57,840 bases of DNA from Thermoflexus hugenholtzii JAD2 (GTDB lineage Bacteria; Chloroflexota; Limnocylindria; Limnocylindrales; Limnocylindraceae). Of the stretch, positions 1 through 57,840 are shown piece by piece. The notes under the pieces were generated by a model. It ran no database searches. It had not been told where the DNA came from and saw nothing but the letters and a program-made list of their open reading frames with translations. Within the stretch, counting starts at the first letter, position 1. Every line of letters begins with the position of its first letter. Both the position numbers and the translations under genes were made by a program. The stretch lies in NCBI GenBank assembly GCA_945862225.1, contig CAMAXG010000001.1, positions 1 to 57,840 of the forward strand, written 5' to 3'.

Positions 1-945
1 CAGCGCGACAAGGGTCGCGGCCCAATCGCCACCGTGATCGTGCAGACGGGCACCCTCCGTGTTGGCGACCATATGGTCGTCGGCGCCATCTCCGGGAAGG
101 TTCGCTCGTTGGAGTCGACCGATGGGGGCCGAATCAAGGTGGCCGGCCCTTCGACAGCAGTAGTCGTTTCTGGCCTTCCCGAGGTGCCCGTTAGCGGTGA
201 GATCTTCCGTATTGCAGCAGACGAGAAGGAGGCCCGCGCCTGGTCTGAGGCCGCCGCCGACGCCACGAGCGCTGGGCGTGATAGCGGCCACGCCACGATG
301 GAGGACCTCTACAAGCGCATCCAGTCTGGAGCGGGCAAAGAGGTCCGCGTCATCCTGAAGTCCGACGTGGCCGGATCACTCGGCGCTATCGAACATCAGC
401 TCGAGAAGATGCAGAGCGATGAGGTGCGCATCAACGTGCTCCTCTCCGCCGCGGGGGAGGTCACCGAGAACGACATCCTGCTCGCCTCAGCCTCCGATGC
501 AATCGTGCTCGGCTTCACCACCACGCTCACCCCGGGGGCGCGTCGCATGGCCGAAACGAACAAGGTTGACGTGCGCCTCTACGAGATCATCTACGAACTT
601 GCCGACGATATGAAGGCCGCGCTCGAAGGCATGCTGGATCCTGAGAAGTCAGAGGTTGTTGAGGGGCGTGCCGAAGTGAAGCAGCTCTTCCCTGGAAAGG
701 GCTTCGTCATTGCCGGATCGATCATTCGCGAAGGCCGCGTAACCCGTGGTGCGAAGGTACGCGTCATGCGCGGCGGCAACCTGGTTGCTACCGACGTGAT
801 CGAATCACTTCGACGCTTCCGTGATGACGTCCGTGAGGTGAAAGAGGGCCAGGAGTGCGGCATTGGCCTTGGCGCTTCGGTCACCGTGCAAGAGGGCGAC
901 ATCTTGGAGATTATCGGCGAGAAGTCAACGAGGCGGACCCTCTAA
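1..945 (+). CDS. infB: Translation initiation factor IF-2, C-terminal part (5' end lies outside the window)
   Basis: Frame 1 is open from nt 1 (QRDKGRGPIATVIVQTGTLRVGD...), matching the IF-2 domain after the G domain. The C-terminus (ECGIGL...GDILE) is typical. Followed by rbfA as in the classical operon. Confidence 0.9.
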   Translation, partial: QRDKGRGPIATVIVQTGTLRVGDHMVVGAISGKVRSLESTDGGRIKVAGPSTAVVVSGLPEVPVSGEIFRIAADEKEARAWSEAAADATSAGRDSGHATMEDLYKRIQSGAGKEVRVILKSDVAGSLGAIEHQLEKMQSDEVRINVLLSAAGEVTENDILLASASDAIVLGFTTTLTPGARRMAETNKVDVRLYEIIYELADDMKAALEGMLDPEKSEVVEGRAEVKQLFPGKGFVIAGSIIREGRVTRGAKVRVMRGGNLVATDVIESLRRFRDDVREVKEGQECGIGLGASVTVQEGDILEIIGEKSTRRTL

Positions 946-947
946 GC

Positions 948-1370
948 ATGTCTGAGCGGATGCCCCGTGTCGACGAGCTTCTTCGAGAAGAGATCAGTGC
1001 CCATATCGGACGATCTCTCAGCGATCCGCGGCTTGGCTTTGTGACCGTCACCTCCGTCTCCACGTCACCGGACCTGCGACACGCCAAGGTGTTTGTCAGC
1101 ACGATCGGTAGTGAAGAGCAGCGCGTTGCCTCACTTGCAGCACTGAAGAGTGCCGCTTCGCACCTTCGCACCGTGATCGGCAAGGGGCTGCGCATCCGGC
1201 GCGTTCCCGATCTGCACTTTGAACTTGACGAGGCAGGGGATCGCGGTGCACGCATTCAGCAGCTACTCGGAAGCATCGCTGACGGCGGACTCCCACCCGA
1301 AACACTCTCGCCGCTGCCAGCACCAACACGCACGGGCGTTGAAGAGAAGAGCCGAAGGAGCAAGGGATGA
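948..1370 (+). CDS. rbfA: Ribosome-binding factor A
   Basis: ATG at 948, 3 nt after the infB TAA. Sequence RVDELLREEIS...DPRLGFVTVTSVSTSPDLRHAKVF is characteristic of RbfA. I prefer the internal start over the track start at 855, which overlaps infB. Confidence 0.85.
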   Translation: MSERMPRVDELLREEISAHIGRSLSDPRLGFVTVTSVSTSPDLRHAKVFVSTIGSEEQRVASLAALKSAASHLRTVIGKGLRIRRVPDLHFELDEAGDRGARIQQLLGSIADGGLPPETLSPLPAPTRTGVEEKSRRSKG

Positions 1371-2434
1371 GCGAGCAGGGGACCGTTCACGCAGCTGAAT
1401 ACCTGCAGCGTGCCGATGCACTCCGACCGGCAGCACGCGCTGCTGTTCCTGCAAACGTGTTGGAGGCGCTTCGTTCTGCAAAGCGGCTGTGGATTGTGCC
1501 GCATGAGCGACCAGATGCCGATGCACTCGGTGCGGCACTTGGTCTTAAGGCGATTCTCGGGCAGTTTGGCGCTGAGGTAGCCGTAGTTAGCTCCGACGCT
1601 CCGCCAGCCGTATACGACGTAATCCCAACCATCGCTGAGGTTGCTCTTGAGGCGCCCACCTGGCAGCCGGATGCGATCGTGCTCGTCGATTGCGCCGATC
1701 CGAAGCGGGCCGGCCGCATCGGCGAACTGATCATTGCCCTCCCAGCCTCTACGCCACGCATCCTGATTGATCACCATGTTTCCAACGAGACAACTTGGCC
1801 GCTCGCTTGGGTTGATGCGCGCGCCGCAGCTACCTGTGAATTGGTCAGCCTCATCGCCCTAGCGCTCGGAGCAGACCTCTCCGTTGATGGGGGGAGGCTC
1901 GCGACGACGCTTGCAGCGGGCGTGATCATGGACACCGCGACCTTCCAGCATGGCAACACCACACCCCGAACCCTTGAGGTGGGCGGGCTTCTTCTTGCAG
2001 CCGGCGCGCCGATCAGCGAGATCTCCCGAAAGATCTACCGTTCAAAGCCGCTCGCGCAGGTCCAGCTCCATGCGCGTGTTCTGGCGAGCTTGAACACCAC
2101 GGATGATGGCCGCACCGTGTTCGCCACGATGATGCTGGCCGACCTTACCGAGTCTGGGGCAACGCCCGAGATGAGCGAGGGAATTGTCGATTCTCTCGCG
2201 CATGTGTCCGAGGCTGATGTTGCGATCTTCTTCAAAGAGGATGGCCCAGCCACCGCGCGCATCTCTGTGCGCACAAAGGGTGAAGGACCTGATGCGACCG
2301 CGATCGCGGGCGCATTTGGTGGTGGCGGACATGCCCGCGCGGCAGGTGCCACGATTGAACGTCCCGTGAACGAAGCTCTCACCCTGGTGCTTGCGCGCGT
2401 GACGGAGCTACGCGCACACAACGTAGCGGGCTGA
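1367..2434 (+). CDS. nrnA: DHH/DHHA1 family phosphoesterase (NrnA-like oligoribonuclease / pAp phosphatase)
   Basis: DHH motif (LIDHHVSN) and DHHA1 motif (GGGGHARAAG). ATGA overlap with the rbfA stop. The position between rbfA and truB is typical. Confidence 0.75.
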   Translation: MSEQGTVHAAEYLQRADALRPAARAAVPANVLEALRSAKRLWIVPHERPDADALGAALGLKAILGQFGAEVAVVSSDAPPAVYDVIPTIAEVALEAPTWQPDAIVLVDCADPKRAGRIGELIIALPASTPRILIDHHVSNETTWPLAWVDARAAATCELVSLIALALGADLSVDGGRLATTLAAGVIMDTATFQHGNTTPRTLEVGGLLLAAGAPISEISRKIYRSKPLAQVQLHARVLASLNTTDDGRTVFATMMLADLTESGATPEMSEGIVDSLAHVSEADVAIFFKEDGPATARISVRTKGEGPDATAIAGAFGGGGHARAAGATIERPVNEALTLVLARVTELRAHNVAG

Positions 2435-2438
2435 GCGA

Positions 2439-3401
2439 ATGGCGCGGCGACGGCCGAGCACGCCAGGCATCGACGGGGTCCTTCTCGTCGATAAGCCGAA
2501 TGGCCCGACCAGCCACGACATCGTGGCCAAAATCCGCCGGATGGCGGGCCAGCCACGCATCGGCCACGGCGGTACCCTCGACCCATTTGCCACAGGCCTC
2601 TTAGTGCTTGTCCTGGGCCGCGCGACGCGCCTAGCGAGCATGCATCTCGGCGGCGAGAAGCGCTACGAGGCGACCTTCTCGTTTGGTGGCGCAACCACAA
2701 CAGATGATCTCGATGGCGAGCGCATCGGGGCCCCTGGAGCACCGCCCTCGCAGGCGGCAATCGATGCGCTGCTGCCGCGCTATCGGGGCGCCTTAGAGCA
2801 GGTACCACCGTCACACTCCGCAAAGCGCACAGACGGCGTACGCGCCTACGAACGTGCGCGTGCAGGGGAGGTAGTTGAGCTGGCACCGCGTCCGATTGAG
2901 ATCAAGCGGTTCGACCTGCTCAGCTGGGACGGCTCTCATGCCGAGGAGCCGCTCATGCATGCACGGCTTGACGTGAGTTCCGGCACCTACATTCGCGCGA
3001 TCGCACGAGACCTTGGCCGCGATGCAGGGAGTGGGGCACACCTCGTTGCGCTTCGTCGCGTTGGCTCTGGTGTCTTTGCAGTGGGGGAGGCGCACACCAT
3101 GGAGCAGATCGCCGCCGCTGCACTAGCGGGTGAGCTGCGCAACCTGCTGCTGCCGCTCGACGCTGGGCTCGACCACATCGCCGCAACGGAGGTTGGCGAG
3201 AAGGGTGCAGCACTGCTACGCGACGGCATCGCACTCCCCGTCGGCATGCTGGACAGCGCCGGTCAGGAGACGGCAGAGGGGAGCCCTCTACGGCTGCATG
3301 TGCATGGCGCGATCGCTGCGTTCGGTCGTCGCACGGCATTTGGCGCGCAACCTGAGCGCGTCTTCATCGAATCAAACGCGCTGGTAGGGCAACGCCTGTG
3401 A
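2439..3401 (+). CDS. truB: tRNA pseudouridine(55) synthase
   Basis: GVLLVDKPNGPTSHDIV and GHGGTLDPFATGLL (catalytic Asp motif). Confidence 0.9.
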   Translation: MARRRPSTPGIDGVLLVDKPNGPTSHDIVAKIRRMAGQPRIGHGGTLDPFATGLLVLVLGRATRLASMHLGGEKRYEATFSFGGATTTDDLDGERIGAPGAPPSQAAIDALLPRYRGALEQVPPSHSAKRTDGVRAYERARAGEVVELAPRPIEIKRFDLLSWDGSHAEEPLMHARLDVSSGTYIRAIARDLGRDAGSGAHLVALRRVGSGVFAVGEAHTMEQIAAAALAGELRNLLLPLDAGLDHIAATEVGEKGAALLRDGIALPVGMLDSAGQETAEGSPLRLHVHGAIAAFGRRTAFGAQPERVFIESNALVGQRL

Positions 3402-4234
3402 AGCGGGTGGTCGGTTGGGATGAGTTGGCGTTGGAGATTTCGTCAGTAGAAGGCGCTCCTGGATCAGTCCTAACCCTTGGGGTCTTTGATGGACTGCATC
3501 GAGGGCATATGCGCCTGCTCGCCGCGGCTGAGCGGCTTGCTCGGTCGGCAGGGCTCCGCCGCGTGCATATTGGCTTCACACCACACCCCGACCTGCTGAT
3601 GCGAGGCGCAACGCCTCTCCAGCTCCTTGACGCCGGTGAACTCGAGCTCCGCATGGCTGCGGCGGGCGTTGACCTTTGGTGCGACCTCCCCTTTACGGCA
3701 GAGACGCGTGACACGCCGTGGGAGCGCTTCATCGAGCGGCTGGTTGGGGTGACGGCGGCGAAGAGCATCGTCCTCTCCCCAGAATCCGCATTCGGCAAGG
3801 GTCGGCAGGGGACGCTGCCCACCATCCGGGCCTGGGGGGCTGCGCACGGACTGCAGGTGCATCCGGTGGCCGAGGCGATCGCTGGTGGCATGCCCATTCG
3901 GAGCACCCGTATCCGGGAGGCCATTGTGGGCGGGGACCTCACAGGGGCGGCGCGCCTCCTCGCTCGACCCTACGCCCTCGTAGGCACGCTCCAGGGTGAC
4001 CAGATCCGCCTCCAGCCCAGCGAGGCTGCCGTACCACCCCCAGGGGTGTATCGGGCTCGCGTTGGGGTTGCGGGGCGCCCAGAGGGACGACTTCCCCTCG
4101 TGGGTCGGCTCACCACCGTACGTGTCGATGCGGATGGGCTGACTATCACGCTCGTGCGACCAGATGCCGCAGATCGACGCTTTGAGGGGGGCCCGATACG
4201 GGTCGCCCTGCTTGGGGGGAGCCTCCAGGCGTAG
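3398..4234 (+). CDS. ribF: FAD synthetase (FMN adenylyltransferase) RibF-like; the C-terminal riboflavin-kinase part is short and degenerate
   Basis: N-terminal LTLGVFDGLHRGHMRLL nucleotidyltransferase motif. GTGA overlap with truB. The C-terminal ~88 aa lack the GRxLGFPTAN kinase motif. Confidence 0.7.
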   Translation: MKRVVGWDELALEISSVEGAPGSVLTLGVFDGLHRGHMRLLAAAERLARSAGLRRVHIGFTPHPDLLMRGATPLQLLDAGELELRMAAAGVDLWCDLPFTAETRDTPWERFIERLVGVTAAKSIVLSPESAFGKGRQGTLPTIRAWGAAHGLQVHPVAEAIAGGMPIRSTRIREAIVGGDLTGAARLLARPYALVGTLQGDQIRLQPSEAAVPPPGVYRARVGVAGRPEGRLPLVGRLTTVRVDADGLTITLVRPDAADRRFEGGPIRVALLGGSLQA

Positions 4235-4276
4235 ATTTGCTACCCTATGCACATCCAAGATGTGATGAAGAGATGA

Positions 4277-4297
4277 GGGGTGCCCTTGGAGCACCTC
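4277..4297 (+). promoter_or_regulatory. Stem-loop in the rpsO leader just upstream of the SD (possible S15 autoregulatory element)
   Basis: GGGGTGC (4277-4283) pairs with GCACCTC (4291-4297), with one G-U pair and a 7-nt loop. AAGGAG SD at 4304-4309. Confidence 0.3.
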
Positions 4298-4318
4298 CGA
4301 TGTAAGGAGAACCACCAC

Positions 4319-4588
4319 TTGCCACTAGACCAAGCAACAACCGCACGCATCGTTGCAGACAACGGGCGTCACGGTACTGACACTGGGTCCGCAGATGTCC
4401 AGATCGCACTCCTCACGGAGCGCATTCAGGGCCTTACGGCGCACCTACAAACCTTTAAGCAGGACAACCACTCGCGCCGCGGGCTCTTGAAGCTCGTCGG
4501 TCAGCGACGTCGACTGCTTACTTTCCTTAAGCGTGAAGATGCAGCGCGCTACGCCGCGCTCTCCGAGAAGCTCGGACTTCGTCGCTAA
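4319..4588 (+). CDS. rpsO: 30S ribosomal protein S15
   Basis: [23 protein letters not shown]...[20 protein letters not shown] at 4319 lies 9 nt after AAGGAG and gives the canonical 89 aa. The track start (GTG 4280) adds a non-homologous extension. Confidence 0.9.
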
Positions 4589-4664
4589 CCACCCCCCGGC
4601 CTTTGGCTGGGACTACATCGGCACGCTGACGGAAGAACCGCCAGCGGCCTGACAGGAGAACAGA

Positions 4665-7262
4665 ATGAGCAACATCACCAGCGTATCCGCCGAGTTCGGC
4701 GGTCAGACCCTCACGATTGAAACAGGCCGAATGGCCCGCCTTGCCGGTGGCGCAGTCACCGTTCGCTACGGCGACACCGTGGTCCTTGGTACTGCAAACC
4801 GCAGCGAGCCACGACCAGGCCTCGACTTCTTCCCACTCACGATTGAATTCGAAGAGCGCATGTACGCCGCGGGGAAGATTCCAGGCGGATACATCAAGCG
4901 CGAAGGGCGAGCTTCTGAGAATGCAACGCTCTCCGCTCGTTTGACCGACCGACCGATTCGACCACTCTTCCCAGAGGGGTACAAGGACGACGTGCAGGTT
5001 GTGATCACCGTGCTGAGCGCGGACCAGGAGAACGACCCAGACATTCTCGGAACGCTTGCCGCCTCTGCCGCACTGACGATCTCCGAGATCCCATTCCTTG
5101 GGCCAATCGGCGCAGTGCGCGTCGGCATCGTGAACGGTGCCTTTGTCATCAACCCAACCTTTGATCAGCTCAAGGAGAGCGATCTCGACTTGGTGGTCTC
5201 AGGCACAGTCAGCGCGATCATGATGGTCGAGGCTGGCGCAAACCTGATCACCGAAGACAAGATGGCCGAGGCCATTGAATTCGGACACAACGCCATCAAG
5301 GCGCTCGTTGCCCTGCAGGAGGAGCTCCGCGCCAAGGTTGGCAAGGAGAAGCGCGTTCCCTACATCGAGCCAAGCACCGACAGCGTGCTGGCGTTTGCTG
5401 AGGCAGCCGCGAACGGCGGCACCTTTGTAATCGTTGACACTGAGACGACCGGCCTTGATTCGAAGATTTCGGATCTTGTCGAAGTCGCTGCAGTGAAGAT
5501 CAAGGGTGGCAAGATCACCGACCGCTGGAGCAGCTTTGTTGACGCCGGCAACGGTATCGTCGGCGCCCAGATGCACGGCATCACCAACAAAGACATAAAG
5601 GGCGGCCTGACGCCAAAGGCGGCAGCCGAGAAGATTGCTGAATTCGCCAAGGGTGCAATCCTTGTCGGACACAACCTTGGCTTTGATGTTGCCTTCCTCG
5701 ACGAGGCACTCGGCAAGGGTCGCACCTTCGCGACCGAGCAGGGGAGCTACCTCGACACCTACGTCCTCTTCAAGGAGGCGTACCCAGAGAGCGAGTCGTT
5801 TAAGCTCGGAGATCTCGCACGCGTCTATGGCGCAGCGACAACCCCGAACCATCGAGCCGCTGCTGACGCTGAAGCGACGGCAGAGCTCTTGCTGATTCTC
5901 GCCAACGAACTCCCAGGTCGCCTCGCGGCGCTCAAGGAGGGGATTGCTGATTCGATCCGCGCCGCACGCAGCGGTAAGGGCGAGCCAAAGGCGATCTTCG
6001 AGGCGGCACGTCGCAAGGCGCGCGTCGGCAAGAACCTCTTCGGCTGGATGCATAAGAAGACGGCGCGCAGCCTCACGATGAAGGAGGGAATCCGCCTCGA
6101 CGGCCGTAAGGCTGATGAGATCCGCAAGATCTCGGTAGAGGTTGGCCTTCTCCCGCGCGCACACGGCTCAGGCCTCTTCACCCGCGGTGAGACCCAGGCG
6201 TTGAGCGTGGCAACCCTTGGCCCAGTGGCACAGGGGCAGCGTCTCGACACGATCTCGCCGATCACCGAGAAGCGCTACATCCACCACTACAACATGCCGC
6301 CATACAGCACCGGCGAGAACAAGCCGATGCGTGGTCCAGGGCGACGCGAGATTGGGCACGGAGCCCTTGCCGAGCGCGCACTGATCCCAGTGCTCCCATC
6401 GATCGAGGAGTTCCCGTACGCCATCCGAGTCGTCTCGGAGTGCGTGACCTCCAACGGATCGACCTCAATGGCCTCAACCTGTGGCTCGAGCCTCTCACTC
6501 CTTGATGCCGGCGTGCCGCTCAAGGCGTCGGTCGCTGGTGCTGCAATGGGCCTGATGTCGGAGCCAGATGGCGAGTTCATCGTCCTCACGGACATCCTCG
6601 GCAAAGAGGATGCCTTCGGCGACATGGACTTCAAGGTGACGGGAACCCGCACAGGGATCACCGCCTTGCAGATGGACATCAAGGTGCAGGGGATTAACGG
6701 GGCGATCATTCGCACCGGCCTCAAGGACGCGCTCGCTGCGCGCCTCGAGATCCTCGACAAGATGGACGCGATCATCAGCACCGCTCGACCAGAGCTCTCT
6801 GATTTCGCTCCACGCATCACCACGATCAAGATCAATCCGGAGAAGATCCGCGACATCATTGGTAAGGGTGGCGCGGTCATCCGCAAGTTGCAGGATGACT
6901 TCCAGGTCAACATCAATGTGCAGGACGACGGCACCGTGCAGATCGCTTCGGCTGACCCAGAGCGCACCAAGGGCGTCCTTGATGCGATCAACGGGATCAC
7001 CAAAGAGGTTGAGCTCGGCGCGCTCTACATGGGCAAGGTCACCCGCATCATGGGCTTCGGCTGCTTCGTTGAGATCCTTCCAGGCAAGGAAGGCCTCGTA
7101 CGCATCGGCGAGCTTGCCGACTATCGTGTGAACACGGTCGAGGATGAGGTCGCCGTTGGCGACGAGATCATGGTTGTGGTCACCGAAGTTGACCGCCAGG
7201 GTCGTGTAAACCTGTCGCGCCGCGCCGCCATGCAGCGTCACAAGGCCACGCCTCAGGAGTAA
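4665..7262 (+). CDS. pnp: Polyribonucleotide nucleotidyltransferase (PNPase) with an inserted DEDDh exonuclease domain
   Basis: RNase PH core 1 (FPLTIEFEERMYAAGKIPGG). Core 2 (IRLDGRKADEIR...LPRAHGSGLFTRGETQAL, ECVTSNGSTSMASTCG). KH (GKGGAVIRKL). S1 (GKVTRIMGFGCFVEI). 865 aa because of an extra block of about 165 aa. Confidence 0.95.
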   Translation: MSNITSVSAEFGGQTLTIETGRMARLAGGAVTVRYGDTVVLGTANRSEPRPGLDFFPLTIEFEERMYAAGKIPGGYIKREGRASENATLSARLTDRPIRPLFPEGYKDDVQVVITVLSADQENDPDILGTLAASAALTISEIPFLGPIGAVRVGIVNGAFVINPTFDQLKESDLDLVVSGTVSAIMMVEAGANLITEDKMAEAIEFGHNAIKALVALQEELRAKVGKEKRVPYIEPSTDSVLAFAEAAANGGTFVIVDTETTGLDSKISDLVEVAAVKIKGGKITDRWSSFVDAGNGIVGAQMHGITNKDIKGGLTPKAAAEKIAEFAKGAILVGHNLGFDVAFLDEALGKGRTFATEQGSYLDTYVLFKEAYPESESFKLGDLARVYGAATTPNHRAAADAEATAELLLILANELPGRLAALKEGIADSIRAARSGKGEPKAIFEAARRKARVGKNLFGWMHKKTARSLTMKEGIRLDGRKADEIRKISVEVGLLPRAHGSGLFTRGETQALSVATLGPVAQGQRLDTISPITEKRYIHHYNMPPYSTGENKPMRGPGRREIGHGALAERALIPVLPSIEEFPYAIRVVSECVTSNGSTSMASTCGSSLSLLDAGVPLKASVAGAAMGLMSEPDGEFIVLTDILGKEDAFGDMDFKVTGTRTGITALQMDIKVQGINGAIIRTGLKDALAARLEILDKMDAIISTARPELSDFAPRITTIKINPEKIRDIIGKGGAVIRKLQDDFQVNINVQDDGTVQIASADPERTKGVLDAINGITKEVELGALYMGKVTRIMGFGCFVEILPGKEGLVRIGELADYRVNTVEDEVAVGDEIMVVVTEVDRQGRVNLSRRAAMQRHKATPQE
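5418..5915 (+). other. DnaQ/epsilon-like DEDDh 3'-5' exonuclease domain nested in the PNPase all-alpha linker (aa ~252-417)
   Basis: ExoI FVIVDTETTG (D258, E260). ExoII LVGHNLGFDVAFL (D341). ExoIII HRAAADAEATAELLL (H396, D401). In frame and flanked by PNPase helical-linker sequence on both sides. Confidence 0.8.
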
Positions 7263-7290
7263 GCGTGCCCTTTCACTCTAGAAACACCAC

Positions 7291-7323
7291 TGAGGACTTG
7301 CGGTCAACCCGCAGGTCCTCAGT
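7291..7323 (+). terminator. Hairpin downstream of pnp (putative terminator, no clear U-tract)
   Basis: CTGAGGAC-TTGCGG / CCGCAGGTCCTCAG is a near-perfect inverted repeat 29 nt after the pnp stop. Confidence 0.4.
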
Positions 7324-7338
7324 CGTATACTGGGCATC

Positions 7339-8388
7339 ATGAGCAACTCAGCAAACCCAGAGGGCTACGTTGTCGCCGTCCTCGGCGCAACCGGACTCGT
7401 TGGGCAAACCATGATCTCGGTACTTGAGGAGCGCAACTTCCCCGTGCGCCAACTTGTTCCACTTGCTTCGAGCAGTGGTGGCCGCACTGTACGTTTCCGT
7501 GGTGCAGATATCCCCGTGCAACAGGTTCAACCTGAATCATTCTCTGGCGTCGACATCGCCATCTTTAGTGCCGGGGGGGCCGCAAGCTTGACGTATGCGC
7601 CGGAGGCTGCTGCTCGAGGATGCGTCGTTGTCGATAACTCCAGCGCCTGGCGCATGGATGCAAAAGTTCCGCTCGTTGTCTCCCAGGTAAATCCGGACGC
7701 ACTGAAGGCCCACAACGGAATCATTGCGAACCCGAACTGCTCAACGATGCAACTTGCGCCACTCCTCAAAGCACTCTCTGATGCAGCCGGACTGGAGCGC
7801 GTCGTCGTAGCAACCTACCAGGCGGTTTCTGGTGCGGGCGGGAAATCCGTAGACGATCTCATTCAGCAGCGCGCTGCGGTCGTGAGCGGCGGCACACCCG
7901 CTTCGACTATCTACCCACACGCCGTCGTATCGAGCCCAATCCCTGCCATCGACGTATTCCTCCCTGATGGTTCCACCAAAGAAGAGACGAAGGTCGTGAA
8001 CGAGAGTCGAAAGATTCTCGACCTTCCAAATCTCCGCATCTCGGCAACGGCAGTACGTGTTCCGGTGGAGCGCAGTCACTCTGAGGCTGTGCATGTGGAG
8101 CTCTCCCGTGCACTCAGCCCCGACCAGGCCCGTGCCGCTTTTGCTTCGATGCAGGGGGTAACCGTTGTTGATGACCCCGCGAACCATTCGTACCCACTGG
8201 CGGCCGCCGCAGCGGGTAGTGACGAGATCTACGTGGGACGTGTCCGCACTGATGCCAGCGTTGAGCATGGGCTGGCCTTTTGGGTGGTGAGCGATAACGT
8301 CCGTAAGGGCGCAGCAACGAACGCCGTGGAAATTGCCGAACTCCTAGTCAGCATGGACCTGGTCCATGGAGCGAACCACGACGCCTAG
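7339..8388 (+). CDS. asd: Aspartate-semialdehyde dehydrogenase
   Basis: [15 protein letters not shown](P)-binding motif and active-site NPNCSTMQL. Confidence 0.9.
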
Positions 8389-9049
8389 CCGGGTCGCTCT
8401 CGAGCTCGCCTCGGTAGCCCGCGACGCCTCCACCTGTACGGCGTGCGGCCTCTCGGAGACGCGAACGCAGGCGGTCCCCGGAGAGGGGAGCCCGACCGCA
8501 GCGCTGGTCTTTGTCGGGGAGGCTCCTGGGGCACGAGAGGACCTGGCTGGCCGACCATTTGTTGGGGCCTCTGGTCGCCTCCTGGATGACCTCCTGGCTT
8601 CGATCGGCCTTCGGCGCGAGGAGGTCTTCATCTTGAACACCGTGAAGTGTCGGCCCCCAGAGAACCGCAACCCTCAACGCTCTGAGACCGCTGCATGCGC
8701 TCCGTTCCTTACGCGACAGCTGCAAGCGCTCCAGCCACGGGTGATCGCCACCCTCGGCAAGCATGCGCTTGCTGTCTTTGCGCCGACCGCAAAGATTGCC
8801 GAGGTACACGGGCGTCCGTACGCACAGACAGAGGTCGACCAGCACGGAAGCGCCGTGCTCTTCCCGCTCTACCACCCTGCAGCGGCACTGCACAACGGGA
8901 GCCTGCGGCCCACTTTGGAGCGCGACATGGCGGCCTTGCGGGAGTATCTCAACGCGAATGCTCGCGAAGGGGCGGGGGAGGCTACCCTACGCGAGGTGGA
9001 TTCGGTGCCGACTCGGCCCCGTTCCAGGACGCAAGGGGAGGCTGAATGA
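8366..9049 (+). CDS. Uracil-DNA glycosylase, family 4 (Fe-S type)
   Basis: [32 protein letters not shown] and YHPAAAL motifs. The start is uncertain because it overlaps the asd end by 23 nt. Confidence 0.8.
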
Positions 9050-10785
9050 CCCAACGCCCGCAACCGGCACGCCGACCCGCTGAGGCAAGGCGTCCCCAGG
9101 AGACCCGTCGCCCTCATAAGGCGGCCGCGGGTGGGCCAGCACTTCGCCTGATCCCGCTCGGCGGCATGGGGGAGATCGGGAAGAACCTCTACCTCTACGA
9201 GTACCAGGACACGATCATCCTCGTCGACTGCGGTCTCGCCTTCCCCGACGAGACCACCCTTGGCGTCGACATCATCATTCCTGACATCAGCTACCTCCGC
9301 GCACGACGCAGTGCCGTGAAGGCGGTCCTCATCACCCACGGGCACGAGGACCACGTCGGCGCGCTTCCGCACATCCTCCCTGAGCTCCCGGGGGTGCCCG
9401 TCTACGCCAGCACCCTCGCACGCGGGCTCCTTGCGAACAAGCTGAAAGAGTTCAAGGTCACCGCCAATCCGCTGCGCCCACTCGATCCAGGCGGCCGACT
9501 CGAGGTTGGTCCCTTCACGATCGAACCCTTCCGTGTCGGTCACTCCATCCCGGATGCGATGGGCTACGCAATCCATTCACCTGTTGGAACGGTGATCCAC
9601 ACCGGCGACTTCAAGTTTGACCAGACCCCAGCTGACGGAAAGACGGCAGACTTCGCCATGCTTGCAAAGTTCGGCGCACAGGGCGTGCTTGCGCTTGTGT
9701 CAGACAGCACGCGCGCTGAAGCTCCCGGATACACGCCGAGCGAGCAGGTTGTTGGTCAGGCGTTCAAGGGGATCATTAGCACCGCACCTGGTCGCGTCAT
9801 CATCGCGACCTTCGCTTCAAACATTGCTCGCATTCAGCAGGTGCTTGACGCGGCAGGGGAGTTCCACCGCAAGGTCGCCGTCGTTGGTCGCTCAATGGAG
9901 CAGAACGTCAAGATCGCACGCGACCTTGGCTATCTGAAGTTCCCAACCCCACTCCTTGCTAAAGAGGAGATCGCGCGCCGCACAAAGGAGCCGCTCGTGA
10001 TCGCCACCACTGGCGCACAGGGCGAGCCGATGGCCGGACTAGCGAAGATGGCGAATGGCGAACATCGCAACGTGGAGATTCAGAACGGCGATACCGTGAT
10101 CGTCTCTGCGTCACCGATTCCAGGCAACGAAGAGGCGGTTGGCCGAACGATCGATAATCTCTTCAAGTCTGGTGCGAACGTGATCTATCACTCCATTGCA
10201 CAGGTGCACGTCTCGGGTCACGCCTCGCAAGAGGAGCTGAAGATGATGCTGGCGCTCACCAAGCCGAAGTACTTCGTACCGATGCACGGTGAGATGCGCA
10301 TGCAGGTGGCCCATGGGCGACTTGCGACGCAAATGGGGGTGTCGCCATCTGCAGTGTTCATCATTGATAACGGCACGCCGGTTGAGTTCGCCGCTGACGG
10401 CAGCGCACGACGTGGCAAGCCGGTCGAGCATGGATCTGTCTTTGTTGATGGATCCTCGGTTGGCGAGATCAGTGAGATCGTTCTTCGCGATCGACGCACG
10501 CTTGCCGACGACGGCATCGTTGTGGTGATCGCCACCGTTGATGCGCGTACTGGCAAGCCTGTCGGTCGCCCAGCACTGGTTACTCGTGGATTCCTTAACG
10601 GCGACGAAGACAACAAGCTCGTTGAAGAGGCGATCACCATCGCTCTCAAGGCAATCCAGCACAAGGGTGAGCGCGGCGCAGAGGTGGGCCTAATCAAGGC
10701 GCAGCTCAGTGAATCAGTATCGAGATTCCTTGGCAAAGAGACGCGACGTCGCCCACTCGTGGTCCCTGTGGTGGTGGAGGTTTAA
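9046..10785 (+). CDS. rnj: Ribonuclease J
   Basis: MBL/beta-CASP protein of 579 aa. LRLIPLGGMGEIGKN and HGHEDHVGALP. ATGA overlap with the udg stop. Confidence 0.9.
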   Translation: MTQRPQPARRPAEARRPQETRRPHKAAAGGPALRLIPLGGMGEIGKNLYLYEYQDTIILVDCGLAFPDETTLGVDIIIPDISYLRARRSAVKAVLITHGHEDHVGALPHILPELPGVPVYASTLARGLLANKLKEFKVTANPLRPLDPGGRLEVGPFTIEPFRVGHSIPDAMGYAIHSPVGTVIHTGDFKFDQTPADGKTADFAMLAKFGAQGVLALVSDSTRAEAPGYTPSEQVVGQAFKGIISTAPGRVIIATFASNIARIQQVLDAAGEFHRKVAVVGRSMEQNVKIARDLGYLKFPTPLLAKEEIARRTKEPLVIATTGAQGEPMAGLAKMANGEHRNVEIQNGDTVIVSASPIPGNEEAVGRTIDNLFKSGANVIYHSIAQVHVSGHASQEELKMMLALTKPKYFVPMHGEMRMQVAHGRLATQMGVSPSAVFIIDNGTPVEFAADGSARRGKPVEHGSVFVDGSSVGEISEIVLRDRRTLADDGIVVVIATVDARTGKPVGRPALVTRGFLNGDEDNKLVEEAITIALKAIQHKGERGAEVGLIKAQLSESVSRFLGKETRRRPLVVPVVVEV

Positions 10786-10788
10786 GCG

Positions 10789-13101
10789 ATGGCTAAACGG
10801 GGAGGGGAGAGCACCGGTCGTCAGACGCGACGTGGTCCGCTGGCATCACGCTCAGCACTCCGTACGCTGCTTTCGCTCGCCTTTGCCGTAACAGGTGTCA
10901 TCTTTGCTGTCGGCCTGATCCTTCCGGGCCGCGGAGCCCTTGCCGACGTGCTTCGCGACGTGCTTGCACCGTGGTTTGGCGCTGGGCGCTGGCTCGTTCC
11001 AGTACTGCTCATCAGCTTCGCCGTCTGGATCGAACGACGATCCGCCTCCGCCTCACGGGTACCGCTGCGTATCGCCTTGTCACTGCTTGCCCTGGTCGGT
11101 CTGCTTGCGCTCGTTGAGATCGTCTTCCCAACCCACGGTGGCCGCATCGGGAGCATCGCTGGCGGGGGCGCTGCGAGCCTACTCACCGGCATTGGCGCGT
11201 TTGCAGCATGGATCGGGATCCTGATCGCGATCGGACTGATCCTCGCCGAGTCCACGGTGCGCAGTCTCCTTGCATTGCTTACAAGCCGATCAATCGATGG
11301 GACAAAGGTGCTCATGGCTGGAGCCGTTGCCGCTCTGGAGGCAGTGTTAAAGGGTATTCGTGAGTTTTTCTCTGCTAAGAAATCTTCGGGTGTCGGTGGT
11401 GGTGTCGGTCCCGGTGGTGGTGTCGGTGGTGGCGGCGGCGGTGGTGTCGGTCCCGGTGGTGGTGTCGGTGGTGGCGGCGGTGGTGGTGTCGGTCCCGGTG
11501 GTGTCGGTGGTGTCGGTGGCGTCCGTGGAGATGGTGTCGGTGGCGTCCGTGGAGATGGTGTCGGTGGTGTCCGTGGAGATGGTGTCGGTGGTGTCCGTGG
11601 CGGTGGCGGTTTATGGAATCTCCCCAGCGCCGAGATTCTTGATGCGCCTGGTAAGGCAGTGAGCCCGAACGCCAGCGTTCACCAGGCGAACGCCGCGATC
11701 ATCGTCCAGAAGCTCAGTGATCTTGGCATTGAGATCATCACGGTGACGGCCAATCCTGGCCCTGTCGTTACGCAGTACGAATTGACACCCGCACCGAATG
11801 TACGGATCAGCCGTATTGAAGGCCTCGGCGATGACCTTGCAATGGCACTGAGTGCCCGTTCTATTCGAATTGAAGCGCCAATCCCTGGCAAGGCCGTCGT
11901 CGGCATTGAGATCCCGAATCACGAGGCTGAAGCGATTCGCTTCAAACCACTTCTAGCACCGATTGATAAGGCCGGCGCCTGGACACCGAGCCAGGCTATT
12001 CCGTTTGCACTGGGTAAGGATGTTGGTGGTGCACCGCAGGTTCGCGATCTCGCCAGCATGCCGCACCTGCTGATCGCAGGGGCAACGGGGTCAGGCAAGA
12101 GCGTGATGGTCAACGCCATCATCACCTCGTTCCTCTTCGCTCGAACCCCTCAAGAGTTGCGCATGATCTTGGTCGACCCGAAGCGCGTTGAGCTATCCGG
12201 ATACAACGATCTGCCGCACCTGCTCGTTCCGGTGATCACCGAATCGGATAAGGCCGCCTCTGCATTGAAGTGGGCAGTTCTCGAGATGGAGAACCGCTAC
12301 CGCATGTTCGCAAGCGCTGGTGCTCGCAATCTTGAGGGTTACAACTCCAGTCGCGAGGATGTCAACGATCGAATGTATTCAATCGTGATCATCATTGATG
12401 AGCTCGCTGACCTCATGATGCAGGATGGACGCGAGACAGAGGAGTCAATCGTACGGATTGCGCAGAAGGCCCGCGCCACTGGCATCCATTTGATCCTCGC
12501 CACGCAGCGACCTTCGGTCAATGTTGTTACTGGGTTGATCAAAGCGAACATTCCAAGCCGAATTGCCTTCTCTATGGCCAGCCAAATTGATTCGCGCACT
12601 GTGCTCGATGCGCCAGGAGCCGAAGACCTGATTGGCCGCGGCGACATGCTCTTCCAGCCATCAGATGCGCCAAAGCCAACGCGCATGCAAGGAGTCTTCG
12701 TCTCAGATCGTGAGATCAACGCTGTGGTTACTCACTGGCGCGATCAAGGGCTCCCAGATTATCAACTGGGAATCGTCGCCTCGGCAGAGCGCAGCAGCGG
12801 TGGTGGGGCCGACCGAGGTCGCGACGATGAGCCGGCGGATCGCCTCTTTGATGAGGCGGTGCAGGTTGTTGCCGAGCATGACCGCGCCTCTGCATCGCTC
12901 CTGCAGCGCCGCCTCCGCATTGGCTATGCGCGAGCCGCCCGAATCATTGACCAACTAGAAGAGAAGGGCTACATCGGATCTTTTGACGGCTCGACCGCAC
13001 GCGTGGTGAATCGCGACAAGATCGCCGCTGACGCAACCGGCGCCAATGGTGGCAGCACAGGTGGAACGAGTGCAGCGGGGGAGACAGGGGAGGACGCTTA
13101 A
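10789..13101 (+). CDS. ftsK: DNA translocase FtsK/SpoIIIE
   Basis: N-terminal TM segments and a Gly/Val linker. Motor domain with GATGSGKSV Walker A and IIIDELADLM Walker B. C-terminal gamma winged helix (LLQRRLRIGYARAARIIDQLEEKGYI). Confidence 0.9.
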   Translation: MAKRGGESTGRQTRRGPLASRSALRTLLSLAFAVTGVIFAVGLILPGRGALADVLRDVLAPWFGAGRWLVPVLLISFAVWIERRSASASRVPLRIALSLLALVGLLALVEIVFPTHGGRIGSIAGGGAASLLTGIGAFAAWIGILIAIGLILAESTVRSLLALLTSRSIDGTKVLMAGAVAALEAVLKGIREFFSAKKSSGVGGGVGPGGGVGGGGGGGVGPGGGVGGGGGGGVGPGGVGGVGGVRGDGVGGVRGDGVGGVRGDGVGGVRGGGGLWNLPSAEILDAPGKAVSPNASVHQANAAIIVQKLSDLGIEIITVTANPGPVVTQYELTPAPNVRISRIEGLGDDLAMALSARSIRIEAPIPGKAVVGIEIPNHEAEAIRFKPLLAPIDKAGAWTPSQAIPFALGKDVGGAPQVRDLASMPHLLIAGATGSGKSVMVNAIITSFLFARTPQELRMILVDPKRVELSGYNDLPHLLVPVITESDKAASALKWAVLEMENRYRMFASAGARNLEGYNSSREDVNDRMYSIVIIIDELADLMMQDGRETEESIVRIAQKARATGIHLILATQRPSVNVVTGLIKANIPSRIAFSMASQIDSRTVLDAPGAEDLIGRGDMLFQPSDAPKPTRMQGVFVSDREINAVVTHWRDQGLPDYQLGIVASAERSSGGGADRGRDDEPADRLFDEAVQVVAEHDRASASLLQRRLRIGYARAARIIDQLEEKGYIGSFDGSTARVVNRDKIAADATGANGGSTGGTSAAGETGEDA
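11389..11610 (+). repeat. In-frame tandem repeats encoding the FtsK linker (42-nt GVGPGGGVGGGGGG units, 24-nt GVGGVRGD units)
   Basis: Direct reading: ggtgtcggtcccggtggtggtgtcggtggtggcggcggcggt x2 plus a partial copy, then ggtgtcggtggcgtccgtggagat x3 plus a degenerate copy. Confidence 0.85.
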
Positions 13102-13104
13102 CTC

Positions 13105-14424
13105 ATGAGCGATCAGCTGCCCCTCACTCCCCAGGAACCAGGACTATCTGAAGATGTTGCACAACAGGCCCCGAGCATCGGTGATCGACTTCGCCAAGCT
13201 CGTGAGCGACGTGGTGTAAGCATCGCCGAAGCGTCTGCGACGCTTAAGATTCGGGCTCCGATCCTGGAGGCGTTTGAACGCGAGGACCATGCCCAGCTAC
13301 CGCCACGTGTCTACGCACTCGGGCAACTCCGGACCTACGCCGCCTACCTAGGGCTCGACCCGGCCACTGTTGCCGCTGGGTGGCAAGGTCCACCAGCGCC
13401 CGAAGGACCCGCTCCCACCCCTTCGCAGTCAGCGACATCAACGTTCGAACGCTTTGCCACGCTGCGTCCGAGTGTCATTCGCTCAACGCGTGGGCTGTTG
13501 GCGATCGGCGGGCTAGGGCTCGCGGTGCTGGCCATCAGCGGGTTTATGGTGCTCCAGCTGCTGCGCTTCATCCTGCCTCCCTCAATCGCGATCACCTATC
13601 CAATCGAGGCGGTCAGCAACCTCGAGCCAGGGACGCTCTCGTATGAAATCAAGGGAACGGCTGACGCCCGCGCCAGCATTGTCATCAATACGAGTGCTGG
13701 GGCACAGCTAACAACGCAAGCCGATGAGAGTGGCCTCTGGAGCCTTATCGTCCCTCTCGGCACTGGGCGCACGGAGATTGTTGCCAACTCTGTGAAGCCT
13801 GGTACTGGCGGCGGATCGAGCACGACAGCGGAGCGTGTGTTCGTGGTGGCGCTGCCCGATAAGGTGGCCCCCGAAATCACCGTAACGCAACCGTCCGCCA
13901 GCCTCGCCATTGTGGACGGTGACGTGCCGATCTCGCTCGTCACCACCCCGAACTCCGAGGTTGCGATCACTGCAACGGATACCGCAGGAGGGCTGATCGC
14001 CTCGACGCTCACGAGCGACGCAACTGGGGCCGTCGCTGGGGGGATCGCCCTTCCGGCGGGGCGCTGGACCTTGAGCTTCAGCGTCACCACAGCCGACGGC
14101 GCGCTCGGACAGGCCACGCGCACGGTGGACGTCTCGTTCAGCGGGGTGACGGTGAGCGTCACCGGCGGCACATCCTCCACATGGATTCGTGTCTGGGTAG
14201 ATGGCCAGCTCGACCCCACGATTAGCGTTTCGGGGAAGACCATGGCTCCTGGAGCACGGCTCATCTTTACGGGGGCAAAGCGTATTGATATCCGGAGCGG
14301 TGATCCCTCTGCCCTTCTATTCACGCTCAACGGGCGTACCATAAGTGAGATTGGGAGCGGCACAGGAGCCGAAACCTACGCCTTCCTCAGCACGGGGAAG
14401 GTGCAGAAGTCATCAAGGAGGTAG
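13105..14424 (+). CDS. RodZ-like membrane protein (N-terminal XRE-type HTH, one TM, extracytoplasmic beta-rich repeats, DUF4115-like C-terminus)
   Basis: HTH IGDRLRQARERRGVSIAEASATLKIR. TM LLAIGGLGLAVLAISGFMVL. C-terminal WIRVWVDGQLD...LFTLNG resembles DUF4115. Confidence 0.6.
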   Translation: MSDQLPLTPQEPGLSEDVAQQAPSIGDRLRQARERRGVSIAEASATLKIRAPILEAFEREDHAQLPPRVYALGQLRTYAAYLGLDPATVAAGWQGPPAPEGPAPTPSQSATSTFERFATLRPSVIRSTRGLLAIGGLGLAVLAISGFMVLQLLRFILPPSIAITYPIEAVSNLEPGTLSYEIKGTADARASIVINTSAGAQLTTQADESGLWSLIVPLGTGRTEIVANSVKPGTGGGSSTTAERVFVVALPDKVAPEITVTQPSASLAIVDGDVPISLVTTPNSEVAITATDTAGGLIASTLTSDATGAVAGGIALPAGRWTLSFSVTTADGALGQATRTVDVSFSGVTVSVTGGTSSTWIRVWVDGQLDPTISVSGKTMAPGARLIFTGAKRIDIRSGDPSALLFTLNGRTISEIGSGTGAETYAFLSTGKVQKSSRR

Positions 14425-14427
14425 CGC

Positions 14428-14919
14428 ATGGCAGCCGATAACTCATTTGACGTCGTATCCGAATACGACGAGCAAGAGCTCAAGAATGCCCTCGACCAGA
14501 CCCGGCGAGAGATTGCAACGCGATACGACTTTCGCGATGCCACCGCCGAAATCAAAGAGGAGAAGGGTGAACTGATCATTCGCGTCGACGGTGACCTACG
14601 GCTGAAAGCCCTCCGTGACATCCTCGAATCGAAGTCGGTGAAGCGTGGCATTGACCTGCGAACCTACGACTGGGGGAAGGCTGAGGCCGCCGGTGGGGAT
14701 ACCCTTCGCGTGCACGTCAAGCTGCGCAAGGGCCTTGACGATGTTGCTGCGAAGAAGATTGCCAAGTTCATTCGCGACACCTTCCCAAAGGTGAAGACCC
14801 AAATCCAAGGTGAGGCGGTGCGTGTGACCGGCAAGTCGCGCGACGAGCTGCAAGAGGTGATGACGAGCCTCAAGGATCTCGATGTTGAGCGACCGTTGCA
14901 GTTTGAGAACTATCGGTAG
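14428..14919 (+). CDS. yajQ: YajQ family nucleotide-binding protein (UPF0234)
   Basis: 163 aa. N-terminal SFDVVSEYDEQELKNALDQ is characteristic of YajQ. Confidence 0.85.
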   Translation: MAADNSFDVVSEYDEQELKNALDQTRREIATRYDFRDATAEIKEEKGELIIRVDGDLRLKALRDILESKSVKRGIDLRTYDWGKAEAAGGDTLRVHVKLRKGLDDVAAKKIAKFIRDTFPKVKTQIQGEAVRVTGKSRDELQEVMTSLKDLDVERPLQFENYR

Positions 14920-14922
14920 CCT

Positions 14923-16470
14923 GTGACCCGCTCAATTAGCGATATCGCTGCTGGGTTAGAGCCATCTCGTGCAGGGAGCCCGCTCCTGCCAGGGTCGCGT
15001 CTGCACATCATTGGAGTCGGCGGTACTGCGGCACTTGCGGCGGCACTGCACGCCAAGGCACTCGGACTAAGCGTTTCAGGGTACGACCAGGCTCTGACGG
15101 GGGAGTCAGCGGCGATCCTTTCACAGGCAGGGATTCCAGTCGGATCTGCAGCGAGTCCTGAGGTTCTACAGAGCTGTACGGCGCTCAACGCCGAGAGCAC
15201 AGTCGCGATCTCAAAGGCGATTACCAGCACCCAGCCGAATCACCCTGAGGTGCTTTTGGCACGCGGAGCAGGTGCTCGCGCGGTTTCTGTGCAGCAGGTG
15301 ATCGCAGATGCTGCAGCAACGCGTGGCGGACTACTCATTGGCGTCGGCGGTACACACGGCAAAACAACCTCAACCGGATGGGTTCTCGACGCGCTAGTTC
15401 GTTCTGGCGTCAACCCGTCAGCCTTTGTGGGTGGCCCACTTGCCGCAGAGCTGGGCACAGCTGCAGGTTCACCGGTGCACATCAGCGGCGAGCCTGGCTT
15501 TCTCGTTGAGGCTGACGAGTATGGTGGCAACTTTGACACTTACCACGCTGACCGCGCACTCATTCTCAATGTCGATTGGGATCATCCCGACATCTTTGCG
15601 GACCGCCAGGCTGCGGTAGAGACGTTTGCGCGCTGGGCAACATATCCGGCGACGAGCGGTGCAATCTTCATTAATAGCGGGGATCAGGGCGGCGCTGAGC
15701 TCGCAGCGCTCCTCGCTGCAGGCGAGCATCACAACGTCTACACCTTTGCTACCTCAAGCCTGGCGGGCGCACAGGGGGCAGACCTCATCGCTGACGTTAC
15801 GTCGCGTGGGGCGGGAGCCTTCTCAATCACCGTACGCCACCTCTCTGACCGCGCTGCAGCTGCGGCACCGGCACTTCGCGCTCTCCTTGATCGCGAGTTG
15901 CCAATCGGGCTTCTAGGTGCACACAACGCGTCGAATGGCCTTGGCGTTGCCGCGCTCGCAGCGAGTGCTGGCGGTAGCGCCGATGGCATCGCGCGATCAC
16001 TTGCCACTTTTGAAGGTGTCGGTCGGCGTATGGAGGTGCGCTATGACCGCGGCTCCATCACCGTCCTTGATGACTACGGCCATCACCCGACCGCCATTGA
16101 CGCCACGATGGAGACGGTTCGTCAGCGATATCCCGGCCGAACGCTTCTCCTCGCAATTGAGCCACTGACATATCACCGTACCGCTGCGCTGCTGGAAGGC
16201 CTGGCGCAGTCGTGCAGTGCTGCAGACCGAGTTGCGGTCGCCGAGATCTTCGCCGTGCGCGACCTCGACACCACGAGCGTTTCGGCCGCCGACCTTGCCG
16301 AACGGATCGCAGCCATGGGCACACCCGCCACCGCGCCAGGAACCGTCCTCGAGACCGCGGCAGCCCTCCTCCCGAGCATCACCCCTGGGACAGTGGTCCT
16401 GGTGATGGGCGGCGGGCGATCGACTGAGCTTGCAGCCGCGCTGGCCCGAGGACTCACGGCCGCGTCGTAA
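14923..16470 (+). CDS. Mur ligase family protein (MurC / Mpl-like)
   Basis: HIIGVGGTAALAAALHAKALGLSVSGYD (MurC-type N-domain). GVGGTHGKTTSTGW P-loop. DDYGHHPTAI. It lies outside any visible dcw cluster, so murC versus mpl is unresolved. Confidence 0.65.
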   Translation: MTRSISDIAAGLEPSRAGSPLLPGSRLHIIGVGGTAALAAALHAKALGLSVSGYDQALTGESAAILSQAGIPVGSAASPEVLQSCTALNAESTVAISKAITSTQPNHPEVLLARGAGARAVSVQQVIADAAATRGGLLIGVGGTHGKTTSTGWVLDALVRSGVNPSAFVGGPLAAELGTAAGSPVHISGEPGFLVEADEYGGNFDTYHADRALILNVDWDHPDIFADRQAAVETFARWATYPATSGAIFINSGDQGGAELAALLAAGEHHNVYTFATSSLAGAQGADLIADVTSRGAGAFSITVRHLSDRAAAAAPALRALLDRELPIGLLGAHNASNGLGVAALAASAGGSADGIARSLATFEGVGRRMEVRYDRGSITVLDDYGHHPTAIDATMETVRQRYPGRTLLLAIEPLTYHRTAALLEGLAQSCSAADRVAVAEIFAVRDLDTTSVSAADLAERIAAMGTPATAPGTVLETAAALLPSITPGTVVLVMGGGRSTELAAALARGLTAAS

Positions 16471-16497
16471 CGAGCCCGCGTGGGGCAGGGGAGGGGC

Positions 16498-18108
16498 CTA
16501 GGCGCCTTCCGGTGAGCCAGCGGCTGCATCAGGGCCTGGCGGCGGCTGCGTTGCAGCTGTAGCGGCGAGCGCTTTCGCCTCATCGCTCTCGGGACGCGCA
16601 AAGAGGGGATGACCATCGGAGGTTAAGCAGCGTCCCGTTGCCAGATCCCACTGCCACCCATGGATGCTGCAGGTCAACGTCTCGCCGTCGGTGGTTCCGA
16701 AGCGGGTGAGGTCGGCCTTCATATGCGGGCAGCGGCGCTGGATCTGCCAGCCGGTCAGGTCGAACGTCCCCTCCGTTGGGCCGTTCTCGGCATAGAAGCC
16801 TTCGGCGTACTGGATCCGTGCCGTGGAGAGGCACTTAAACCAGGTGTAGACGTAGTCGTTATAGGCACCTTTGCGCCACGCTGAGAAGCGCAGCGAGAGG
16901 AAGAGGCTGTTGACCCAGTCATCGGTGCGCGTGCGTACCAGGTGGTCCAAGAGGTAGCGGGGGATCGTGAACCGGAAGTCCACCTCTCGGCCATCATCGG
17001 CAACGACGGAACGCTCCGGGAAGTCGAGGATGATTGCCTCGTCATCGGTCTGAATCTTGATCGCGGTGCCGATTCCGTCACAGACACGTGGGCCGAGTGC
17101 CATGAGTGGCTCGAGCCAGGCCTTCAGCTCTGGTACGAGGTTGCTCCGAGCTCCAGCCCACGACGCTTTCTCCGCTGCAATGACAGGAGCCATGTCGGCT
17201 GCGTATCTGCGCAAATACACCTCTTTGTTCGCAAAGACATCCTGCACAGACAGATCACCCTGTAAATGCTGCACGTTGAAGATTCCGTCAGCATTGAACT
17301 CTCCAACGCTCCCCGGGAGCATCAGAACGGCCGCCTGACCCTCAGCCTGCAGGCGCTCAACCATGAAGCGCTGGTCGGGGAAGATCGAATCATCGGCGTC
17401 GTTGACGTCATTCCAGCGGAAGAGCTCGTCATCGAGGAAGCAGGGGGGTCCCGCAGAGGGGATTACCACGCGAGGTGAAATGATCTCGACGTAGCGGGCT
17501 GCACGCGTGAACTGTGCGGCGCGTTTCTTCTTGGCAAGCGCTTCAGCGGCCTTCGCCGGCATCTCATAGACCATCGGGTACCAGATCGCACCGCTGAACT
17601 GCAGGAGGCAGATATCGATTGCGCCCTGCACCAGAAGCCGATCGGGGTCTGTGGGGCGGCTGTCATTGAGGTTCAGGAGGCGCTCTACGCCGTCGTCGAT
17701 GAGCAGCGCGGAATCACCAATGGGGCCGTCTGTGGGGGCTGTGAGGGCCTCCACGACGATGCTGAGGCCACCGTGGCGCACAGGAACGCCCGCTTGCGTC
17801 TCGATGAACGTATGGAATCCGAGCCCCTGGAGGGCCTCTTTGAGCTCCGGAAGCGGGTAGGCGGGGAGGATAACCACCGCATCCTTGTTGCAGTAGGCCT
17901 TGAGCCACTCAGGGTCGAAGTGGTCTCGATGCAGATGGCTGATGTACAGGTAATCAGTGGCTCCAAGGGCGGCATGGTCGAGCTTGTCGTTTCGTGGGTA
18001 TGGGAACCAGCCCGCGTAATACGCAGGGTTGAACCAGGGGTCGCACAAGATTGAGCCGTGCGCGGTGTGGATCTTGACTCCGGCCTGGGCGATGAACTCA
18101 ATCCGCAT
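16498..18108 (-). CDS. Fusion protein: N-terminal metallo-beta-lactamase fold, middle region of unknown function, C-terminal Rieske [2Fe-2S] domain
   Basis: HLHRDH (HxHxDH) near the N-terminus. C-terminal CPH-x17-CSIH Rieske motif (RRCPHMKADLTRFGTTDGETLTCSIHGWQWDL). Confidence 0.75.
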   Translation of the reverse strand: MRIEFIAQAGVKIHTAHGSILCDPWFNPAYYAGWFPYPRNDKLDHAALGATDYLYISHLHRDHFDPEWLKAYCNKDAVVILPAYPLPELKEALQGLGFHTFIETQAGVPVRHGGLSIVVEALTAPTDGPIGDSALLIDDGVERLLNLNDSRPTDPDRLLVQGAIDICLLQFSGAIWYPMVYEMPAKAAEALAKKKRAAQFTRAARYVEIISPRVVIPSAGPPCFLDDELFRWNDVNDADDSIFPDQRFMVERLQAEGQAAVLMLPGSVGEFNADGIFNVQHLQGDLSVQDVFANKEVYLRRYAADMAPVIAAEKASWAGARSNLVPELKAWLEPLMALGPRVCDGIGTAIKIQTDDEAIILDFPERSVVADDGREVDFRFTIPRYLLDHLVRTRTDDWVNSLFLSLRFSAWRKGAYNDYVYTWFKCLSTARIQYAEGFYAENGPTEGTFDLTGWQIQRRCPHMKADLTRFGTTDGETLTCSIHGWQWDLATGRCLTSDGHPLFARPESDEAKALAATAATQPPPGPDAAAGSPEGA

Positions 18109-18257
18109 GGGTGGAGGATAGCGACGTTCTGTGCTCAGCGCCCAGCCTGCTTCGTCACATAACTATCATTATCGGAACCAAGATAAAGGGAGCCGCAGAA
18201 CGGAGCCTCTTCCTGTAACTGTCCCCTCTGGCAGGTGCGCCAGGGTGAACTCTTGGC

Positions 18258-19544
18258 TTAGAGCAGCTTCGCGGTCGAGTTGCGTTTCAATCGCTTGAGT
18301 TCGCTGGCCATTTCGGCTGTGGCAAAACCTGTGACATGGAGCGCATCCTCGTCGTAGGCCACCTGGATGCCGCCCCTAGCGCGAATCGCCTCAACCTCCC
18401 CCACTGCCGTGTATGGGAGTCGGAGGTCCACAGGGGTTCCTTGGCGCTGTAGTGCCTCTTCTAGGGCGCTGCGGAGCGGGCCAAGCCCGAGCCCCGTAGC
18501 CGCCGAAACGCCCAGCGCTGAAGCGTCAATCTCGCGTGGGTGCATCTGTGCGGCGTCGATCTTGTTGGCAGCAATGACGCGCGGCTTTTCGGAGGCGCCG
18601 AGCTCATCAAGGACGGCCTGCACCGTGGCGCGGTGCTCTAGGGCGTGATGGTCTGAGGCGTCGACAACCTCAAGGAGAAGGTCGGCGCGGGAGACCTCTT
18701 CGAGGGTGGCCCGGAATGCGTCGACCAGTTGATGTGGCAGCTTATGGATAAACCCCACGGTATCCGTGACGATGGCGTGTAGACCACCGGGGAGACGGAC
18801 CCTTCGGCTCGTTGGATCAAGGGTGGCGAAGAGGCGATCCTCAGCCAGCACCACGCTGCTCCCAACGAGACTATTGAGGAGCGTCGACTTACCCGCGTTC
18901 GTGTAGCCAACGATGGCCACGGTTGGCTCACCGCGTGTGGTGCGGCTCTTTGCGCCCGTCTCGCGGCTGCGACGTACCTGGTCGACGCGCGCCTTCATGA
19001 CCGAGATGCGATCGCGGATCAGTCGGCGGTCAGTTTCAAGCTGTGACTCACCAGGGCCGCGCGTACCGATGCCGCCGCCTGTACGCGAAAGGTGCGTCCA
19101 CAGCTTGGTGAGCCGGGGCAGTTGGTATTCGAGCTGCGCGAGCTCCACCTGGAGGCGACCCTCACGCGTTCTAGCGTGCAAGGCAAAGATGTCGAGGATG
19201 AGTCGGCTCCGGTCAATCACCTTCACGCCGAGCACCTCTTCAAGGCCACGCTGCTGCGTCGGCGAAAGCTCGTCATCGGCGATCAGGACCGTAAAGCCCG
19301 TCTCAACCTTGGCTGCAAGCAACTCTTGCGCCTTACCAGCGCCAATGTAGGTGTCGGGGTCAGGGTGTCGTCGCTGCTGCCACTCAGCGCCAACAACTTC
19401 AGCGCCCGCCGTGCGCGCGAGGCTTGCAAGCTCCTGGAGGCTATCCTCGGCCGGCCAGCCCACGTCGCTACCAGTGTCTACTGCGATGAGGAAGGCGCGC
19501 TCTGGCGCAGGCGTCAGGTCAATCGGTGCAGTTCTTTTCGTCAC
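18258..19544 (-). CDS. hflX: GTPase HflX
   Basis: ERAFLIAV N-domain, GYTNAGKSTLLN G1, DTVGFI. I prefer GTG at 19544, just after the miaA stop. The track start at 19619 would overlap miaA by 68 nt. Confidence 0.85.
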   Translation of the reverse strand: MTKRTAPIDLTPAPERAFLIAVDTGSDVGWPAEDSLQELASLARTAGAEVVGAEWQQRRHPDPDTYIGAGKAQELLAAKVETGFTVLIADDELSPTQQRGLEEVLGVKVIDRSRLILDIFALHARTREGRLQVELAQLEYQLPRLTKLWTHLSRTGGGIGTRGPGESQLETDRRLIRDRISVMKARVDQVRRSRETGAKSRTTRGEPTVAIVGYTNAGKSTLLNSLVGSSVVLAEDRLFATLDPTSRRVRLPGGLHAIVTDTVGFIHKLPHQLVDAFRATLEEVSRADLLLEVVDASDHHALEHRATVQAVLDELGASEKPRVIAANKIDAAQMHPREIDASALGVSAATGLGLGPLRSALEEALQRQGTPVDLRLPYTAVGEVEAIRARGGIQVAYDEDALHVTGFATAEMASELKRLKRNSTAKLL

Positions 19545-19551
19545 TGTCCCT

Positions 19552-20505
19552 CTAGCGTACCGCGATCCGCAGCGCGTGCGGAAGAAGGATCTGGGCAATC
19601 TCGTCTGCTGAGCGTCCATCGGTTGGGATCGTTTCGGCTAGATCCTCGCCGCGGTACCAGGTGCGCTGCCTACGGGCGTAGGCCCAGGTGCGCGTTGCCG
19701 CTGTGCCGATGGCGCGCTCACGATCCATAGTTTGATCAATGTACGCCTGAGCTTCGCGGTATCCGATGCCAGAGAGGGCTGGAGTTTCAGCTGGAAGGCG
19801 TGCCGCTAGCTGTGCAGTCTCTTCGACGAGCCCTCCATCGAACTGCGCACGTACACGTGCGGTAATTGCGGCACGGTGTCGCTCAAAGTCAACGTCGTCA
19901 AGCTGCACGTATGCCGTTGGTGCGCTCCATGGATTCTCCTCTTCGGCGAGCGGATCACCACCGAGGCGAACAATCTCTAGCGTCCGAATGAGGCGCCGAG
20001 CGCTCGCGGTGGCCACGGCGTCTGCCGCTGCCGGGTTCCGCTCGCGGAGCTCCTTATCAAGTGGTTCGCGGCCCACATTGGCGAACTGCAGCTCAAGCTG
20101 CTCACGAATGAGGGGGTTGCTTGGTCGAGCACCGCCTGAGAGGAAGCCCTTCAGCAGGCCGCGCTGATAGAGGCCGGTACCGCCCACCACGATGGCGATC
20201 CCCCCTCCCCCGCTCGTTTGGGCGTGCCCAGCGATCGCGGCACGTGCGGCGTCGAGCCAGTCGTAGAGGGTGAACGAGTCGCTCGCCTCTGCAATATCGA
20301 TACACGCGTGCGGACGAACCGCACGAATCTCGGTGCTGATCTTGTCGGTACCGATATCAAAGCCACGAAACACCTGGCGTGAATCTGCTGACACCACGAC
20401 CGAACTCACTCCCGCAGCGTCGAGGGCGTTGGCCAGCGCAAGCGCTGCGGCGCTCTTCCCTACCGCGGTCGGACCACCAATCGCAAGGATCGGTAGGGTC
20501 GGCAT
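19552..20505 (-). CDS. miaA: tRNA dimethylallyltransferase
   Basis: ILAIGGPTAVGKS P-loop. ATG at 20505 lies 1 nt after the rny stop. The alternative is TTG at 20523. Confidence 0.85.
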   Translation of the reverse strand: MPTLPILAIGGPTAVGKSAAALALANALDAAGVSSVVVSADSRQVFRGFDIGTDKISTEIRAVRPHACIDIAEASDSFTLYDWLDAARAAIAGHAQTSGGGGIAIVVGGTGLYQRGLLKGFLSGGARPSNPLIREQLELQFANVGREPLDKELRERNPAAADAVATASARRLIRTLEIVRLGGDPLAEEENPWSAPTAYVQLDDVDFERHRAAITARVRAQFDGGLVEETAQLAARLPAETPALSGIGYREAQAYIDQTMDRERAIGTAATRTWAYARRQRTWYRGEDLAETIPTDGRSADEIAQILLPHALRIAVR

Positions 20506-20506
20506 G

Positions 20507-22033
20507 CTATCGGGCGTAATCAACCGCCCGTGTCTCTCGGATCACCGTCACGCGAATCTGGCCCGGATAGGCAAGCTGCTCTTCGATGCGCTTGACGACC
20601 TCGTGGGCAATCGTGCGCGCCTGTTCGTCAGTGACCTGATCAGGTCGAACGAGGATGCGTACCTCGCGGCCGGCCTGCACGGCGTAGACCTTCTCGACAC
20701 CTTCAAATCCGAGTGCGATCTGCTGTAGGTCTTCAAGCCGACGGAGGTGTGCCTCACCCTGGTCGCCACGTGCGCCAGGTCGTGCGGCGCTGATCGCGTC
20801 TGCGACCTGCACGATTGGTGCCTCGCGAGCAGTGCACTCCACCTCCTGATGGTGTGCAGCGATCGCGTTGACGATCCCCTCTGGCATGCCATGACGACGT
20901 GCCAGATCGGCGCCGATCGCCGCGTGGGTGCCTTCAATCTCATGGTCAAGCGCCTTACCAATGTCATGGAGCAGCCCGCCAACCTTTGCGGCGCGAATGT
21001 CCATGCCAAGCTCGCCGGCGACAGCGCCTGCGACCTGTGCGGTTTCAATTGAGTGCAGCAAGACGTTCTGACCGAACGAGGTGCGCCACTGCAGACGGCC
21101 GAGGATGCGCAACAGTTCCGTTGGAATACCAGTCACGCCTACCTTGAGTGCGGCAGCCTCACCATTCTTCAGTGAGTCGGCATCAACCTCACCCTGGGCC
21201 TTCGCCACGATCTCTTCGATGCGAATCGGGTGGATGCGACCGTCCTGCATGAGACGCTCAAGAGCAACACGCGCCACCTGGCGACGCACTGGGTCGAACG
21301 ATGAGAGCGTCACCTGGAGTGGGGTTTCATCGATGAGCAGCTCGACGCCAGTGGCGGCCTCAAGAGCGCGAATGTTGCGCCCCTCGCGACCAATGAGGCG
21401 ACCCTTCATCTCGTCGCTAGCGAGCTTCACGTGCGTCACGGAGTGCTCGGCGCTATGGTCCGCCGCGACGCGCTGCATCGCCGTGAGGATCATGTCGCGT
21501 GCTCGGTCGGCCGCATCCTCTTGCGCACGTCGCTCCAGGGTTGCCTGGAGACGCTTCGTCTCACGCTCAGCCTCTTCGGTGAATCGCGAGAGCACCTCGG
21601 TTCGAGCAGCTTCGGGATCGAGTCCGGCAACCTCTGCAAGGCGCGTGTTGACGTTGGCACGCGCCACATCGAGCGCAACGGACTCATCAACGAGGGTGCG
21701 CTCGCGCTCTGCGATGGCGACCTCTCGACCGGCAAAGAAGCTCTCTCGCTCACCAAGGGTGACTTCACGAAGGCGAAGGCGTTCAGCCTCGGCTGCCGCC
21801 GCCTCGCGGTCGGCCTGCTGGGCGAGTTCGGCCTCGGCACGAAGGCGTGAGATCTCGCCCTTTGCGCCGATGACCAGGGTGCTCTGCTGCTGGCGCGCCT
21901 CCTCGAGAATGGTGGCGGCCCTACGGTTCGCGGCTCGAATAGAGGCGGCGGCGATCACGCTTCGTAGCGCGAGTCCAGCTCCTACGCCGAATAGAGCAAA
22001 CAACACGGGGGCGATCCCGTTCAAATCAGGCAT
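20507..22033 (-). CDS. rny: Ribonuclease Y
   Basis: N-terminal TM helix, coiled-coil, KH (GREGRNIRALE), HD (LLHDIGKALDHE). ATG at 22033 is preceded by GGAGAG. The track start at 22141 adds a non-homologous leader. Confidence 0.9.
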   Translation of the reverse strand: MPDLNGIAPVLFALFGVGAGLALRSVIAAASIRAANRRAATILEEARQQQSTLVIGAKGEISRLRAEAELAQQADREAAAAEAERLRLREVTLGERESFFAGREVAIAERERTLVDESVALDVARANVNTRLAEVAGLDPEAARTEVLSRFTEEAERETKRLQATLERRAQEDAADRARDMILTAMQRVAADHSAEHSVTHVKLASDEMKGRLIGREGRNIRALEAATGVELLIDETPLQVTLSSFDPVRRQVARVALERLMQDGRIHPIRIEEIVAKAQGEVDADSLKNGEAAALKVGVTGIPTELLRILGRLQWRTSFGQNVLLHSIETAQVAGAVAGELGMDIRAAKVGGLLHDIGKALDHEIEGTHAAIGADLARRHGMPEGIVNAIAAHHQEVECTAREAPIVQVADAISAARPGARGDQGEAHLRRLEDLQQIALGFEGVEKVYAVQAGREVRILVRPDQVTDEQARTIAHEVVKRIEEQLAYPGQIRVTVIRETRAVDYAR

Positions 22034-22168
22034 GACGCTCTCCTGCCAGGCTGGCCCCGCGGCCTGGCTCGCGGTAAATAGGTCAAATGCCCAGCCAAAG
22101 GCTGGAGAACAGAGGCTACGCCTACCCGCCAGATCGGTCAAACGCCCATGGCGTTGAGCGTGGCGGGG

Positions 22169-22777
22169 CTACTCCCCCTCCGCGTCGCCCTCTGTCACTG
22201 GGGTCTGGGATTCAGCTTCGACACGTTCCCGGGCCAGGCGCCAGGAGAGGGCGCTCGGGAAACCCCGTCGGGCGAGCCCCTGGGCCAGTCGCTGTACCTC
22301 GGCGCGGACGTCACCGCCACGTAGGCGCAACTTGGCGAGGGCGGCTCGTGCAGCGCGCTCCTCTGCCCCCTCCGCATGCTCTTCAACGACGCGCAGGGTC
22401 GCCCCCCAGACGGGCTCCGTGCTTTGTGCCTCTCCTGCTGCGCGCTGCGCCAGCAGCCGCTGCGCGAGCTCGTCATCGATGCCGCGGCGCCTCAGCTCTT
22501 GCAGGAGCGCGCGATCGCCACGTTGCCGCGAACGGTCACGCGAATCGAGGAGCGCCTGCCCAAACCGTTCGTCGTCAATGAGACCGATCTCAACAAGGCG
22601 CGCAACTGCGGTGCGCACATGCTCTTCCGGGTATCCCGCGGTGATCAGACGCTCTTCGAGACTCTTGCGCGAGCGCGGTGCACCGCTGAGCGAGCGTGCA
22701 GCAGCCTCCAATACATCGGAGGCCTCTGCCGCTGCTCGGCGGGCTTTCTGCGCTTCAGGGTCGCGGCGACGCGCCAC
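22169..22777 (-). CDS. recX: Recombination regulator RecX
   Basis: 202-aa helical-repeat protein immediately downstream of recA. Sequence similarity was judged by eye only. Confidence 0.7.
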   Translation of the reverse strand: MARRRDPEAQKARRAAAEASDVLEAAARSLSGAPRSRKSLEERLITAGYPEEHVRTAVARLVEIGLIDDERFGQALLDSRDRSRQRGDRALLQELRRRGIDDELAQRLLAQRAAGEAQSTEPVWGATLRVVEEHAEGAEERAARAALAKLRLRGGDVRAEVQRLAQGLARRGFPSALSWRLARERVEAESQTPVTEGDAEGE

Positions 22778-22786
22778 GACGCACCG

Positions 22787-23869
22787 TTACTCCGCTTCGG
22801 GAGCGACGGCGACAGGAACCTCAAGCGTCGTCGACATTGCGCGAAGTTTCGCGTCAATCTCAGCGGCCACCTCAGGATTCGCCTTGAGGAACTCCTTCGA
22901 CTGCTCTCGGCCCTGGCCGAGTCGCACGTCGCCATAGTTGAACCAGGCGCCGGTCTTGGAGACCACGTCAGCAGCGACGCCGACGTCAAGCAGACCGCCC
23001 GCCATGCTGATCCCTTCGCCGTACATGATGTCGAACTCTGCAATGCGGAACGGTGCGGCCACCTTGTTCTTCACAACCTTCACGCGCACGCGAGATCCCA
23101 CCGCCTCGGTGGAGTTCTTAATGGTTTCAATGCGGCGAATATCGAGGCGCACTGAAGCGTAGAACTTCAGCGCACGACCGCCTGGGGTCGTCTCTGGACT
23201 GCCGTACATGACGCCGATCTTCTCGCGCAGCTGATTCGTGAAGAGGAGCACCGTGTTTGATCGGGCTACTGCACCGGTCAACTTACGGAGCGCCTGGCTC
23301 ATGAGTCGAGCTTGAATGCCGACAAACGAGTCGCCCATCTCACCCTCGATCTCGGCGCGTGGCACAAGTGCCGCAACCGAGTCGACAACGACAATGTCGA
23401 CGCCGCCAGAACGAATCAGTGTTTCTGCGATCTCGAGCGCCTGCTCGCCGGTGTCTGGCTGGCTCACAAGCAGTTCGTTCACGTTCACGCCTGTCTGTGC
23501 GGCGTACGCCGAGTCAAGTGCGTGCTCAACATCAATGAAGGCGGCGACGCCACCGCGGCGCTGGGCCTCGGCGATGATGTGCTGGGCAATCGTGGTCTTA
23601 CCCGACGATTCTGGCCCGTAGATCTCGCTGATGCGGCCCTTTGGAAGGCCACCAACACCGAGGGCGATGTCGAGTGAGATCGCTCCGGTTGGGATGGAAT
23701 CAATTGCGAGACGCTCGCGCGAGCCGAGCTTCATGATCGCTCCGCGACCGAACTGCTTTTCAATGGTGAGGATCGCCGCGTCAACTGCGCGGGTGCGCTC
23801 AGTGGAGGGCTTCCCCTCCTCCTTTGGTTCGACGGCTGCGCTCTTCTTGGATTCGCTCTTCTCTGCCAT
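22787..23869 (-). CDS. recA: Recombinase RecA
   Basis: [12 protein letters not shown] Walker [11 protein letters not shown]2 loop region. Strong AAGGAG SD 6 nt upstream. Confidence 0.97.
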
Positions 23870-23872
23870 GGG

Positions 23873-25027
23873 TTACTCCTTATCTTCCGACGCTACAGCC
23901 CTCTTCTGCTGAGCTCCTCGAAGTCTGCCTGCCTCGGCGTACCGCGGCTGCATCGCACCGCGCTCTGGCACGGCGCCCGGCTCGTCGCCGGCTCCAAGTC
24001 GGGGGGTCCCCGGCCCCCCAGCCGCAGCCCGAAGGCGCGGCAGTTCAGCGGCGAGTGTACCCGATGCGATGGCTCTCCGAACCTCCCCCATGAAGGCGCT
24101 CATATGGCGCAGGTTGTGGATCGTGAGGAGGCGGTACGCCAGCAGCTCCTCCGCTCGGAAGAGGTGTGCCAGGTAGGCACGGCTGAAGCGCTTGCAGGTG
24201 CTGCAGTCACACTTGGCATCAACGGGCTCCTGCTCGTCGAGGTGGCGCGCGTTACGCAGATTGAGGCGTCCTCCCGTGACCCAGGCCTGCCCATTGCGGG
24301 CAACCCGGGCGGGCAGGACAGAATCGAAGAGGTCAACGCCACGGAGGACGGCTTCAAGGAGGTCCACTGGCGACCCGAGGCCCATCAGATACCGAACGCG
24401 CGGGTCACCCTCGAGCGCGGTAACGGTGGCGTCGATGGCAGTGTTGCGCTGCTCTGGGGTTTCGTCCCCCGCCAGCCCGCCAAGGTTGATCCCATCAAAC
24501 GGAAGTGCACGGATGTACGTCGCTGATTCAGCGCGCAACTCAGGGTTGATTCCGCCCTGCGCGATGCCGAAGAGCGCCTGGCCCGGACGGTTGTGCGCTC
24601 GCAACGAACGAACCGCCCAACGATGCGTGCGATCCATTGCGCGGCGCACCTCACAGTCGGTACTCCCCTCTGGCATCACCGGCTGATCAAAGGCAACGGC
24701 GATGTCGGGGCCGAGCGCTTGCTGTACCTCAATCGAACGCTCTGGCGTGAAGAGGTGCATGGAACCATCGAGATGGCTGCTGAACTTCGCACCCTCCTCG
24801 TTGATGCGCATCAGCGGCCCAAGGGAGACAACCTGAAATCCACCCGAGTCGGTCAGGATCGGTCGATCCCACTGCATGAACTCGTGAAGACCACCGAAAC
24901 GCTGCACCCGCTCATGCCCTGGGCGCAAGTAGAGGTGATAGGTATTCGCAAGGATGATCTGTGCGCCAAGCGCCTTCAGATCTTCTGGATCGAGTGACTT
25001 CACGGTAGCGTTCGTGCCAACAGGCAT
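23873..25027 (-). CDS. tgt: tRNA-guanine transglycosylase (queuine tRNA-ribosyltransferase). Coordinates give the ATG-initiated minimum; the true start is probably upstream (at or beyond 25108).
   Basis: FMPVGT, LTDSGGFQ, CDCSTCKRFSRAYLAHL zinc motif. The conserved N-terminal ARAGELRLGHGVVQTPDF is encoded in frame upstream of the first ATG (25081-25028). Confidence 0.85.
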   Translation of the reverse strand: MPVGTNATVKSLDPEDLKALGAQIILANTYHLYLRPGHERVQRFGGLHEFMQWDRPILTDSGGFQVVSLGPLMRINEEGAKFSSHLDGSMHLFTPERSIEVQQALGPDIAVAFDQPVMPEGSTDCEVRRAMDRTHRWAVRSLRAHNRPGQALFGIAQGGINPELRAESATYIRALPFDGINLGGLAGDETPEQRNTAIDATVTALEGDPRVRYLMGLGSPVDLLEAVLRGVDLFDSVLPARVARNGQAWVTGGRLNLRNARHLDEQEPVDAKCDCSTCKRFSRAYLAHLFRAEELLAYRLLTIHNLRHMSAFMGEVRRAIASGTLAAELPRLRAAAGGPGTPRLGAGDEPGAVPERGAMQPRYAEAGRLRGAQQKRAVASEDKE

Positions 25028-25185
25028 GAAGTCTGGTGTCTGTACGACGCCGTGACCTAACCGCAGCTCGCCCGCTCGAGCGCGCGATGACTTGTCTTGT
25101 GCGGTAATCGTGAACTGTGCGGCGCCACCGGCGCGCGCTGGCAGCGTGGCCGGATCAGAGAGCGTAGCGAACTGTTCTGATCGGT

Positions 25186-26190
25186 TCAGCGCTTCCCCCA
25201 GAGTGAACCCGCGTCTTTGCCGAGATGGACGCGTGCAGCTTCAGTGACAACACGACCCTGTGGCGTGCGGTCAATGAAGCCGATGCGCAGCAGGTACGGC
25301 TCAAAGACATCTTCCAGCGCGTCGGCAGACTCACCGAGCAGCGCCGCCATGGCGGCAACGCCGACTGGTCCCCCATTGAACTTGTCGATCATGACGGTTA
25401 GCAGCTTTCGATCCGTCGCATCAAGACCCGCCTCGTCGATCTGCAGGCCCTGCAGTGCCTGCGCCGCTGCCTCAACGGTGATGTTCGTGGAACCAGCTAC
25501 CTGCACCTCGTCGCGCACGCGGCGCAAGAGGCGGTTCGCGACCCGCGGTGTGCCCCGGCTGCGTGCTGCGATAAGCGCGGCGGCGTCAGCGGCGATCTCA
25601 ATCCCGAGGATGCCGGCGGAGCGGCGGACGATTGCCGCGAGGTCACCATCGTCATAGAAGTCGAGTCGCTGCACAGCACCGAAGCGATCGCGCAGTGGCG
25701 AGGAGAGCATGCCGACGCGTGTTGTGGCACCAATGAGGGTGAATGGCGCAATGTCGAGTCGCAACGACTGCGCCGAACCACGGTTGCCGATGACGATGTC
25801 AATCGAACGATCTTCCATCGCGGGGTAGAGCACCTCTTCAACAGCTCGGCCGAGTCGGTGGATCTCATCAATGAAGAGCACCTGGCGTGGTGTGAGGTCG
25901 GTGAGAATCGCCGCCATCTGCCCGCCGTGCTCGATAGCGGGACCTGAGGTGAAGCGAATCTCTACTCCGAGCTCCTTAGCAACAATCGCTGCCAGAGTGG
26001 TCTTGCCGAGCCCTGGAGGTCCGTGTAGCAAGAGGTGGTCGGCAGCCTCTCCGCGTTCGCGCGCCGCCTGCAGCAACGTGGTGAGCGAGCGCTTCGCCTC
26101 AACTTGGCCGATGTACTCGCCGAGTGATGCGGGGCGCAGCGTGGTTTCGGCGCTCAGTTCCGCAGCGTCGGTGCGCGATTCGCCGCTCAT
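25186..26190 (-). CDS. ruvB: Holliday junction helicase RuvB
   Basis: [22 protein letters not shown]. Confidence 0.95.
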
Positions 26191-26774
26191 GCCCGCTCCT
26201 TAAGGGCGGCGCGAAGGCGATCTGCGAGCGGCGCAGTGGCAAGTGCCGCGTTGGCAGAGACGGCAGCGGCCATCTCCTTTGCCTCTCTGGCTGGGAATCC
26301 GAGGCTACGGAGGGCGCCTTGCAGGTCACGATCTCCATCACCCTTGGCGCCCATCTCGGCCTCTGCAGATGCCTCTCGGCTCATACGGTCACCGAGTTCC
26401 ACAATGATGCGCGCTGCGAGCCGCTTCCCTACTCCGGGCGCCTTAGCGATGAGCGTCTCATCCCCGTCGACCAGCGCACGGCGCAAGAGATCTGGACCAT
26501 GCGTCGCAAGGAGGGCGATGGCTACCTTTGGCCCCACGCCGCTCACATCGAGCAAGGTGGCGAACAGGCGCGCCTGATCACGTGTCGGGAATCCAACAAG
26601 GGCTTCACTGTCTTCACGGACGATGTGGTGCAGATAGAGCTCAAGCACTGCACCTTCGGTTGCCGTGCCCAAAACTGCTGGAAGTGTGCGAATGCGCAGC
26701 CCGAGGCCGTTTGCGCTGATCACCACGGCATCATCTTCCACCCAGAGAACTGAGCCGCGGATGTGGGCGTACAT
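26187..26774 (-). CDS. ruvA: Holliday junction DNA-binding protein RuvA
   Basis: MYAHIRGSV... OB-fold start, HhH motifs ([21 protein letters not shown]). 4-nt overlap with ruvB. Confidence 0.9.
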
Positions 26775-26776
26775 GA

Positions 26777-27364
26777 CTACGACCTCCCAGCGCGCAGGGC
26801 GGCACGTACGGCACGATCAAATCCACTCTCTGCTGCAACCGCCGCGGATGCAGAGCGATCAAGGCGCGACGAGCCGGACCGATGCTCAGGTTTTCGAGCG
26901 CCAGCACCCCAGAGCGCCAGAGCGAGCGCATCAGCCGCATCGTCAGGAGTTGGCGCGGTCTGCAGCGCGAGGAGCTTTGTAATCGCCTTGGTTACTGCCG
27001 CCTTGGTTGCACGGCCCTCTCCAGCGATCGCGCGCTTCATCTCGGAAGGCGTCGCTTCGACCACTTCAATCTTGTGGTCTGCGGCAATGAGAAGAGCCAC
27101 GCCGCGCACAGCACCGATCGCCACGGCGGACTGCACGTTGGATTGCGAAAAGATGCGCTCGATGGCGATGCGGTCTGGTCGGTGCTCATCAATGAGGCCA
27201 GTGATCCCATCCCGCAACATGGTGAGTCTCTCGCCGAGGGTCAGCGTTGCGGCGGTGCGGAGTGCGCCATGCGCAACATGTACTGGGCGTGCACCACCTG
27301 CATCTACAACGCCCCAGCCGAACGTTGCCGTTCCCGGGTCAAGTCCTAGGACCCGCATCTTCAT
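26777..27364 (-). CDS. ruvC: Holliday junction resolvase RuvC
   Basis: VLGLDPGTATFGWGVV and later acidic residues. Sits in the order yebC-ruvC-ruvA-ruvB. Confidence 0.9.
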   Translation of the reverse strand: MKMRVLGLDPGTATFGWGVVDAGGARPVHVAHGALRTAATLTLGERLTMLRDGITGLIDEHRPDRIAIERIFSQSNVQSAVAIGAVRGVALLIAADHKIEVVEATPSEMKRAIAGEGRATKAAVTKAITKLLALQTAPTPDDAADALALALWGAGARKPEHRSGSSRLDRSASAAVAAESGFDRAVRAALRAGRS

Positions 27365-28101
27365 CCAGCGATCTCGGCAAAGACCTCGGGGGGCACCTCG
27401 AAGTTCGCCGTTACGCGCTGCACATCGTCGAGCTCTTCGAGTGCATCAATCAGCTTGAAGTTCTTACGTGCATCATCCGCTGACACCTCGACGGTGGATT
27501 TCGCCACGATGCCTGACTCAGCGCTCTTTACCTTGATGCCGGCGGCTTCAAGGGCACCCTGAACGGCATGGATCTCTTGTGGGTCGGAATAGACGAAGAC
27601 GGTGCCTTCATCAGCTTCAACATCAGCGGCACCAGCCTCGATCGCCGCCTCCCCGACTGCCTCGAACGAACCGATGCACTCGATCACGCCACGAGCCTCG
27701 AACTGCCACGCAACGGCGCCGCTGCTCGCCAGAGCGCCACCAGACTTCGTAAAGAGGCTGCGGACCTCAGATGCCGTGCGATTGCGGTTGTCGGTGGCAG
27801 CTTCGACGAGCACGGCAACGCCACCCGGGCCGTACCCCTCGTACACGATCTCTTCATAGGCGTCGCTCTGCCCAAGGCCAGCGGCGCGCTCAATGGCACG
27901 CTTGATGTTGTCGTTCGGCATGTTGAGCCCACGACCCTTATCAATGGCGAGGCGCAGGCGCGGATTTGCGGCGGGGTCTGGGCCGCTAATGCGGGCGGCG
28001 ATGGTGATCTCGCGCGACACCTTGGTGAATTGGGCGGCGCGCTTCGCGTCGGTCGCCCCCTTGGCGCGCTTGATCGTTGACCATTTTGAATGTCCTGACA
28101 T
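27361..28101 (-). CDS. yebC: YebC/PmpR family transcriptional regulator
   Basis: MSGHSKWSTIKRAKGATDAKR signature N-terminus. Confidence 0.9.
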   Translation of the reverse strand: MSGHSKWSTIKRAKGATDAKRAAQFTKVSREITIAARISGPDPAANPRLRLAIDKGRGLNMPNDNIKRAIERAAGLGQSDAYEEIVYEGYGPGGVAVLVEAATDNRNRTASEVRSLFTKSGGALASSGAVAWQFEARGVIECIGSFEAVGEAAIEAGAADVEADEGTVFVYSDPQEIHAVQGALEAAGIKVKSAESGIVAKSTVEVSADDARKNFKLIDALEELDDVQRVTANFEVPPEVFAEIAG

Positions 28102-28148
28102 GCGGGGAGTATAGGCGAGGCGAGCGCACTCCCCCTTGGGATTAGGGG

Positions 28149-29456
28149 TTAGGCGCGGCGGAGAAGACGGTAGTCGCGGCGCCCCTTGCGCAGCAGGAGC
28201 GAGCCGTCGGCCAGCGGCGCAAACGAGGAGGCTGCCGCGGCGCCATCAGGCGCAGGGGCACCGTTGACACTCACGCCCCCCTGCTCAATCAGTCGACGCG
28301 CCTCACTCTTTGAGGTCGCAAGTCCGGCGGCGATCACCAAGTCAACCAGGTTCGCTTCAGCAGCGTCGGGTAGGCCGCTCGTTGGGAGCTCATTGGCCAA
28401 CATTGCCAGCGCATCACTGGTCAGCGCTCGCAGGTCGGGGGTGCCCCCTTCGCCGTCGCCGAAGAGTGCGTCAGCCACCGTTGCAGCGCGAGCCTCCACA
28501 TCGGCCCCGTGCACCATGCTCGTTACAGAGCGCGCGAGGTGGCGCTGGGCGCGACGGGCGGCAGGGTTCTCGGCGTGCCGCGCCATCAGGGCAGCGCTCT
28601 CAGTAACGCTCTCGAGGGTGAAGCGATGCAAAAGTGATGCGATCGACTCGTCGTCCTGCTCCATCCAGAACTGCCGGAAGGCGAATGGACTTGTTCGAGC
28701 GGGATCCAGCCAAACGGCACCCTCGGCGGTCTTGCCGAACTTCGCGCCACTCTTGGCGAGCAGCAGTGGGTAGCAGAGCCCAAACGCGTGCGGCGCACCA
28801 TCGGCGCTCTCGCCCTCGGTTCGTCGAATGAGCTCTGTTCCGGCCGTGATGTTCCCCCACTGGTCAGAGCCACCCATCTGCAACTCCACGCCGTGCAGTT
28901 TCCGCAACATCATGAAGTCGTAGCTTTGGAGCAGCATGTAGCTGAACTCGGTGAACGAGAGTCCGCCTTCGAGCCGTGTCTTTACGCTCTCCTTGGCGAG
29001 CATGTAGCCCACCGTGAGGTGCTTCCCCGTGTCGCGCAGGAAATCAATCAACCCGAGATCGCCAAGCCAACTGAGGTTGTCGAGCAGCAACGCGCCGCTC
29101 TTCCCCGAGAAGTCAACGAGATTCGCGAGCTGAGCGCCAATCGCAGCACGATTGTGGTCAAGCGTCGCCCGATCCAGAAGGTTGCGTTCGGCTGATCGCC
29201 CTGAAGGGTCGCCGATCATGCCGGTCCCGCCCCCAACGAGGGCAACTGGGCGGCCGCCGTGCAGTTGGAGTCGGCGTAGCGCAAGGACACCCATCAGGTG
29301 GCCAACATGAAGGGAATCGGCGCTCGGATCGAAGCCGATGTAGGCGCTGATTGCAGGGTCAGCAACAAGGCGCTGATCGAGCCCTGCGGTGACGTCGTGG
29401 ACGAGACCGCGCTCAGTGAAGTCGCGGAGGAGCTCTGAGGTCACAGGGTTCGCCAT
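28149..29456 (-). CDS. tyrS: Tyrosyl-tRNA synthetase
   Basis: HVGHL (HIGH) and KFGKT (KMSKS) motifs, C-terminal S4-like domain. Confidence 0.95.
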   Translation of the reverse strand: MANPVTSELLRDFTERGLVHDVTAGLDQRLVADPAISAYIGFDPSADSLHVGHLMGVLALRRLQLHGGRPVALVGGGTGMIGDPSGRSAERNLLDRATLDHNRAAIGAQLANLVDFSGKSGALLLDNLSWLGDLGLIDFLRDTGKHLTVGYMLAKESVKTRLEGGLSFTEFSYMLLQSYDFMMLRKLHGVELQMGGSDQWGNITAGTELIRRTEGESADGAPHAFGLCYPLLLAKSGAKFGKTAEGAVWLDPARTSPFAFRQFWMEQDDESIASLLHRFTLESVTESAALMARHAENPAARRAQRHLARSVTSMVHGADVEARAATVADALFGDGEGGTPDLRALTSDALAMLANELPTSGLPDAAEANLVDLVIAAGLATSKSEARRLIEQGGVSVNGAPAPDGAAAASSFAPLADGSLLLRKGRRDYRLLRRA

Positions 29457-29477
29457 GCGCCCTATGCTACCTTCATA

Positions 29478-32060
29478 GTGATGAACATGGCCTCGGGAAA
29501 CTCAACCCAGCGGAGCGGCCGCCCCCGAAAACGCCTACTTGGGGGGCTCTTCGCCCTCCTGCCAGTCGCCCTCCTCGGTGCCTGCCTCCTCATCGCCGCG
29601 ATCGCCTATGGCGGCACCATCGCGATCTATAGCGCGGTGGTTGCCGATCTCCCTGACCCGAAGGACCTCGACACCATCGTCCTGAACGAGAACACAACGG
29701 TCTACGACCGGACGGGCACCGTGCAGCTAGCCGCGTTCGGCTCCGATCGGCGCACCGAGGTTGACTTCGCCGATATCCCCAGCATTGTTCTCGACACCAC
29801 CACCGCCATCGAGGACAAAACCTACTGGGAGAACTCTGGCTTTGATCCGCTCGGCTTCGTGGCCGCCGCCCTCGACACCTTGGGTGGCTCAGGTCGAGGT
29901 GGCTCGACCATCACCCAGCAGCTCGTCCGCAGCGTGCTCCTCCCCGACTCAGCCTTCGAAGGGAGCGTCTACGAGCGTAAGGTAAAGGAGATCATTCAGG
30001 CGATCCGACTCACCAAAGAGTTCCCAGGTCGAGTTGGCAAGGAGAAGGTCATCGCCAAGTACCTCAATAACAACTACTACGGCTCGCGCTCGTACGGCGT
30101 TCTTACCGCGTCGCAGCAGTACTTCGGCAAGACGCTCGACCAGCTGACCCTGGGCGAAGCGGCTCTGCTCGCCGCTATCCCCCAAGCGCCGAGCACGTAC
30201 GACCTTCGTGAGAACGCGGTCGTTGGCGAGGACGGCGTTATTCGCGTGCCACTCGATTCCGCTGTGGCTAAGCGCCGAGGCGTCGTTTTGGATCTACTCA
30301 AGTCCGCCCGAGAGAGCGGCATTCCGCAGGAGACCGCCACCATCACCGACGCGGAGATTGAAGCCGCGCGAGCCGAAGAGATCATCCTCATCACCTCCCC
30401 CCTTGTTGAGATGAGCGCGCCGCACTTCGTCAACCGCGTACGTGACTTCCTCGTGGGGATCCTCTGCACAGACACCGAAGGGTGTCAGCAGCAGCTCGAT
30501 ACCGGCGGCTACAAGGTCATCTCCTCTCTCGACTGGGAGATGCAGCAGGCTGCTGAGAAGTGGGCCCTCTCGGTTCGCTCAACACAGATCAAAGACTACA
30601 AAGCGTATTTAACATCCATCGGCATCAAGCCGACAAAGTGGCTGCAAGCCATTCATGGCTTGTCGATTAACAATGCCGCAGTTGCTACTCTTGATGCACG
30701 AACGGGTGAAATCTTGGCCTATGCGGGCTCAGCGGACTACTACGGTGAAGCCAACGGCACCCTCTTCCAACCTGAATACGACGTGCTGAGCGGCTATCGT
30801 CAGCCCGGAAGTGCGATCAAGCCAATAACCTACGGCTATGCGCTGGAAGATCGCGCGATCACGGCCGCCACAATCTTGATGGACGTTCCGGTTGATTTTG
30901 GCCAGGGGTGGACCCCAGCCGGCTCTGATGGCCTCGAGCGTGGCCCGGTACGGATGCGACAAGCGCTGCAGGGCTCTCTAAATGTGCCCGCAATCAAGGC
31001 GATTATTCGCGCGGGCGCGGACCGCATTTGGCGCAAGATGCGTGATGGTGCGTTCACCTTCCAGAACAACAGCGAGAATGTTGCTGGCGCTTCGCTCGCG
31101 ATCGGCACCTTGGAGATCCGATATGTTGACCTTCTCTCGGCATATGGTGCGCTCGCGAATGAAGGGAAGATGGCTGATCGCCGCTACATTCTGCGCATTG
31201 AAGACCGCGATGGAGCGGTGATCTGGGAAGCCCCTTCGGTCATTGACAGCACTCGTCAAATCTTTGCAGAGGAGACTGCGGCGCTGATGACTGACATCAT
31301 TGCGGGCAACACTGATCCAGCGGTCAACCCTGTTTGGGCAAGCCGGAAGATTGTTGCCAACGGCGGCAAGCGCCGCCCTGCGGCATTCAAAACAGGTACG
31401 ACAGACCAAACGAAGGACTTAACAGCATTCGGCTACCTTGCCGCCCCAAGTGACCCAACTGCACAACATCTCGTTACTGGGGCTTGGATGGGTAACTCCG
31501 ATGCGACCTCCGCCAACGCCTACGCCCGCGACTCTGCGGGGGGCCTCTGGCAGTCCTACTTCACACAAATCTCCTCCAACCTGCCTATCGCCAGCTTTGC
31601 GAAGCCGGCAGGCCTAGAGCAAGTCACTATTGATGCCCACACGGGCGAACTTCCGGGTGCCTGCACGACTCGAACCGCTGTCGAGTATTTCTATCCCGGA
31701 ACCGCGCCCACTACGTCATGCAGCACGACGAGCCTTTTGGCCATTGATAGCGCCACTGGTCTGCTCTGGGCAGATGGTTGTGCAGGTACCCGCATTGAGG
31801 CAAGTTACTTGAACCTGGGCAGCCTCGAATCACAGTGGCCGAAGTGGCAGGCTGCAAACCTTGAGTGGATCGAACGCGCCCGGCTGGGAGTCGGGATCGT
31901 AGGCGGGGCGCGCGGTGGAAAGACTGAGTATTTTTATGCATCGTACTGGCGGCCAAATGGCGCAACGTGGGGTGGAACGATCGCCCCTACCCTCTCCTGC
32001 CTCTCAGCGACAGCCAGTCCTTCGCCAACTCCATCACCAACACCGAGTACCTCTCCGTAG
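29478..32060 (+). CDS. Class A penicillin-binding protein (transglycosylase/transpeptidase, PBP1A-like)
   Basis: N-terminal TM anchor. GT51 motifs EDKTYWENSGFD and GGSTITQQL. TPase motifs SAIKP and KTGTT. Pro/Ser/Thr-rich tail. Confidence 0.85.
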   Translation: MMNMASGNSTQRSGRPRKRLLGGLFALLPVALLGACLLIAAIAYGGTIAIYSAVVADLPDPKDLDTIVLNENTTVYDRTGTVQLAAFGSDRRTEVDFADIPSIVLDTTTAIEDKTYWENSGFDPLGFVAAALDTLGGSGRGGSTITQQLVRSVLLPDSAFEGSVYERKVKEIIQAIRLTKEFPGRVGKEKVIAKYLNNNYYGSRSYGVLTASQQYFGKTLDQLTLGEAALLAAIPQAPSTYDLRENAVVGEDGVIRVPLDSAVAKRRGVVLDLLKSARESGIPQETATITDAEIEAARAEEIILITSPLVEMSAPHFVNRVRDFLVGILCTDTEGCQQQLDTGGYKVISSLDWEMQQAAEKWALSVRSTQIKDYKAYLTSIGIKPTKWLQAIHGLSINNAAVATLDARTGEILAYAGSADYYGEANGTLFQPEYDVLSGYRQPGSAIKPITYGYALEDRAITAATILMDVPVDFGQGWTPAGSDGLERGPVRMRQALQGSLNVPAIKAIIRAGADRIWRKMRDGAFTFQNNSENVAGASLAIGTLEIRYVDLLSAYGALANEGKMADRRYILRIEDRDGAVIWEAPSVIDSTRQIFAEETAALMTDIIAGNTDPAVNPVWASRKIVANGGKRRPAAFKTGTTDQTKDLTAFGYLAAPSDPTAQHLVTGAWMGNSDATSANAYARDSAGGLWQSYFTQISSNLPIASFAKPAGLEQVTIDAHTGELPGACTTRTAVEYFYPGTAPTTSCSTTSLLAIDSATGLLWADGCAGTRIEASYLNLGSLESQWPKWQAANLEWIERARLGVGIVGGARGGKTEYFYASYWRPNGATWGGTIAPTLSCLSATASPSPTPSPTPSTSP

Positions 32061-32068
32061 CGTTCGCT

Positions 32069-34408
32069 CTACAAGAGCGCGAGAGTTACCCCTTCGCGGC
32101 CAGGCTCATCAGCCGTACGCACCTCGCGTACCTCAGGTAGTTCTCGCAGCTTGCGACGGACCGCGTCGCGTAACGCGCCAGTCCCAACGCCATGGATGAT
32201 TTCCAGCTGATCCCCGCCTGCCAGCAGCACGGCGCTGATTCGCGCCTCAAGCGCTACCAGCGCATCCTCAACGCGAGCGCCGCGGAGATCGAGCTTTGCC
32301 GCAGCCAAGGATCCAGTCGAGCGGACTGCAGAGTGCGGGGCCGACTTGGCTGGCGCAAGGATCTTGCTGATCTCTGCGACCGGCATTGAGCTGCGCATAC
32401 GGCCGAGCGCAACTGTTGCACTGGCTCCATCGACGGCAAGCAGCGTGCCGCGCGCACCCGAGCGAAGCACCACATCACTCCCGATGGACGCTAGCAACGC
32501 CGAGGAGGATGGTCCTCCGCTCGCGTCTTGCTCATCGGTCAGTGACGCGGCTGCGCCAGCGGCTACTGCCTGCTGTAGATCCGTTGCGACAGCGAGGGCC
32601 TCTGGTGTGAGGCTGCCCGACTCAAGTGCCGCTCGCAGCTGCTCAACGCGCAGCAGAATTGATGCTGCGGCCTCCCGTGCCTCTGCTGTTGCGGTTTGTC
32701 GTGCTTCAAGCGCCCCTCGCTCCGTCGCCCGGCGAAGTTCAACGGCTTGTGCAAGTGAGTCCGCTGCACGCTCCTGCAGCCCCTCTGCCACCTGGCGTGC
32801 GTCGCGCGCCGCTCGCTCGGCCTCCGCCGCGGCAGCGAGCGCGGCATCGAGTGTGGCCCCTTGGTCGCTCCGACGCGCCTGCGCGGCATCTAGGAGCGCC
32901 TGTGGCAAACCGAGACGTGCTGCGATCGCGAATGCCTGGGACCCCCCTGGCGCACCAACTTCGAGGCGATAGGTTGGCGCAAGGGTTGCGAGATCGAATG
33001 CCACAGAGCCATTGACCACACCTGGTGTGACATGCGCGTACTGCTTGAGTTCCGCGTAGTGGCTCGTGGCCAACACGCGACAACCTCGGAGTCGAAGCTC
33101 GTCAATGATGGCGGCCGCGAGCGCAGCCCCCTCCGCTGGATCGGTCCCCGCCCCAGCCTCGTCGAGAAGCACGACGTCGCCGGAGACCGCGCCAAGCAGG
33201 ATGCGCTGAATCGAGGTGAGGTGACCAGAGAAGGTGCTGAGACTCTGTGCAATGGATTGATCATCACCAATGTCAGCCCAGACGTTCCCCGTTGGGGGCA
33301 CCGCTGATCCGAACCCGCTCGGAATCGGTAGACCGGCGTGGTGCATCGCCGTAAGCAGACCCACCGCCTTCAGTGCCACCGTTTTGCCACCCGTGTTGGG
33401 CCCGGTGATCACAAGCACGCGACGCTCAACGTCAAGGTGCAAGCTCATCGGCACTACTGGGGGTGTGAGGAGTGGGTGGCTCGCCTCCGTTAGTCGTAGA
33501 TCCCCATCTGGAGCATCGTCGGCATAGAGCCAGTTCCGATCACGAGCTACATCGGCAACTGCGCGTGCGAGATCGAAGAGTGCGAGGAGTTCACCATTGG
33601 ATCGGAGAGCTACCGCGTCGGCGCCAACGAGCGCTGAGAGCGCTCCAAGAATTCGAGCCTCTTCCGTCGCAACAGCCGCCTCAGACTCTCGCACGGCATT
33701 CCCGAGATCAACCACCTCGAGGGGCTCGATCCAGACTGTTTGCCCGGTCGCACTGGCGTCGTGCACGATCCCTGGAACACGTGACTTCCACTCTGAGCGC
33801 ACTGGCAGCACATAGCGACCGTTGCGCACCGTGACGATCGGCTCTTGGAGGTAGGGGCTGTAGTTCTTCGCATGGGCCAGCGTCTCGAGCCGGGTTCGGA
33901 GTCGCTCGAGGCTGGTTCGGTGGAGTGCGCGCAGCCCACCAAGAAGCGGTGATGCGGCATCAAGAATCGAGCCGTCGGGAGCGATGGCACGTTCGATCGA
34001 ACTGCGCAGCGGTCGGAGCGGGGTTAGTGCAGCACCGAGGGCGCTGAGCGTTGGGCCTGACCCAGCCACATCGCTGGAGATGCGCTCAACGACGCGAAGT
34101 GTCTCGCTGATCGCAAAGAGCGCAGGGCCATCCAGAGTGCCCCCTTTCGCACCGCGCTCTGCGGCTGGCTCCAAGTCGCTCGCTCCGCCGATGTGCGGAT
34201 CCCCCCCATCTCGCCGTAGCTCCGCAATCTCACGACCAAGGGCTCGCAGGGTTGGAAGGCTCCCGCCGCGGTCTGTAGGACGGAGCTCCGTAGCGAGCGT
34301 GCGAGACGGGGCAAAGGCACATGCTTCGGAGAGGATCTCAAGGAGTGCAGCCCACTCGAGGCGCACCAGGGAGCGCTCGTCGTACGGCCGTCCTCCTGCC
34401 CGATTCAC
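32069..34408 (-). CDS. mutS2: Endonuclease MutS2 (with C-terminal Smr domain)
   Basis: ITGPNTGGKT Walker A, LLDEAGAGTDP, C-terminal Smr (LDLRGARVEDAL...IIHGVGTGALR). Confidence 0.9.
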   Translation of the reverse strand: MNRAGGRPYDERSLVRLEWAALLEILSEACAFAPSRTLATELRPTDRGGSLPTLRALGREIAELRRDGGDPHIGGASDLEPAAERGAKGGTLDGPALFAISETLRVVERISSDVAGSGPTLSALGAALTPLRPLRSSIERAIAPDGSILDAASPLLGGLRALHRTSLERLRTRLETLAHAKNYSPYLQEPIVTVRNGRYVLPVRSEWKSRVPGIVHDASATGQTVWIEPLEVVDLGNAVRESEAAVATEEARILGALSALVGADAVALRSNGELLALFDLARAVADVARDRNWLYADDAPDGDLRLTEASHPLLTPPVVPMSLHLDVERRVLVITGPNTGGKTVALKAVGLLTAMHHAGLPIPSGFGSAVPPTGNVWADIGDDQSIAQSLSTFSGHLTSIQRILLGAVSGDVVLLDEAGAGTDPAEGAALAAAIIDELRLRGCRVLATSHYAELKQYAHVTPGVVNGSVAFDLATLAPTYRLEVGAPGGSQAFAIAARLGLPQALLDAAQARRSDQGATLDAALAAAAEAERAARDARQVAEGLQERAADSLAQAVELRRATERGALEARQTATAEAREAAASILLRVEQLRAALESGSLTPEALAVATDLQQAVAAGAAASLTDEQDASGGPSSSALLASIGSDVVLRSGARGTLLAVDGASATVALGRMRSSMPVAEISKILAPAKSAPHSAVRSTGSLAAAKLDLRGARVEDALVALEARISAVLLAGGDQLEIIHGVGTGALRDAVRRKLRELPEVREVRTADEPGREGVTLALL

Positions 34409-34956
34409 GGAACGAGGAGTGCGCGCAGGCCTTCTGGAAGGAGTCCGCCGAATAGCTGGCCGGCAATTGGGTAGATCAGGCTACGAATCACTTCGGACGA
34501 TTGTGCGGTTGTGATCGCGGTTGCGACCTCGCTCAGCGGTGACGGCAACGGGAAGTTCACCGAGGCCGCGGCATCCAACACAAAGACAAGGGCGGCAATC
34601 GCCACGCTCCACTGCAGCAGGCCGAATACCGCCCCAAGCGCCGTGTCGACTGGTCCTAGGTGTATCGCGCGCAACGAGGCTTGCAGCAGGCGACCGATCA
34701 GATAGGAGGCGATGGCCAAAAGGATCCAAATCCCACCGATGAAGATGCCGAGCCCAATGAGGCGCGTATCCACGTCGGGGAAGATCTGAGCAATGAACGC
34801 GGTGATGGCACTCTGCCCCTGTGCGCTGATGATCAGCCCGAGGGCGAGTGCGACGAGAGACACCGCGCTCCGTGCCGCTCCGGTACGTCCCCCACTCCAC
34901 GCTGCAAGGACGAGGAGCACTACGACGACAAGATCGACCAAGACGGTCGCGCTCAT
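34405..34956 (-). CDS. cvpA: CvpA family membrane protein
   Basis: 183-aa polytopic membrane protein. 4-nt overlaps with pheT and mutS2. Its position between pheT and mutS2 matches Bacillus-type synteny. Confidence 0.6.
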   Translation of the reverse strand: MSATVLVDLVVVVLLVLAAWSGGRTGAARSAVSLVALALGLIISAQGQSAITAFIAQIFPDVDTRLIGLGIFIGGIWILLAIASYLIGRLLQASLRAIHLGPVDTALGAVFGLLQWSVAIAALVFVLDAAASVNFPLPSPLSEVATAITTAQSSEVIRSLIYPIAGQLFGGLLPEGLRALLVP

Positions 34957-37430
34957 TGCCCCTCGACGCCGCGAATGCGTGCCCCACAGGCACGGAGCAC
35001 CGCGCCCTCAAAGGCGGTGAGCTCAGCAGCAATCGCCTCATCATCTGCGCCGGTTGCGCTCGGTTGGAAGGTGAAGCGGAGGCCAGCTGAACGTTCCCCT
35101 GGAGCGAGCGGTGCCCCAGCGAAGAGGTCGAACAGTTCCACGTTAGTCGCCCGTGATACGGCGCTTCGTGCGACCGCAACCACCTGGCCCACCGTGGCTG
35201 CTGCGGGGATGAGAAGGGCCACATCGCGCGTAACCGGAGGTGTGGCCGGCGGCAGCGCAATCTGAGCGGTCTCGACGCGCCCTGCGCGTAGCCCAGCGAT
35301 GGCGACCTCGGCAAGCAGAATGCGTGGCTCATCGCGCCAGATCGGCGACGCCGGATGGAGCTCCCCGAGAACGCCGGCGATTCGATCACCCGTGATCACA
35401 GCGTTGATGCCAGGGTGAAGGACGGCTGATTCAATCGACGATCCGTATGCTGGTCGCTCTCCGACAAGGTGGGCAACCTGAGCAAGAAGTCGCTTCAGTT
35501 CATCGAGGTTCCACGCCGTCGCACCCACGCTCGGCGCACCCTGCTCACGATCTCCCCATACCGCGACGGCAAGACGAGTCCACTCTGATGGCGCGCCCTT
35601 CGTGCTGCCGTACCCACGACCGACTTCAAAGATCGCGCCCGAGGTTGCGCCGTAGCGAAGATTGGCATCCACACGATCGAGCAAGCTCGGCAGGAGGGAC
35701 TGACGAAGCCGATCGTGATCCGCGGAAAGCGGATTCTGCAACACGATTGACGCGCCGCCCGCGGAACCTTCCGATGCAGCCAGTGGTCCGGTAACGATTG
35801 AGGCGGGTTCACTCCAGAGCTCAGCCTGTGCAGCCGACACCAGCGCGTGGGTGACAACCTCGTGCAGCCCAGCATCCGCAAGGAGACGGCGCACGCGGTC
35901 ACGGAGCAACGTTGGGCTTGGTCGATGGGAGGGCAGGTCGGCGCTCGGAACTGAGGTTGGGATGCGCTCGTAGCCGTACAGGCGGGCAACCTCTTCGGCA
36001 AGGTCTGCCTCAATCTCGAGATCGCTACGCCAACTTGGCACGCGCACGGCCCGCGCGCTCCCCTTCTCGGCCGAGACGGAACGCTTCGGTGTAACGGCGA
36101 TCTTCGTTGCATCAGCCGCAGGGTCTGCGTTGATGCCGATTGAGCTGAGTAGCGCAACCTGTTCGTCGTCACTGAGTGCGACGCCAAGCAGGGCACGAAC
36201 ACGGGACGGCCGGAAATTCAACGTGGTCGCAGGGGCCTCCTCAGCACCGGTGACCAGGCGACCTGTTTGGGCCACGCCGCAAGCCCACTCTGTGAGGAGC
36301 GCAGCAACCTGGTCAGCGCCGAGCGTTGCGAGGCGGCGCTCTTGGCCGCGCTCAAAGCGATGTGACGCCTCAGAGCGCAGGCTGTGTCGCTGCGCGGAGC
36401 GGCGTACTGAGGTTGGGGCAAAGATGGCGCTCTCAATGATCACGCTCGAGGTGGACGGTGAAACCTCACTGCTCGCACCCCCCATCACACCGGCAAGGGC
36501 GAGGGCGGCGCGTTCGTCGGCTACGACGAGATCAGTCGCATCAAGGTTCCGCACCTCGTGGTCAAGCGTCTCGAGGCTCTCCCCCTTCTTGGCGAGGCGA
36601 ATTTGTACGGTCTCGCCAACCTTCGCGCGATCAAATGCGTGGGTTGGCTTACCGAGCTCCAACATGATGTAGTTGGTAGCGTCGACGACGTTTGAGATAG
36701 AGCGCAGCCCCGCCGCCTTAAGGCGCATCTGCACGCGATCTGGCGATGCGGCGACCTTGACGCCGTCCACGACACGCAGGACCACGTGCGGCGCTAGTGC
36801 CTCATCTGCAACGCGCAGGGCCAGCCCTGCACCCACGGCATCAGCCCCCTCTTTGAGCGGTCGAGCTGCGTAGGCCACCGGTGCGCCGGTGATCGCCCCT
36901 ACCTCGCGAGCTAGTCCCAAGATTGAGAGGAGATCGCCGCGGTTCGGCTTGACGTCGACATCAATGACGTCCTCGCCCAGGTAATCAACAAGCGGGGTTC
37001 CAAGGGGTGCGGATGAATCAAGGATGAGGATGCCGTCGCCGTCGTCGGTTGCGTCGAGCTCTTGGCCGGAGCAGAGCATCCCCTCTGAGGCGATCCCCAT
37101 CTTCTCGGCGCGCTCAATGCGTCGGCCGTCAGGCATCTCGGCACCAACAAGCGCCACCGGGATGCGCTGTCCGGCGGCAATATTGCGAGCGCCGCAGACA
37201 ATGTTGAGGATTGGGCCATCGCCAATGCGGACCTTCGTCAGCTGAAGACGATCAGCCTTTGGATGCGGCGCGACTTCAAGTAGCTCGCCGATGACCATCT
37301 TGTTCCAGTTCGCGCCCCAGCGCTCAACCCCGCGAACCTCAAGGCCACGCAGGGTGAGCGCGTCGGCCAACTGCTCAGCGGTGAGCTGGACGTCGGTGAA
37401 CTCGCGGAGCCAGGAGAGCGGAATCTTCAT
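34953..37430 (-). CDS. pheT: Phenylalanyl-tRNA synthetase beta subunit
   Basis: MKIPLSWLREF signature N-terminus, 825 aa, 4-nt overlap with pheS. Confidence 0.95.
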   Translation of the reverse strand: MKIPLSWLREFTDVQLTAEQLADALTLRGLEVRGVERWGANWNKMVIGELLEVAPHPKADRLQLTKVRIGDGPILNIVCGARNIAAGQRIPVALVGAEMPDGRRIERAEKMGIASEGMLCSGQELDATDDGDGILILDSSAPLGTPLVDYLGEDVIDVDVKPNRGDLLSILGLAREVGAITGAPVAYAARPLKEGADAVGAGLALRVADEALAPHVVLRVVDGVKVAASPDRVQMRLKAAGLRSISNVVDATNYIMLELGKPTHAFDRAKVGETVQIRLAKKGESLETLDHEVRNLDATDLVVADERAALALAGVMGGASSEVSPSTSSVIIESAIFAPTSVRRSAQRHSLRSEASHRFERGQERRLATLGADQVAALLTEWACGVAQTGRLVTGAEEAPATTLNFRPSRVRALLGVALSDDEQVALLSSIGINADPAADATKIAVTPKRSVSAEKGSARAVRVPSWRSDLEIEADLAEEVARLYGYERIPTSVPSADLPSHRPSPTLLRDRVRRLLADAGLHEVVTHALVSAAQAELWSEPASIVTGPLAASEGSAGGASIVLQNPLSADHDRLRQSLLPSLLDRVDANLRYGATSGAIFEVGRGYGSTKGAPSEWTRLAVAVWGDREQGAPSVGATAWNLDELKRLLAQVAHLVGERPAYGSSIESAVLHPGINAVITGDRIAGVLGELHPASPIWRDEPRILLAEVAIAGLRAGRVETAQIALPPATPPVTRDVALLIPAAATVGQVVAVARSAVSRATNVELFDLFAGAPLAPGERSAGLRFTFQPSATGADDEAIAAELTAFEGAVLRACGARIRGVEGQ

Positions 37431-38440
37431 CGGAATCCCGCCAAGAAGCGCAGGTCGTTCTCAAGGAAGGCGCGAAGGTCAGGGATGCCGTGTCGCAACA
37501 TCGCGATGCGCTCAACGCCGAGGCCGAAGGCAAAACCCTGATGAGTCTCTGGATCGATGCCGCCGTTCTCCAAGACAACGGGGTGCACCATGCCAGCGCC
37601 AAGAATGGTCATCCAACCGTCTTTGCTGCCTGGCCACGAGACGTCAACGGCGACAGATGGCTCGGTGAATGGGTAATACCCTGGTCGGAACCGTGTGCGA
37701 GCGGCAGAACCGAAGAGACCCTTCGCCAACTCGTCGAGGATCCCCTTCAGGTCGGCGAGCGTTGCGCCACGGTCAACAAGCAACCCTTCGACCTGATGGA
37801 ACTCAAAGCCGTGGCTCGCATCGACCGCCTCGTAGCGGAAGCAGCGCCCCGGAAGAATGACGCGGATCGGCGGGCCACCAGCCTGCATCGTCCGGATCTG
37901 TCCTGGCGACGTATGTGTGCGCAGCAGTCGTCCTGGCTCCTGCAGGTAGAGCGTGTCCCAAAGGTCGCGCGACGGGTGATCCTCTGGAATGTTCAGCAAC
38001 TGGAAGTTCGTCACATCGTCTTCAATCTCTTGCCCTTCGGAAACGACAAAGCCGAACGACGCCATGATCTCGGCGATCGCCGCGATCGTCTCAGGGATTG
38101 GATGCAGTGAGCCGATGCGCGGGGCTGGGCCAGGTGTCGTTGCATCGACGCGCTCCCGCTCAATGCGCTCCAGAAGCTCACCAGCCGAGAGCGCGACGCG
38201 TCGGGCCGTGACAGAAGCATCAATCGCGGCGCGCACCTCATTGGCAACGACGCCAATCTTGGGGCGATCGTCGGCCGGAAGGGCGCCAATCCCACGGAGG
38301 ATTTCGGTGATTGCGCCCCGCTTCCCGAGGAGCGACGAGCCAAGCTCATCGAGCTCTGCGGTAGATGCGGCGGCAGAGATGCGCGTTGCGGCGTCAGCCT
38401 GCAGTGTGCGGAGTTGCTTCTCGAGCGCTGCGAGGTCCAC
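37427..38440 (-). CDS. pheS: Phenylalanyl-tRNA synthetase alpha subunit
   Basis: Class II motifs (HPSRDLWDT, FRYEAVDASH, GFAFGLGVERIAM). Confidence 0.95.
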   Translation of the reverse strand: MDLAALEKQLRTLQADAATRISAAASTAELDELGSSLLGKRGAITEILRGIGALPADDRPKIGVVANEVRAAIDASVTARRVALSAGELLERIERERVDATTPGPAPRIGSLHPIPETIAAIAEIMASFGFVVSEGQEIEDDVTNFQLLNIPEDHPSRDLWDTLYLQEPGRLLRTHTSPGQIRTMQAGGPPIRVILPGRCFRYEAVDASHGFEFHQVEGLLVDRGATLADLKGILDELAKGLFGSAARTRFRPGYYPFTEPSVAVDVSWPGSKDGWMTILGAGMVHPVVLENGGIDPETHQGFAFGLGVERIAMLRHGIPDLRAFLENDLRFLAGFR

Positions 38441-38458
38441 TACCGCGGACCGAAAGGG

Positions 38459-38809
38459 CTAGGCGCGCTTCGCTGCGACCGCGACCGCCGTGAATGCCGC
38501 GGCATCGCGAACAGCGAGGTCGGCCAACATCTTGCGGTCAATCGCAATGTTATTGCGCTTGAGCCCAGCGATGAACTGCGAATAGGAGATGCCGTTAAGT
38601 CGTGCCGCCGCGTTGACGCGGTGGATCCACAACTCACGCATCTGGCGCTTGCGCTGCTGTCGGTCTCGCGTTGCGTAGGCAAGGGCGTGAAGCAGGGCCT
38701 CGCGCGCTGGACGAATGAGCTTGTGTCGTGAGCCACGTCGCCCCTCAGCAGCCTGAAGCAGGCGCTTATGGCGCTTGTGACCGGCAACTCCGCGCTTTAC
38801 TCGTGCCAT
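38459..38809 (-). CDS. rplT: 50S ribosomal protein L20
   Basis: [18 protein letters not shown]... Confidence 0.95.
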
Positions 38810-38831
38810 CTTCTACTCCTCTCGCTGTCGC

Positions 38832-39032
38832 TCAGCCGCCGTACGGCAGCAGGCGGGAAATCTGATTCTTGTGGGTGGTGCCGAGGACGGCCTTCCCCGC
38901 GTAGCGGCGGATGCGGCGGGACGACTTGATTTCAAGGTGGTGGCCACGCCACGACTTCACGCGGATCGGCTTCCCTGAGCCGGTGAATCCGATGCGCTTC
39001 TGCGCGCCCTTGTGTGTCTTCATCTTTGGCAT
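38832..39032 (-). CDS. rpmI: 50S ribosomal protein L35
   Basis: MPKMKTHKGAQKRI... Confidence 0.9.
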   Translation of the reverse strand: MPKMKTHKGAQKRIGFTGSGKPIRVKSWRGHHLEIKSSRRIRRYAGKAVLGTTHKNQISRLLPYGG

Positions 39033-39034
39033 GG

Positions 39035-39610
39035 TTACTCCCCTTCGAGGGCTGGTACGGCCGGCTCATCGGTGCCGGGTGCCGGGGCCGTCTGACCCTT
39101 CTGTCGGGGTAATGCTACCAGTTGGATCGAGAGGAAGCGTCCTTCGAGGAGCGAGGGTCGCTCGAGCTGGGCCACATCGGCCAATCCCTGCACAACTCGG
39201 TCCAAAATGGCCCGACCAATCTCGGGGTGGGTCATCTCGCGGCCGCGGAACTTGACCGAGAATTTGACCCGGTCGCCCCCGGAGAGGAACTTATGGGCCT
39301 GGCGGATCTTGGTCTGCAGGTCGGCATCCCCGATCTTGGGGGTGCAACGCAGCTCCTTGAGGTCGGCAGTCTTCTGGCGCTTTCGAGCGTCCTGCTCCTT
39401 CTTCTGGGCCTCGTACTTGAATTTGCCGTAGTCGAGGTACTTACAGACAGGGGGGGCCGAGGTTGGGGCGATCTCTACGAGGTCTAGGCCGCGCTCCTGT
39501 GCCTGGCGCAGGGCTTCGGGGGTAGCGAGGACACCGAGCTGGTTCCCCTCTTCATCCAGAACGCGCACCTGCGGGACGCGGATCTGGGTATTGATGCGTA
39601 GATCCTTAAT
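39035..39610 (-). CDS. infC: Translation initiation factor IF-3 (ATT start codon)
   Basis: Conserved IKDLRINTQIRVPQVRVLDEEGNQLGV continues upstream of the track's GTG at 39568. ATT at 39610-39608 follows an in-frame TGA (39616-39614), and GAGGG lies about 9 nt upstream. Confidence 0.85.
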   Translation of the reverse strand: MKDLRINTQIRVPQVRVLDEEGNQLGVLATPEALRQAQERGLDLVEIAPTSAPPVCKYLDYGKFKYEAQKKEQDARKRQKTADLKELRCTPKIGDADLQTKIRQAHKFLSGGDRVKFSVKFRGREMTHPEIGRAILDRVVQGLADVAQLERPSLLEGRFLSIQLVALPRQKGQTAPAPGTDEPAVPALEGE

Positions 39611-39683
39611 CGGTCAGACCCTCACGATCATCAGCCTTGGACCCGAGGACTGCGTCCTTGCGGGGATAGCGAGCGTAGCACCC

Positions 39684-41525
39684 TCAGGCGGTACGAGCGG
39701 CGGCACGTGCCGCGAGGGCGGCGGCGAGGGCCTCCCAGCTGGTTGCGGGCTCCTGGGTGCCATCGCGCCAACGGGGCGCGGCACCGCCAGCCTCGATCTC
39801 CTTATCGCCCACGACCAGCATGAGCGGGACCTTCTGCTCCTGGGCCAAGCGAATCTTGTTCTGCATGCGGTTTGAGGAGTCATCAATGCTGACGCGAATA
39901 CCGGCGGCGCGCAGTACGGCGGCCCCCGCGGTGACGAATTCAAGGTGCCGGTCGGCAATTGGAATGATCACCACCTGCTCGGGAGCCAGCCAGAACGGGA
40001 AGGCGCCCGCGTAGTGCTCCACCAGGATGCCGATGAAGCGCTCCAGCGAGCCGTAGATTGCGCGGTGAATGGCAATTGGCCTGACGCGCTCCCCCGCCTC
40101 GTCGGTGTAGGTGAGGTCGAATCGCTCTGGAAGCATCACAAGGTCAACCTGCACGGTGGCGGTCTGCCATTCGCGCCCGAGCGCATCGCGAACGATGATG
40201 TCGATCTTCGGCGCATAGAACGCGCCGTCGCCGGCATTCAGGCGCCACTTTGCACCAGAGTCGCGCAGCGCCTTCTCGATCATTGATTCAGCCTTCTCCC
40301 AGAGCGCAGGGTCACCAAGCGCCTTTGCTGGCTTCGTTGAGAAAACAAACTCCACCGGAAGGTCGAACCATGCATAGACCTCACGCACCTCTTCTAGGAG
40401 TGCGGCAACCTCGGACTCAATCTGATCAGGGCGAACATAGATGTGGCCATCGTCTTGGATGAAGTGGCGAACGCGCGTGAGGCCGCTCAGCGTTCCCGAA
40501 AGTTCGTTGCGATGGAGGCGACCGTATTCAGAGAGTCGCAGTGGCAGATCACGATAGCTGCGAGTACGCGTTCGGTAGATCACGGTGCTCTCTGGGCAGT
40601 TCATCGGCTTCAGGCTGAACTCTTCACCCTCAGACTCGATGATGAACATGTTGTCGCGATAGAGATCCCAATGGCCTGACTGCTCCCAGAGGTGCTTGCT
40701 CACGACGATCGGGGTGGAGATCTCCTGATAGCCGCGTCGCTCTTGCATCTCGCGCATCGCCCCTTCGAGCGTGCGCCAGAGTCGTTGCCCCTTCGGGTGC
40801 CAGAAGGCGCTCCCGGGCGAGACGTCGTGGAACGAGAAGAGGTCCAGCGCGACGCCGAGTTTGCGATGATCGCGCTTGCGCGCCTCATCGCGACGCCAGA
40901 GGTACTGGTCGATCTGCTCTTGGGTTTCCCATGCGGTGCCATAGATGCGCTGCAGCATCGGTCGATCGTTCTTGCCGCGCCAGTAGGCCCCCGCAATGGA
41001 GAGCAACTTGAACGGACCGATCTTGCCCGTGCTCTCCACGTGCGGCCCGCGACAGAGATCTTGGAATTCGCCGTGCTGGTAGGTCGTCACGTTAGGTGAT
41101 GGCTTCCCCTCCGCGGCGGCAGCCTTGGCGAGGTCGTCCATGATTTCAATCTTGAAGAGTTGGTCTGCGCGCACCAGTGCTGCACGCTCATCGTCGAACG
41201 TGTGCTCGGCGAGCGCGAACGTGTGGTTCGCGGCAATGCTCTTGGCCATCTCGGCCTCAATCGCGGCGAGATCGTCTGGGGTGAGGGCTCGCTCTAGCAA
41301 GAAGTCGTAGTAGAAGCCGTCGGTGATCGCCGGACCAATGCCGAGCTTTGCGCCAGGGAAGAGGCGCATGACCGCTTCGGCCATGACGTGCGCCGCGGAG
41401 TGCCGCATTCGGCTGAGGTTGTCGCTCGCGCCGGCATCAAGGAGCTCTTCGGCGGAGCCGCGCGCGGGCGCTTCGAGGATCTCGTCAATCTCGACGACCT
41501 CTGCTGCCGCTACCTCGTCTGCCAT
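39684..41525 (-). CDS. thrS: Threonyl-tRNA synthetase (no recognisable N-terminal TGS domain)
   Basis: Editing-domain HSAAHVMAEAV and class II motifs (HRNELSGTLSGLTRVR). I prefer ATG at 41525, preceded by GGAGAGGGG. The alternative ATG at 41549 is only 8 nt from the tRNA-Val 3' end. Confidence 0.9.
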   Translation of the reverse strand: MADEVAAAEVVEIDEILEAPARGSAEELLDAGASDNLSRMRHSAAHVMAEAVMRLFPGAKLGIGPAITDGFYYDFLLERALTPDDLAAIEAEMAKSIAANHTFALAEHTFDDERAALVRADQLFKIEIMDDLAKAAAAEGKPSPNVTTYQHGEFQDLCRGPHVESTGKIGPFKLLSIAGAYWRGKNDRPMLQRIYGTAWETQEQIDQYLWRRDEARKRDHRKLGVALDLFSFHDVSPGSAFWHPKGQRLWRTLEGAMREMQERRGYQEISTPIVVSKHLWEQSGHWDLYRDNMFIIESEGEEFSLKPMNCPESTVIYRTRTRSYRDLPLRLSEYGRLHRNELSGTLSGLTRVRHFIQDDGHIYVRPDQIESEVAALLEEVREVYAWFDLPVEFVFSTKPAKALGDPALWEKAESMIEKALRDSGAKWRLNAGDGAFYAPKIDIIVRDALGREWQTATVQVDLVMLPERFDLTYTDEAGERVRPIAIHRAIYGSLERFIGILVEHYAGAFPFWLAPEQVVIIPIADRHLEFVTAGAAVLRAAGIRVSIDDSSNRMQNKIRLAQEQKVPLMLVVGDKEIEAGGAAPRWRDGTQEPATSWEALAAALAARAAARTA

Positions 41526-41556
41526 CCCTTGGACCCCTCTCCGCGCCATTACGTTC

Positions 41557-41633
41557 TGGTGGGCGGTACAGGACTCGAACCTGTGACCTCAGCCATGTCA
41601 AGGCTGCGCTCTAACCAACTGAGCTAACCGCCC
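41557..41633 (-). tRNA. tRNA-Val (anticodon GAC), CCA encoded
   Basis: Hand-folded cloverleaf: acceptor GGGCGGT/ACCGCCC, D arm GCTC..GAGC, anticodon stem CAGCC/GGCTG with loop TTGACAT, T arm ACAGG-TTCGAGT-CCTGT. Confidence 0.9.
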
Positions 41634-41667
41634 AAGGAGCCAGAGAATAGCCGATACACTCCCCCGC

Positions 41668-42573
41668 ATGATTGACCGAGCGAACCCAGCCGCCTTGACC
41701 CCACTGATCGTCTGTGTGGGCGACCTGATCGACGAGATTGCCGTGCGGCTGGACGCACCGTGGCGACGCGGCTCCGACGCCGCTGCCCAGATCACGCGAC
41801 GGCGCGGCGGAAGTGCTGCCAACGTCGCGGTGGCAGCCGTGGCCGCTGGGGGCTCCGCGCGCTTCATCGGCGCTGTTGGCGAAGACGCCACCGCGGAAGC
41901 CCTTGAGGCCGCTCTTCTGCGTGCTGGGGTGGAACCGCTCCTGCAGCGCGGCGGCCGCAGCGCCAGCATCGTGGTGGTGGTCGAGCCCGATGGCGAGCGC
42001 ACCATGCTCCCTGACCGCGCAGCCGCCCTCTCGCTGCGTGACCCGGGCCCAACTGCCCTGGCTGGCGGATCGTGGCTCCACGCACCCGCCTACTCGCTCC
42101 TCGGCGAGCCACTTGGGGAGACCACACGTCGCCTCTTCGCCCACGCCCGCGATGCGGGGATCCCGACGTCGCTTGATGCCTCGTCGGTTGGTGCGCTGAG
42201 TTCCTGGGGACCTGAAGAGAGTCGCCGCCAGTTTGCTGAACTCGCCCCAACGCTCGTGTTCGCCAACGAAGAGGAGTGTGACTATCTCGACCTTATCGAT
42301 CGCCCACTCCCGGGCTCCATCCTCATCGCGAAGCACGGCGCAGGAATCGCTGAGGTGCGCTCGGCGAGTGGCGAGCAGATTGCGTCGCTCCCCGCACATC
42401 CACTCTCAGCAGGCATTGACAGCACGGGTGCTGGCGACGCGTTTGCCGGTGGTCTCTTGGTTGCGCGAGCGCGCGGCAAATCGTGGGAGGATGCACTAGC
42501 CGCAGGCCACGATGCTGCTGCGGGACATCTGCAGCGACAGGCGGCGCAGAGCGAAGAGCGGGAGGCGAAATGA
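41668..42573 (+). CDS. PfkB-family carbohydrate/nucleoside kinase (likely pseudouridine kinase)
   Basis: Ribokinase-like DSTGAGDAFAGG motif. The stop overlaps the start of psuG (ATGA). Confidence 0.7.
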   Translation: MIDRANPAALTPLIVCVGDLIDEIAVRLDAPWRRGSDAAAQITRRRGGSAANVAVAAVAAGGSARFIGAVGEDATAEALEAALLRAGVEPLLQRGGRSASIVVVVEPDGERTMLPDRAAALSLRDPGPTALAGGSWLHAPAYSLLGEPLGETTRRLFAHARDAGIPTSLDASSVGALSSWGPEESRRQFAELAPTLVFANEEECDYLDLIDRPLPGSILIAKHGAGIAEVRSASGEQIASLPAHPLSAGIDSTGAGDAFAGGLLVARARGKSWEDALAAGHDAAAGHLQRQAAQSEEREAK

Positions 42574-43472
42574 AGGTACGTCAGTCAGCCGAGGTTGCGG
42601 CCGCGCTCGCCTCTGGTAAACCCGTCGTCGCTTTGGAATCAACCATCACCTCAAAGATGGGCCTCCCCGCCCCCTACAACCGTGAGTGCTTTGATCGCGT
42701 GAACGCGGCGATTCGCGCTGCTGGTGCTGTACCTGCTGTGACGGCCGTCATCGATGGCGAACTCTGGGCGGGCATTGAGCCGCACCATGAGGCGCTGGTT
42801 CTCGCCGCTGATGAGAAGCTCGCCGAGCGCGATCTCCCTGTTGCAATGGCAGCGAAGCGAACGGGCGTCACCACCGTCTCCGCGACGGTCACGATTGCTG
42901 GACTCGCGGGGATCGGCGTCTTTGCGACAGGCGGAATCGGCGGCGTCCACCGCGGCGCTGAACTGAACTTCGATGTGTCATCCGATCTTGGTGCGATGTC
43001 GCGCCATCCGGTGATCGTGGTGAGTGCGGGCGCCAAGGCATTCCTCGATCTGCCGAAAACCCTTGAGGTGCTTGAGACGCTGAGTGTTCCCGTGATCGGC
43101 TACCAAACCAGCTACTTCCCCGCCTTCTGGAGCCGCAGCAGCGGCCTCGCACTGAGCCATCGCGTTGAGAGCGCAACAGAGATTGCCGCGATTGCCAAGG
43201 CGAACAGCAGACTCGGTTGGCGCGGTGGGATGCTCGTCGCCAACCCGATCCCGGCTGCTGCCGAAATTCCTGCAGCAGAGATCGCCGATGCAATTGCGAC
43301 GGGGCTTGCTGAGGCTGAGCGGGCTGGCGCCATTGGTCCGAAGGCCACCCCAAAGATTTTGGCGGCAATCGCCGCCGCTACAGATTCGCGCTCAATCCCC
43401 GCCAACCTGGCGCTTGCGGAGTCGAACGCTCGCCTCGCTGGGGAGATCGCCGTCGCCCTGCTGCGCGGCTAG
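42570..43472 (+). CDS. psuG: Pseudouridine-5'-phosphate glycosidase
   Basis: VVALESTI N-terminal motif, GGIGGVHRG. ATG at 42570 is preceded by GGGAGG. The track start at 42483 overlaps the kinase gene in another frame. Confidence 0.85.
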   Translation: MKVRQSAEVAAALASGKPVVALESTITSKMGLPAPYNRECFDRVNAAIRAAGAVPAVTAVIDGELWAGIEPHHEALVLAADEKLAERDLPVAMAAKRTGVTTVSATVTIAGLAGIGVFATGGIGGVHRGAELNFDVSSDLGAMSRHPVIVVSAGAKAFLDLPKTLEVLETLSVPVIGYQTSYFPAFWSRSSGLALSHRVESATEIAAIAKANSRLGWRGGMLVANPIPAAAEIPAAEIADAIATGLAEAERAGAIGPKATPKILAAIAAATDSRSIPANLALAESNARLAGEIAVALLRG

Positions 43473-43485
43473 CCCGCGCGAACCG

Positions 43486-44826
43486 CTATGCGCGCGCTGG
43501 TCGCCGCGGCCCGCGCACGATTGAGGCCAGCGCCACGAGCACAATGACGACACCGACGCCGAGAAGCGTATTGGTTGCCCCAACCGCATCAGCAATTGGG
43601 CCAACAGCAATGATCGGCACGAAGCTGCCGAGGCTGACGAGCATGTTCAAGACGCCGAAGACGCGCCCACGCACCTCTTCTGGCAGCTCCTCTTGTAGCG
43701 CGGTTTGAGCAGGGATCGCCACAAGCCCGTACGCCACGCCCGCAAAGTAGGCGACAAAGATCACCGTCGCGAGGGTCGAAGCGCCCGCATCGAGTGGTAG
43801 CTCGCCCAACAGTTGTGCGCCGTCGGAGATAGCGCGGCTGATCGGTACGGCGAGGGCGAGCAGAGCGAGGCCTGCACCGACGCCAAAGAGCCCCCCTTCG
43901 ATGAGGCGGCGGCGCGGCAGGCTCGCACCCCAGCTGTTGAGCGCCAGGATGCCGGTCACGACACCGAGGCCGATCGGCAGCACCACCAACCAGAAATCGC
44001 GTGCATCAAGGCCGAGGGAATCACGCACGTAGTCGGGTCCAAGGACCCCCATGACGCCCACAACGCTGGCAGCGATCGCGAGGTACGCCAGCGACCAGAG
44101 GACGGAGCTGTGACGCCACATGAATCGCAGACCTTCGACTAGCTCACTCGTGGTGGTTCGAGTGGCTTGCGTTGTATTGGATCGCATGTTGCCGGCCAGC
44201 TTTGATGGTGGCGCTGCTGGTAGTCCGAAGCAGAGCAGCCCAGCGAGCAGGAAGAGGACGGCGACGAGAATGATGGAGGCTTCTGGACCGGCGATGCGCA
44301 CCACCGCTGGTCCAAGCAGGGCGAACCCCAACGCAAACGCGGCATTCAGCGTGAAGGTGAAGAGCCCGTTTGCAGAGGTCAGCTGTTCGCGACGAACCAG
44401 CAGCGGGATCATCGCGAGTTCGGCGGGTGCGAAGAGGGTCGTCATGATGCTGGCCAAGATATTGAGCAAGAGCACGATGCCCAGGGCGTCAGCACTCCCC
44501 AGCATCAGGAAGAAGGCGCCAGCTCGGGTCAGGTTGGCCACGATGAGCACCAGTCGCTTGTCGAGTCGATCCACCCATACGCCCGCAATTGGCGAAAGGA
44601 GAACGGCTGGGACCAGGAAGCTCAAGAAGAGGGCGCTGAGCGTTGAGGTTGAGCCGCTTCGCTCGGCGACGAGCACCGTGAGCCCATAGAGCACGACGTT
44701 GCCACCGATCTGGGTAAAGAGCTGGGCAATCCAGAGACGCAGGAACGCCCCGTTCCGCAGCACCCCAACATCAGGTGGCTGTTGGAAGTCCGGGATCTCT
44801 TTCTGCATCCGTGATGCTTCGCTCAT
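43486..44826 (-). CDS. MFS transporter
   Basis: 446 aa with about 12 hydrophobic segments. WVDRLDKRL loop motif typical of MFS loop 2-3. Confidence 0.75.
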   Translation of the reverse strand: MSEASRMQKEIPDFQQPPDVGVLRNGAFLRLWIAQLFTQIGGNVVLYGLTVLVAERSGSTSTLSALFLSFLVPAVLLSPIAGVWVDRLDKRLVLIVANLTRAGAFFLMLGSADALGIVLLLNILASIMTTLFAPAELAMIPLLVRREQLTSANGLFTFTLNAAFALGFALLGPAVVRIAGPEASIILVAVLFLLAGLLCFGLPAAPPSKLAGNMRSNTTQATRTTTSELVEGLRFMWRHSSVLWSLAYLAIAASVVGVMGVLGPDYVRDSLGLDARDFWLVVLPIGLGVVTGILALNSWGASLPRRRLIEGGLFGVGAGLALLALAVPISRAISDGAQLLGELPLDAGASTLATVIFVAYFAGVAYGLVAIPAQTALQEELPEEVRGRVFGVLNMLVSLGSFVPIIAVGPIADAVGATNTLLGVGVVIVLVALASIVRGPRRPARA

Positions 44827-44860
44827 CGTGACCTCCTCGCCTGTTCCCCTGCTCGCCTCG

Positions 44861-44936
44861 TGGTGCCCCCGGCCGGAATCGAACCGACGACGCCCGCCTT
44901 AGGACGGCGGCGCTCTATCCACTGAGCTACAGGGGC
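44861..44936 (-). tRNA. tRNA-Arg (anticodon CCT), CCA encoded
   Basis: Hand-folded: acceptor GCCCCTG/CGGGGGC (one G-U pair), D arm GCTC..GAGC, anticodon stem CCGCC/GGCGG with loop GTCCTAA, T arm GTCGG-TTCGATT-CCGGC. Confidence 0.8.
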
Positions 44937-44977
44937 CCCCCGTAGGGTATCTGAACGCGGCGTGGGAGAATACCCGC

Positions 44978-45250
44978 ATGGAGCAGACCCTCATCACGCT
45001 CTACGGTCGCCCAGGGTGCGAACTCTGTGAGAGCACAGAGGCGATCGTGCGCACACTCATCGCCGAAGGGGGCTCTCGCCTCACCCTCAGCGTGGTGAAC
45101 ATTGAGGAGGACCCAACGATGCATGCGCGGCTTCTTGAGCAGATCCCCGCACTCGAAGTAGCGGGTAAACTCTTGCCACTCGCTCTCAGCCGGATGCAGA
45201 TTGCCGCACATGTGCGCAGCGCCGTAGGAGCCGTTGATGGAAAGCGTTAA
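44978..45250 (+). CDS. Glutaredoxin-like small thioredoxin-fold protein (DUF836-like)
   Basis: 90 aa. LYGRPGCELCE CxxC motif near the N-terminus. Confidence 0.6.
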   Translation: MEQTLITLYGRPGCELCESTEAIVRTLIAEGGSRLTLSVVNIEEDPTMHARLLEQIPALEVAGKLLPLALSRMQIAAHVRSAVGAVDGKR

Positions 45251-45929
45251 CGCCCTTACGGCACTTCTCGCGGGTGCGCTGAGCTTCCTCTCGCCCTGCG
45301 TGCTCCCGATCGTCCCCGCCTATCTCGGTCGTCTCGCCGCGCTCAGTGCCGGAACATCACGCATGCGTCACGCGCTTCTCTTCACCACTGGGTTTAGCGT
45401 GATCTTTATCGCCCTCGGCGTTAGCGCCGGCTACGTCGGTGGCGCCGCCGGGCGACTCCTGCCGATCTTGCAGATCCCAGTGGGTGTTGCAGTGACGGTT
45501 GGCGGCCTGCACCTTGCTGGCCTTCTGCGCATTCCGCAGCTCGACCGCATGCGCGCACCGACACCGATCCTGCGCGGCGGCTACCTCGGCAGCCTACTGC
45601 TCGGCGCCGCCTTCGCCATCGCCTGGACACCCTGCATCGGTGTCGTCCTTGGGGCGATCCTCGGAATCGCGGCCGCTGGAAGCAACCCTGCTGGCGCTGC
45701 GCTGCTGCTGGCGCTCTACAGCGTCGGTCTCGCACTCCCCTTCTTGGCCTTGGCAGCCGTAGCTGATCGCAGTCCCGCTGCGCTGCAGCGAATCCTGAGT
45801 CGGCTTCGCGGTGGAACGCGAATCGCTGGCATCGTCGGAGGTCTTCTCGTTGCAGCGATTGGAATCCTCATTGCCACTGGCGGCCTCACGTTGCTGTCGC
45901 GCATCATGCCTGGGCTCCCCGGCCTGTGA
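45237..45929 (+). CDS. ccdA: Cytochrome c biogenesis / thiol-disulfide transporter CcdA (DsbD family)
   Basis: LSFLSPCVLPIVPAYL and a second conserved Cys (WTPCIG). Polytopic membrane protein. Confidence 0.8.
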   Translation: MESVNALTALLAGALSFLSPCVLPIVPAYLGRLAALSAGTSRMRHALLFTTGFSVIFIALGVSAGYVGGAAGRLLPILQIPVGVAVTVGGLHLAGLLRIPQLDRMRAPTPILRGGYLGSLLLGAAFAIAWTPCIGVVLGAILGIAAAGSNPAGAALLLALYSVGLALPFLALAAVADRSPAALQRILSRLRGGTRIAGIVGGLLVAAIGILIATGGLTLLSRIMPGLPGL

Positions 45930-46513
45930 TCGGACCATTTTCGCGCCGCAGCTTCGGAGCAATCGGAGCAGCGGCGGCCATGCTCGCACTTCTCCTTCTG
46001 CTCTCTCGAACGAACATCCCAACGGGCGCTGCAACGCCGAGCGGTCTCTACGTCGTTGATCCAAACGCAACCGGAATCAAGGTTGGCGCAACCTTTGTGA
46101 TCCCTGCCGCTCAACCTGTGGCTGGTGGAGGTGTCTTTGCAGATGCGCAGGCGGCACTCCCAGCCCCACGCCTTGTGATCATTGACCTCTTTGCCACCTG
46201 GTGTCCGCCCTGCCAGCAGGAGACTCCGGTGCTGCGCTCGCTCGCAGCAACGTACGGCGATCGCGGCCTTCAGGTGATTGGCATCTCGGTTGGTGAACTC
46301 CCATCGACCGTTGCGGCATATGCGGAGCGCTATCAGCTCGGCTATCTACTCTTGGTCGACGTCAACAGCGAGCTCTTTCGCGCCGCTGGCGCTGGTGGAA
46401 TTCCAACGAAGCTCATCCTTGATGCCGATGGCCGCGTCCTTCGCGTCGTAACGGGGCCACTGACGAACGAAGCAGCCACCGCGCTGGTGGAGGAGCTGCT
46501 CCCTACTCGCTAA
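45926..46513 (+). CDS. TlpA/ResA-type membrane-anchored thiol-disulfide oxidoreductase
   Basis: N-terminal anchor, FATWCPPCQQE thioredoxin motif. GTGA overlap with ccdA. Confidence 0.8.
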   Translation: MIGPFSRRSFGAIGAAAAMLALLLLLSRTNIPTGAATPSGLYVVDPNATGIKVGATFVIPAAQPVAGGGVFADAQAALPAPRLVIIDLFATWCPPCQQETPVLRSLAATYGDRGLQVIGISVGELPSTVAAYAERYQLGYLLLVDVNSELFRAAGAGGIPTKLILDADGRVLRVVTGPLTNEAATALVEELLPTR

Positions 46514-47366
46514 CGAATCGGAAGCGATCGCGGTCAGCAACGATCCGGCCGACGGGAGTCTGTACCTCATGACTCATGACCACCAGCCACTCACCCGCCG
46601 CCGCCTCGGCGAAAATGGAGGCCTTCGCATCGACAGAGACCCACGCCTCGTCGTCGTACGCCGTCACCCAGCGTGGGTTCGCCTGCCATGGGCGCATGAA
46701 GAGATCACCAAGAAAGAGGAGTGTTCTCTCGCGACCGCGCACGATCGTGGCCTGGGAGCCTGGTGTGTGCCCACCCAGTCGGCGCAGCGTGATCGTTGGG
46801 GTGAGCTCCAGCGTGCCGTCAAACGAGCGCGGTGCCGTTGCGCTAAAGAGGCGCGTCAGGCCGGGGACGTCGTATGCGGCACGCGCGCGAAGGGATCCGC
46901 TCGCTACGGCTGCGATCTCACGATCGGGAGCAACGATCTGGGCGTTCGCAAAGGCAGCAGCGCCATGCTGGTCTACCAGCCCACCAGCATGGTCTCGGTG
47001 TAGGTGGCTCGGCACAATGCTGGCGATCCGCTCAATATCAATCCCAGCGCTGACCAACGCTTCGCGGGCAGAGCGCGAATCGGTATCCGCGTCACTAACC
47101 TGAGTGCCTGCTGGCACTGCACCGGTCTCTAGGAGCACCGCGCCACTCGCGTCGCTCACATGCAAGATGTTAAGCGCCTGCAAGAGGCGGGATCGTGCGT
47201 CAAGTTCGCTCGCTACCATCGGCGCCCAGGTCTCCTGGGGAACTGGACCGAAGATCGCTCCTGCGTCGCTCCAGAAGGTTCCGATTCGAAGCAGGTCGAC
47301 CGTGATCCCCCCGAGATCAATGCTGCGACGTTCAGTCACGAGGCTTGGCGACCCTCGCTCCGTCAT
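46503..47366 (-). CDS. MBL-fold metallo-hydrolase (start uncertain: ATG 47366 or GTG 47339)
   Basis: SHLHRDHAGG (HxHxDH). The upstream part of the track ORF overlaps dcd and looks non-coding (Arg/Ala-rich). Confidence 0.7.
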   Translation of the reverse strand: MTERGSPSLVTERRSIDLGGITVDLLRIGTFWSDAGAIFGPVPQETWAPMVASELDARSRLLQALNILHVSDASGAVLLETGAVPAGTQVSDADTDSRSAREALVSAGIDIERIASIVPSHLHRDHAGGLVDQHGAAAFANAQIVAPDREIAAVASGSLRARAAYDVPGLTRLFSATAPRSFDGTLELTPTITLRRLGGHTPGSQATIVRGRERTLLFLGDLFMRPWQANPRWVTAYDDEAWVSVDAKASIFAEAAAGEWLVVMSHEVQTPVGRIVADRDRFRFVSE

Positions 47367-47946
47367 GCGCCTGCCGTTCGTCATCAAATCCAACGTGCGC
47401 TGCGGACGCCGTTGGTTCTGTTTGGCCCTGATAGCGGCTGCGCAGTTCGCTGCTGCCGTACGGACGCTCAACCTCTGAGGACATGCGGTGGAACGAGATC
47501 TGACCGATGCGCATTCCCGGATAGAGCGCAATTGGTAGTCGGGCAACGTTGCCCAGCTCCAACGTCAAGTTTCCTACCCAGCCTGGATCAACATATCCAG
47601 CGGTGGAGTGAATCAGCAAGCCGAGTCGTCCGAGTGATGACTTCCCATCCAGACGTCCGAGCAGCGAGTTTCCTAGCGAAATCTTCTCGCGCGTTTGGCC
47701 GAGCACAAACTCACCTGGGTGCAGCATGAACTGCTCGCCATCGGCAACGCGCTCAATCTCGGTGAGGTCCGGCTGCTCTACGCGTGGATCAATGAAGCCG
47801 TAGCGATTATTGCGAAAGACACGGAACGTACCGTCAAGATGAAGGTCGACCGAGGCCGGCTGCACATCCACCGCATCAAATGGCGCAATCGCGATCTCGC
47901 CTGCTGCGATCGCGGTCAGGATGTCGCGATCAGAGAGAACGCTCAT
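47332..47946 (-). CDS. dcd: dCTP deaminase (dUTPase-superfamily)
   Basis: MSVLSDRDILTAI N-terminus, GYVDPGWVGNLTLEL. ATGA overlap with the nrdR stop. Confidence 0.9.
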   Translation of the reverse strand: MSVLSDRDILTAIAAGEIAIAPFDAVDVQPASVDLHLDGTFRVFRNNRYGFIDPRVEQPDLTEIERVADGEQFMLHPGEFVLGQTREKISLGNSLLGRLDGKSSLGRLGLLIHSTAGYVDPGWVGNLTLELGNVARLPIALYPGMRIGQISFHRMSSEVERPYGSSELRSRYQGQTEPTASAAHVGFDDERQAHDGARVAKPRD

Positions 47947-48446
47947 GCCTCTGCCTCCACGGCACGAATGCGACGCTTCCCCTTCCCTGCACTCTTCTCG
48001 GTGAGCAGCTCGTCGACTTCACGCTTCAGCGTCTCGAGGTCTTCAAACGACTGGTAGACGCTCGCAAAGCGGATGTAGGCGATCTGGTCAATCTCGCGAA
48101 GCGCCGCCATCGTTAACGCGCCGATGCGCGCAGAGGAGAGCTCTGTGGCGCCACTGGCCCGAATCTGTGCCTCGATCGCCTCAACGGCGCGCTCTGGGGC
48201 ATCAACGGGCACGGGACGGCGAGTGAGCGCACGGCGCAACCCCTCAAGGAGTTTCTGGGAGTCGTACTCCTGCCGTTCGCCGGAGCGCTTGATGACGTAA
48301 AGCTTGGCGAGTTCGGCGCGCTCGTAGGTGGTGACGCGGGTGCCGCAAATGCGGCAGGCGCGACGGCGACGAATGACGGAGCCGTCATCAAGGTCGCGCG
48401 AATCGACGACGCGCGTATCTGGCTCCTTGCACGATGGGCAACGCAC
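47943..48446 (-). CDS. nrdR: Transcriptional repressor NrdR
   Basis: MRCPSCKEPDTRVVDSRD zinc ribbon plus ATP-cone. GTG start preceded by GAGGAGGAG. Confidence 0.95.
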   Translation of the reverse strand: MRCPSCKEPDTRVVDSRDLDDGSVIRRRRACRICGTRVTTYERAELAKLYVIKRSGERQEYDSQKLLEGLRRALTRRPVPVDAPERAVEAIEAQIRASGATELSSARIGALTMAALREIDQIAYIRFASVYQSFEDLETLKREVDELLTEKSAGKGKRRIRAVEAEA

Positions 48447-48515
48447 CCTCGCTCCTCCTCACCTTTGCACCGCGGCGCGCGGGGCCACCGCAGGTTGCGG
48501 TCTCGGGGAGAGTCT

Positions 48516-48531
48516 ACACACGATCTTGTGT
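48516..48531. promoter_or_regulatory. NrdR-box-like 16-bp palindrome upstream of nrdR
   Basis: ACACACGATCTTGTGT has ACAC/GTGT arms spaced as in the reported NrdR-box consensus (acaCwAtATaTwGtgt). It lies 70-85 nt upstream of the nrdR start. Only a single copy was seen. Confidence 0.35.
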
Positions 48532-48552
48532 GCGAAGGCACGACTACGAGGG

Positions 48553-49035
48553 CTACGAGCGGTCGCGCTCTCCGATCGCGTCGCTGGCGTGCTCAAGCAC
48601 GGGGAGCAGGATCGCCAGCCCGTCGCGTACCGCACCACTGCCGCCGGGGAGATTGACGATGAGGGTCCCCTTCGCCACACCCGCGACGCCGCGCGAAAGG
48701 ATCGCCGCAGGGGTCTGGGAGCGTCCCAGCATACGAATGGCGTCAGGGATCCCTGGAATCAGTCGCTCCAAGAGCGGGGCGGTTGCGTCCGGGGTGACAT
48801 CGCGTGAGCTGAGCCCCGTTCCACCAGCAGTCAGGATGACGTCAACGGTGCCGATATGCTGCTCGAGGGCTGTACGAATGGCATCGAGCTCGTCAGGGGC
48901 CTGCGCTCGCTGCACCTCCCAACCGTGCGCGACAAGGGCCGCTGCGGCAAGGGTGCCCGCCTTATCTTCTCGCTCGCCAGCATGAATCGAGTCGCTGACC
49001 GTGAGCACCAGAATCGATCGCGGCGTATCACTCAT
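48553..49035 (-). CDS. mogA: MogA/MoaB family molybdopterin adenylyltransferase
   Basis: 160 aa. VLTVSD..., LTAGGTGLSSRDVTPDA motif. Confidence 0.8.
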   Translation of the reverse strand: MSDTPRSILVLTVSDSIHAGEREDKAGTLAAAALVAHGWEVQRAQAPDELDAIRTALEQHIGTVDVILTAGGTGLSSRDVTPDATAPLLERLIPGIPDAIRMLGRSQTPAAILSRGVAGVAKGTLIVNLPGGSGAVRDGLAILLPVLEHASDAIGERDRS

Positions 49036-49050
49036 CTGCGCATAGTAGTA

Positions 49051-50601
49051 CTACGAGGAGCCAACGAGGCTGCGAATGATCAGCATGGCGGCCCCAGCAC
49101 CGAGGAAGAGGTTCAGCAACATGAATCGGCGCCATGCGGCACGTGCCGCCTGATGCGTTGGGCGGCCTGCGATTAGCGGGAGCAGCGAGAGGATGCTCGC
49201 GAGCGGCAAGAGCGCCCCAATGCGCTGGAGTGGTTCGCCTTGCACGAGCAGCAAGAGCCCCGCCACGGCATAGAGTGCGATGGCGAACAGCCCCCCGCCG
49301 CGAACGCCAAGAAGTGTTCCAACGGTCCCAATCCGGCCCCGCCGATCTGCATCAACATCTTGCAACGCTCCCACCACATGGCTTCCCATGTTCCAGAAGA
49401 AGAACGCCGCCAGCGGCGCAATCCAGGCCTGTTGCAGCTCGCCGCCGAGCGCAAGGCCGGCAACTGCAGGGATCACAAAGTGTGTCGCAGAGATGACTGC
49501 ATCCAAGATCGGGACAGCACGAGCGCGGACGAACCATGGTGCGCTGTATGCCGTGGCAAAGGCGATACCGAGTAGGCACCAGATTGGAACCGTAGCTGTG
49601 CCCGTCAGTAGGAAGAGCGCACTCGTAAACGCAGCGAAAAGAAGAAGTAGCCGCAGCGTTGGTAAATCGCCGTTCTGCAGCAGAGCACCCTCAGCACCGC
49701 CCTTCCGTGGATTCTTTCGATCAGTTGCAAGGTCATAGAGGTCGTTGATCCCATAGAGATAGAGGTTGTACGCAACGCCCCACCAGATCACGAGTGGCAA
49801 GAACCATGCGCCAACCGCCTCCCCCGCTCCGGCTGCGAGCGCACCACCCGCAAATGGGAGCGCAGTGTTGATCCACGAAACTGGGCGAGAGGCCAGCAGC
49901 AACCGCCACCAGCGACCCTTCGCTACACGTGCTGATGCTGTGAGCTGCACCGTAAAGAGCACAAAGGCCGCTGCCCAGAGGATGTCCTCGACCGGCGCGT
50001 AGCCCAGCATCACCCCCGAACGTGGCGCGCTGGAATAGTAAAAGAGCTCCGCCGCACACATGATGTTGTCAAACACCAGCGTCAGCCCGAGAAAGATTGC
50101 CACGCTCCAACGGCTTGCCTGGCTGCGAGCAAGGAGTGGCGCTGCGAGGAGTAGTGCCCCAGCCGCAAGCCCTGCAGTGGCCGCAGTGTACTCACCGCCA
50201 ACATTTGCAACCAGTGCCCCGGTACCTACAGCGATCCCAATCAGGATTGCTGCTCCAGCTCTTCGCGCTGAGAGTTCCCCCTCTCGTCTCCCTTCACGCG
50301 ATTTCCCGGTGCTCATCAGCACGACAACAAGTGCTGCGAGCGCCGCAAGGAGCGCGACCTCTTCAATGGGTAGCCCTGCATCAAGAGCGCCCCGCCCAGG
50401 AAGCATCAGCAGCGTTGACGAGAGCGGCGTTGCAAACCAGCCACGCCAGATGCCAACCGCATCGACAAGGAGGAAGGCCACGGTGGTGACGACCGTTACG
50501 GGTAACAGCACCTGTCGCGACACTGGCAGAGAGAACCGTTTGACCAGGCCGTGCACCCCGATCGCCGAAAGCCCGATGACCGCGAGATAGATCGCGCCCA
50601 T
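49051..50601 (-). CDS. Fusion protein: two lycopene-cyclase domains (CrtYc/CrtYd-like) plus a UbiA-family prenyltransferase (CrtEb/lycopene-elongase-like)
   Basis: Two PxE(E/D) cyclase-domain motifs (LPIEEVALL, APVEDILWAA) in the N-terminal ~235 aa. UbiA Asp-rich motifs NDLYDLATD and QDVDADRRGRIGT. ATG at 50601 overlaps the upstream stop (TGATG). Confidence 0.7.
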   Translation of the reverse strand: MGAIYLAVIGLSAIGVHGLVKRFSLPVSRQVLLPVTVVTTVAFLLVDAVGIWRGWFATPLSSTLLMLPGRGALDAGLPIEEVALLAALAALVVVLMSTGKSREGRREGELSARRAGAAILIGIAVGTGALVANVGGEYTAATAGLAAGALLLAAPLLARSQASRWSVAIFLGLTLVFDNIMCAAELFYYSSAPRSGVMLGYAPVEDILWAAAFVLFTVQLTASARVAKGRWWRLLLASRPVSWINTALPFAGGALAAGAGEAVGAWFLPLVIWWGVAYNLYLYGINDLYDLATDRKNPRKGGAEGALLQNGDLPTLRLLLLFAAFTSALFLLTGTATVPIWCLLGIAFATAYSAPWFVRARAVPILDAVISATHFVIPAVAGLALGGELQQAWIAPLAAFFFWNMGSHVVGALQDVDADRRGRIGTVGTLLGVRGGGLFAIALYAVAGLLLLVQGEPLQRIGALLPLASILSLLPLIAGRPTHQAARAAWRRFMLLNLFLGAGAAMLIIRSLVGSS

Positions 50602-51230
50602 CACCGTGCGCGTGCCGTCATGCGATACGAAACGAATGAACCCAACGCGAGTACAAGGCAGAAGAGCAGTGCCGCCAGAACCCAGAAGTCCTGCGGATAC
50701 AACTGCACGAGCCGATCTGTGGCGGGATTGAAGGTCCACGTGCCAGCAGCAAAGAAGAGCCCGTGGAAGAAGGCGAACGTGGCATCGAAGGCCAGCGCGA
50801 AGGCGGCAGCGGCCAGAAGTGCCCCACCAACGATGAGCGCTGCCCCGTCGCGAATGGCCACGCGCAACCAGGCGCGGCGGCGCACCCGGGCGAGGGCCAA
50901 GACGATCAACCCGCCAAGCCCAGCAACTAGGACGGCCCGGAGGAGCGCGCCAACATCGGCAAGGTGGGAGCGCTCTCCCGCCGAGAGGAGTGGCTCGTCA
51001 CCAAGCGGAGCATCAAAGGCCCCGTCCGTGAGGAGATCCCCCACCAGGGCGTCTGAGAGGGCCTCCGCTACCCCCGGCTCCACCCCGAGCACCGTATGGG
51101 CGTCGCTCACCGACAAGAGGGAGTGCACAACTGGGGGCGTAAGGAAGATGGCTGTCGTTGCGCCAATGGCCAGAGCCGCAGCGGCGAGGGCGAGGAGCGA
51201 CCGCCGCAAGAGGCGGCGGAGCGACTTCAC
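50601..51230 (-). CDS. DUF1461 / TIGR01906-like integral membrane protein (the family that includes lipoprotein intramolecular transacylase Lit)
   Basis: N-terminal anchor plus C-terminal TM segments. FHGLFFAAGTWTFNPATDRLVQLYPQDFW resembles the family's conserved block (from memory, not searched). GTG at 51230 forms a GTGA overlap with the upstream stop. Confidence 0.55.
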   Translation of the reverse strand: MKSLRRLLRRSLLALAAAALAIGATTAIFLTPPVVHSLLSVSDAHTVLGVEPGVAEALSDALVGDLLTDGAFDAPLGDEPLLSAGERSHLADVGALLRAVLVAGLGGLIVLALARVRRRAWLRVAIRDGAALIVGGALLAAAAFALAFDATFAFFHGLFFAAGTWTFNPATDRLVQLYPQDFWVLAALLFCLVLALGSFVSYRMTARAR

Positions 51231-51616
51231 GCGTCGGCGAGGACCTGCCCCTGCTCCCACCACGAACGGAGGGAGAGCGGGTCAGGGAGTGGGAGGCCAA
51301 GTGTCTGTGCGGTTGAGATCACTCCGGACTGGAAGTGCTCCCATGGGGCTGCCGCGAGGGTCTCAACGCCGCCGTATCCCGCCTGGGCGAGGAGCTCGTG
51401 CTCAGCGGGCCCCAGGAAGGCGAGATTGAGCAGGAGGGCCTCGTCGCGCCACTCGGCGACGTCGGCGGTAGAGGCGTCAGTCTGGTCCGCCAATGTTTGG
51501 CGGCGGGTTGGGGTTTCGGTGCGCTCCAACAGCAGTCCCGTGGTGAAGATCCCCTGCGCCTCCAGGCGTGCCAAGTGGACTGGCTCGATGCGCGTGAGCT
51601 CTGTGATGGCTGGCAT
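51227..51616 (-). CDS. DUF4332-like helix-hairpin-helix protein
   Basis: 129-aa soluble protein with repeated G(I/F)xT / AGYGGVETL HhH-like segments. Strong purine-rich SD (AGGGGGAG) before ATG 51616. The family assignment was made by eye. Confidence 0.5.
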   Translation of the reverse strand: MPAITELTRIEPVHLARLEAQGIFTTGLLLERTETPTRRQTLADQTDASTADVAEWRDEALLLNLAFLGPAEHELLAQAGYGGVETLAAAPWEHFQSGVISTAQTLGLPLPDPLSLRSWWEQGQVLADA

Positions 51617-51677
51617 TGCTCCCCCTTTCCCTCCCTCGCAGACTAGCGCCTCCCGCGGGCCCGTGGAAAGTCTGATT

Positions 51678-51747
51678 TGTTACAGAAAGATGTAACAGTT
51701 GCGGAATATTGCGGTATCGCAACATAGCGCCCGAAATTTGCGATACT
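51678..51747. promoter_or_regulatory. Operator-like repeat array in the divergent rhodopsin / carotenoid-module intergenic region
   Basis: Perfect palindrome TGTTACA-N6-TGTAACA (51678-51697). Four copies of TTGCG(G/A)nAnn: 51699, 51709, inverted at 51722-51713, and 51738. The last copy overlaps a GATACT -10-like hexamer (51742-51747). Confidence 0.4.
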
Positions 51748-51797
51748 TATCCACAGCGATCCGAAGAGGTCGCAGAAGCAAAAAGGGAGGTCCATTG

Positions 51798-52538
51798 ATG
51801 AGCGCAGCAGATGCCTATCAGTTGGTCTACAACTTTATGTCCCTCGCCATCGCGGCGATGGGCGCAAGCTTCTTCTTCTTCGTCTCCGCACGCGGAGCTC
51901 TGAAGGAGGGGAACCGGATGGCGGTAACGCTCTCAGCCGTAGTTGTGCTGATCGCGTTCTACCACTACGTCCGAATCTTCGACTCGTGGGTGGCCTTCGG
52001 CACCACGGGCGCCCCGTTCAACGAGGCGTATCGATACGTGGACTGGCTCCTGACGGTGCCACTCCTCGTTGCTGAGCTCGTGCTCGTACTCAAGCTCGAC
52101 AAGAAGCTTGAGAGCACGCTGATCAAGCGAAACGTGGTCTATGCGTTCTTGATGATCGCAACCGGCTACGTCGGCGAGATGACGAACATCACGTCGGTTG
52201 ACTTGGCCTCGCCGCGCACCATCTGGGGCGCGATTAGCTCAGTCTTCTTCGTCCTGATCCTCCGCGACCTGTTCGGCGGCATCGATGCCTCGATCAAGAA
52301 GCAGAGCAAGGACATCCAGGGGATCTTCAAGATCCTTCGCGTCGTGCTTATTGCGACGTGGGGCGTCTACCCAATCGCCTACCTTCTTCCAGCAATCGCA
52401 GGCAACCTTGGCCTTACGGCCCAGGACGGCCTCGTGCTGAAGCAGGTCGGATACACGATTGCCGACATCCTGGCCAAGCCGGGCTACGGTCTCCTCATCT
52501 GGAAGATCGCAACCCTGAAGAACGGTTCTTCGAAGTAA
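51798..52538 (+). CDS. Microbial rhodopsin, DTE-motif light-driven proton pump (xanthorhodopsin/actinorhodopsin-like)
   Basis: Seven hydrophobic helices. Helix C RYVDWLLTVPLLVAEL (D82, T86, E93). Helix B AFYHY His. Helix G ADILAK (D223, Schiff-base K227). GGGAGG SD 7 nt before ATG 51798. Confidence 0.9.
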   Translation: MSAADAYQLVYNFMSLAIAAMGASFFFFVSARGALKEGNRMAVTLSAVVVLIAFYHYVRIFDSWVAFGTTGAPFNEAYRYVDWLLTVPLLVAELVLVLKLDKKLESTLIKRNVVYAFLMIATGYVGEMTNITSVDLASPRTIWGAISSVFFVLILRDLFGGIDASIKKQSKDIQGIFKILRVVLIATWGVYPIAYLLPAIAGNLGLTAQDGLVLKQVGYTIADILAKPGYGLLIWKIATLKNGSSK

Positions 52539-52576
52539 TCCCCTTCCGACGGGAAACCGTCGGGCTCGGATACAGG

Positions 52577-52606
52577 AAAAGGCCCGGGGGAAACCCCGGG
52601 CCTTTT
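52577..52606. terminator. Bidirectional intrinsic terminator between the rhodopsin gene and tRNA-Pro
   Basis: AAAAGGCCCGGGG-gaaa-CCCCGGGCCTTTT is a perfect 13-bp stem with A/T runs on both sides. Confidence 0.65.
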
Positions 52607-52622
52607 CTATTGCTCACAAATG

Positions 52623-52699
52623 TGGTCGGGGCGACTGGATTCGAACCAGCGACCTCTTGCACCCCATGCAAGCGCGCTACCAAGCTGCGCTACGCCCCG
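52623..52699 (-). tRNA. tRNA-Pro (anticodon GGG), CCA encoded
   Basis: Hand-folded: acceptor CGGGGCG/CGCCCCG, anticodon stem CTTGC/GCAAG with loop ATGGGGT, T arm GCTGG-TTCGAAT-CCAGT. Confidence 0.9.
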
Positions 52700-52734
52700 A
52701 GTGGGTCCAAAGTTTCGGCAGTGTATCAGGAAGC

Positions 52735-53751
52735 CTAGCGCCACTCCCCCGCTGGAGAGCGACCGAGCAGCGCGCGCGCGAGCACTTCAATGGTCGCTCC
52801 TCCGCTGATCGCTGCGACAACCGCGGCGGTAATCGGCATCTCCAGTTTGTGCGCAGCTGCAAGCTGCAGGGCGCCGTGTGCCGTGCCAATTCCCTCCACC
52901 GTTGCGCCAATCTTGTCGACAGCGGCCTGCACGGACATACCGCTCGCGAGGAGCGCACCGAGTTTTGCATTGCGTGAACCGGTGTTCGACGAGGTGACAA
53001 CGAGGTCACCAACGCCAGCGAGTCCACAAGCGGTTTCTGTGCGGCCACCGCATGCCTCGGCGAGGCGCGCCATCTCGGCAACGCCACGCGACAAGAGTGC
53101 TGCTGCAGCGTTCTCGCCATAGCCGAGCGCACGGACACCACTGACGGCGATGGCGATAACGTTCTTGAGCGCCCCGCTAATCTCAACGCCGACAACGTCG
53201 TCGGTCAGGTAGAGCCGAAGGGTTGGGCGCACCAGCCGTGTGCGCAGGGACTCAACAAGATGTGTTGGCCCGGCAAGTACGGCCGCTGCGGGCTTCCCCA
53301 TGGCGATCTCGCTGGCCAGGTTTGGCCCAGACAAGACGGCGAGACGCTCCGAATCTGCCCCTGCAGCGATCAGCAGTTCCGAGGGTCGAGCACCACTCAG
53401 CGACAACCCCTTGGAGGCGATGACCATAGGCGCGTCTCCAGCGGCCTGCACGATCTGCTTGGCTGTGTCTGGGTCGAGCTCGGTGGAGGGAATAGTGACC
53501 ACGAAGGTGTCATCGGCGCTCAGCGTAGTGAGCGCATCGGTGGCGCTGAAGATGTTGATTGCATCTGGCAGGGTGATGCCAGGGAGGCGCCTCGTGTTGA
53601 TGCGGGCGCTGCGCAGGAGCGCCGCCTCGTCGGTTGTTCGAGCGAGCAGCTCGATGACGGGGGCAGGGCGCCCCTCACCCTGCTCCTGGCTCCAGAGGAG
53701 CGCCAAGGCGGTTCCCCATGCACCTGCGCCGAGAATGCGGATCGTGCTCAT
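52735..53751 (-). CDS. gpsA: NAD(P)H-dependent glycerol-3-phosphate dehydrogenase
   Basis: [12 protein letters not shown] Rossmann motif. ATGA overlap with the der stop. Confidence 0.9.
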
Positions 53752-55205
53752 GCGCGTGAGGCTGGCTTCGCCTTTGCGGGTGCCCGCTTCGTTGACTTCG
53801 AGGTGCGCCCGCGCTCTCGCCCCTCTTCGGCCTCCCGCTCTCGTACGACGATGCGGATCGGCGTTCCCATGAGGGGGTACTTCTCGCGGATCTGATTCTC
53901 GAGGAAGCGCTGCCAGGTGAAGTGCACCTGGGCGGCATTTCGTGCGAAGACCACGAAGGTTGGAGGTGGCGTTGAGGCCTGAGCGGCGTAGAGGATCTTT
54001 GGGCGCTTGCTGCCGCTATGGGCCGGCTCCTGGCGGGCTACCGCTTCGGCGATCAGGCGGTTCAGCACGCCAGTTGGGATGCGCAGATTCCGCGCGTCAG
54101 CGGCGGCGACCGCAGCGTCGAGCACCTTCGTCGCTCGGAGCCCCGTGACGGCTGAGATGGAGACGAGTGGAGCGAAATCAAGGAATGGCGCCTGGCGGCG
54201 GAGCTTCCCCTCGATCTCGTCAAAGGTGAAGCCATCCTTCTCAATGAGGTCCCACTTGTTTAAGACCAGCACGAGTCCCTTGCCTGCATCGATCACCGAG
54301 CCAGCGATGTGTAGATCCTGGGCCTGCAGGCCAGTCGATGCGTCAATGAGGAGGAGTGCGACGTCAGCGCGATCAAGCGCGCGCACGGAGCGGACGGTTG
54401 CCCACTTGTCTGCCGACGGGCCCGAGGCAACCTTGCCACGCTTGCGAATGCCTGCGGTGTCAACGAGGGTGATCTGACGCCCTGCGTGCAGCAGCGTCTC
54501 ATCAATCGCGTCGCGCGTCGTGCCGGCAACCGCGCTCACCACCGTGCGCTCGCTCCCAATCAACTTATTGAGGAGACTCGACTTGCCGACGTTTGGCCGC
54601 CCGACGATCGCGACGGTCACCTCGCCCTCTACATAGGCACTGCCCGCATCTGCTGGGAGCGCCTCAAGGCGCTCAACGATGACGTCAAGAAGGTCGCCAG
54701 AACCGATGCCATGCTGTGCACTGACCGTATGAAGCCGATCAAACCCGAGGATTGAGAACTCCTGGGCGGCGCGATCGCGTTCAATGTTGTCGGCCTTGTT
54801 CGCCACAAGGATGATCGGCTTGCCACTGCGGCGCAGCAGCTGTGCCACCTCGGCGTCACCAGGGTTCGGGCCAGTCGCTGCGTCAACAAGGAGCAGGATC
54901 AGGTCGGCGGCGTCTACCGCGATGCGCGCCTGGTCTTGCACCCCAATCTCGATCGGATCACCAACGGCGGGCTGCATGCCTCCTGTGTCCACCACACGAA
55001 AGCGCATCCCATTCCATTCGACGATACCGATGAGTCGATCGCGGGTCGTACCGGCGCGATCTTCAACGACGGCACGGCGCTCACCAACGAAGCGATTGAA
55101 GAGGGTGCTCTTCCCAACGTTTGGTCGCCCAACCAGCGCCACGAGTGGCAGGCGACGGGGTAACGACTCAGCTTCGGCCTCTGCCTCAAGCTCTTCCTCA
55201 CTCAT
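53748..55205 (-). CDS. der: Ribosome-associated GTPase Der (EngA), with a basic C-terminal tail
   Basis: Two G domains (GRPNVGKSTLFN, GRPNVGKSSLLN) plus a KH-like C-domain. Confidence 0.95.
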   Translation of the reverse strand: MSEEELEAEAEAESLPRRLPLVALVGRPNVGKSTLFNRFVGERRAVVEDRAGTTRDRLIGIVEWNGMRFRVVDTGGMQPAVGDPIEIGVQDQARIAVDAADLILLLVDAATGPNPGDAEVAQLLRRSGKPIILVANKADNIERDRAAQEFSILGFDRLHTVSAQHGIGSGDLLDVIVERLEALPADAGSAYVEGEVTVAIVGRPNVGKSSLLNKLIGSERTVVSAVAGTTRDAIDETLLHAGRQITLVDTAGIRKRGKVASGPSADKWATVRSVRALDRADVALLLIDASTGLQAQDLHIAGSVIDAGKGLVLVLNKWDLIEKDGFTFDEIEGKLRRQAPFLDFAPLVSISAVTGLRATKVLDAAVAAADARNLRIPTGVLNRLIAEAVARQEPAHSGSKRPKILYAAQASTPPPTFVVFARNAAQVHFTWQRFLENQIREKYPLMGTPIRIVVREREAEEGRERGRTSKSTKRAPAKAKPASRA

Positions 55206-56176
55206 GCTGGTGCACCGCTGGTGATTGAGGTCGTGCGGTATTGCGGCGTAGCGGCAGCCTCCAGGGCGGCTCGCGCAATGGATGCCGCATTGGCACGTAC
55301 CTGGTCGGTTCCGCCAAGTTCAGCGATCTGCAGCGCAACGCGCTCAAGGTCCTCAATCGGCGTGCTCGTTCCACCCGTGATGCCAACGGTGTGGATGTTT
55401 GCAAAGAGGGCTGGATCGGTTAGCGCCTGCGCAGATTCAATCTGCACGGCGCGCGTGCCACTAATCTCACAGAGACGGGTGAGCTCCTTCGTGTTGGCGC
55501 TCCGGGTGCCGCCCACCACGATCATCAGCTGCACCTCGCGGGCAATTGCAATCGTGTCCTCTTGGCGTCGAATCGTGACTGGGCAGACCGTGTTGATCAC
55601 CTTGAGCTCATGGCAACGGGAAACAAGAAAGGCTGCCAGGCGCTCAAACTTCCATGGCGGCTGGGTGGATTGCGTAATCAGGGCCATACGCTTGCGACGC
55701 GGAATGGTTGCCCAATCCTCCTCTTCGTCGACCAAGATGGCGTTTGGGGCAAAGCCAAGCAGGCCGACGACCTCTGGGTGATTTGGCGTGCCGAGGAGAA
55801 CGATCTCGTATCCCTCTTCCACGAGTCGAGCGAGCTCACGATGCTCTTGCGTCACCCAGGTGCAGGTGCCGTCAATCACCTCAAGGCCGCGCTCTGCTGC
55901 GCGGCCGAGCACCTCGGGGGTCACACCATGCGCACGAATGACGACGGCGGTCCCCGACGCGACCTCATCGAGGTGGTCGACATTCTCAATCCCGCGGGCG
56001 CGAAGGTCGGCGATTAGCCCCTCGTTGTGTACGACATGCCCCAGGGTGTGGGTCTCTTTCCCAGAGGCGCGGGCGATCTTGGCCTTATCAATGGCCTCAC
56101 GGACGCCATAGCAGACGCCCGTGCGCTTCGCGATGACGATGTTCTCAACACTTCCCATGCGGGTATTATCGCCCAC
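55202..56176 (-). CDS. ispH: 4-hydroxy-3-methylbut-2-enyl diphosphate reductase
   Basis: GVCYGVREAI, LGHVVHNEGL, DGTCTWVTQEH, NTVCPVT (three Cys ligands). GTG start 7 nt after the plsC stop. Confidence 0.9.
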   Translation of the reverse strand: MGDNTRMGSVENIVIAKRTGVCYGVREAIDKAKIARASGKETHTLGHVVHNEGLIADLRARGIENVDHLDEVASGTAVVIRAHGVTPEVLGRAAERGLEVIDGTCTWVTQEHRELARLVEEGYEIVLLGTPNHPEVVGLLGFAPNAILVDEEEDWATIPRRKRMALITQSTQPPWKFERLAAFLVSRCHELKVINTVCPVTIRRQEDTIAIAREVQLMIVVGGTRSANTKELTRLCEISGTRAVQIESAQALTDPALFANIHTVGITGGTSTPIEDLERVALQIAELGGTDQVRANAASIARAALEAAATPQYRTTSITSGAPA

Positions 56177-56183
56177 CCCGACC

Positions 56184-56834
56184 CTAGGGCCGATTCGCCT
56201 CAGGGAGGAGGGCTGCGACAGCGTCGTGAATGGCGCCGCTCACGGCCGAGAGCTCGGGTCGAGACCCCTCGGCGCGTGGCATCACCACCGGTTCCCCAAT
56301 CGTCAGCGTGACGCGCGGGACGCGACGTGGGATGAGAGAGCCCTTCCGCCAGAGGCCGTCCGTGCCCGTAACCGCGACTGGCAGGACTGGAACACCGCTT
56401 CGCAGCGCCAGGAGGGCGGCCCCATCGCGAAATGGGCGCAGGATGCCGTCTGGTGAGCGTGTCCCCTCTGGGTAGATCCCCAGGATGCGCCCCTCGCTAA
56501 GGATCCGCTCAGCGAGGCGGAATGCCTCGAGGTCGGCAGCACCACGGCGCACCCCAAAGACACCATTCACCCGTAGGAACCAGCCAACCAGCGGCCAGCG
56601 CATCGCCTCCGCCTTCCCCATCCACGTCATTGGGCGGCCGGTCGCTGGGGTGAGCCAGCAGGCGAGGAGGACTGGGTCAACCCACGAGATGTGGTTTGAG
56701 GCGAGTAGCACTGGGCCACTTGCTGGAATGCGATCGAGACCACTCACCACGATCTCGCGAGCCAAACGCTTAATCGCCCAGCGGCCGAATCGCTCCGAGA
56801 GGCGCATGCCGAGCGGGATGCGCTCCGACGTCAT
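56184..56834 (-). CDS. plsC: 1-acyl-sn-glycerol-3-phosphate acyltransferase
   Basis: NHISWVDP (HX4D) and YPEGTRS motifs. Confidence 0.8.
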   Translation of the reverse strand: MTSERIPLGMRLSERFGRWAIKRLAREIVVSGLDRIPASGPVLLASNHISWVDPVLLACWLTPATGRPMTWMGKAEAMRWPLVGWFLRVNGVFGVRRGAADLEAFRLAERILSEGRILGIYPEGTRSPDGILRPFRDGAALLALRSGVPVLPVAVTGTDGLWRKGSLIPRRVPRVTLTIGEPVVMPRAEGSRPELSAVSGAIHDAVAALLPEANRP

Positions 56835-57532
56835 CGTGCGACCCTGCGCGCCTCTGCCACGACCTGCTTGACCACGTCGGTGAGCGCAATCTCATCGGTG
56901 TGAATCGTGATCGCATCCGTCGCCGCAATCAGTGGCGCCACAGGGCGAGCTCGATCCTCTGCATCGCGCGCGATGAGGCTGGCGAGGATCGCTTGGTGCT
57001 CTGCAGAGCCAACCGCATAACCGCGCTGCGTGGCGCGTCGTACTGCTCGTTTCTCCGCTGTCGCGTCAAGGAAAATCTTGCACTCTGCATCTGGGAGTAC
57101 CACCGTGCCGATATCGCGACCAACGAGGACCGCCCCACCACGCGCTGCCACGTTTCGCTGCACCGCACGGAGGGCATCTCGGACACTCGCAATTGATGCG
57201 ACGGCCGGAACGTAGAGTTCAACGTCTGCCGCCTCAAGCTGCGAATCTGCAAGAGGGATGCCGCCAATGACCATGGTGAAAGCTGATCCACTCCCCTGCG
57301 CATCAGTCGAGCGGGCTAACTCTGTAAGGTTGTGCCGCACCTGTTCGTGATTCGTGTCAGCCACCTCCGCCGCCGTGATGGGGGCCGTGAACCAGCCAAG
57401 GTCAATGGCGCGTCGGGTAATTGCGCGATAGAGCAGGCCAGTGTCGAGAAATCCAATCTTGAGCTCTTCCGCTACGAGCCGGCCAACGCTGCTCTTCCCA
57501 CTTGAGGCTGGGCCATCAATGGCGATGCGCAT
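56831..57532 (-). CDS. cmk: Cytidylate kinase
   Basis: IAIDGPASSGKSSV P-loop. Confidence 0.9.
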   Translation of the reverse strand: MRIAIDGPASSGKSSVGRLVAEELKIGFLDTGLLYRAITRRAIDLGWFTAPITAAEVADTNHEQVRHNLTELARSTDAQGSGSAFTMVIGGIPLADSQLEAADVELYVPAVASIASVRDALRAVQRNVAARGGAVLVGRDIGTVVLPDAECKIFLDATAEKRAVRRATQRGYAVGSAEHQAILASLIARDAEDRARPVAPLIAATDAITIHTDEIALTDVVKQVVAEARRVAR

Positions 57533-57840
57533 TATCTGCTCGTGGGTGCGACCGGTCGCGCCTTACTCTTCGGCGCCGCGACGAGTGCGCGGGTGAGCTC
57601 CTGTCGTTCAGATTCGGTGATGAGCCGAAGTTCCCCTGGAGTCAGCCCACCGAGTCGGACCGGCCCATAACCGACGCGAATCAGTCGCAGAACGGGATGG
57701 CTGATTGCGCCGTACAGGCGGCGCACCTCGTGGTGTCGACCCTCTCCGATCGAGATGAAGCTCCACTGACCAGGATCCATGTCGCCACCGCGCACATCTT
57801 CTGGAAGATCGTCATCGCGGTGCACCCCGCGTGCCTCAAT
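57532..57840 (-). CDS. RsuA/RluB-family pseudouridine synthase, C-terminal part (5' end outside the window)
   Basis: The frame is open to the window edge. EGRHHEVRRLYGAISHPVLRLIRVGYGPVRLGGLTPGELRLIT is typical of RluB/RsuA C-termini. TAATG overlap with the cmk start. Confidence 0.75.
   Translation of the reverse strand: MEARGVHRDDDLPEDVRGGDMDPGQWSFISIGEGRHHEVRRLYGAISHPVLRLIRVGYGPVRLGGLTPGELRLITESERQELTRALVAAPKSKARPVAPTSR

Follow-up and report, generated by a model that had tools for sequence, protein, structure and literature searches.

Background

PNPase is among the best-studied enzymes of RNA decay, and the PDB structures searched all display one catalytic chemistry per protomer. Solved full-length PNPases are 705-784 aa long, and the canonical enzymes (E. 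coli 3CDI/7OGK, S. aureus 5YJJ, 8ZAW, C. crescentus 4AM3, M. tuberculosis 8WX0) follow one and the same domain order, namely RNase PH, helical linker, RNase PH, KH and S1. An RNase PH-like ring is also found in the eukaryotic exosome, where Rrp44 lies opposite the S1/KH cap and the DEDD enzyme Rrp6 is a further component. The kinship of PNPase and exosome has been stated previously (PMC3376730).

In E. coli PNPase, D486, D492 and K494 are Mn-binding residues; the helical domain is located on the torus face opposite S1/KH and helps to form a pore that offers a further entry to the active site (PMC2723993). A 'limit digest product' stays with PNPase (PMC3376730), and cells need nanoRNases to finish fragments of 2-5 nt (PMC10570053). 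Phosphorolytic and hydrolytic DEDD enzymes are paired in the C. crescentus degradosome (PNPase and RNase D; PMC4245959) and in human mitochondria, where PNPase-SUV3 cooperates in trans with the DEDDh enzyme REXO2 (PMC7261184).

Here, I show that the pnp gene of Candidatus Limnocylindrus, a freshwater member of the Chloroflexota, encodes a PNPase with a complete DEDDh exonuclease domain nested in its linker, which is predicted to supply a second, hydrolytic centre to the PNPase of an abundant and uncultivated class of soil and lake bacteria.

Layout of the pnp gene and its product

The window, that is, the whole stretch of 57,840 nucleotides that was analysed, carries the following features at the pnp locus:

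4280..4588, + strand: rpsO (ribosomal protein S15); TIGR00952, 112 bits vs a cut-off of 64, over aa 18-102 of the ORF
4665..7262, + strand: pnp ORF in the ORF listing, ATG start, 865 aa; PNPase with nested DEDDh exonuclease domain
4665..5384, + strand: N-terminal RNase PH-like core and linker helix 1 (aa 1-240); aligned to 8zaw and 5yjj
5385..5909, + strand: inserted DEDDh (DnaQ/PolC-type) 3'-5' exonuclease domain (aa 241-415); PF00929, PolC alignment and fold
5427-5891, + strand: Pfam RNase_T stretch within the insert (aa 255-409); PF00929
5424..5453, + strand: ExoI, FVIVDTETTG (aa 254-263; D258, E260); aligned to PolC exonuclease
5661..5699, + strand: ExoII, LVGHNLGFDVAFL (aa 333-345; D341); aligned to 2p1j
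5850..5894, + strand: ExoIII, HRAAADAEATAELLL (aa 396-410; H396, D401); aligned to 2p1j
5910..6074, + strand: remaining all-alpha linker helices of PNPase (aa 416-470); the 8zaw alignment picks up again, with helices in the model
6075..6764, + strand: second, catalytic RNase PH core (aa 471-700); Pfam RNase_PH at 485-618
6819..6989, + strand: KH domain (aa 719-775); Pfam KH_1, E = 2.7e-9
7008..7223, + strand: S1 domain (aa 782-853); Pfam S1, E = 6e-16

The insertion point is established by comparison with solved PNPases. Residues 8-240 of the product align with residues 20-251 of the 8zaw chain (the N-terminal region also aligning with residues 22-239 of 5yjj), and residues 416-854 with 276-714; because the 8zaw alignment breaks at 240/416 (chain 251/276), about 175 residues stand in place of about 24 linker residues. 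Pfam assigns RNase_PH in two separate stretches and RNase_PH_C at aa 146-209 and, together with the alignment on both sides of the insert, indicates that the PNPase domain order is kept. The full-length model has a helix at 197-225 in the N-terminal part and helices at 398-436, 441-452 and 456-474 in the linker, the latter with block-mean pLDDT of about 88-94 over aa 401-470. The best 50 Foldseek matches of this model are PNPases only (TM 0.64-0.78, target-normalised), and the extra domain is absent from every solved PNPase chain matched by Foldseek. GC content across the insert (0.57-0.63) is the same as in the flanks.

By its sequence, the product qualifies as a PNPase (TIGR03591 / EC 2.7.7.8) on equivalog score, domain order and phosphorolytic residues. 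The NCBIfam equivalog model TIGR03591 scores 917.7 bits against a cut-off of 525.05, matching in two stretches around the insert. The second RNase PH core contains RREIGHG (560-566), NGSTSMAS (597-604) and DAFGDMDFKV (649-658), and the phosphorolytic-site residues R560, R561, S599, T600, S601, D649, D655 and K657, which include the RR and S-S/T-S motifs that bind phosphate and RNA, are invariant in 241/241 sequences. D649/D655/K657 reproduce the D-x5-D-x-K spacing of the Mn-binding residues of E. coli, at a constant offset of 163 residues.

Every checkable point of the preliminary description stands, namely the 865-aa ORF, the catalytic residue numbers of the insert, which are exact, the nesting in the all-alpha linker between two RNase PH cores, which both the reference alignment and the model bear out, and the return to canonical PNPase sequence behind the insert, where alignment and residue conservation indicate that the phosphorolytic site is intact. 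The block given there, 5418-5915, corresponds to aa 252-417; the insert is slightly wider, spanning aa 241-415 (nt 5385-5909). The DEDDh/DnaQ-type identity of the insert, proposed in the same description, agrees with the full-profile match, the positional equivalence of ExoI-III and the fold presented below.

Identity of the inserted domain

The whole PF00929 RNase_T profile (1-164/164) is matched by the insert at 89 bits against a cut-off of 24 (E = 6.4e-25); at the sequence level, this cannot be a chance match. HMMER searches of PDB sequences retrieved the PolC exonuclease domains 9qpc (E = 4e-21) and 2p1j (E = 6e-19), on whose matching motifs D258/E260, D341 and H396/D401 all fall. ExoI aligns with FVVLDFETTG of the Thermotoga maritima PolC exonuclease, ExoII (LVGHNLGFDVAFL) with IIVAHNANFDYRFL of 2p1j, and ExoIII (HRAAADAEATAELLL) with HHRALDDARVTAQV of 2p1j. 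An AF2 model of the insert alone has a confident DEDDh fold (pLDDT 87), with an order of strands and helices that fits the DnaQ-type RNase H-like alpha/beta fold; Foldseek matches it to PolC, DinG, DnaQ and epsilon domains with probability 1.00 and rmsd 2.0-3.2 Å, the best superposition being with the S. aureus DinG exonuclease (2.0 Å; PolC 2.8 Å). Sequence and model together confirm the insert as a complete DEDDh (DnaQ-like) exonuclease domain, the activity of which is predicted.

The best NCBIfam matches of the insert are PolC NF001688 (1.7e-35), PRK07883 DEDD exonucleases and the DinG exonuclease, and searches of solved structures, whether based on sequence or on fold, give the same order. 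The proteins outside PNPase that come nearest in the representative library share 29-45% identity and comprise PolC, DEDD-GIY-YIG fusions and free-standing DEDDh proteins. The match to the insert runs further upstream in three homologues (L019, L041, L047); L019 is a PolC of 1435 aa, therefore the upstream extension there is not a PNPase-like context.

Assignment to a more specific family was rejected in each case considered. As a DNA polymerase III epsilon or PolC subunit, the insert falls below the cut-offs of TIGR01406 (60 vs 222.7) and, when searched alone, TIGR00573 (59.2 vs 71.5); as PolC proper, it reaches 119 bits of the 873 required by NF001688. A physical link to a replicative polymerase, be it by embedding in PolC or through the alpha-binding C-terminal segment of epsilon, is likewise dismissed, for the domain sits in a PNPase and Pfam finds no polymerase domains in the ORF. 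As for oligoribonuclease (Orn/REXO2), no Orn chain was retrieved at E <= 0.01 from PDB sequences, and the Orn of Blastococcus comes only at Foldseek rank 38 (TM 0.53, 19% identity). P. aeruginosa RNase T has a whole-sequence E of 5e-5, its best stretch (query 86-173) being below threshold alone; by Foldseek, RNase T (TM about 0.62) follows PolC, DinG and epsilon, and no RNase T model is among the best 25 NCBIfam matches of either query.

Distribution, conservation and selection

The fusion is kept throughout the class Limnocylindria among the relatives sampled, these being the best 120 clusters listed in each of two homologue searches (68-100% identity). PF00929 is present in all 240 of the related clusters listed (Limnocylindrus, Limnocylindrales and Chloroflexota MAGs), the proteins of which measure 858-876 aa save for one of 729 aa. 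D258, E260, D341, H396 and D401 are invariant in 241/241 sequences, while identity over the insert descends to 42%; next to the ExoII aspartate, H336 is found in 239/241 sequences, and position 337 is occupied by N (205 sequences) or S (36). Where the comparisons are unsaturated, dN/dS is 0.035-0.14 for the insert vs 0.02-0.08 for the cores in the same set, values that indicate strong purifying selection on the insert. Even Limnocylindraceae whose genomes have shrunk to about 1.3 Mbp (PMC13212565) keep the insert. Recent horizontal gain or a mobile element was rejected in view of the lack of a compositional anomaly, a dS similar to that of the flanks and the class-wide distribution.

Since the records are mostly metagenome-assembled, and fragments and frameshifted calls (e.g. 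P0207, P0165) do occur among database entries, a chimeric contig or a misjoined dnaQ-like gene has to be considered. An artefact of this kind is practically out of the question: the identical 865-aa protein (MCX5972353.1) is found on 147 contigs from NCBI, JGI, ENA and Logan, the insert recurs in every related cluster listed, a junction-spanning segment lies in one frame in 19 GTDB species representatives, composition shows no break, and purifying selection puts the insert level with the cores. The concern about a chimera at the junctions, raised in the preliminary description, could hence be dismissed without read mapping, on the independent sources of the contigs and the 240/240 clusters.

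In a representative library of 1.84 billion proteins, P0015 alone combines full length with a closely related insert; all further strong matches that contain PNPase segments are fragments of the same fused family. P0207 and P0165 were considered as divergent fused lineages and rejected as frameshift-riddled ORF calls of this family. Independent fusions with unrelated DEDDh inserts may exist elsewhere. The public records bear automatic names, either 'polyribonucleotide nucleotidyltransferase' or 'DNA polymerase III epsilon subunit family exonuclease'; the latter label, attached to many records (many of them from JGI), is erroneous, and surveys of replication and repair genes in genomes that carry the fused PNPase could be led astray by it. 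No characterised PNPase with a DEDDh insert was found in the full-text literature searched, in agreement with the preliminary description. The fusion is nevertheless common within one class, the Limnocylindria, and, as its automatically named database entries show, it had been seen before, though not described.

Genomic setting

The gene lies directly downstream of rpsO, the canonical rpsO-pnp arrangement, in the cluster infB-rbfA-DHH/DHHA1-truB-ribF-rpsO-pnp, an RNA and translation context, and is a single-copy-type housekeeping gene. An NrnA-like DHH/DHHA1 gene is located 2.2 kb upstream of pnp in the same cluster; RNase J is encoded 1.8 kb downstream of pnp, and RNase Y 13 kb away. An Rfam scan of the window for regulatory RNA around pnp returned three tRNAs only, and a promoter and terminator scan around the gene returned nothing exceeding shuffled expectation. 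In the PMC13212565 supplement, which sorts KO lists by habitat, K13288 (orn) appears once among the entries listed, in the 'Freshwater' list, and K00962, K02342 and K12573 are absent among them.

Probable position of the domain on the ring

The ExoIII motif starts a helix that runs unbroken into the PNPase helical domain, as seen with pLDDT of about 90 in two independent models (residues 398-436 when the full-length protein is modelled, about 398-435 for the insert alone). Given this uninterrupted helix at its C-terminal end, the DEDDh module would be held fairly fixed. By analogy with the E. coli enzyme, the module appears to sit on the ring face that points away from KH/S1, next to the side pore that leads to the phosphorolytic site; this trimer placement combines published E. 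coli structures with a monomer model whose mean pLDDT is 64.8, with moderate confidence outside insert and linker.

Proposed function and alternatives

The most likely reading of the fused PNPase, judging from its sequence, is a dual phosphorolytic/hydrolytic 3'-5' exonuclease. The overall explanation, to which I would give roughly even chances, is that a housekeeping PNPase ancestrally gained a DEDDh domain and that the two activities cooperate in RNA decay. An ancestor of the Limnocylindria would have acquired a DnaQ/PolC-type domain inside the helical linker between the RNase PH cores, and all sampled descendants would have retained it in a catalytically competent state; with this site kept competent, each polypeptide is thus predicted to bear two exonuclease centres, one phosphorolytic in the second RNase PH core, the other metal-dependent and hydrolytic at the DEDDh site. 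RNA would enter through KH/S1 and undergo phosphorolysis in the ring, and the three DEDDh domains might take over single-stranded 3' ends that are difficult for the ring or are released from it and hydrolyse them, with limit oligonucleotides and short 3' tails as candidate substrates. The outcome would be a fuller decay of RNA and a lower dependence on phosphate. The finishing of short oligonucleotides is plausible but not favoured by ancestry, because the relatives are of the DNA type and the cluster contains the NrnA-like gene, so that a dedicated nanoRNase may already exist.

Against an RNA-decay function speaks the fact that the insert's nearest relatives by sequence and fold (PolC, DinG, DEDD-GIY-YIG, epsilon) act mainly on DNA. 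It is possible, if on the unlikely side, that the domain serves as a 3'-5' exonuclease on DNA (or RNA:DNA hybrids), with functions in the processing of DNA ends, in repair or in the removal of R-loops and none in bulk RNA decay, as would suit the PolC proofreading domain, PRK07883 and DinG heading its matches, the identical ranking against solved structures, and the identity of the nearest non-PNPase proteins. PNPase functions in DNA repair are established in B. subtilis. Along the same line, B. subtilis DinG is described as preferring ssDNA and degrading the RNA strand of hybrids (PMC12525004), and the reported loss of DNA-repair functions in Limnocylindraceae (PMC13212565) could favour multifunctional proteins. 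On the other side, the host is a canonical RNA-decay PNPase with KH/S1 and phosphorolytic site intact, its gene lies within a translation and RNA-processing cluster, and no DNA-repair domain is fused to it; several DEDDh enzymes, moreover, do not strictly discriminate DNA from RNA, therefore ancestry is weak evidence for the substrate. If the DEDDh domain does act on DNA, PNPase would be physically tied to DNA-end processing, a link that is debated in other bacteria.

A non-catalytic role, be it nucleotide or oligonucleotide binding, a gate for phosphate and NDP at the side pore or a surface on which partners dock, is very improbable. The helical domain of E. coli PNPase contributes to its activity and has been proposed to tune access to the active site (PMC2723993), and a gate would fit the rigid helical connection. 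The five catalytic residues, however, persist in all 241 sequences despite drift elsewhere in the domain, and the motifs for metal binding and for the general base match those of active PolC domains exactly in the alignment. Such residues are normally lost in pseudo-enzymes.

Returning to the dual exonuclease, cooperation of its centres would make it a covalent bacterial counterpart of partnerships that have been known in trans only (exosome Rrp6/Rrp44, Caulobacter RNase D, mitochondrial REXO2), and a simple system in which to study the coupling of phosphorolytic and hydrolytic decay. A further-reaching version, which I regard as doubtful, takes the fused PNPase for a self-contained exosome-like machine whose phosphorolytic and far-face hydrolytic sites achieve complete, phosphate-independent decay to NMPs. 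RNA caught by KH/S1 would be threaded into the RNase PH ring and shared between both types of site, the three DEDDh sites being rigidly mounted on the far face, cf. Rrp44 below the eukaryotic exosome ring. If true, such a machine could be relevant to life in freshwater and soils that are poor in phosphorus, and would represent an independent bacterial invention of the ring-plus-hydrolase principle.

Comparison with known systems

With canonical PNPases the fused enzyme shares, besides domain order, RREIGHG, NGS(S/T)SMA and DxxGDMDFKV, the rpsO-pnp synteny and an equivalog score above cut-off; it differs from them in having about 175 residues in the place of about 24 of linker, the canonical enzymes being without a hydrolytic exonuclease domain. 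In sequence and in fold, the insert is most closely related to the proofreading domain of PolC, the Gram-positive replicative polymerase (E = 4e-21, rmsd 2.8 Å), where DEDDh is likewise nested inside another domain (PHP), an arrangement also seen in the PolC homologue L019. The host there, however, is a DNA polymerase that proofreads DNA 3' ends, whereas the fused PNPase has no polymerase domains and remains at 119 vs 873 bits. Recruitment of a PolC-like DEDDh as an accessory nuclease is also known from Firmicutes DinG (DEDDh with an XPD-like helicase) and from Cas2-DEDDh, yet these are terminal fusions with DNA-directed partners (helicase, integrase), and the domain in PNPase is nested.

The C. 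crescentus degradosome and the mitochondrial PNPase-SUV3 with REXO2 resemble the fused PNPase in pairing phosphorolysis with a hydrolytic DEDD enzyme; their partners are separate polypeptides, RNase D being DEDDy and REXO2/Orn a dimeric dinucleotidase, and the insert is close to neither. The eukaryotic exosome similarly combines an RNase PH-type ring, an S1/KH entry face and hydrolytic 3'-5' exonucleases, one of them DEDD, and has one hydrolytic site on the face opposite the cap, as proposed here for the fused PNPase. In the exosome, however, the hydrolases are separate subunits, the ring is catalytically inert and Rrp6 is DEDDy (RNase D-like), whereas in the fused PNPase the phosphorolytic site is kept and the nuclease is a DEDDh domain covalently nested in the ring protein.

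Domain architecture of the fused PNPase

The pnp gene of the window encodes a known enzyme and a known domain in a nested, lineage-wide architecture without earlier description: a PNPase which holds within its chain a DEDDh exonuclease domain of the DnaQ/PolC type. A full-text search of the literature on PNPase fused with, or interrupted by, DEDD, DEDDh, DnaQ or RNase T domains, or in Chloroflexi, found no such enzyme described, in agreement with the preliminary description, whose author knew of no characterised PNPase of this kind. Likewise, PNPase and exonucleases go unmentioned in a recent comparative-genomics paper on Limnocylindria (PMC13212565). The fused PNPase should surprise specialists of RNA decay.

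Features of the pnp gene and its product
4665-7262, + strand: pnp ORF, 865 aa, ATG start
aa 146-209: RNase_PH_C (Pfam)
aa 241-415 (nt 5385-5909): DEDDh insert, from the two-block alignment to solved PNPases
aa 254-263: ExoI, FVIVDTETTG
aa 255-409: RNase_T/DEDD exonuclease domain (Pfam, profile positions 1-164 of 164)
aa 333-345: ExoII, LVGHNLGFDVAFL
aa 396-410: ExoIII, HRAAADAEATAELLL
aa 719-775: KH domain (Pfam)
aa 782-853: S1 domain (Pfam)

The PNPase domain set is complete, two RNase_PH stretches being found besides RNase_PH_C, KH and S1 (Pfam), and the curated PNPase equivalog TIGR03591 matches the product in two stretches, scoring 917.7 bits (cut-off 525). On the solved PNPase chain 8zaw, residues 8-240 align with chain positions 20-251 and residues 416-854 with positions 276-714; in this two-block alignment ~175 residues of insert take the place of ~24 residues in the all-helical linker that joins the RNase PH cores. 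Solved PNPases of full length measure 705-784 aa, and the top 50 Foldseek hits of the full-length model are all PNPases, none with the extra domain. Both the 865-aa ORF and a block inserted in the all-alpha linker had been read from the DNA in the preliminary description; the ORF was recovered, and the insertion is borne out by the alignment to solved PNPases.

Identity of the inserted domain

The profile search that had been proposed for the insert gives a full-length match to Pfam RNase_T (89 bits, the gathering score being 24; E = 6.4e-25). Taken alone, the insert most strongly resembles the PolC proofreading exonuclease (NCBIfam NF001688, 1.7e-35; PDB 9qpc, 3.8e-21; 2p1j, 5.7e-19), and also PRK07883 'DEDD exonuclease domain-containing' proteins and the DinG exonuclease (8zef, 3.3e-14); Cas2-DEDDh, S. 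thermophilus DnaQ, E. coli epsilon and RNase T are more distant. In HMMER alignments the catalytic ExoI, ExoII and ExoIII positions of PolC coincide with D258/E260, D341 and H396/D401, and the earlier claim of three intact motifs with their catalytic residues stands, positions included. An AlphaFold2 model of aa 236-440 is confident, with a pLDDT of 87, and its order of strands and helices is that expected of a DnaQ-type domain. The insert model superposes on the S. aureus DinG exonuclease with an rmsd of 2.0 Å over 169 columns and on the PolC exonuclease with 2.8 Å (Foldseek), as well as on DnaQ and epsilon domains, while RNase T, ExoI, Orn and ExoX rank lower. The insert is very probably an active 3'-5' exonuclease.

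The insert falls below the equivalog or subfamily cut-offs of the epsilon, dnaQ and PolC models (NCBIfam). It is a domain of the DnaQ/PolC type, but not a polymerase subunit. Public sequences of the fused PNPase carry automatic names: many JGI/IMG records (e.g. the homologues P0021, P0026 and P0030) call it 'DNA polymerase III epsilon subunit family exonuclease', while in partial NCBI records it is an 'exonuclease domain-containing protein'. The former name is not supported by the membership tests, and this systematic misannotation could distort inventories of replication and repair in Limnocylindria.

Distribution and conservation

The exact 865-aa protein occurs on 147 contigs (NCBI, JGI, ENA, Logan), and is publicly named 'polyribonucleotide nucleotidyltransferase [Chloroflexota bacterium]' in MCX5972353.1. 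Among 90%-identity clusters, the 120 that match the window protein best (70-98% identity) all carry PF00929, as do the 120 that best match a relative with 68% identity (locus L017); an insert-less PNPase was not encountered among the best 120 clusters listed per search. The fused proteins are 858-876 aa long, with one exception of 729 aa. Where source labels are given, they read Candidatus Limnocylindrus, Candidatus Limnocylindrales or Chloroflexota, plus a few odd bin labels. At the protein level the window shares 99.4-99.7% identity with MAGs of Limnocylindrus, a genus that NCBI taxonomy assigns to the class Candidatus Limnocylindria of the phylum Chloroflexota. The junction-spanning segment is in frame at 19 loci of GTDB species representatives, including Ca. 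Limnocylindrus and Ca. Aquidulcis frankliniae. An artefact origin of the fusion is excluded.

In a library of 50%-identity representatives (1.84 billion proteins), the only full-length representative with a closely related insert is P0015, the others being fragments; next come PolC, DEDD-GIY-YIG and free-standing DEDDh proteins, none above 45% identity. The fusion is old, at class level, and as far as seen monophyletic. Two seemingly divergent fused hits were rejected as frameshifted ORF calls. The same library contains DNA enzymes with multiplied DEDDh domains: the PolC-like P0139 (1631 aa) has two RNase_T stretches, and P0140 (1045 aa) has three, along with GIY-YIG and UVR.

The insert is under purifying selection. 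Its dN/dS is 0.035-0.045 in unsaturated comparisons (Nei-Gojobori, dS 0.3-0.9) and 0.08-0.14 in deeper ones (Nei-Gojobori), only slightly higher than that of the cores, and no compositional break was found across it. D258, E260, D341, H396 and D401 are invariant in 241 sequences, although identity over the whole insert drops as low as 42%. On the PNPase side, R560, R561, S599, T600, S601, D649, D655 and K657 are likewise invariant in these 241; the last three are the counterparts of D486, D492 and K494, which bind Mn in E. coli PNPase (PMC2723993). In the ExoII 'HN' pair, Asn337 (nt 5673-5675) is replaced by Ser in 36/241 family members, and the His by Gln in two of the 241; such variation may mark subclades whose substrate contacts are altered.

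Gene neighbourhood

The fused gene is the housekeeping pnp and not a paralogue at an odd locus: it sits in the classical cluster infB, rbfA, a DHH/DHHA1 gene, truB, ribF, rpsO, pnp, and is followed on its 3' side by asd, a family-4 uracil-DNA glycosylase, RNase J and ftsK.

Other features of the window
34-945: infB
855-1370: rbfA
1367-2434, + strand: DHH/DHHA1 protein (Pfam DHH and DHHA1), weakly similar to NrnA (95 bits, cut-off 350)
2439-3401: truB
3398-4234, + strand: ribF, 278 aa
4280-4588, + strand: rpsO, listed ORF beginning at GTG; the S15 model covers aa 18-102 only
8366-9049, + strand: family-4 uracil-DNA glycosylase
9046-10785, + strand: RNase J, scoring 640 bits with the RNase J1 model and passing the cut-off of the RNase J family
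14428-14919, + strand: DUF520/YajQ-family protein
16498-18108, - strand: Rv3818-like protein (SCP2 and Rieske)
20507-22141, - strand: RNase Y (RNase_Y_N and HD)
32069-34408, - strand: MutS2-type protein (MutS_V and Smr)

RNase J and RNase Y both lie within 13 kb of pnp, and the RNA-decay set of the organism is of the Gram-positive type. Limnocylindraceae genomes are reportedly reduced to ~1.3 Mbp (PMC13212565); the retention of 175 extra codons in such genomes is a further sign of function.

Some details concern the neighbours themselves. The ribF ORF matches bifunctional riboflavin kinase/FAD synthetase models over the N-terminal adenylyltransferase part only (about positions 15-203 of 325), with all scores under the cut-offs, and its riboflavin kinase half may be missing or highly divergent. 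The true start of rpsO is probably ~17 codons 3' of the listed GTG. The asd gene (aspartate-semialdehyde dehydrogenase; 7339-9049 region, + strand) overlaps the start of the uracil-DNA glycosylase gene by 23 nt.

Proposed function of the nested domain

The DEDDh domain seems, in the models, rigidly mounted on the PNPase helical domain, because the ExoIII helix runs unbroken into the PNPase linker helix (residues 398-436 of the full-length model and ~398-435 of the insert-only one, pLDDT ~90 in both) and, at the N-terminal junction, a coil of lower conservation (226-238) leads into a short, conserved helix with S240 and F244. Two features account for the insertion being tolerated: the termini of the DEDDh fold lie close together, as the title of PDB entry 2gui, a cyclised epsilon, indicates, and PolC, too, has this domain nested within it. 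The helical domain of E. coli PNPase is located on the torus face opposite to S1/KH, where it helps to form a pore; this is another way into the active site, presumed to serve phosphate/NDP traffic (PMC2723993). The models, together with that structure, suggest a trimer with three hydrolytic sites on the exit face, beside the side pores. Most economically, single-stranded 3' ends released or poorly handled by the phosphorolytic ring would be hydrolysed at these sites. Such a role fits the limit digest product that PNPase keeps (PMC3376730) and the need of cells for nanoRNases to remove 2-5-nt fragments (PMC10570053). The chances that the insert acts on RNA in concert with phosphorolysis are about even.

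The strongest rival, a function on DNA or on RNA:DNA hybrids, is on the whole unlikely, though it draws on the fact that the close relatives of the insert are DNA-directed enzymes; B. subtilis DinG acts preferentially on ssDNA and on the RNA strand of hybrids (PMC12525004). Moreover, the NrnA-like gene in pnp's own cluster, between rbfA and truB, may already cover nanoRNA turnover: its product, a candidate nanoRNase or pAp phosphatase, matters to the question of whether oligonucleotide clean-up requires the DEDDh insert. An insert with a structural or regulatory role alone is far less probable, five invariant catalytic residues being hard to reconcile with it where the domain otherwise drifts to 42% identity.

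Comparison with known systems

In the exosome, an RNase PH ring is paired in trans with Rrp6 and Rrp44. Partnerships of PNPase itself with DEDD exonucleases are also in trans, with RNase D in the Caulobacter degradosome (PMC4245959) and, for mitochondrial PNPase-SUV3, with REXO2 (PMC7261184).

Follow-up and report, generated by a model that had tools for sequence, protein, structure and literature searches.

Genes and features of the locus

The window analysed here is a 57,840-nucleotide stretch of a freshwater Chloroflexota MAG (Ca. Limnocylindrus/Aquidulcis) whose genome is streamlined to 1.1 Mb. Three chained genes on its minus strand code for a DUF4332 protein (51616-51227; 129 aa, soluble and helix-hairpin-helix-like, Pfam PF14229), a Lit-like membrane protein of the DUF1461/TIGR01906 superfamily (51230-50601; 209 aa from GTG, Pfam PF07314) and a cyclase-prenyltransferase fusion (50601-49051; 516 aa from ATG). 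A divergent control region (51617..51797) separates this operon from the plus-strand gene of a xanthorhodopsin-family outward proton pump (51798..52538; 246 aa), which was assigned by the Bac_rhodopsin profile and by its solved relatives. A tRNA-Pro(GGG) detected by ARAGORN lies on the minus strand at 52623..52699.

Re-reading the sequence reproduced exactly the two junctions described in an earlier note on this DNA: GTGA at 51230-51227 couples the DUF4332 stop codon to the GTG start of the Lit-like gene, and TGATG at 50603-50599 couples the Lit-like stop codon to the ATG of the fusion gene. The coordinates also agree with the noted distance of 181 nt between the DUF4332 start and the divergent rhodopsin ATG at 51798. 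The DUF4332 gene heads the minus-strand operon behind a strong Shine-Dalgarno sequence (GGGAGGG), and the overlaps together with the absence of Shine-Dalgarno sequences suggest that the trio is co-transcribed. The minus-strand chain extends past these three genes, since mogA starts 15 nt beyond the fusion stop codon; further along the same chain, nrdR and dcd overlap by 4 nt after a 106-nt spacer. With a crude gene call, start/stop overlaps of 4 nt or 1 nt were counted at 189 of 596 same-strand adjacent pairs genome-wide (32%) and at 9 of 32 such pairs within the window. Overlaps are thus routine in this genome and indicate no special stoichiometry, so the earlier reading of tight coupling as stoichiometric co-production is not supported. 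More generally, start/stop overlaps in streamlined genomes link unrelated genes and are poor evidence of a module.

The rhodopsin matches Pfam Bac_rhodopsin (PF01036, 7.1e-41) and contains the DTE motif and the retinal lysine (key residues R79, D82, T86, E93 and K227). Its closest solved relatives are psXR (9WFA), xanthorhodopsin (3DDL), Gloeobacter rhodopsin (6NWD) and Kin4B8 (7YTB), with E-values from 5e-56 to 6e-48. Gly144 aligns to Gly156 of xanthorhodopsin, the position of the carotenoid fenestration, and this glycine is present in all 20 congeners examined. The control region upstream contains a palindrome (TGTTACA-N6-TGTAACA, 51678-51697); within the window's own clade of eight genomes, its arms are conserved and its spacer varies. 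The region also contains a hairpin in the 5'-UTR (51756-51773) that shows compensatory changes at five of its six pairs across the genus.

The fusion protein and its linkage to the rhodopsin gene

The description of the third gene as two lycopene-cyclase domains joined to a UbiA domain was on the whole supported by profile searches, structure prediction and comparison with separate genes. The C-terminal domain, putatively of the CrtEb or lycopene-elongase type (residues 233-516 plus stop, 49051..49905), scores 63.4 bits against Pfam UbiA (cut-off 34.2), and the protein barely passes NF009608, a model titled only "prenyltransferase" (219.9 bits, cut-off 217). The middle segment (residues 121-232, 49906..50241) comprises a linker helix (112-131) and a CrtYf-like half-domain, probably of the PF18916/TIGR03462 type. 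Lycopene_cyc matches this half at residues 138-219 with scores on either side of its cut-off of 27 bits (24.4 by hmmscan, 29.2 in the genome search), and TIGR03462 gives 31.7 bits against a cut-off of 39.4. Translated searches (tblastn) connect it to the second cyclase ORF of a sister-family genome (G043, E=7e-6) and to the N-terminus of a Leucobacter double fusion (E=9e-5).

The N-terminal CrtYe-like half-domain (residues 1-120, 50242..50601) gave no direct profile match. Its assignment is supported by tblastn matches to the first of the separate cyclase ORFs in G043 (37% identity, E=3e-11) and to a Leucobacter weissii ORF located between crtI and a crtYf::crtEb-like gene (E=0.013), and by an alignment with the second half (hhalign, E=0.0095) that places the D...PxE(E/D) motifs of both halves in register. 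This PxE(E/D) motif, which we take to be the defining mark of the heterodimeric lycopene-cyclase domain family, is invariant in both halves (P78-I-E80-E81 and P203-V-E205-D206) among 33 sequences. Equally invariant in this set are the Asp-rich motifs of the UbiA domain, N286-D287-x2-D290-x3-D294 and D415-x3-D419.

An AF2 model of the fusion (pLDDT 85.5, pTM 0.87) contains 16 helices arranged as 7 + 9, with three in each cyclase half and nine in the UbiA domain, which adopts the UbiA fold. Foldseek pairs this domain with AfUbiA (4TQ4) and ApUbiA (4OD5) at probability 1.0 and TM scores (target) of 0.65-0.71, and its sequence is 40-42% identical to actinobacterial prenyltransferases of about 290 aa. 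The domain order is collinear with the separate crtYe/crtYf/crtEb-like genes of G043, which lie inside an idi2...crtB cluster, and with the crtB-crtI-crtYe-(crtYf::crtEb) cluster of Leucobacter. Among 1.84 billion protein representatives, the triple-fusion architecture occurs in three clusters at 50% identity, all of them relatives of the Limnocylindrus gene; within this set, the CrtYe-CrtYf-CrtEb-like triple fusion is found only in this lineage. Double fusions of a cyclase half with the elongase (376-429 aa) are also among the matches, and the Leucobacter locus has a double fusion too.

Within the genus, the rhodopsin gene is present in 41 of 42 genomes and the fusion gene in 35 of 36; the sole genome without either (G029) lacks both, and its contiguous syntenic locus keeps the DUF4332-Lit pair. 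In four congeners (G019, G011, G036 and G005), rhodopsin and fusion genes stand back-to-back in at least two other contexts, away from the DUF4332-Lit locus. The rhodopsins of these "pair" genomes form one clade in their tree, as do the fusions in theirs (96% support). Co-occurrence, shared absence and adjacency in the four genomes with other loci support a link between the carotenoid enzyme and the rhodopsin. G029 also has a damaged crtI and no crtD-like match, so its joint loss cannot separate a rhodopsin-specific loss from the loss of all pigments.

Three of about four genus clades retain the trio, and co-expression with DUF4332-Lit may for this reason carry some selective benefit. The tree of DUF4332 and Lit is a polytomy in which one trio genome sits next to two "pair" genomes; it is compatible with rearrangement in both directions, trio-first and pair-first.

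A probable composite locus and the predicted pigment pathway

Profile searches supported the earlier assignments of the first two proteins, since both exceed the Pfam gathering scores. The DUF4332 protein scores 45.9 bits (7.9e-12) against a cut-off of 23.2, with no NCBIfam family or solved relative found for it. The Lit-like protein scores 64.1 bits against 24, its residues 83-183 covering positions 73-176 of the 176 in the profile. It stays under the cut-off of TIGR01906 (66.7 vs 74.8 bits) and far under that of the NCBIfam Lit equivalog NF051877 (41.4 vs 400 bits). A phmmer comparison nevertheless connects it to Bacillus cereus Lit (7B0O, E=4.5e-8), and His85, Val89, Phe149, His153, Phe157 and Trp162 of Lit are all aligned and kept (residue list from PMC8275575; the 7B0O chain numbering is offset by 19 from the native protein). 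Because the catalytic dyad is kept and the genome encodes the upstream enzymes Lgt and LspA, the most likely role of the Lit-like protein is to remodel lipoprotein lipid anchors.

The distribution of these two genes bears directly on whether the trio is a module. The Lit-like gene is present in 41 of 42 genus genomes and in 117 of 121 genomes of the class, which is mostly devoid of rhodopsin and fusion. Throughout the genus, DUF4332 lies directly upstream of the Lit-like gene and is always translationally coupled to it; the same adjacency was found at 11 of 24 fetched class loci from other genera, with no rhodopsin or fusion adjoining. The sister-family gene order is DUF4332-Lit-moeA, in genomes of which 0 of 15 contain the rhodopsin and 1 of 24 the fusion. 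The four congeners with relocated genes show an uninterrupted gpsA-tRNAPro-DUF4332-Lit-moeA-moaC-mogA order in which DUF4332 and Lit are still tightly coupled. The tRNA-Pro(GGG) marks the ancestral junction, as it lies directly between gpsA and DUF4332 in insertion-free congeners. We propose that DUF4332 and the Lit-like gene form a translationally coupled housekeeping pair that is ancestral in the order Limnocylindrales, with gpsA-tRNAPro-DUF4332-Lit-moeA as the presumed original arrangement.

Whole-genome searches located the expected pathway genes, namely a polyprenyl synthase on contig C11, crtI-crtB on C32 and a crtD-like gene on C20. The earlier statement that the window holds no crtE, crtB, crtI or blh thus stands: the matches fall solely on other contigs, and Blh is found nowhere. 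On C20, the CrtD-like desaturase is translationally coupled to a second UbiA paralogue. The Blh models (PF15461, TIGR03753) gave no match in the genome itself, in 37 genus genomes or in 251 genomes of the phylum; as a positive control, the same model recovered 8 of 151 Microbacteriaceae over the cut-off. Searches by tblastn with Microbacteriaceae Blh proteins found nothing, and the RPE65/carotenoid-cleavage dioxygenase family gave 0 matches. The fusion carries the sole cyclase domain in the genome, and no other cyclase was found in the genus. The genome searches made also returned no ketolase, hydroxylase, C40 cyclase or CruF (PF04240). The product of the fusion is predicted to be the only cyclic carotenoid that this genome could make.

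These observations make it probable that the three chained genes are a composite and not a module, and that the unit under selection is the rhodopsin with the fusion. In part of the genus, the rhodopsin gene sits on one side of DUF4332-Lit and the fusion gene on the other, so that the fusion would be read through from the pre-existing operon. Lycopene would be supplied by the polyprenyl synthase, CrtB and CrtI encoded on other contigs. The UbiA domain of the fusion would add C5 units to lycopene, as CrtEb-type elongases do at C-2/C-2', and the pseudo-heterodimeric cyclase of the fusion would close the rings. The product would be a cyclic carotenoid of C45/C50 size, similar in type to decaprenoxanthin, sarcinaxanthin or C.p.450. 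This C50 chemistry is inferred from homologues of CrtEb-type enzymes that are themselves uncharacterised and share 35-42% identity. The pigment likely serves the rhodopsin and could do so as a bound antenna, a structural carotenoid or a chromophore precursor of the xanthorhodopsin-type pump; general photoprotection is a less likely role. Retinal would otherwise be scavenged or produced by an unknown route. A bolder proposal, to which we give a small chance, is that the fusion catalyses the committed step in a chromophore supply that needs no Blh, in which a cyclic C50 carotenoid would be cleaved to retinal or a ring-substituted analogue, or that it provides the first C50 light-harvesting antenna of a bacterial xanthorhodopsin. 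If so, the two-gene rhodopsin-fusion cassette would give a 1.1-Mb genome a photosystem complete in itself.

The earlier note had instead suggested one co-evolved membrane-pigment or rhodopsin-accessory module of DUF4332, Lit-like protein and fusion, in which the Lit-like protein might, for example, acylate a carotenoid or the rhodopsin, with stoichiometric co-production. It is true that both start/stop overlaps are real, that most of the genus retains the trio, that acyl-chain transfer is the known chemistry of Lit-type enzymes and that a DUF4332 gene is drawn in a Trichococcus heliorhodopsin operon (PMC9769723). However, the three genes are not conserved together as a unit in relatives: the Lit-like gene occurs almost throughout the class, in genomes that mostly have neither rhodopsin nor fusion, DUF4332 and Lit are neighbours in sister-family genomes lacking both, the coupled pair stays intact in the four congeners in which rhodopsin and fusion relocate together, and G029 retains the pair alone. 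The catalytic residues of the Lit-like protein match the lipoprotein enzyme, the locus holds no glycosyltransferase gene and therefore no evident glycosylated acyl acceptor, and overlaps mark about 32% of same-strand gene junctions anyway. We consider a single module most improbable.

Two further explanations concern the fusion itself. Its C50 carotenoid might serve purely in photoprotection or in the membrane, with adjacency to the rhodopsin reflecting only shared light regulation or shared arrival by gene transfer, with neither a physical nor a biosynthetic tie to the pump, and with retinal scavenged from neighbours. Actinobacteria do use C50 carotenoids as photoprotective membrane pigments, and the conserved palindrome between the divergent genes might act as a common operator. 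Luna-1 Actinobacteria without blh transcribe crtEb alongside actinorhodopsin and have been read as retinal auxotrophs (PMC12422013), and Rhodoluna lacicola is cited in PMC7734400 as requiring added retinal. We hold this explanation to be rather unlikely: the genes with which protective acyclic carotenoids could be made, crtI-crtB and the second UbiA-CrtD pair, are unlinked to the rhodopsin and only the gene of the cyclic branch is linked; this linkage outlasted relocation to at least two new contexts; and the antenna fenestration glycine is kept in 20 of 20 genomes. Alternatively, the cyclase half could act on lycopene itself and furnish beta-carotene for retinal, the UbiA domain being a passenger or acting on another substrate. 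The fusion does hold the only cyclase domain of the genome, and crtY with blh are the classical partners of rhodopsin genes. Yet Blh is absent from the 37 genus and 251 phylum genomes by a search that succeeded in 8 of 151 Microbacteriaceae, no RPE65/CCD family member was found, and the matches of the cyclase halves are to CrtYe/Yf-type genes from C50 clusters instead of a blh-linked crtY. The invariance of the UbiA motifs indicates that this domain is under selection, and a Corynebacterium glutamicum crtEb mutant reportedly accumulates lycopene, which implies that CrtYe/Yf does not cyclise lycopene. A beta-carotene product is accordingly very unlikely.

Comparison with known systems

[quoted passage not shown] The antennas known for xanthorhodopsins are C40 carotenoids with keto or hydroxy groups; the searches made of the Limnocylindrus genome returned neither a ketolase nor a hydroxylase nor a C40 cyclase. 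A C5-substituted ring might not fit the rhodopsin fenestration.

The Lit-like protein shares PF07314 membership with Bacillus cereus Lit (7B0O; PMC8275575), a lipoprotein intramolecular transacylase; enzymes of this kind turn diacylglyceryl lipoproteins into the lyso form. The catalytic His85/His153 as well as Val89, Phe149, Phe157 and Trp162 align. In contrast to this Firmicutes enzyme, it comes from a Chloroflexota, falls below both NCBIfam cut-offs, has a predicted function and is encoded behind a coupled DUF4332 gene. A by-product of this analysis is thus a predicted Lit-type transacylase with an intact active site and a constant DUF4332 partner, conserved in a Chloroflexota order.

In the haloarchaeal LyeJ-CrtD-CruF genes for bacterioruberin, lye-crtD resembles the UbiA paralogue-CrtD-like pair on C20, but Limnocylindrus has no CruF match and its pair is unlinked to the rhodopsin. 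In Halobacterium, the lycopene elongase is under opsin-linked control.

The fusion itself resembles CrtYe/CrtYf/CrtEb of C. glutamicum and LbtA + LbtBC of Dietzia sp. CQ4, in which two cyclase half-domains are followed by a UbiA-type elongase in the same order. LbtBC is an already known partial fusion of a cyclase half with the elongase (PMC6669644). Unlike these systems, Limnocylindrus combines all three predicted functions in a single polypeptide of 516 aa that has an additional linker helix, and its gene is detached from crtE/B/I and joined to a rhodopsin gene. Identity to the actinobacterial enzymes is only 35-42%.

A further parallel is Aurantimicrobium minutum KNC (Nakajima et al. 2020, PMC7734400), a cultured, streamlined member of the freshwater plankton whose proton pump is xanthorhodopsin-like. 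This organism carries crtYe/Yf and crtEb but neither blh nor crtYc/Yd, and it still makes retinal by an unknown route, for which cleavage of a cyclic C50 carotenoid was proposed (PMC7734400). Limnocylindrus is likewise a streamlined freshwater bacterium with a xanthorhodopsin-type pump, predicted CrtYe/Yf/Eb functions and no Blh found. Aurantimicrobium is an actinomycetote with separate genes, whereas Limnocylindrus is a Chloroflexota with a fused gene. The physical linkage of this gene to the rhodopsin gene in Limnocylindrus adds weight to a functional tie. Many abundant aquatic bacteria have proton-pumping rhodopsins and no known retinal-making gene. In Limnocylindrus, in a different phylum from Aurantimicrobium, three predicted functions are compressed into one gene that was kept beside the rhodopsin through rearrangements, and the genome is small enough for an exhaustive search for the missing retinal step. 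Rhodopsin and fusion together offer a compact two-gene test for a role of C50 carotenoids in feeding or decorating xanthorhodopsin-type pumps.

Three overlapping genes opposite a rhodopsin

The rhodopsin gene, which starts at 51798 on the plus strand, faces three chained minus-strand genes and lies 181 nt from the start of the first. These genes encode a DUF4332 protein (51616-51227, 129 aa), a Lit-like membrane protein (51230-50601, 209 aa counted from GTG) and a single CrtYe-like, CrtYf-like and CrtEb-like (UbiA) polypeptide, hereafter the fusion (50601-49051, 516 aa counted from ATG). The overlaps reported in the earlier note, GTGA at 51230-51227 between the DUF4332 and Lit-like genes and TGATG at 50603-50599 between the latter and the fusion, are exactly as claimed, and profile searches bore out all of its domain assignments. 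DUF4332 scored 45.9 bits (cut-off 23.2), Lit (PF07314) 64.1 bits (cut-off 24) and the UbiA domain of the fusion 63.4 bits (cut-off 34.2). The fusion also passed the NF009608 prenyltransferase model (219.9 bits, cut-off 217), while Lycopene_cyc gave 24.4 to 29.2 bits on residues 138-219, around its cut-off of 27. The rhodopsin matched Bac_rhodopsin at 7.1e-41.

A strong Shine-Dalgarno sequence precedes the DUF4332 gene only; there is none at the Lit-like gene or at the fusion, which fits coupled translation of these two. The chain runs beyond the three genes: mogA starts 15 nt past the fusion stop, and after a 106-nt spacer follow nrdR and dcd, overlapping by 4 nt. Scanning 47.8-52.9 kb revealed no promoter-like site, and terminator-like sites were no more frequent there than in shuffled sequence. 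The tight coupling had been taken to suggest stoichiometric co-production. However, a crude gene call puts a 4-nt or 1-nt start/stop overlap at 189 of 596 junctions between same-strand neighbours (32%) in this genome (1.11 Mb, 77 contigs, 90% complete). Two successive overlaps are therefore unremarkable and carry no special stoichiometry signal.

Conservation of the locus within and beyond the genus

We compared the locus across 20 congeners. The majority order is der-gpsA-tRNAPro-(rhodopsin, opposite strand)-DUF4332-Lit-fusion-(moeA-moaC)-mogA-nrdR-dcd, which by itself proves nothing because the entire neighbourhood is syntenic. In the genome under study the DUF4332-Lit pair stands between rhodopsin and fusion. 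Four congeners (G019, G011, G036 and G005) carry der-gpsA-tRNAPro-DUF4332-Lit-moeA-moaC-mogA-nrdR-dcd, with neither rhodopsin nor fusion at this locus. In these genomes the two genes lie back-to-back, approximately 100-200 nt apart, on other contigs; at least two distinct contexts occur. The genes so paired form one clade in the rhodopsin tree and in the fusion tree, with 96% SH-aLRT support. Rhodopsin occurs in 41 of 42 genus genomes and the fusion in 35 of 36, the sole absentee in both counts being G029. The contiguous locus of this genome reads gpsA-tRNAPro-(RCC1-like repeat protein)-DUF4332-Lit-moeA, the 471-aa repeat protein occupying the expected rhodopsin place after tRNA-Pro (L075, G029:C15, 2894-4325). 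Judged by the earlier note's own refuting condition, a lack of joint conservation in relatives, the idea that DUF4332, Lit and fusion form one pigment or rhodopsin-accessory module fails, since the four congeners and G029 keep DUF4332-Lit without a fusion at the locus. The link between carotenoid enzyme and rhodopsin, also suspected in the earlier note, is supported: the two stand back-to-back elsewhere in four congeners and are both gone in G029. No cyclase or UbiA neighbour was found at rhodopsin loci of six other Chloroflexota genomes, so the fusion-rhodopsin pairing is specific to Limnocylindrus.

Used as a natural case without rhodopsin, G029 gives an ambiguous answer on specific loss of the fusion. 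The 3' end of its crtI is damaged by an in-frame stop and an internal deletion (L138, G029:C13), crtB is intact, and no crtD-like gene was found in this 78% complete genome. A DUF4332 + Lit tree rooted on the sister family gave no resolution at the base of the genus, and so does not polarize the rearrangement. A distant clade has 1.8 kb more between fusion and mogA; checked for a crt or blh gene, this stretch proved to contain moeA and moaC. In other genus clades and in the sister family these two genes separate mogA from the Lit-like gene or the fusion. They are missing at 49036-49050 in the clade under study (compared with loci L024-L026 and L071-L075), where mogA alone is left and the molybdenum-cofactor pathway appears to be eroding. 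The rhodopsin of one congener (L023, G004:C1, 6400-7122) is only 78-79% identical to the one described here and sits on a long branch, whereas its flanking genes are 85-98% identical, which suggests replacement of the rhodopsin allele by recombination or transfer. At G064:C2:97874-98665 the rhodopsin match falls into two pieces (residues 1-70 and 68-246) approximately 45 nt apart; a frameshift or a small insertion could be the cause, as could faulty assembly.

Beyond the genus, the Lit-like gene is present in 117 of 121 class genomes and 33 of 34 genera. The DUF4332-Lit-moeA order recurs at the fetched loci of the sister family, and other families of the class have moeA near the Lit-like gene without DUF4332. 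Rhodopsin was found in 0 of 15 and 0 of 15 genomes of two sampled families of the class, and components of the fusion occurred in 1 of 24 of those class genomes and were lacking in the others. Because Lit is near-universal and the DUF4332-Lit order recurs in genomes that mostly have neither rhodopsin nor fusion, DUF4332-Lit is an old resident pair. Its GTGA/ATGA coupling persists in the absence of the fusion. Alignment with the Bacillus cereus Lit structure (7B0O, E=4.5e-8) shows that the Lit-like protein retains the catalytic His85 and His153 as well as the conserved Val89, Phe149, Phe157 and Trp162 (residues as listed in PMC8275575). Lgt and LspA are encoded in the same genome. Because the protein falls far under the NCBIfam Lit equivalog cut-off and just under that of TIGR01906, we class it as a distant Pfam-family member whose active site is intact, and not as an equivalog. 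For the DUF4332 protein no solved relative was found. One published figure legend (PMC9769723, Figure 1) places a DUF4332 gene in the heliorhodopsin/photolyase operon region of Trichococcus (Firmicutes); this is probably a coincidence, since the sister family has DUF4332-Lit and no rhodopsin.

Composition and relatives of the fusion

The three parts of the fusion have separate counterparts elsewhere. For residues 1-120 the matches are the first of a pair of small cyclase ORFs in G043, a genome of the sister family (37% identity, E=3e-11), and a Leucobacter weissii ORF flanked by crtI and a crtYf::crtEb-like gene. For residues 121-232 they are the second ORF of the G043 pair and the Leucobacter double fusion at its N-terminus; residues 233-516 match the UbiA genes next in line in both organisms. 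Alongside its cyclase ORFs, the G043 cluster contains an FMN-dependent-dehydrogenase-family gene, which we read as a type-2 IPP isomerase, a UbiA::GT2 fusion and crtB, a layout known from C50 cyclic carotenoid clusters (PMC6669644). In this UbiA::GT2 gene (L031, G043:C3, 8185-11025) a CrtEb-like UbiA domain and a GT2 glycosyltransferase share a single open frame. Proteins of this kind, 545-720 aa long, recur among database matches, and the G043 protein may combine an elongase with a glycosyltransferase to make C50 carotenoid glycosides.

The two cyclase halves of the fusion align with each other in register (hhalign E=0.0095). A PxE(E/D) motif is invariant in each, and both Asp-rich motifs are present in the UbiA domain. 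AlphaFold2 modeled the protein as a confident single body (pLDDT 85.5, pTM 0.87) with 3 + 1 + 3 helices followed by 9 helices, the C-terminal part having the UbiA fold (4TQ4 and 4OD5, probability 1.0). We infer the putative chemistry of the fusion from homology at 35-42% identity. When 1.84 billion representatives were scanned exhaustively with HMMER, the full three-part architecture appeared in only three 50%-identity clusters, all relatives of the gene described here; LbtBC-type double fusions and UbiA::GT2 fusions were found in the same scan. A word-indexed search limited to the second cyclase half returned one close relative only. Near relatives of the fusion come from metagenome-assembled genomes of freshwater Chloroflexota named Candidatus Limnocylindrus or Candidatus Aquidulcis.

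A pump, its control region and a possible pigment

The rhodopsin belongs to the xanthorhodopsin family, with psXR, XR, GR and Kin4B8 as best solved relatives. It has a DTE motif, and Gly occupies the carotenoid fenestration in 20 of 20 congeners checked. Xanthorhodopsin-like genes and possible antennas were noted in SL56, the group treated here, by Mehrshad et al. in 2018, who did not describe the rhodopsin-fusion gene pair (PMC6169038); a 2026 study reads rhodopsin as a habitat-linked gain of Limnocylindraceae (PMC13212565). Within the divergent promoter lies a perfect palindrome, TGTTACA-N6-TGTAACA, at 51678-51697. Its arms are kept and its spacer varies freely in the eight genomes of the clade under study, and a TTGTTACA half-site persists in more distant congeners. 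The palindrome is a candidate operator of a dimeric, possibly light-responsive, regulator. The rhodopsin 5' UTR holds a 6-bp stem-loop, GCGATC-CGAAGA-GGTCGC, at 51756-51773, immediately ahead of the Shine-Dalgarno sequence. Among 11 congeners, including genomes with the rhodopsin at another locus, compensatory double changes occur at 5 of its 6 pairs.

The genome encodes one polyprenyl synthase (contig C11) and crtI-crtB (contig C32). A second UbiA paralogue, present genus-wide, overlaps a CrtD-like desaturase gene by 4 nt (G000 C20:16658-19185, equal to L082 7659-10186). It is CrtEb/LyeJ-like, 35% identical to the UbiA domain of the fusion, and together with the desaturase may form an acyclic C45/C50 branch. 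CruF (PF04240), a possible third bacterioruberin gene, was not found; in G004 the crtD-like gene is followed by a 287-aa ORF without a Pfam family. Searches for RPE65/CCD and for a second cyclase domain in the genome returned nothing. Our first Blh search used PF15461 alone without a positive control and was repeated with TIGR03753, which exceeded its cut-off in 8 of 151 Microbacteriaceae. Blh was absent from the genome itself, from 37 genus genomes and from 251 phylum genomes, and tblastn with Microbacteriaceae Blh proteins against the genome found nothing. We conclude from the Blh, CCD and cyclase searches that the canonical route from lycopene via beta-carotene to retinal is not encoded.

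We propose that the fusion product would be a pigment made for the pump, serving as antenna, structural partner or chromophore precursor. A serious, if rather unlikely, rival is that the pigment affords plain photoprotection and its gene is co-regulated with the rhodopsin. Functionally, the closest parallel is Aurantimicrobium minutum. This organism has a xanthorhodopsin-like pump, crtYe/Yf and crtEb, and lacks blh and crtYc/Yd; it makes retinal nonetheless, the speculation offered by its authors being cleavage of a cyclic C50 carotenoid (PMC7734400). Most Luna-1 Actinobacteria share these gene features and have been interpreted as retinal auxotrophs (PMC12422013). Limnocylindrus repeats this pattern in another phylum, with the three genes merged into one that is linked to the rhodopsin gene.
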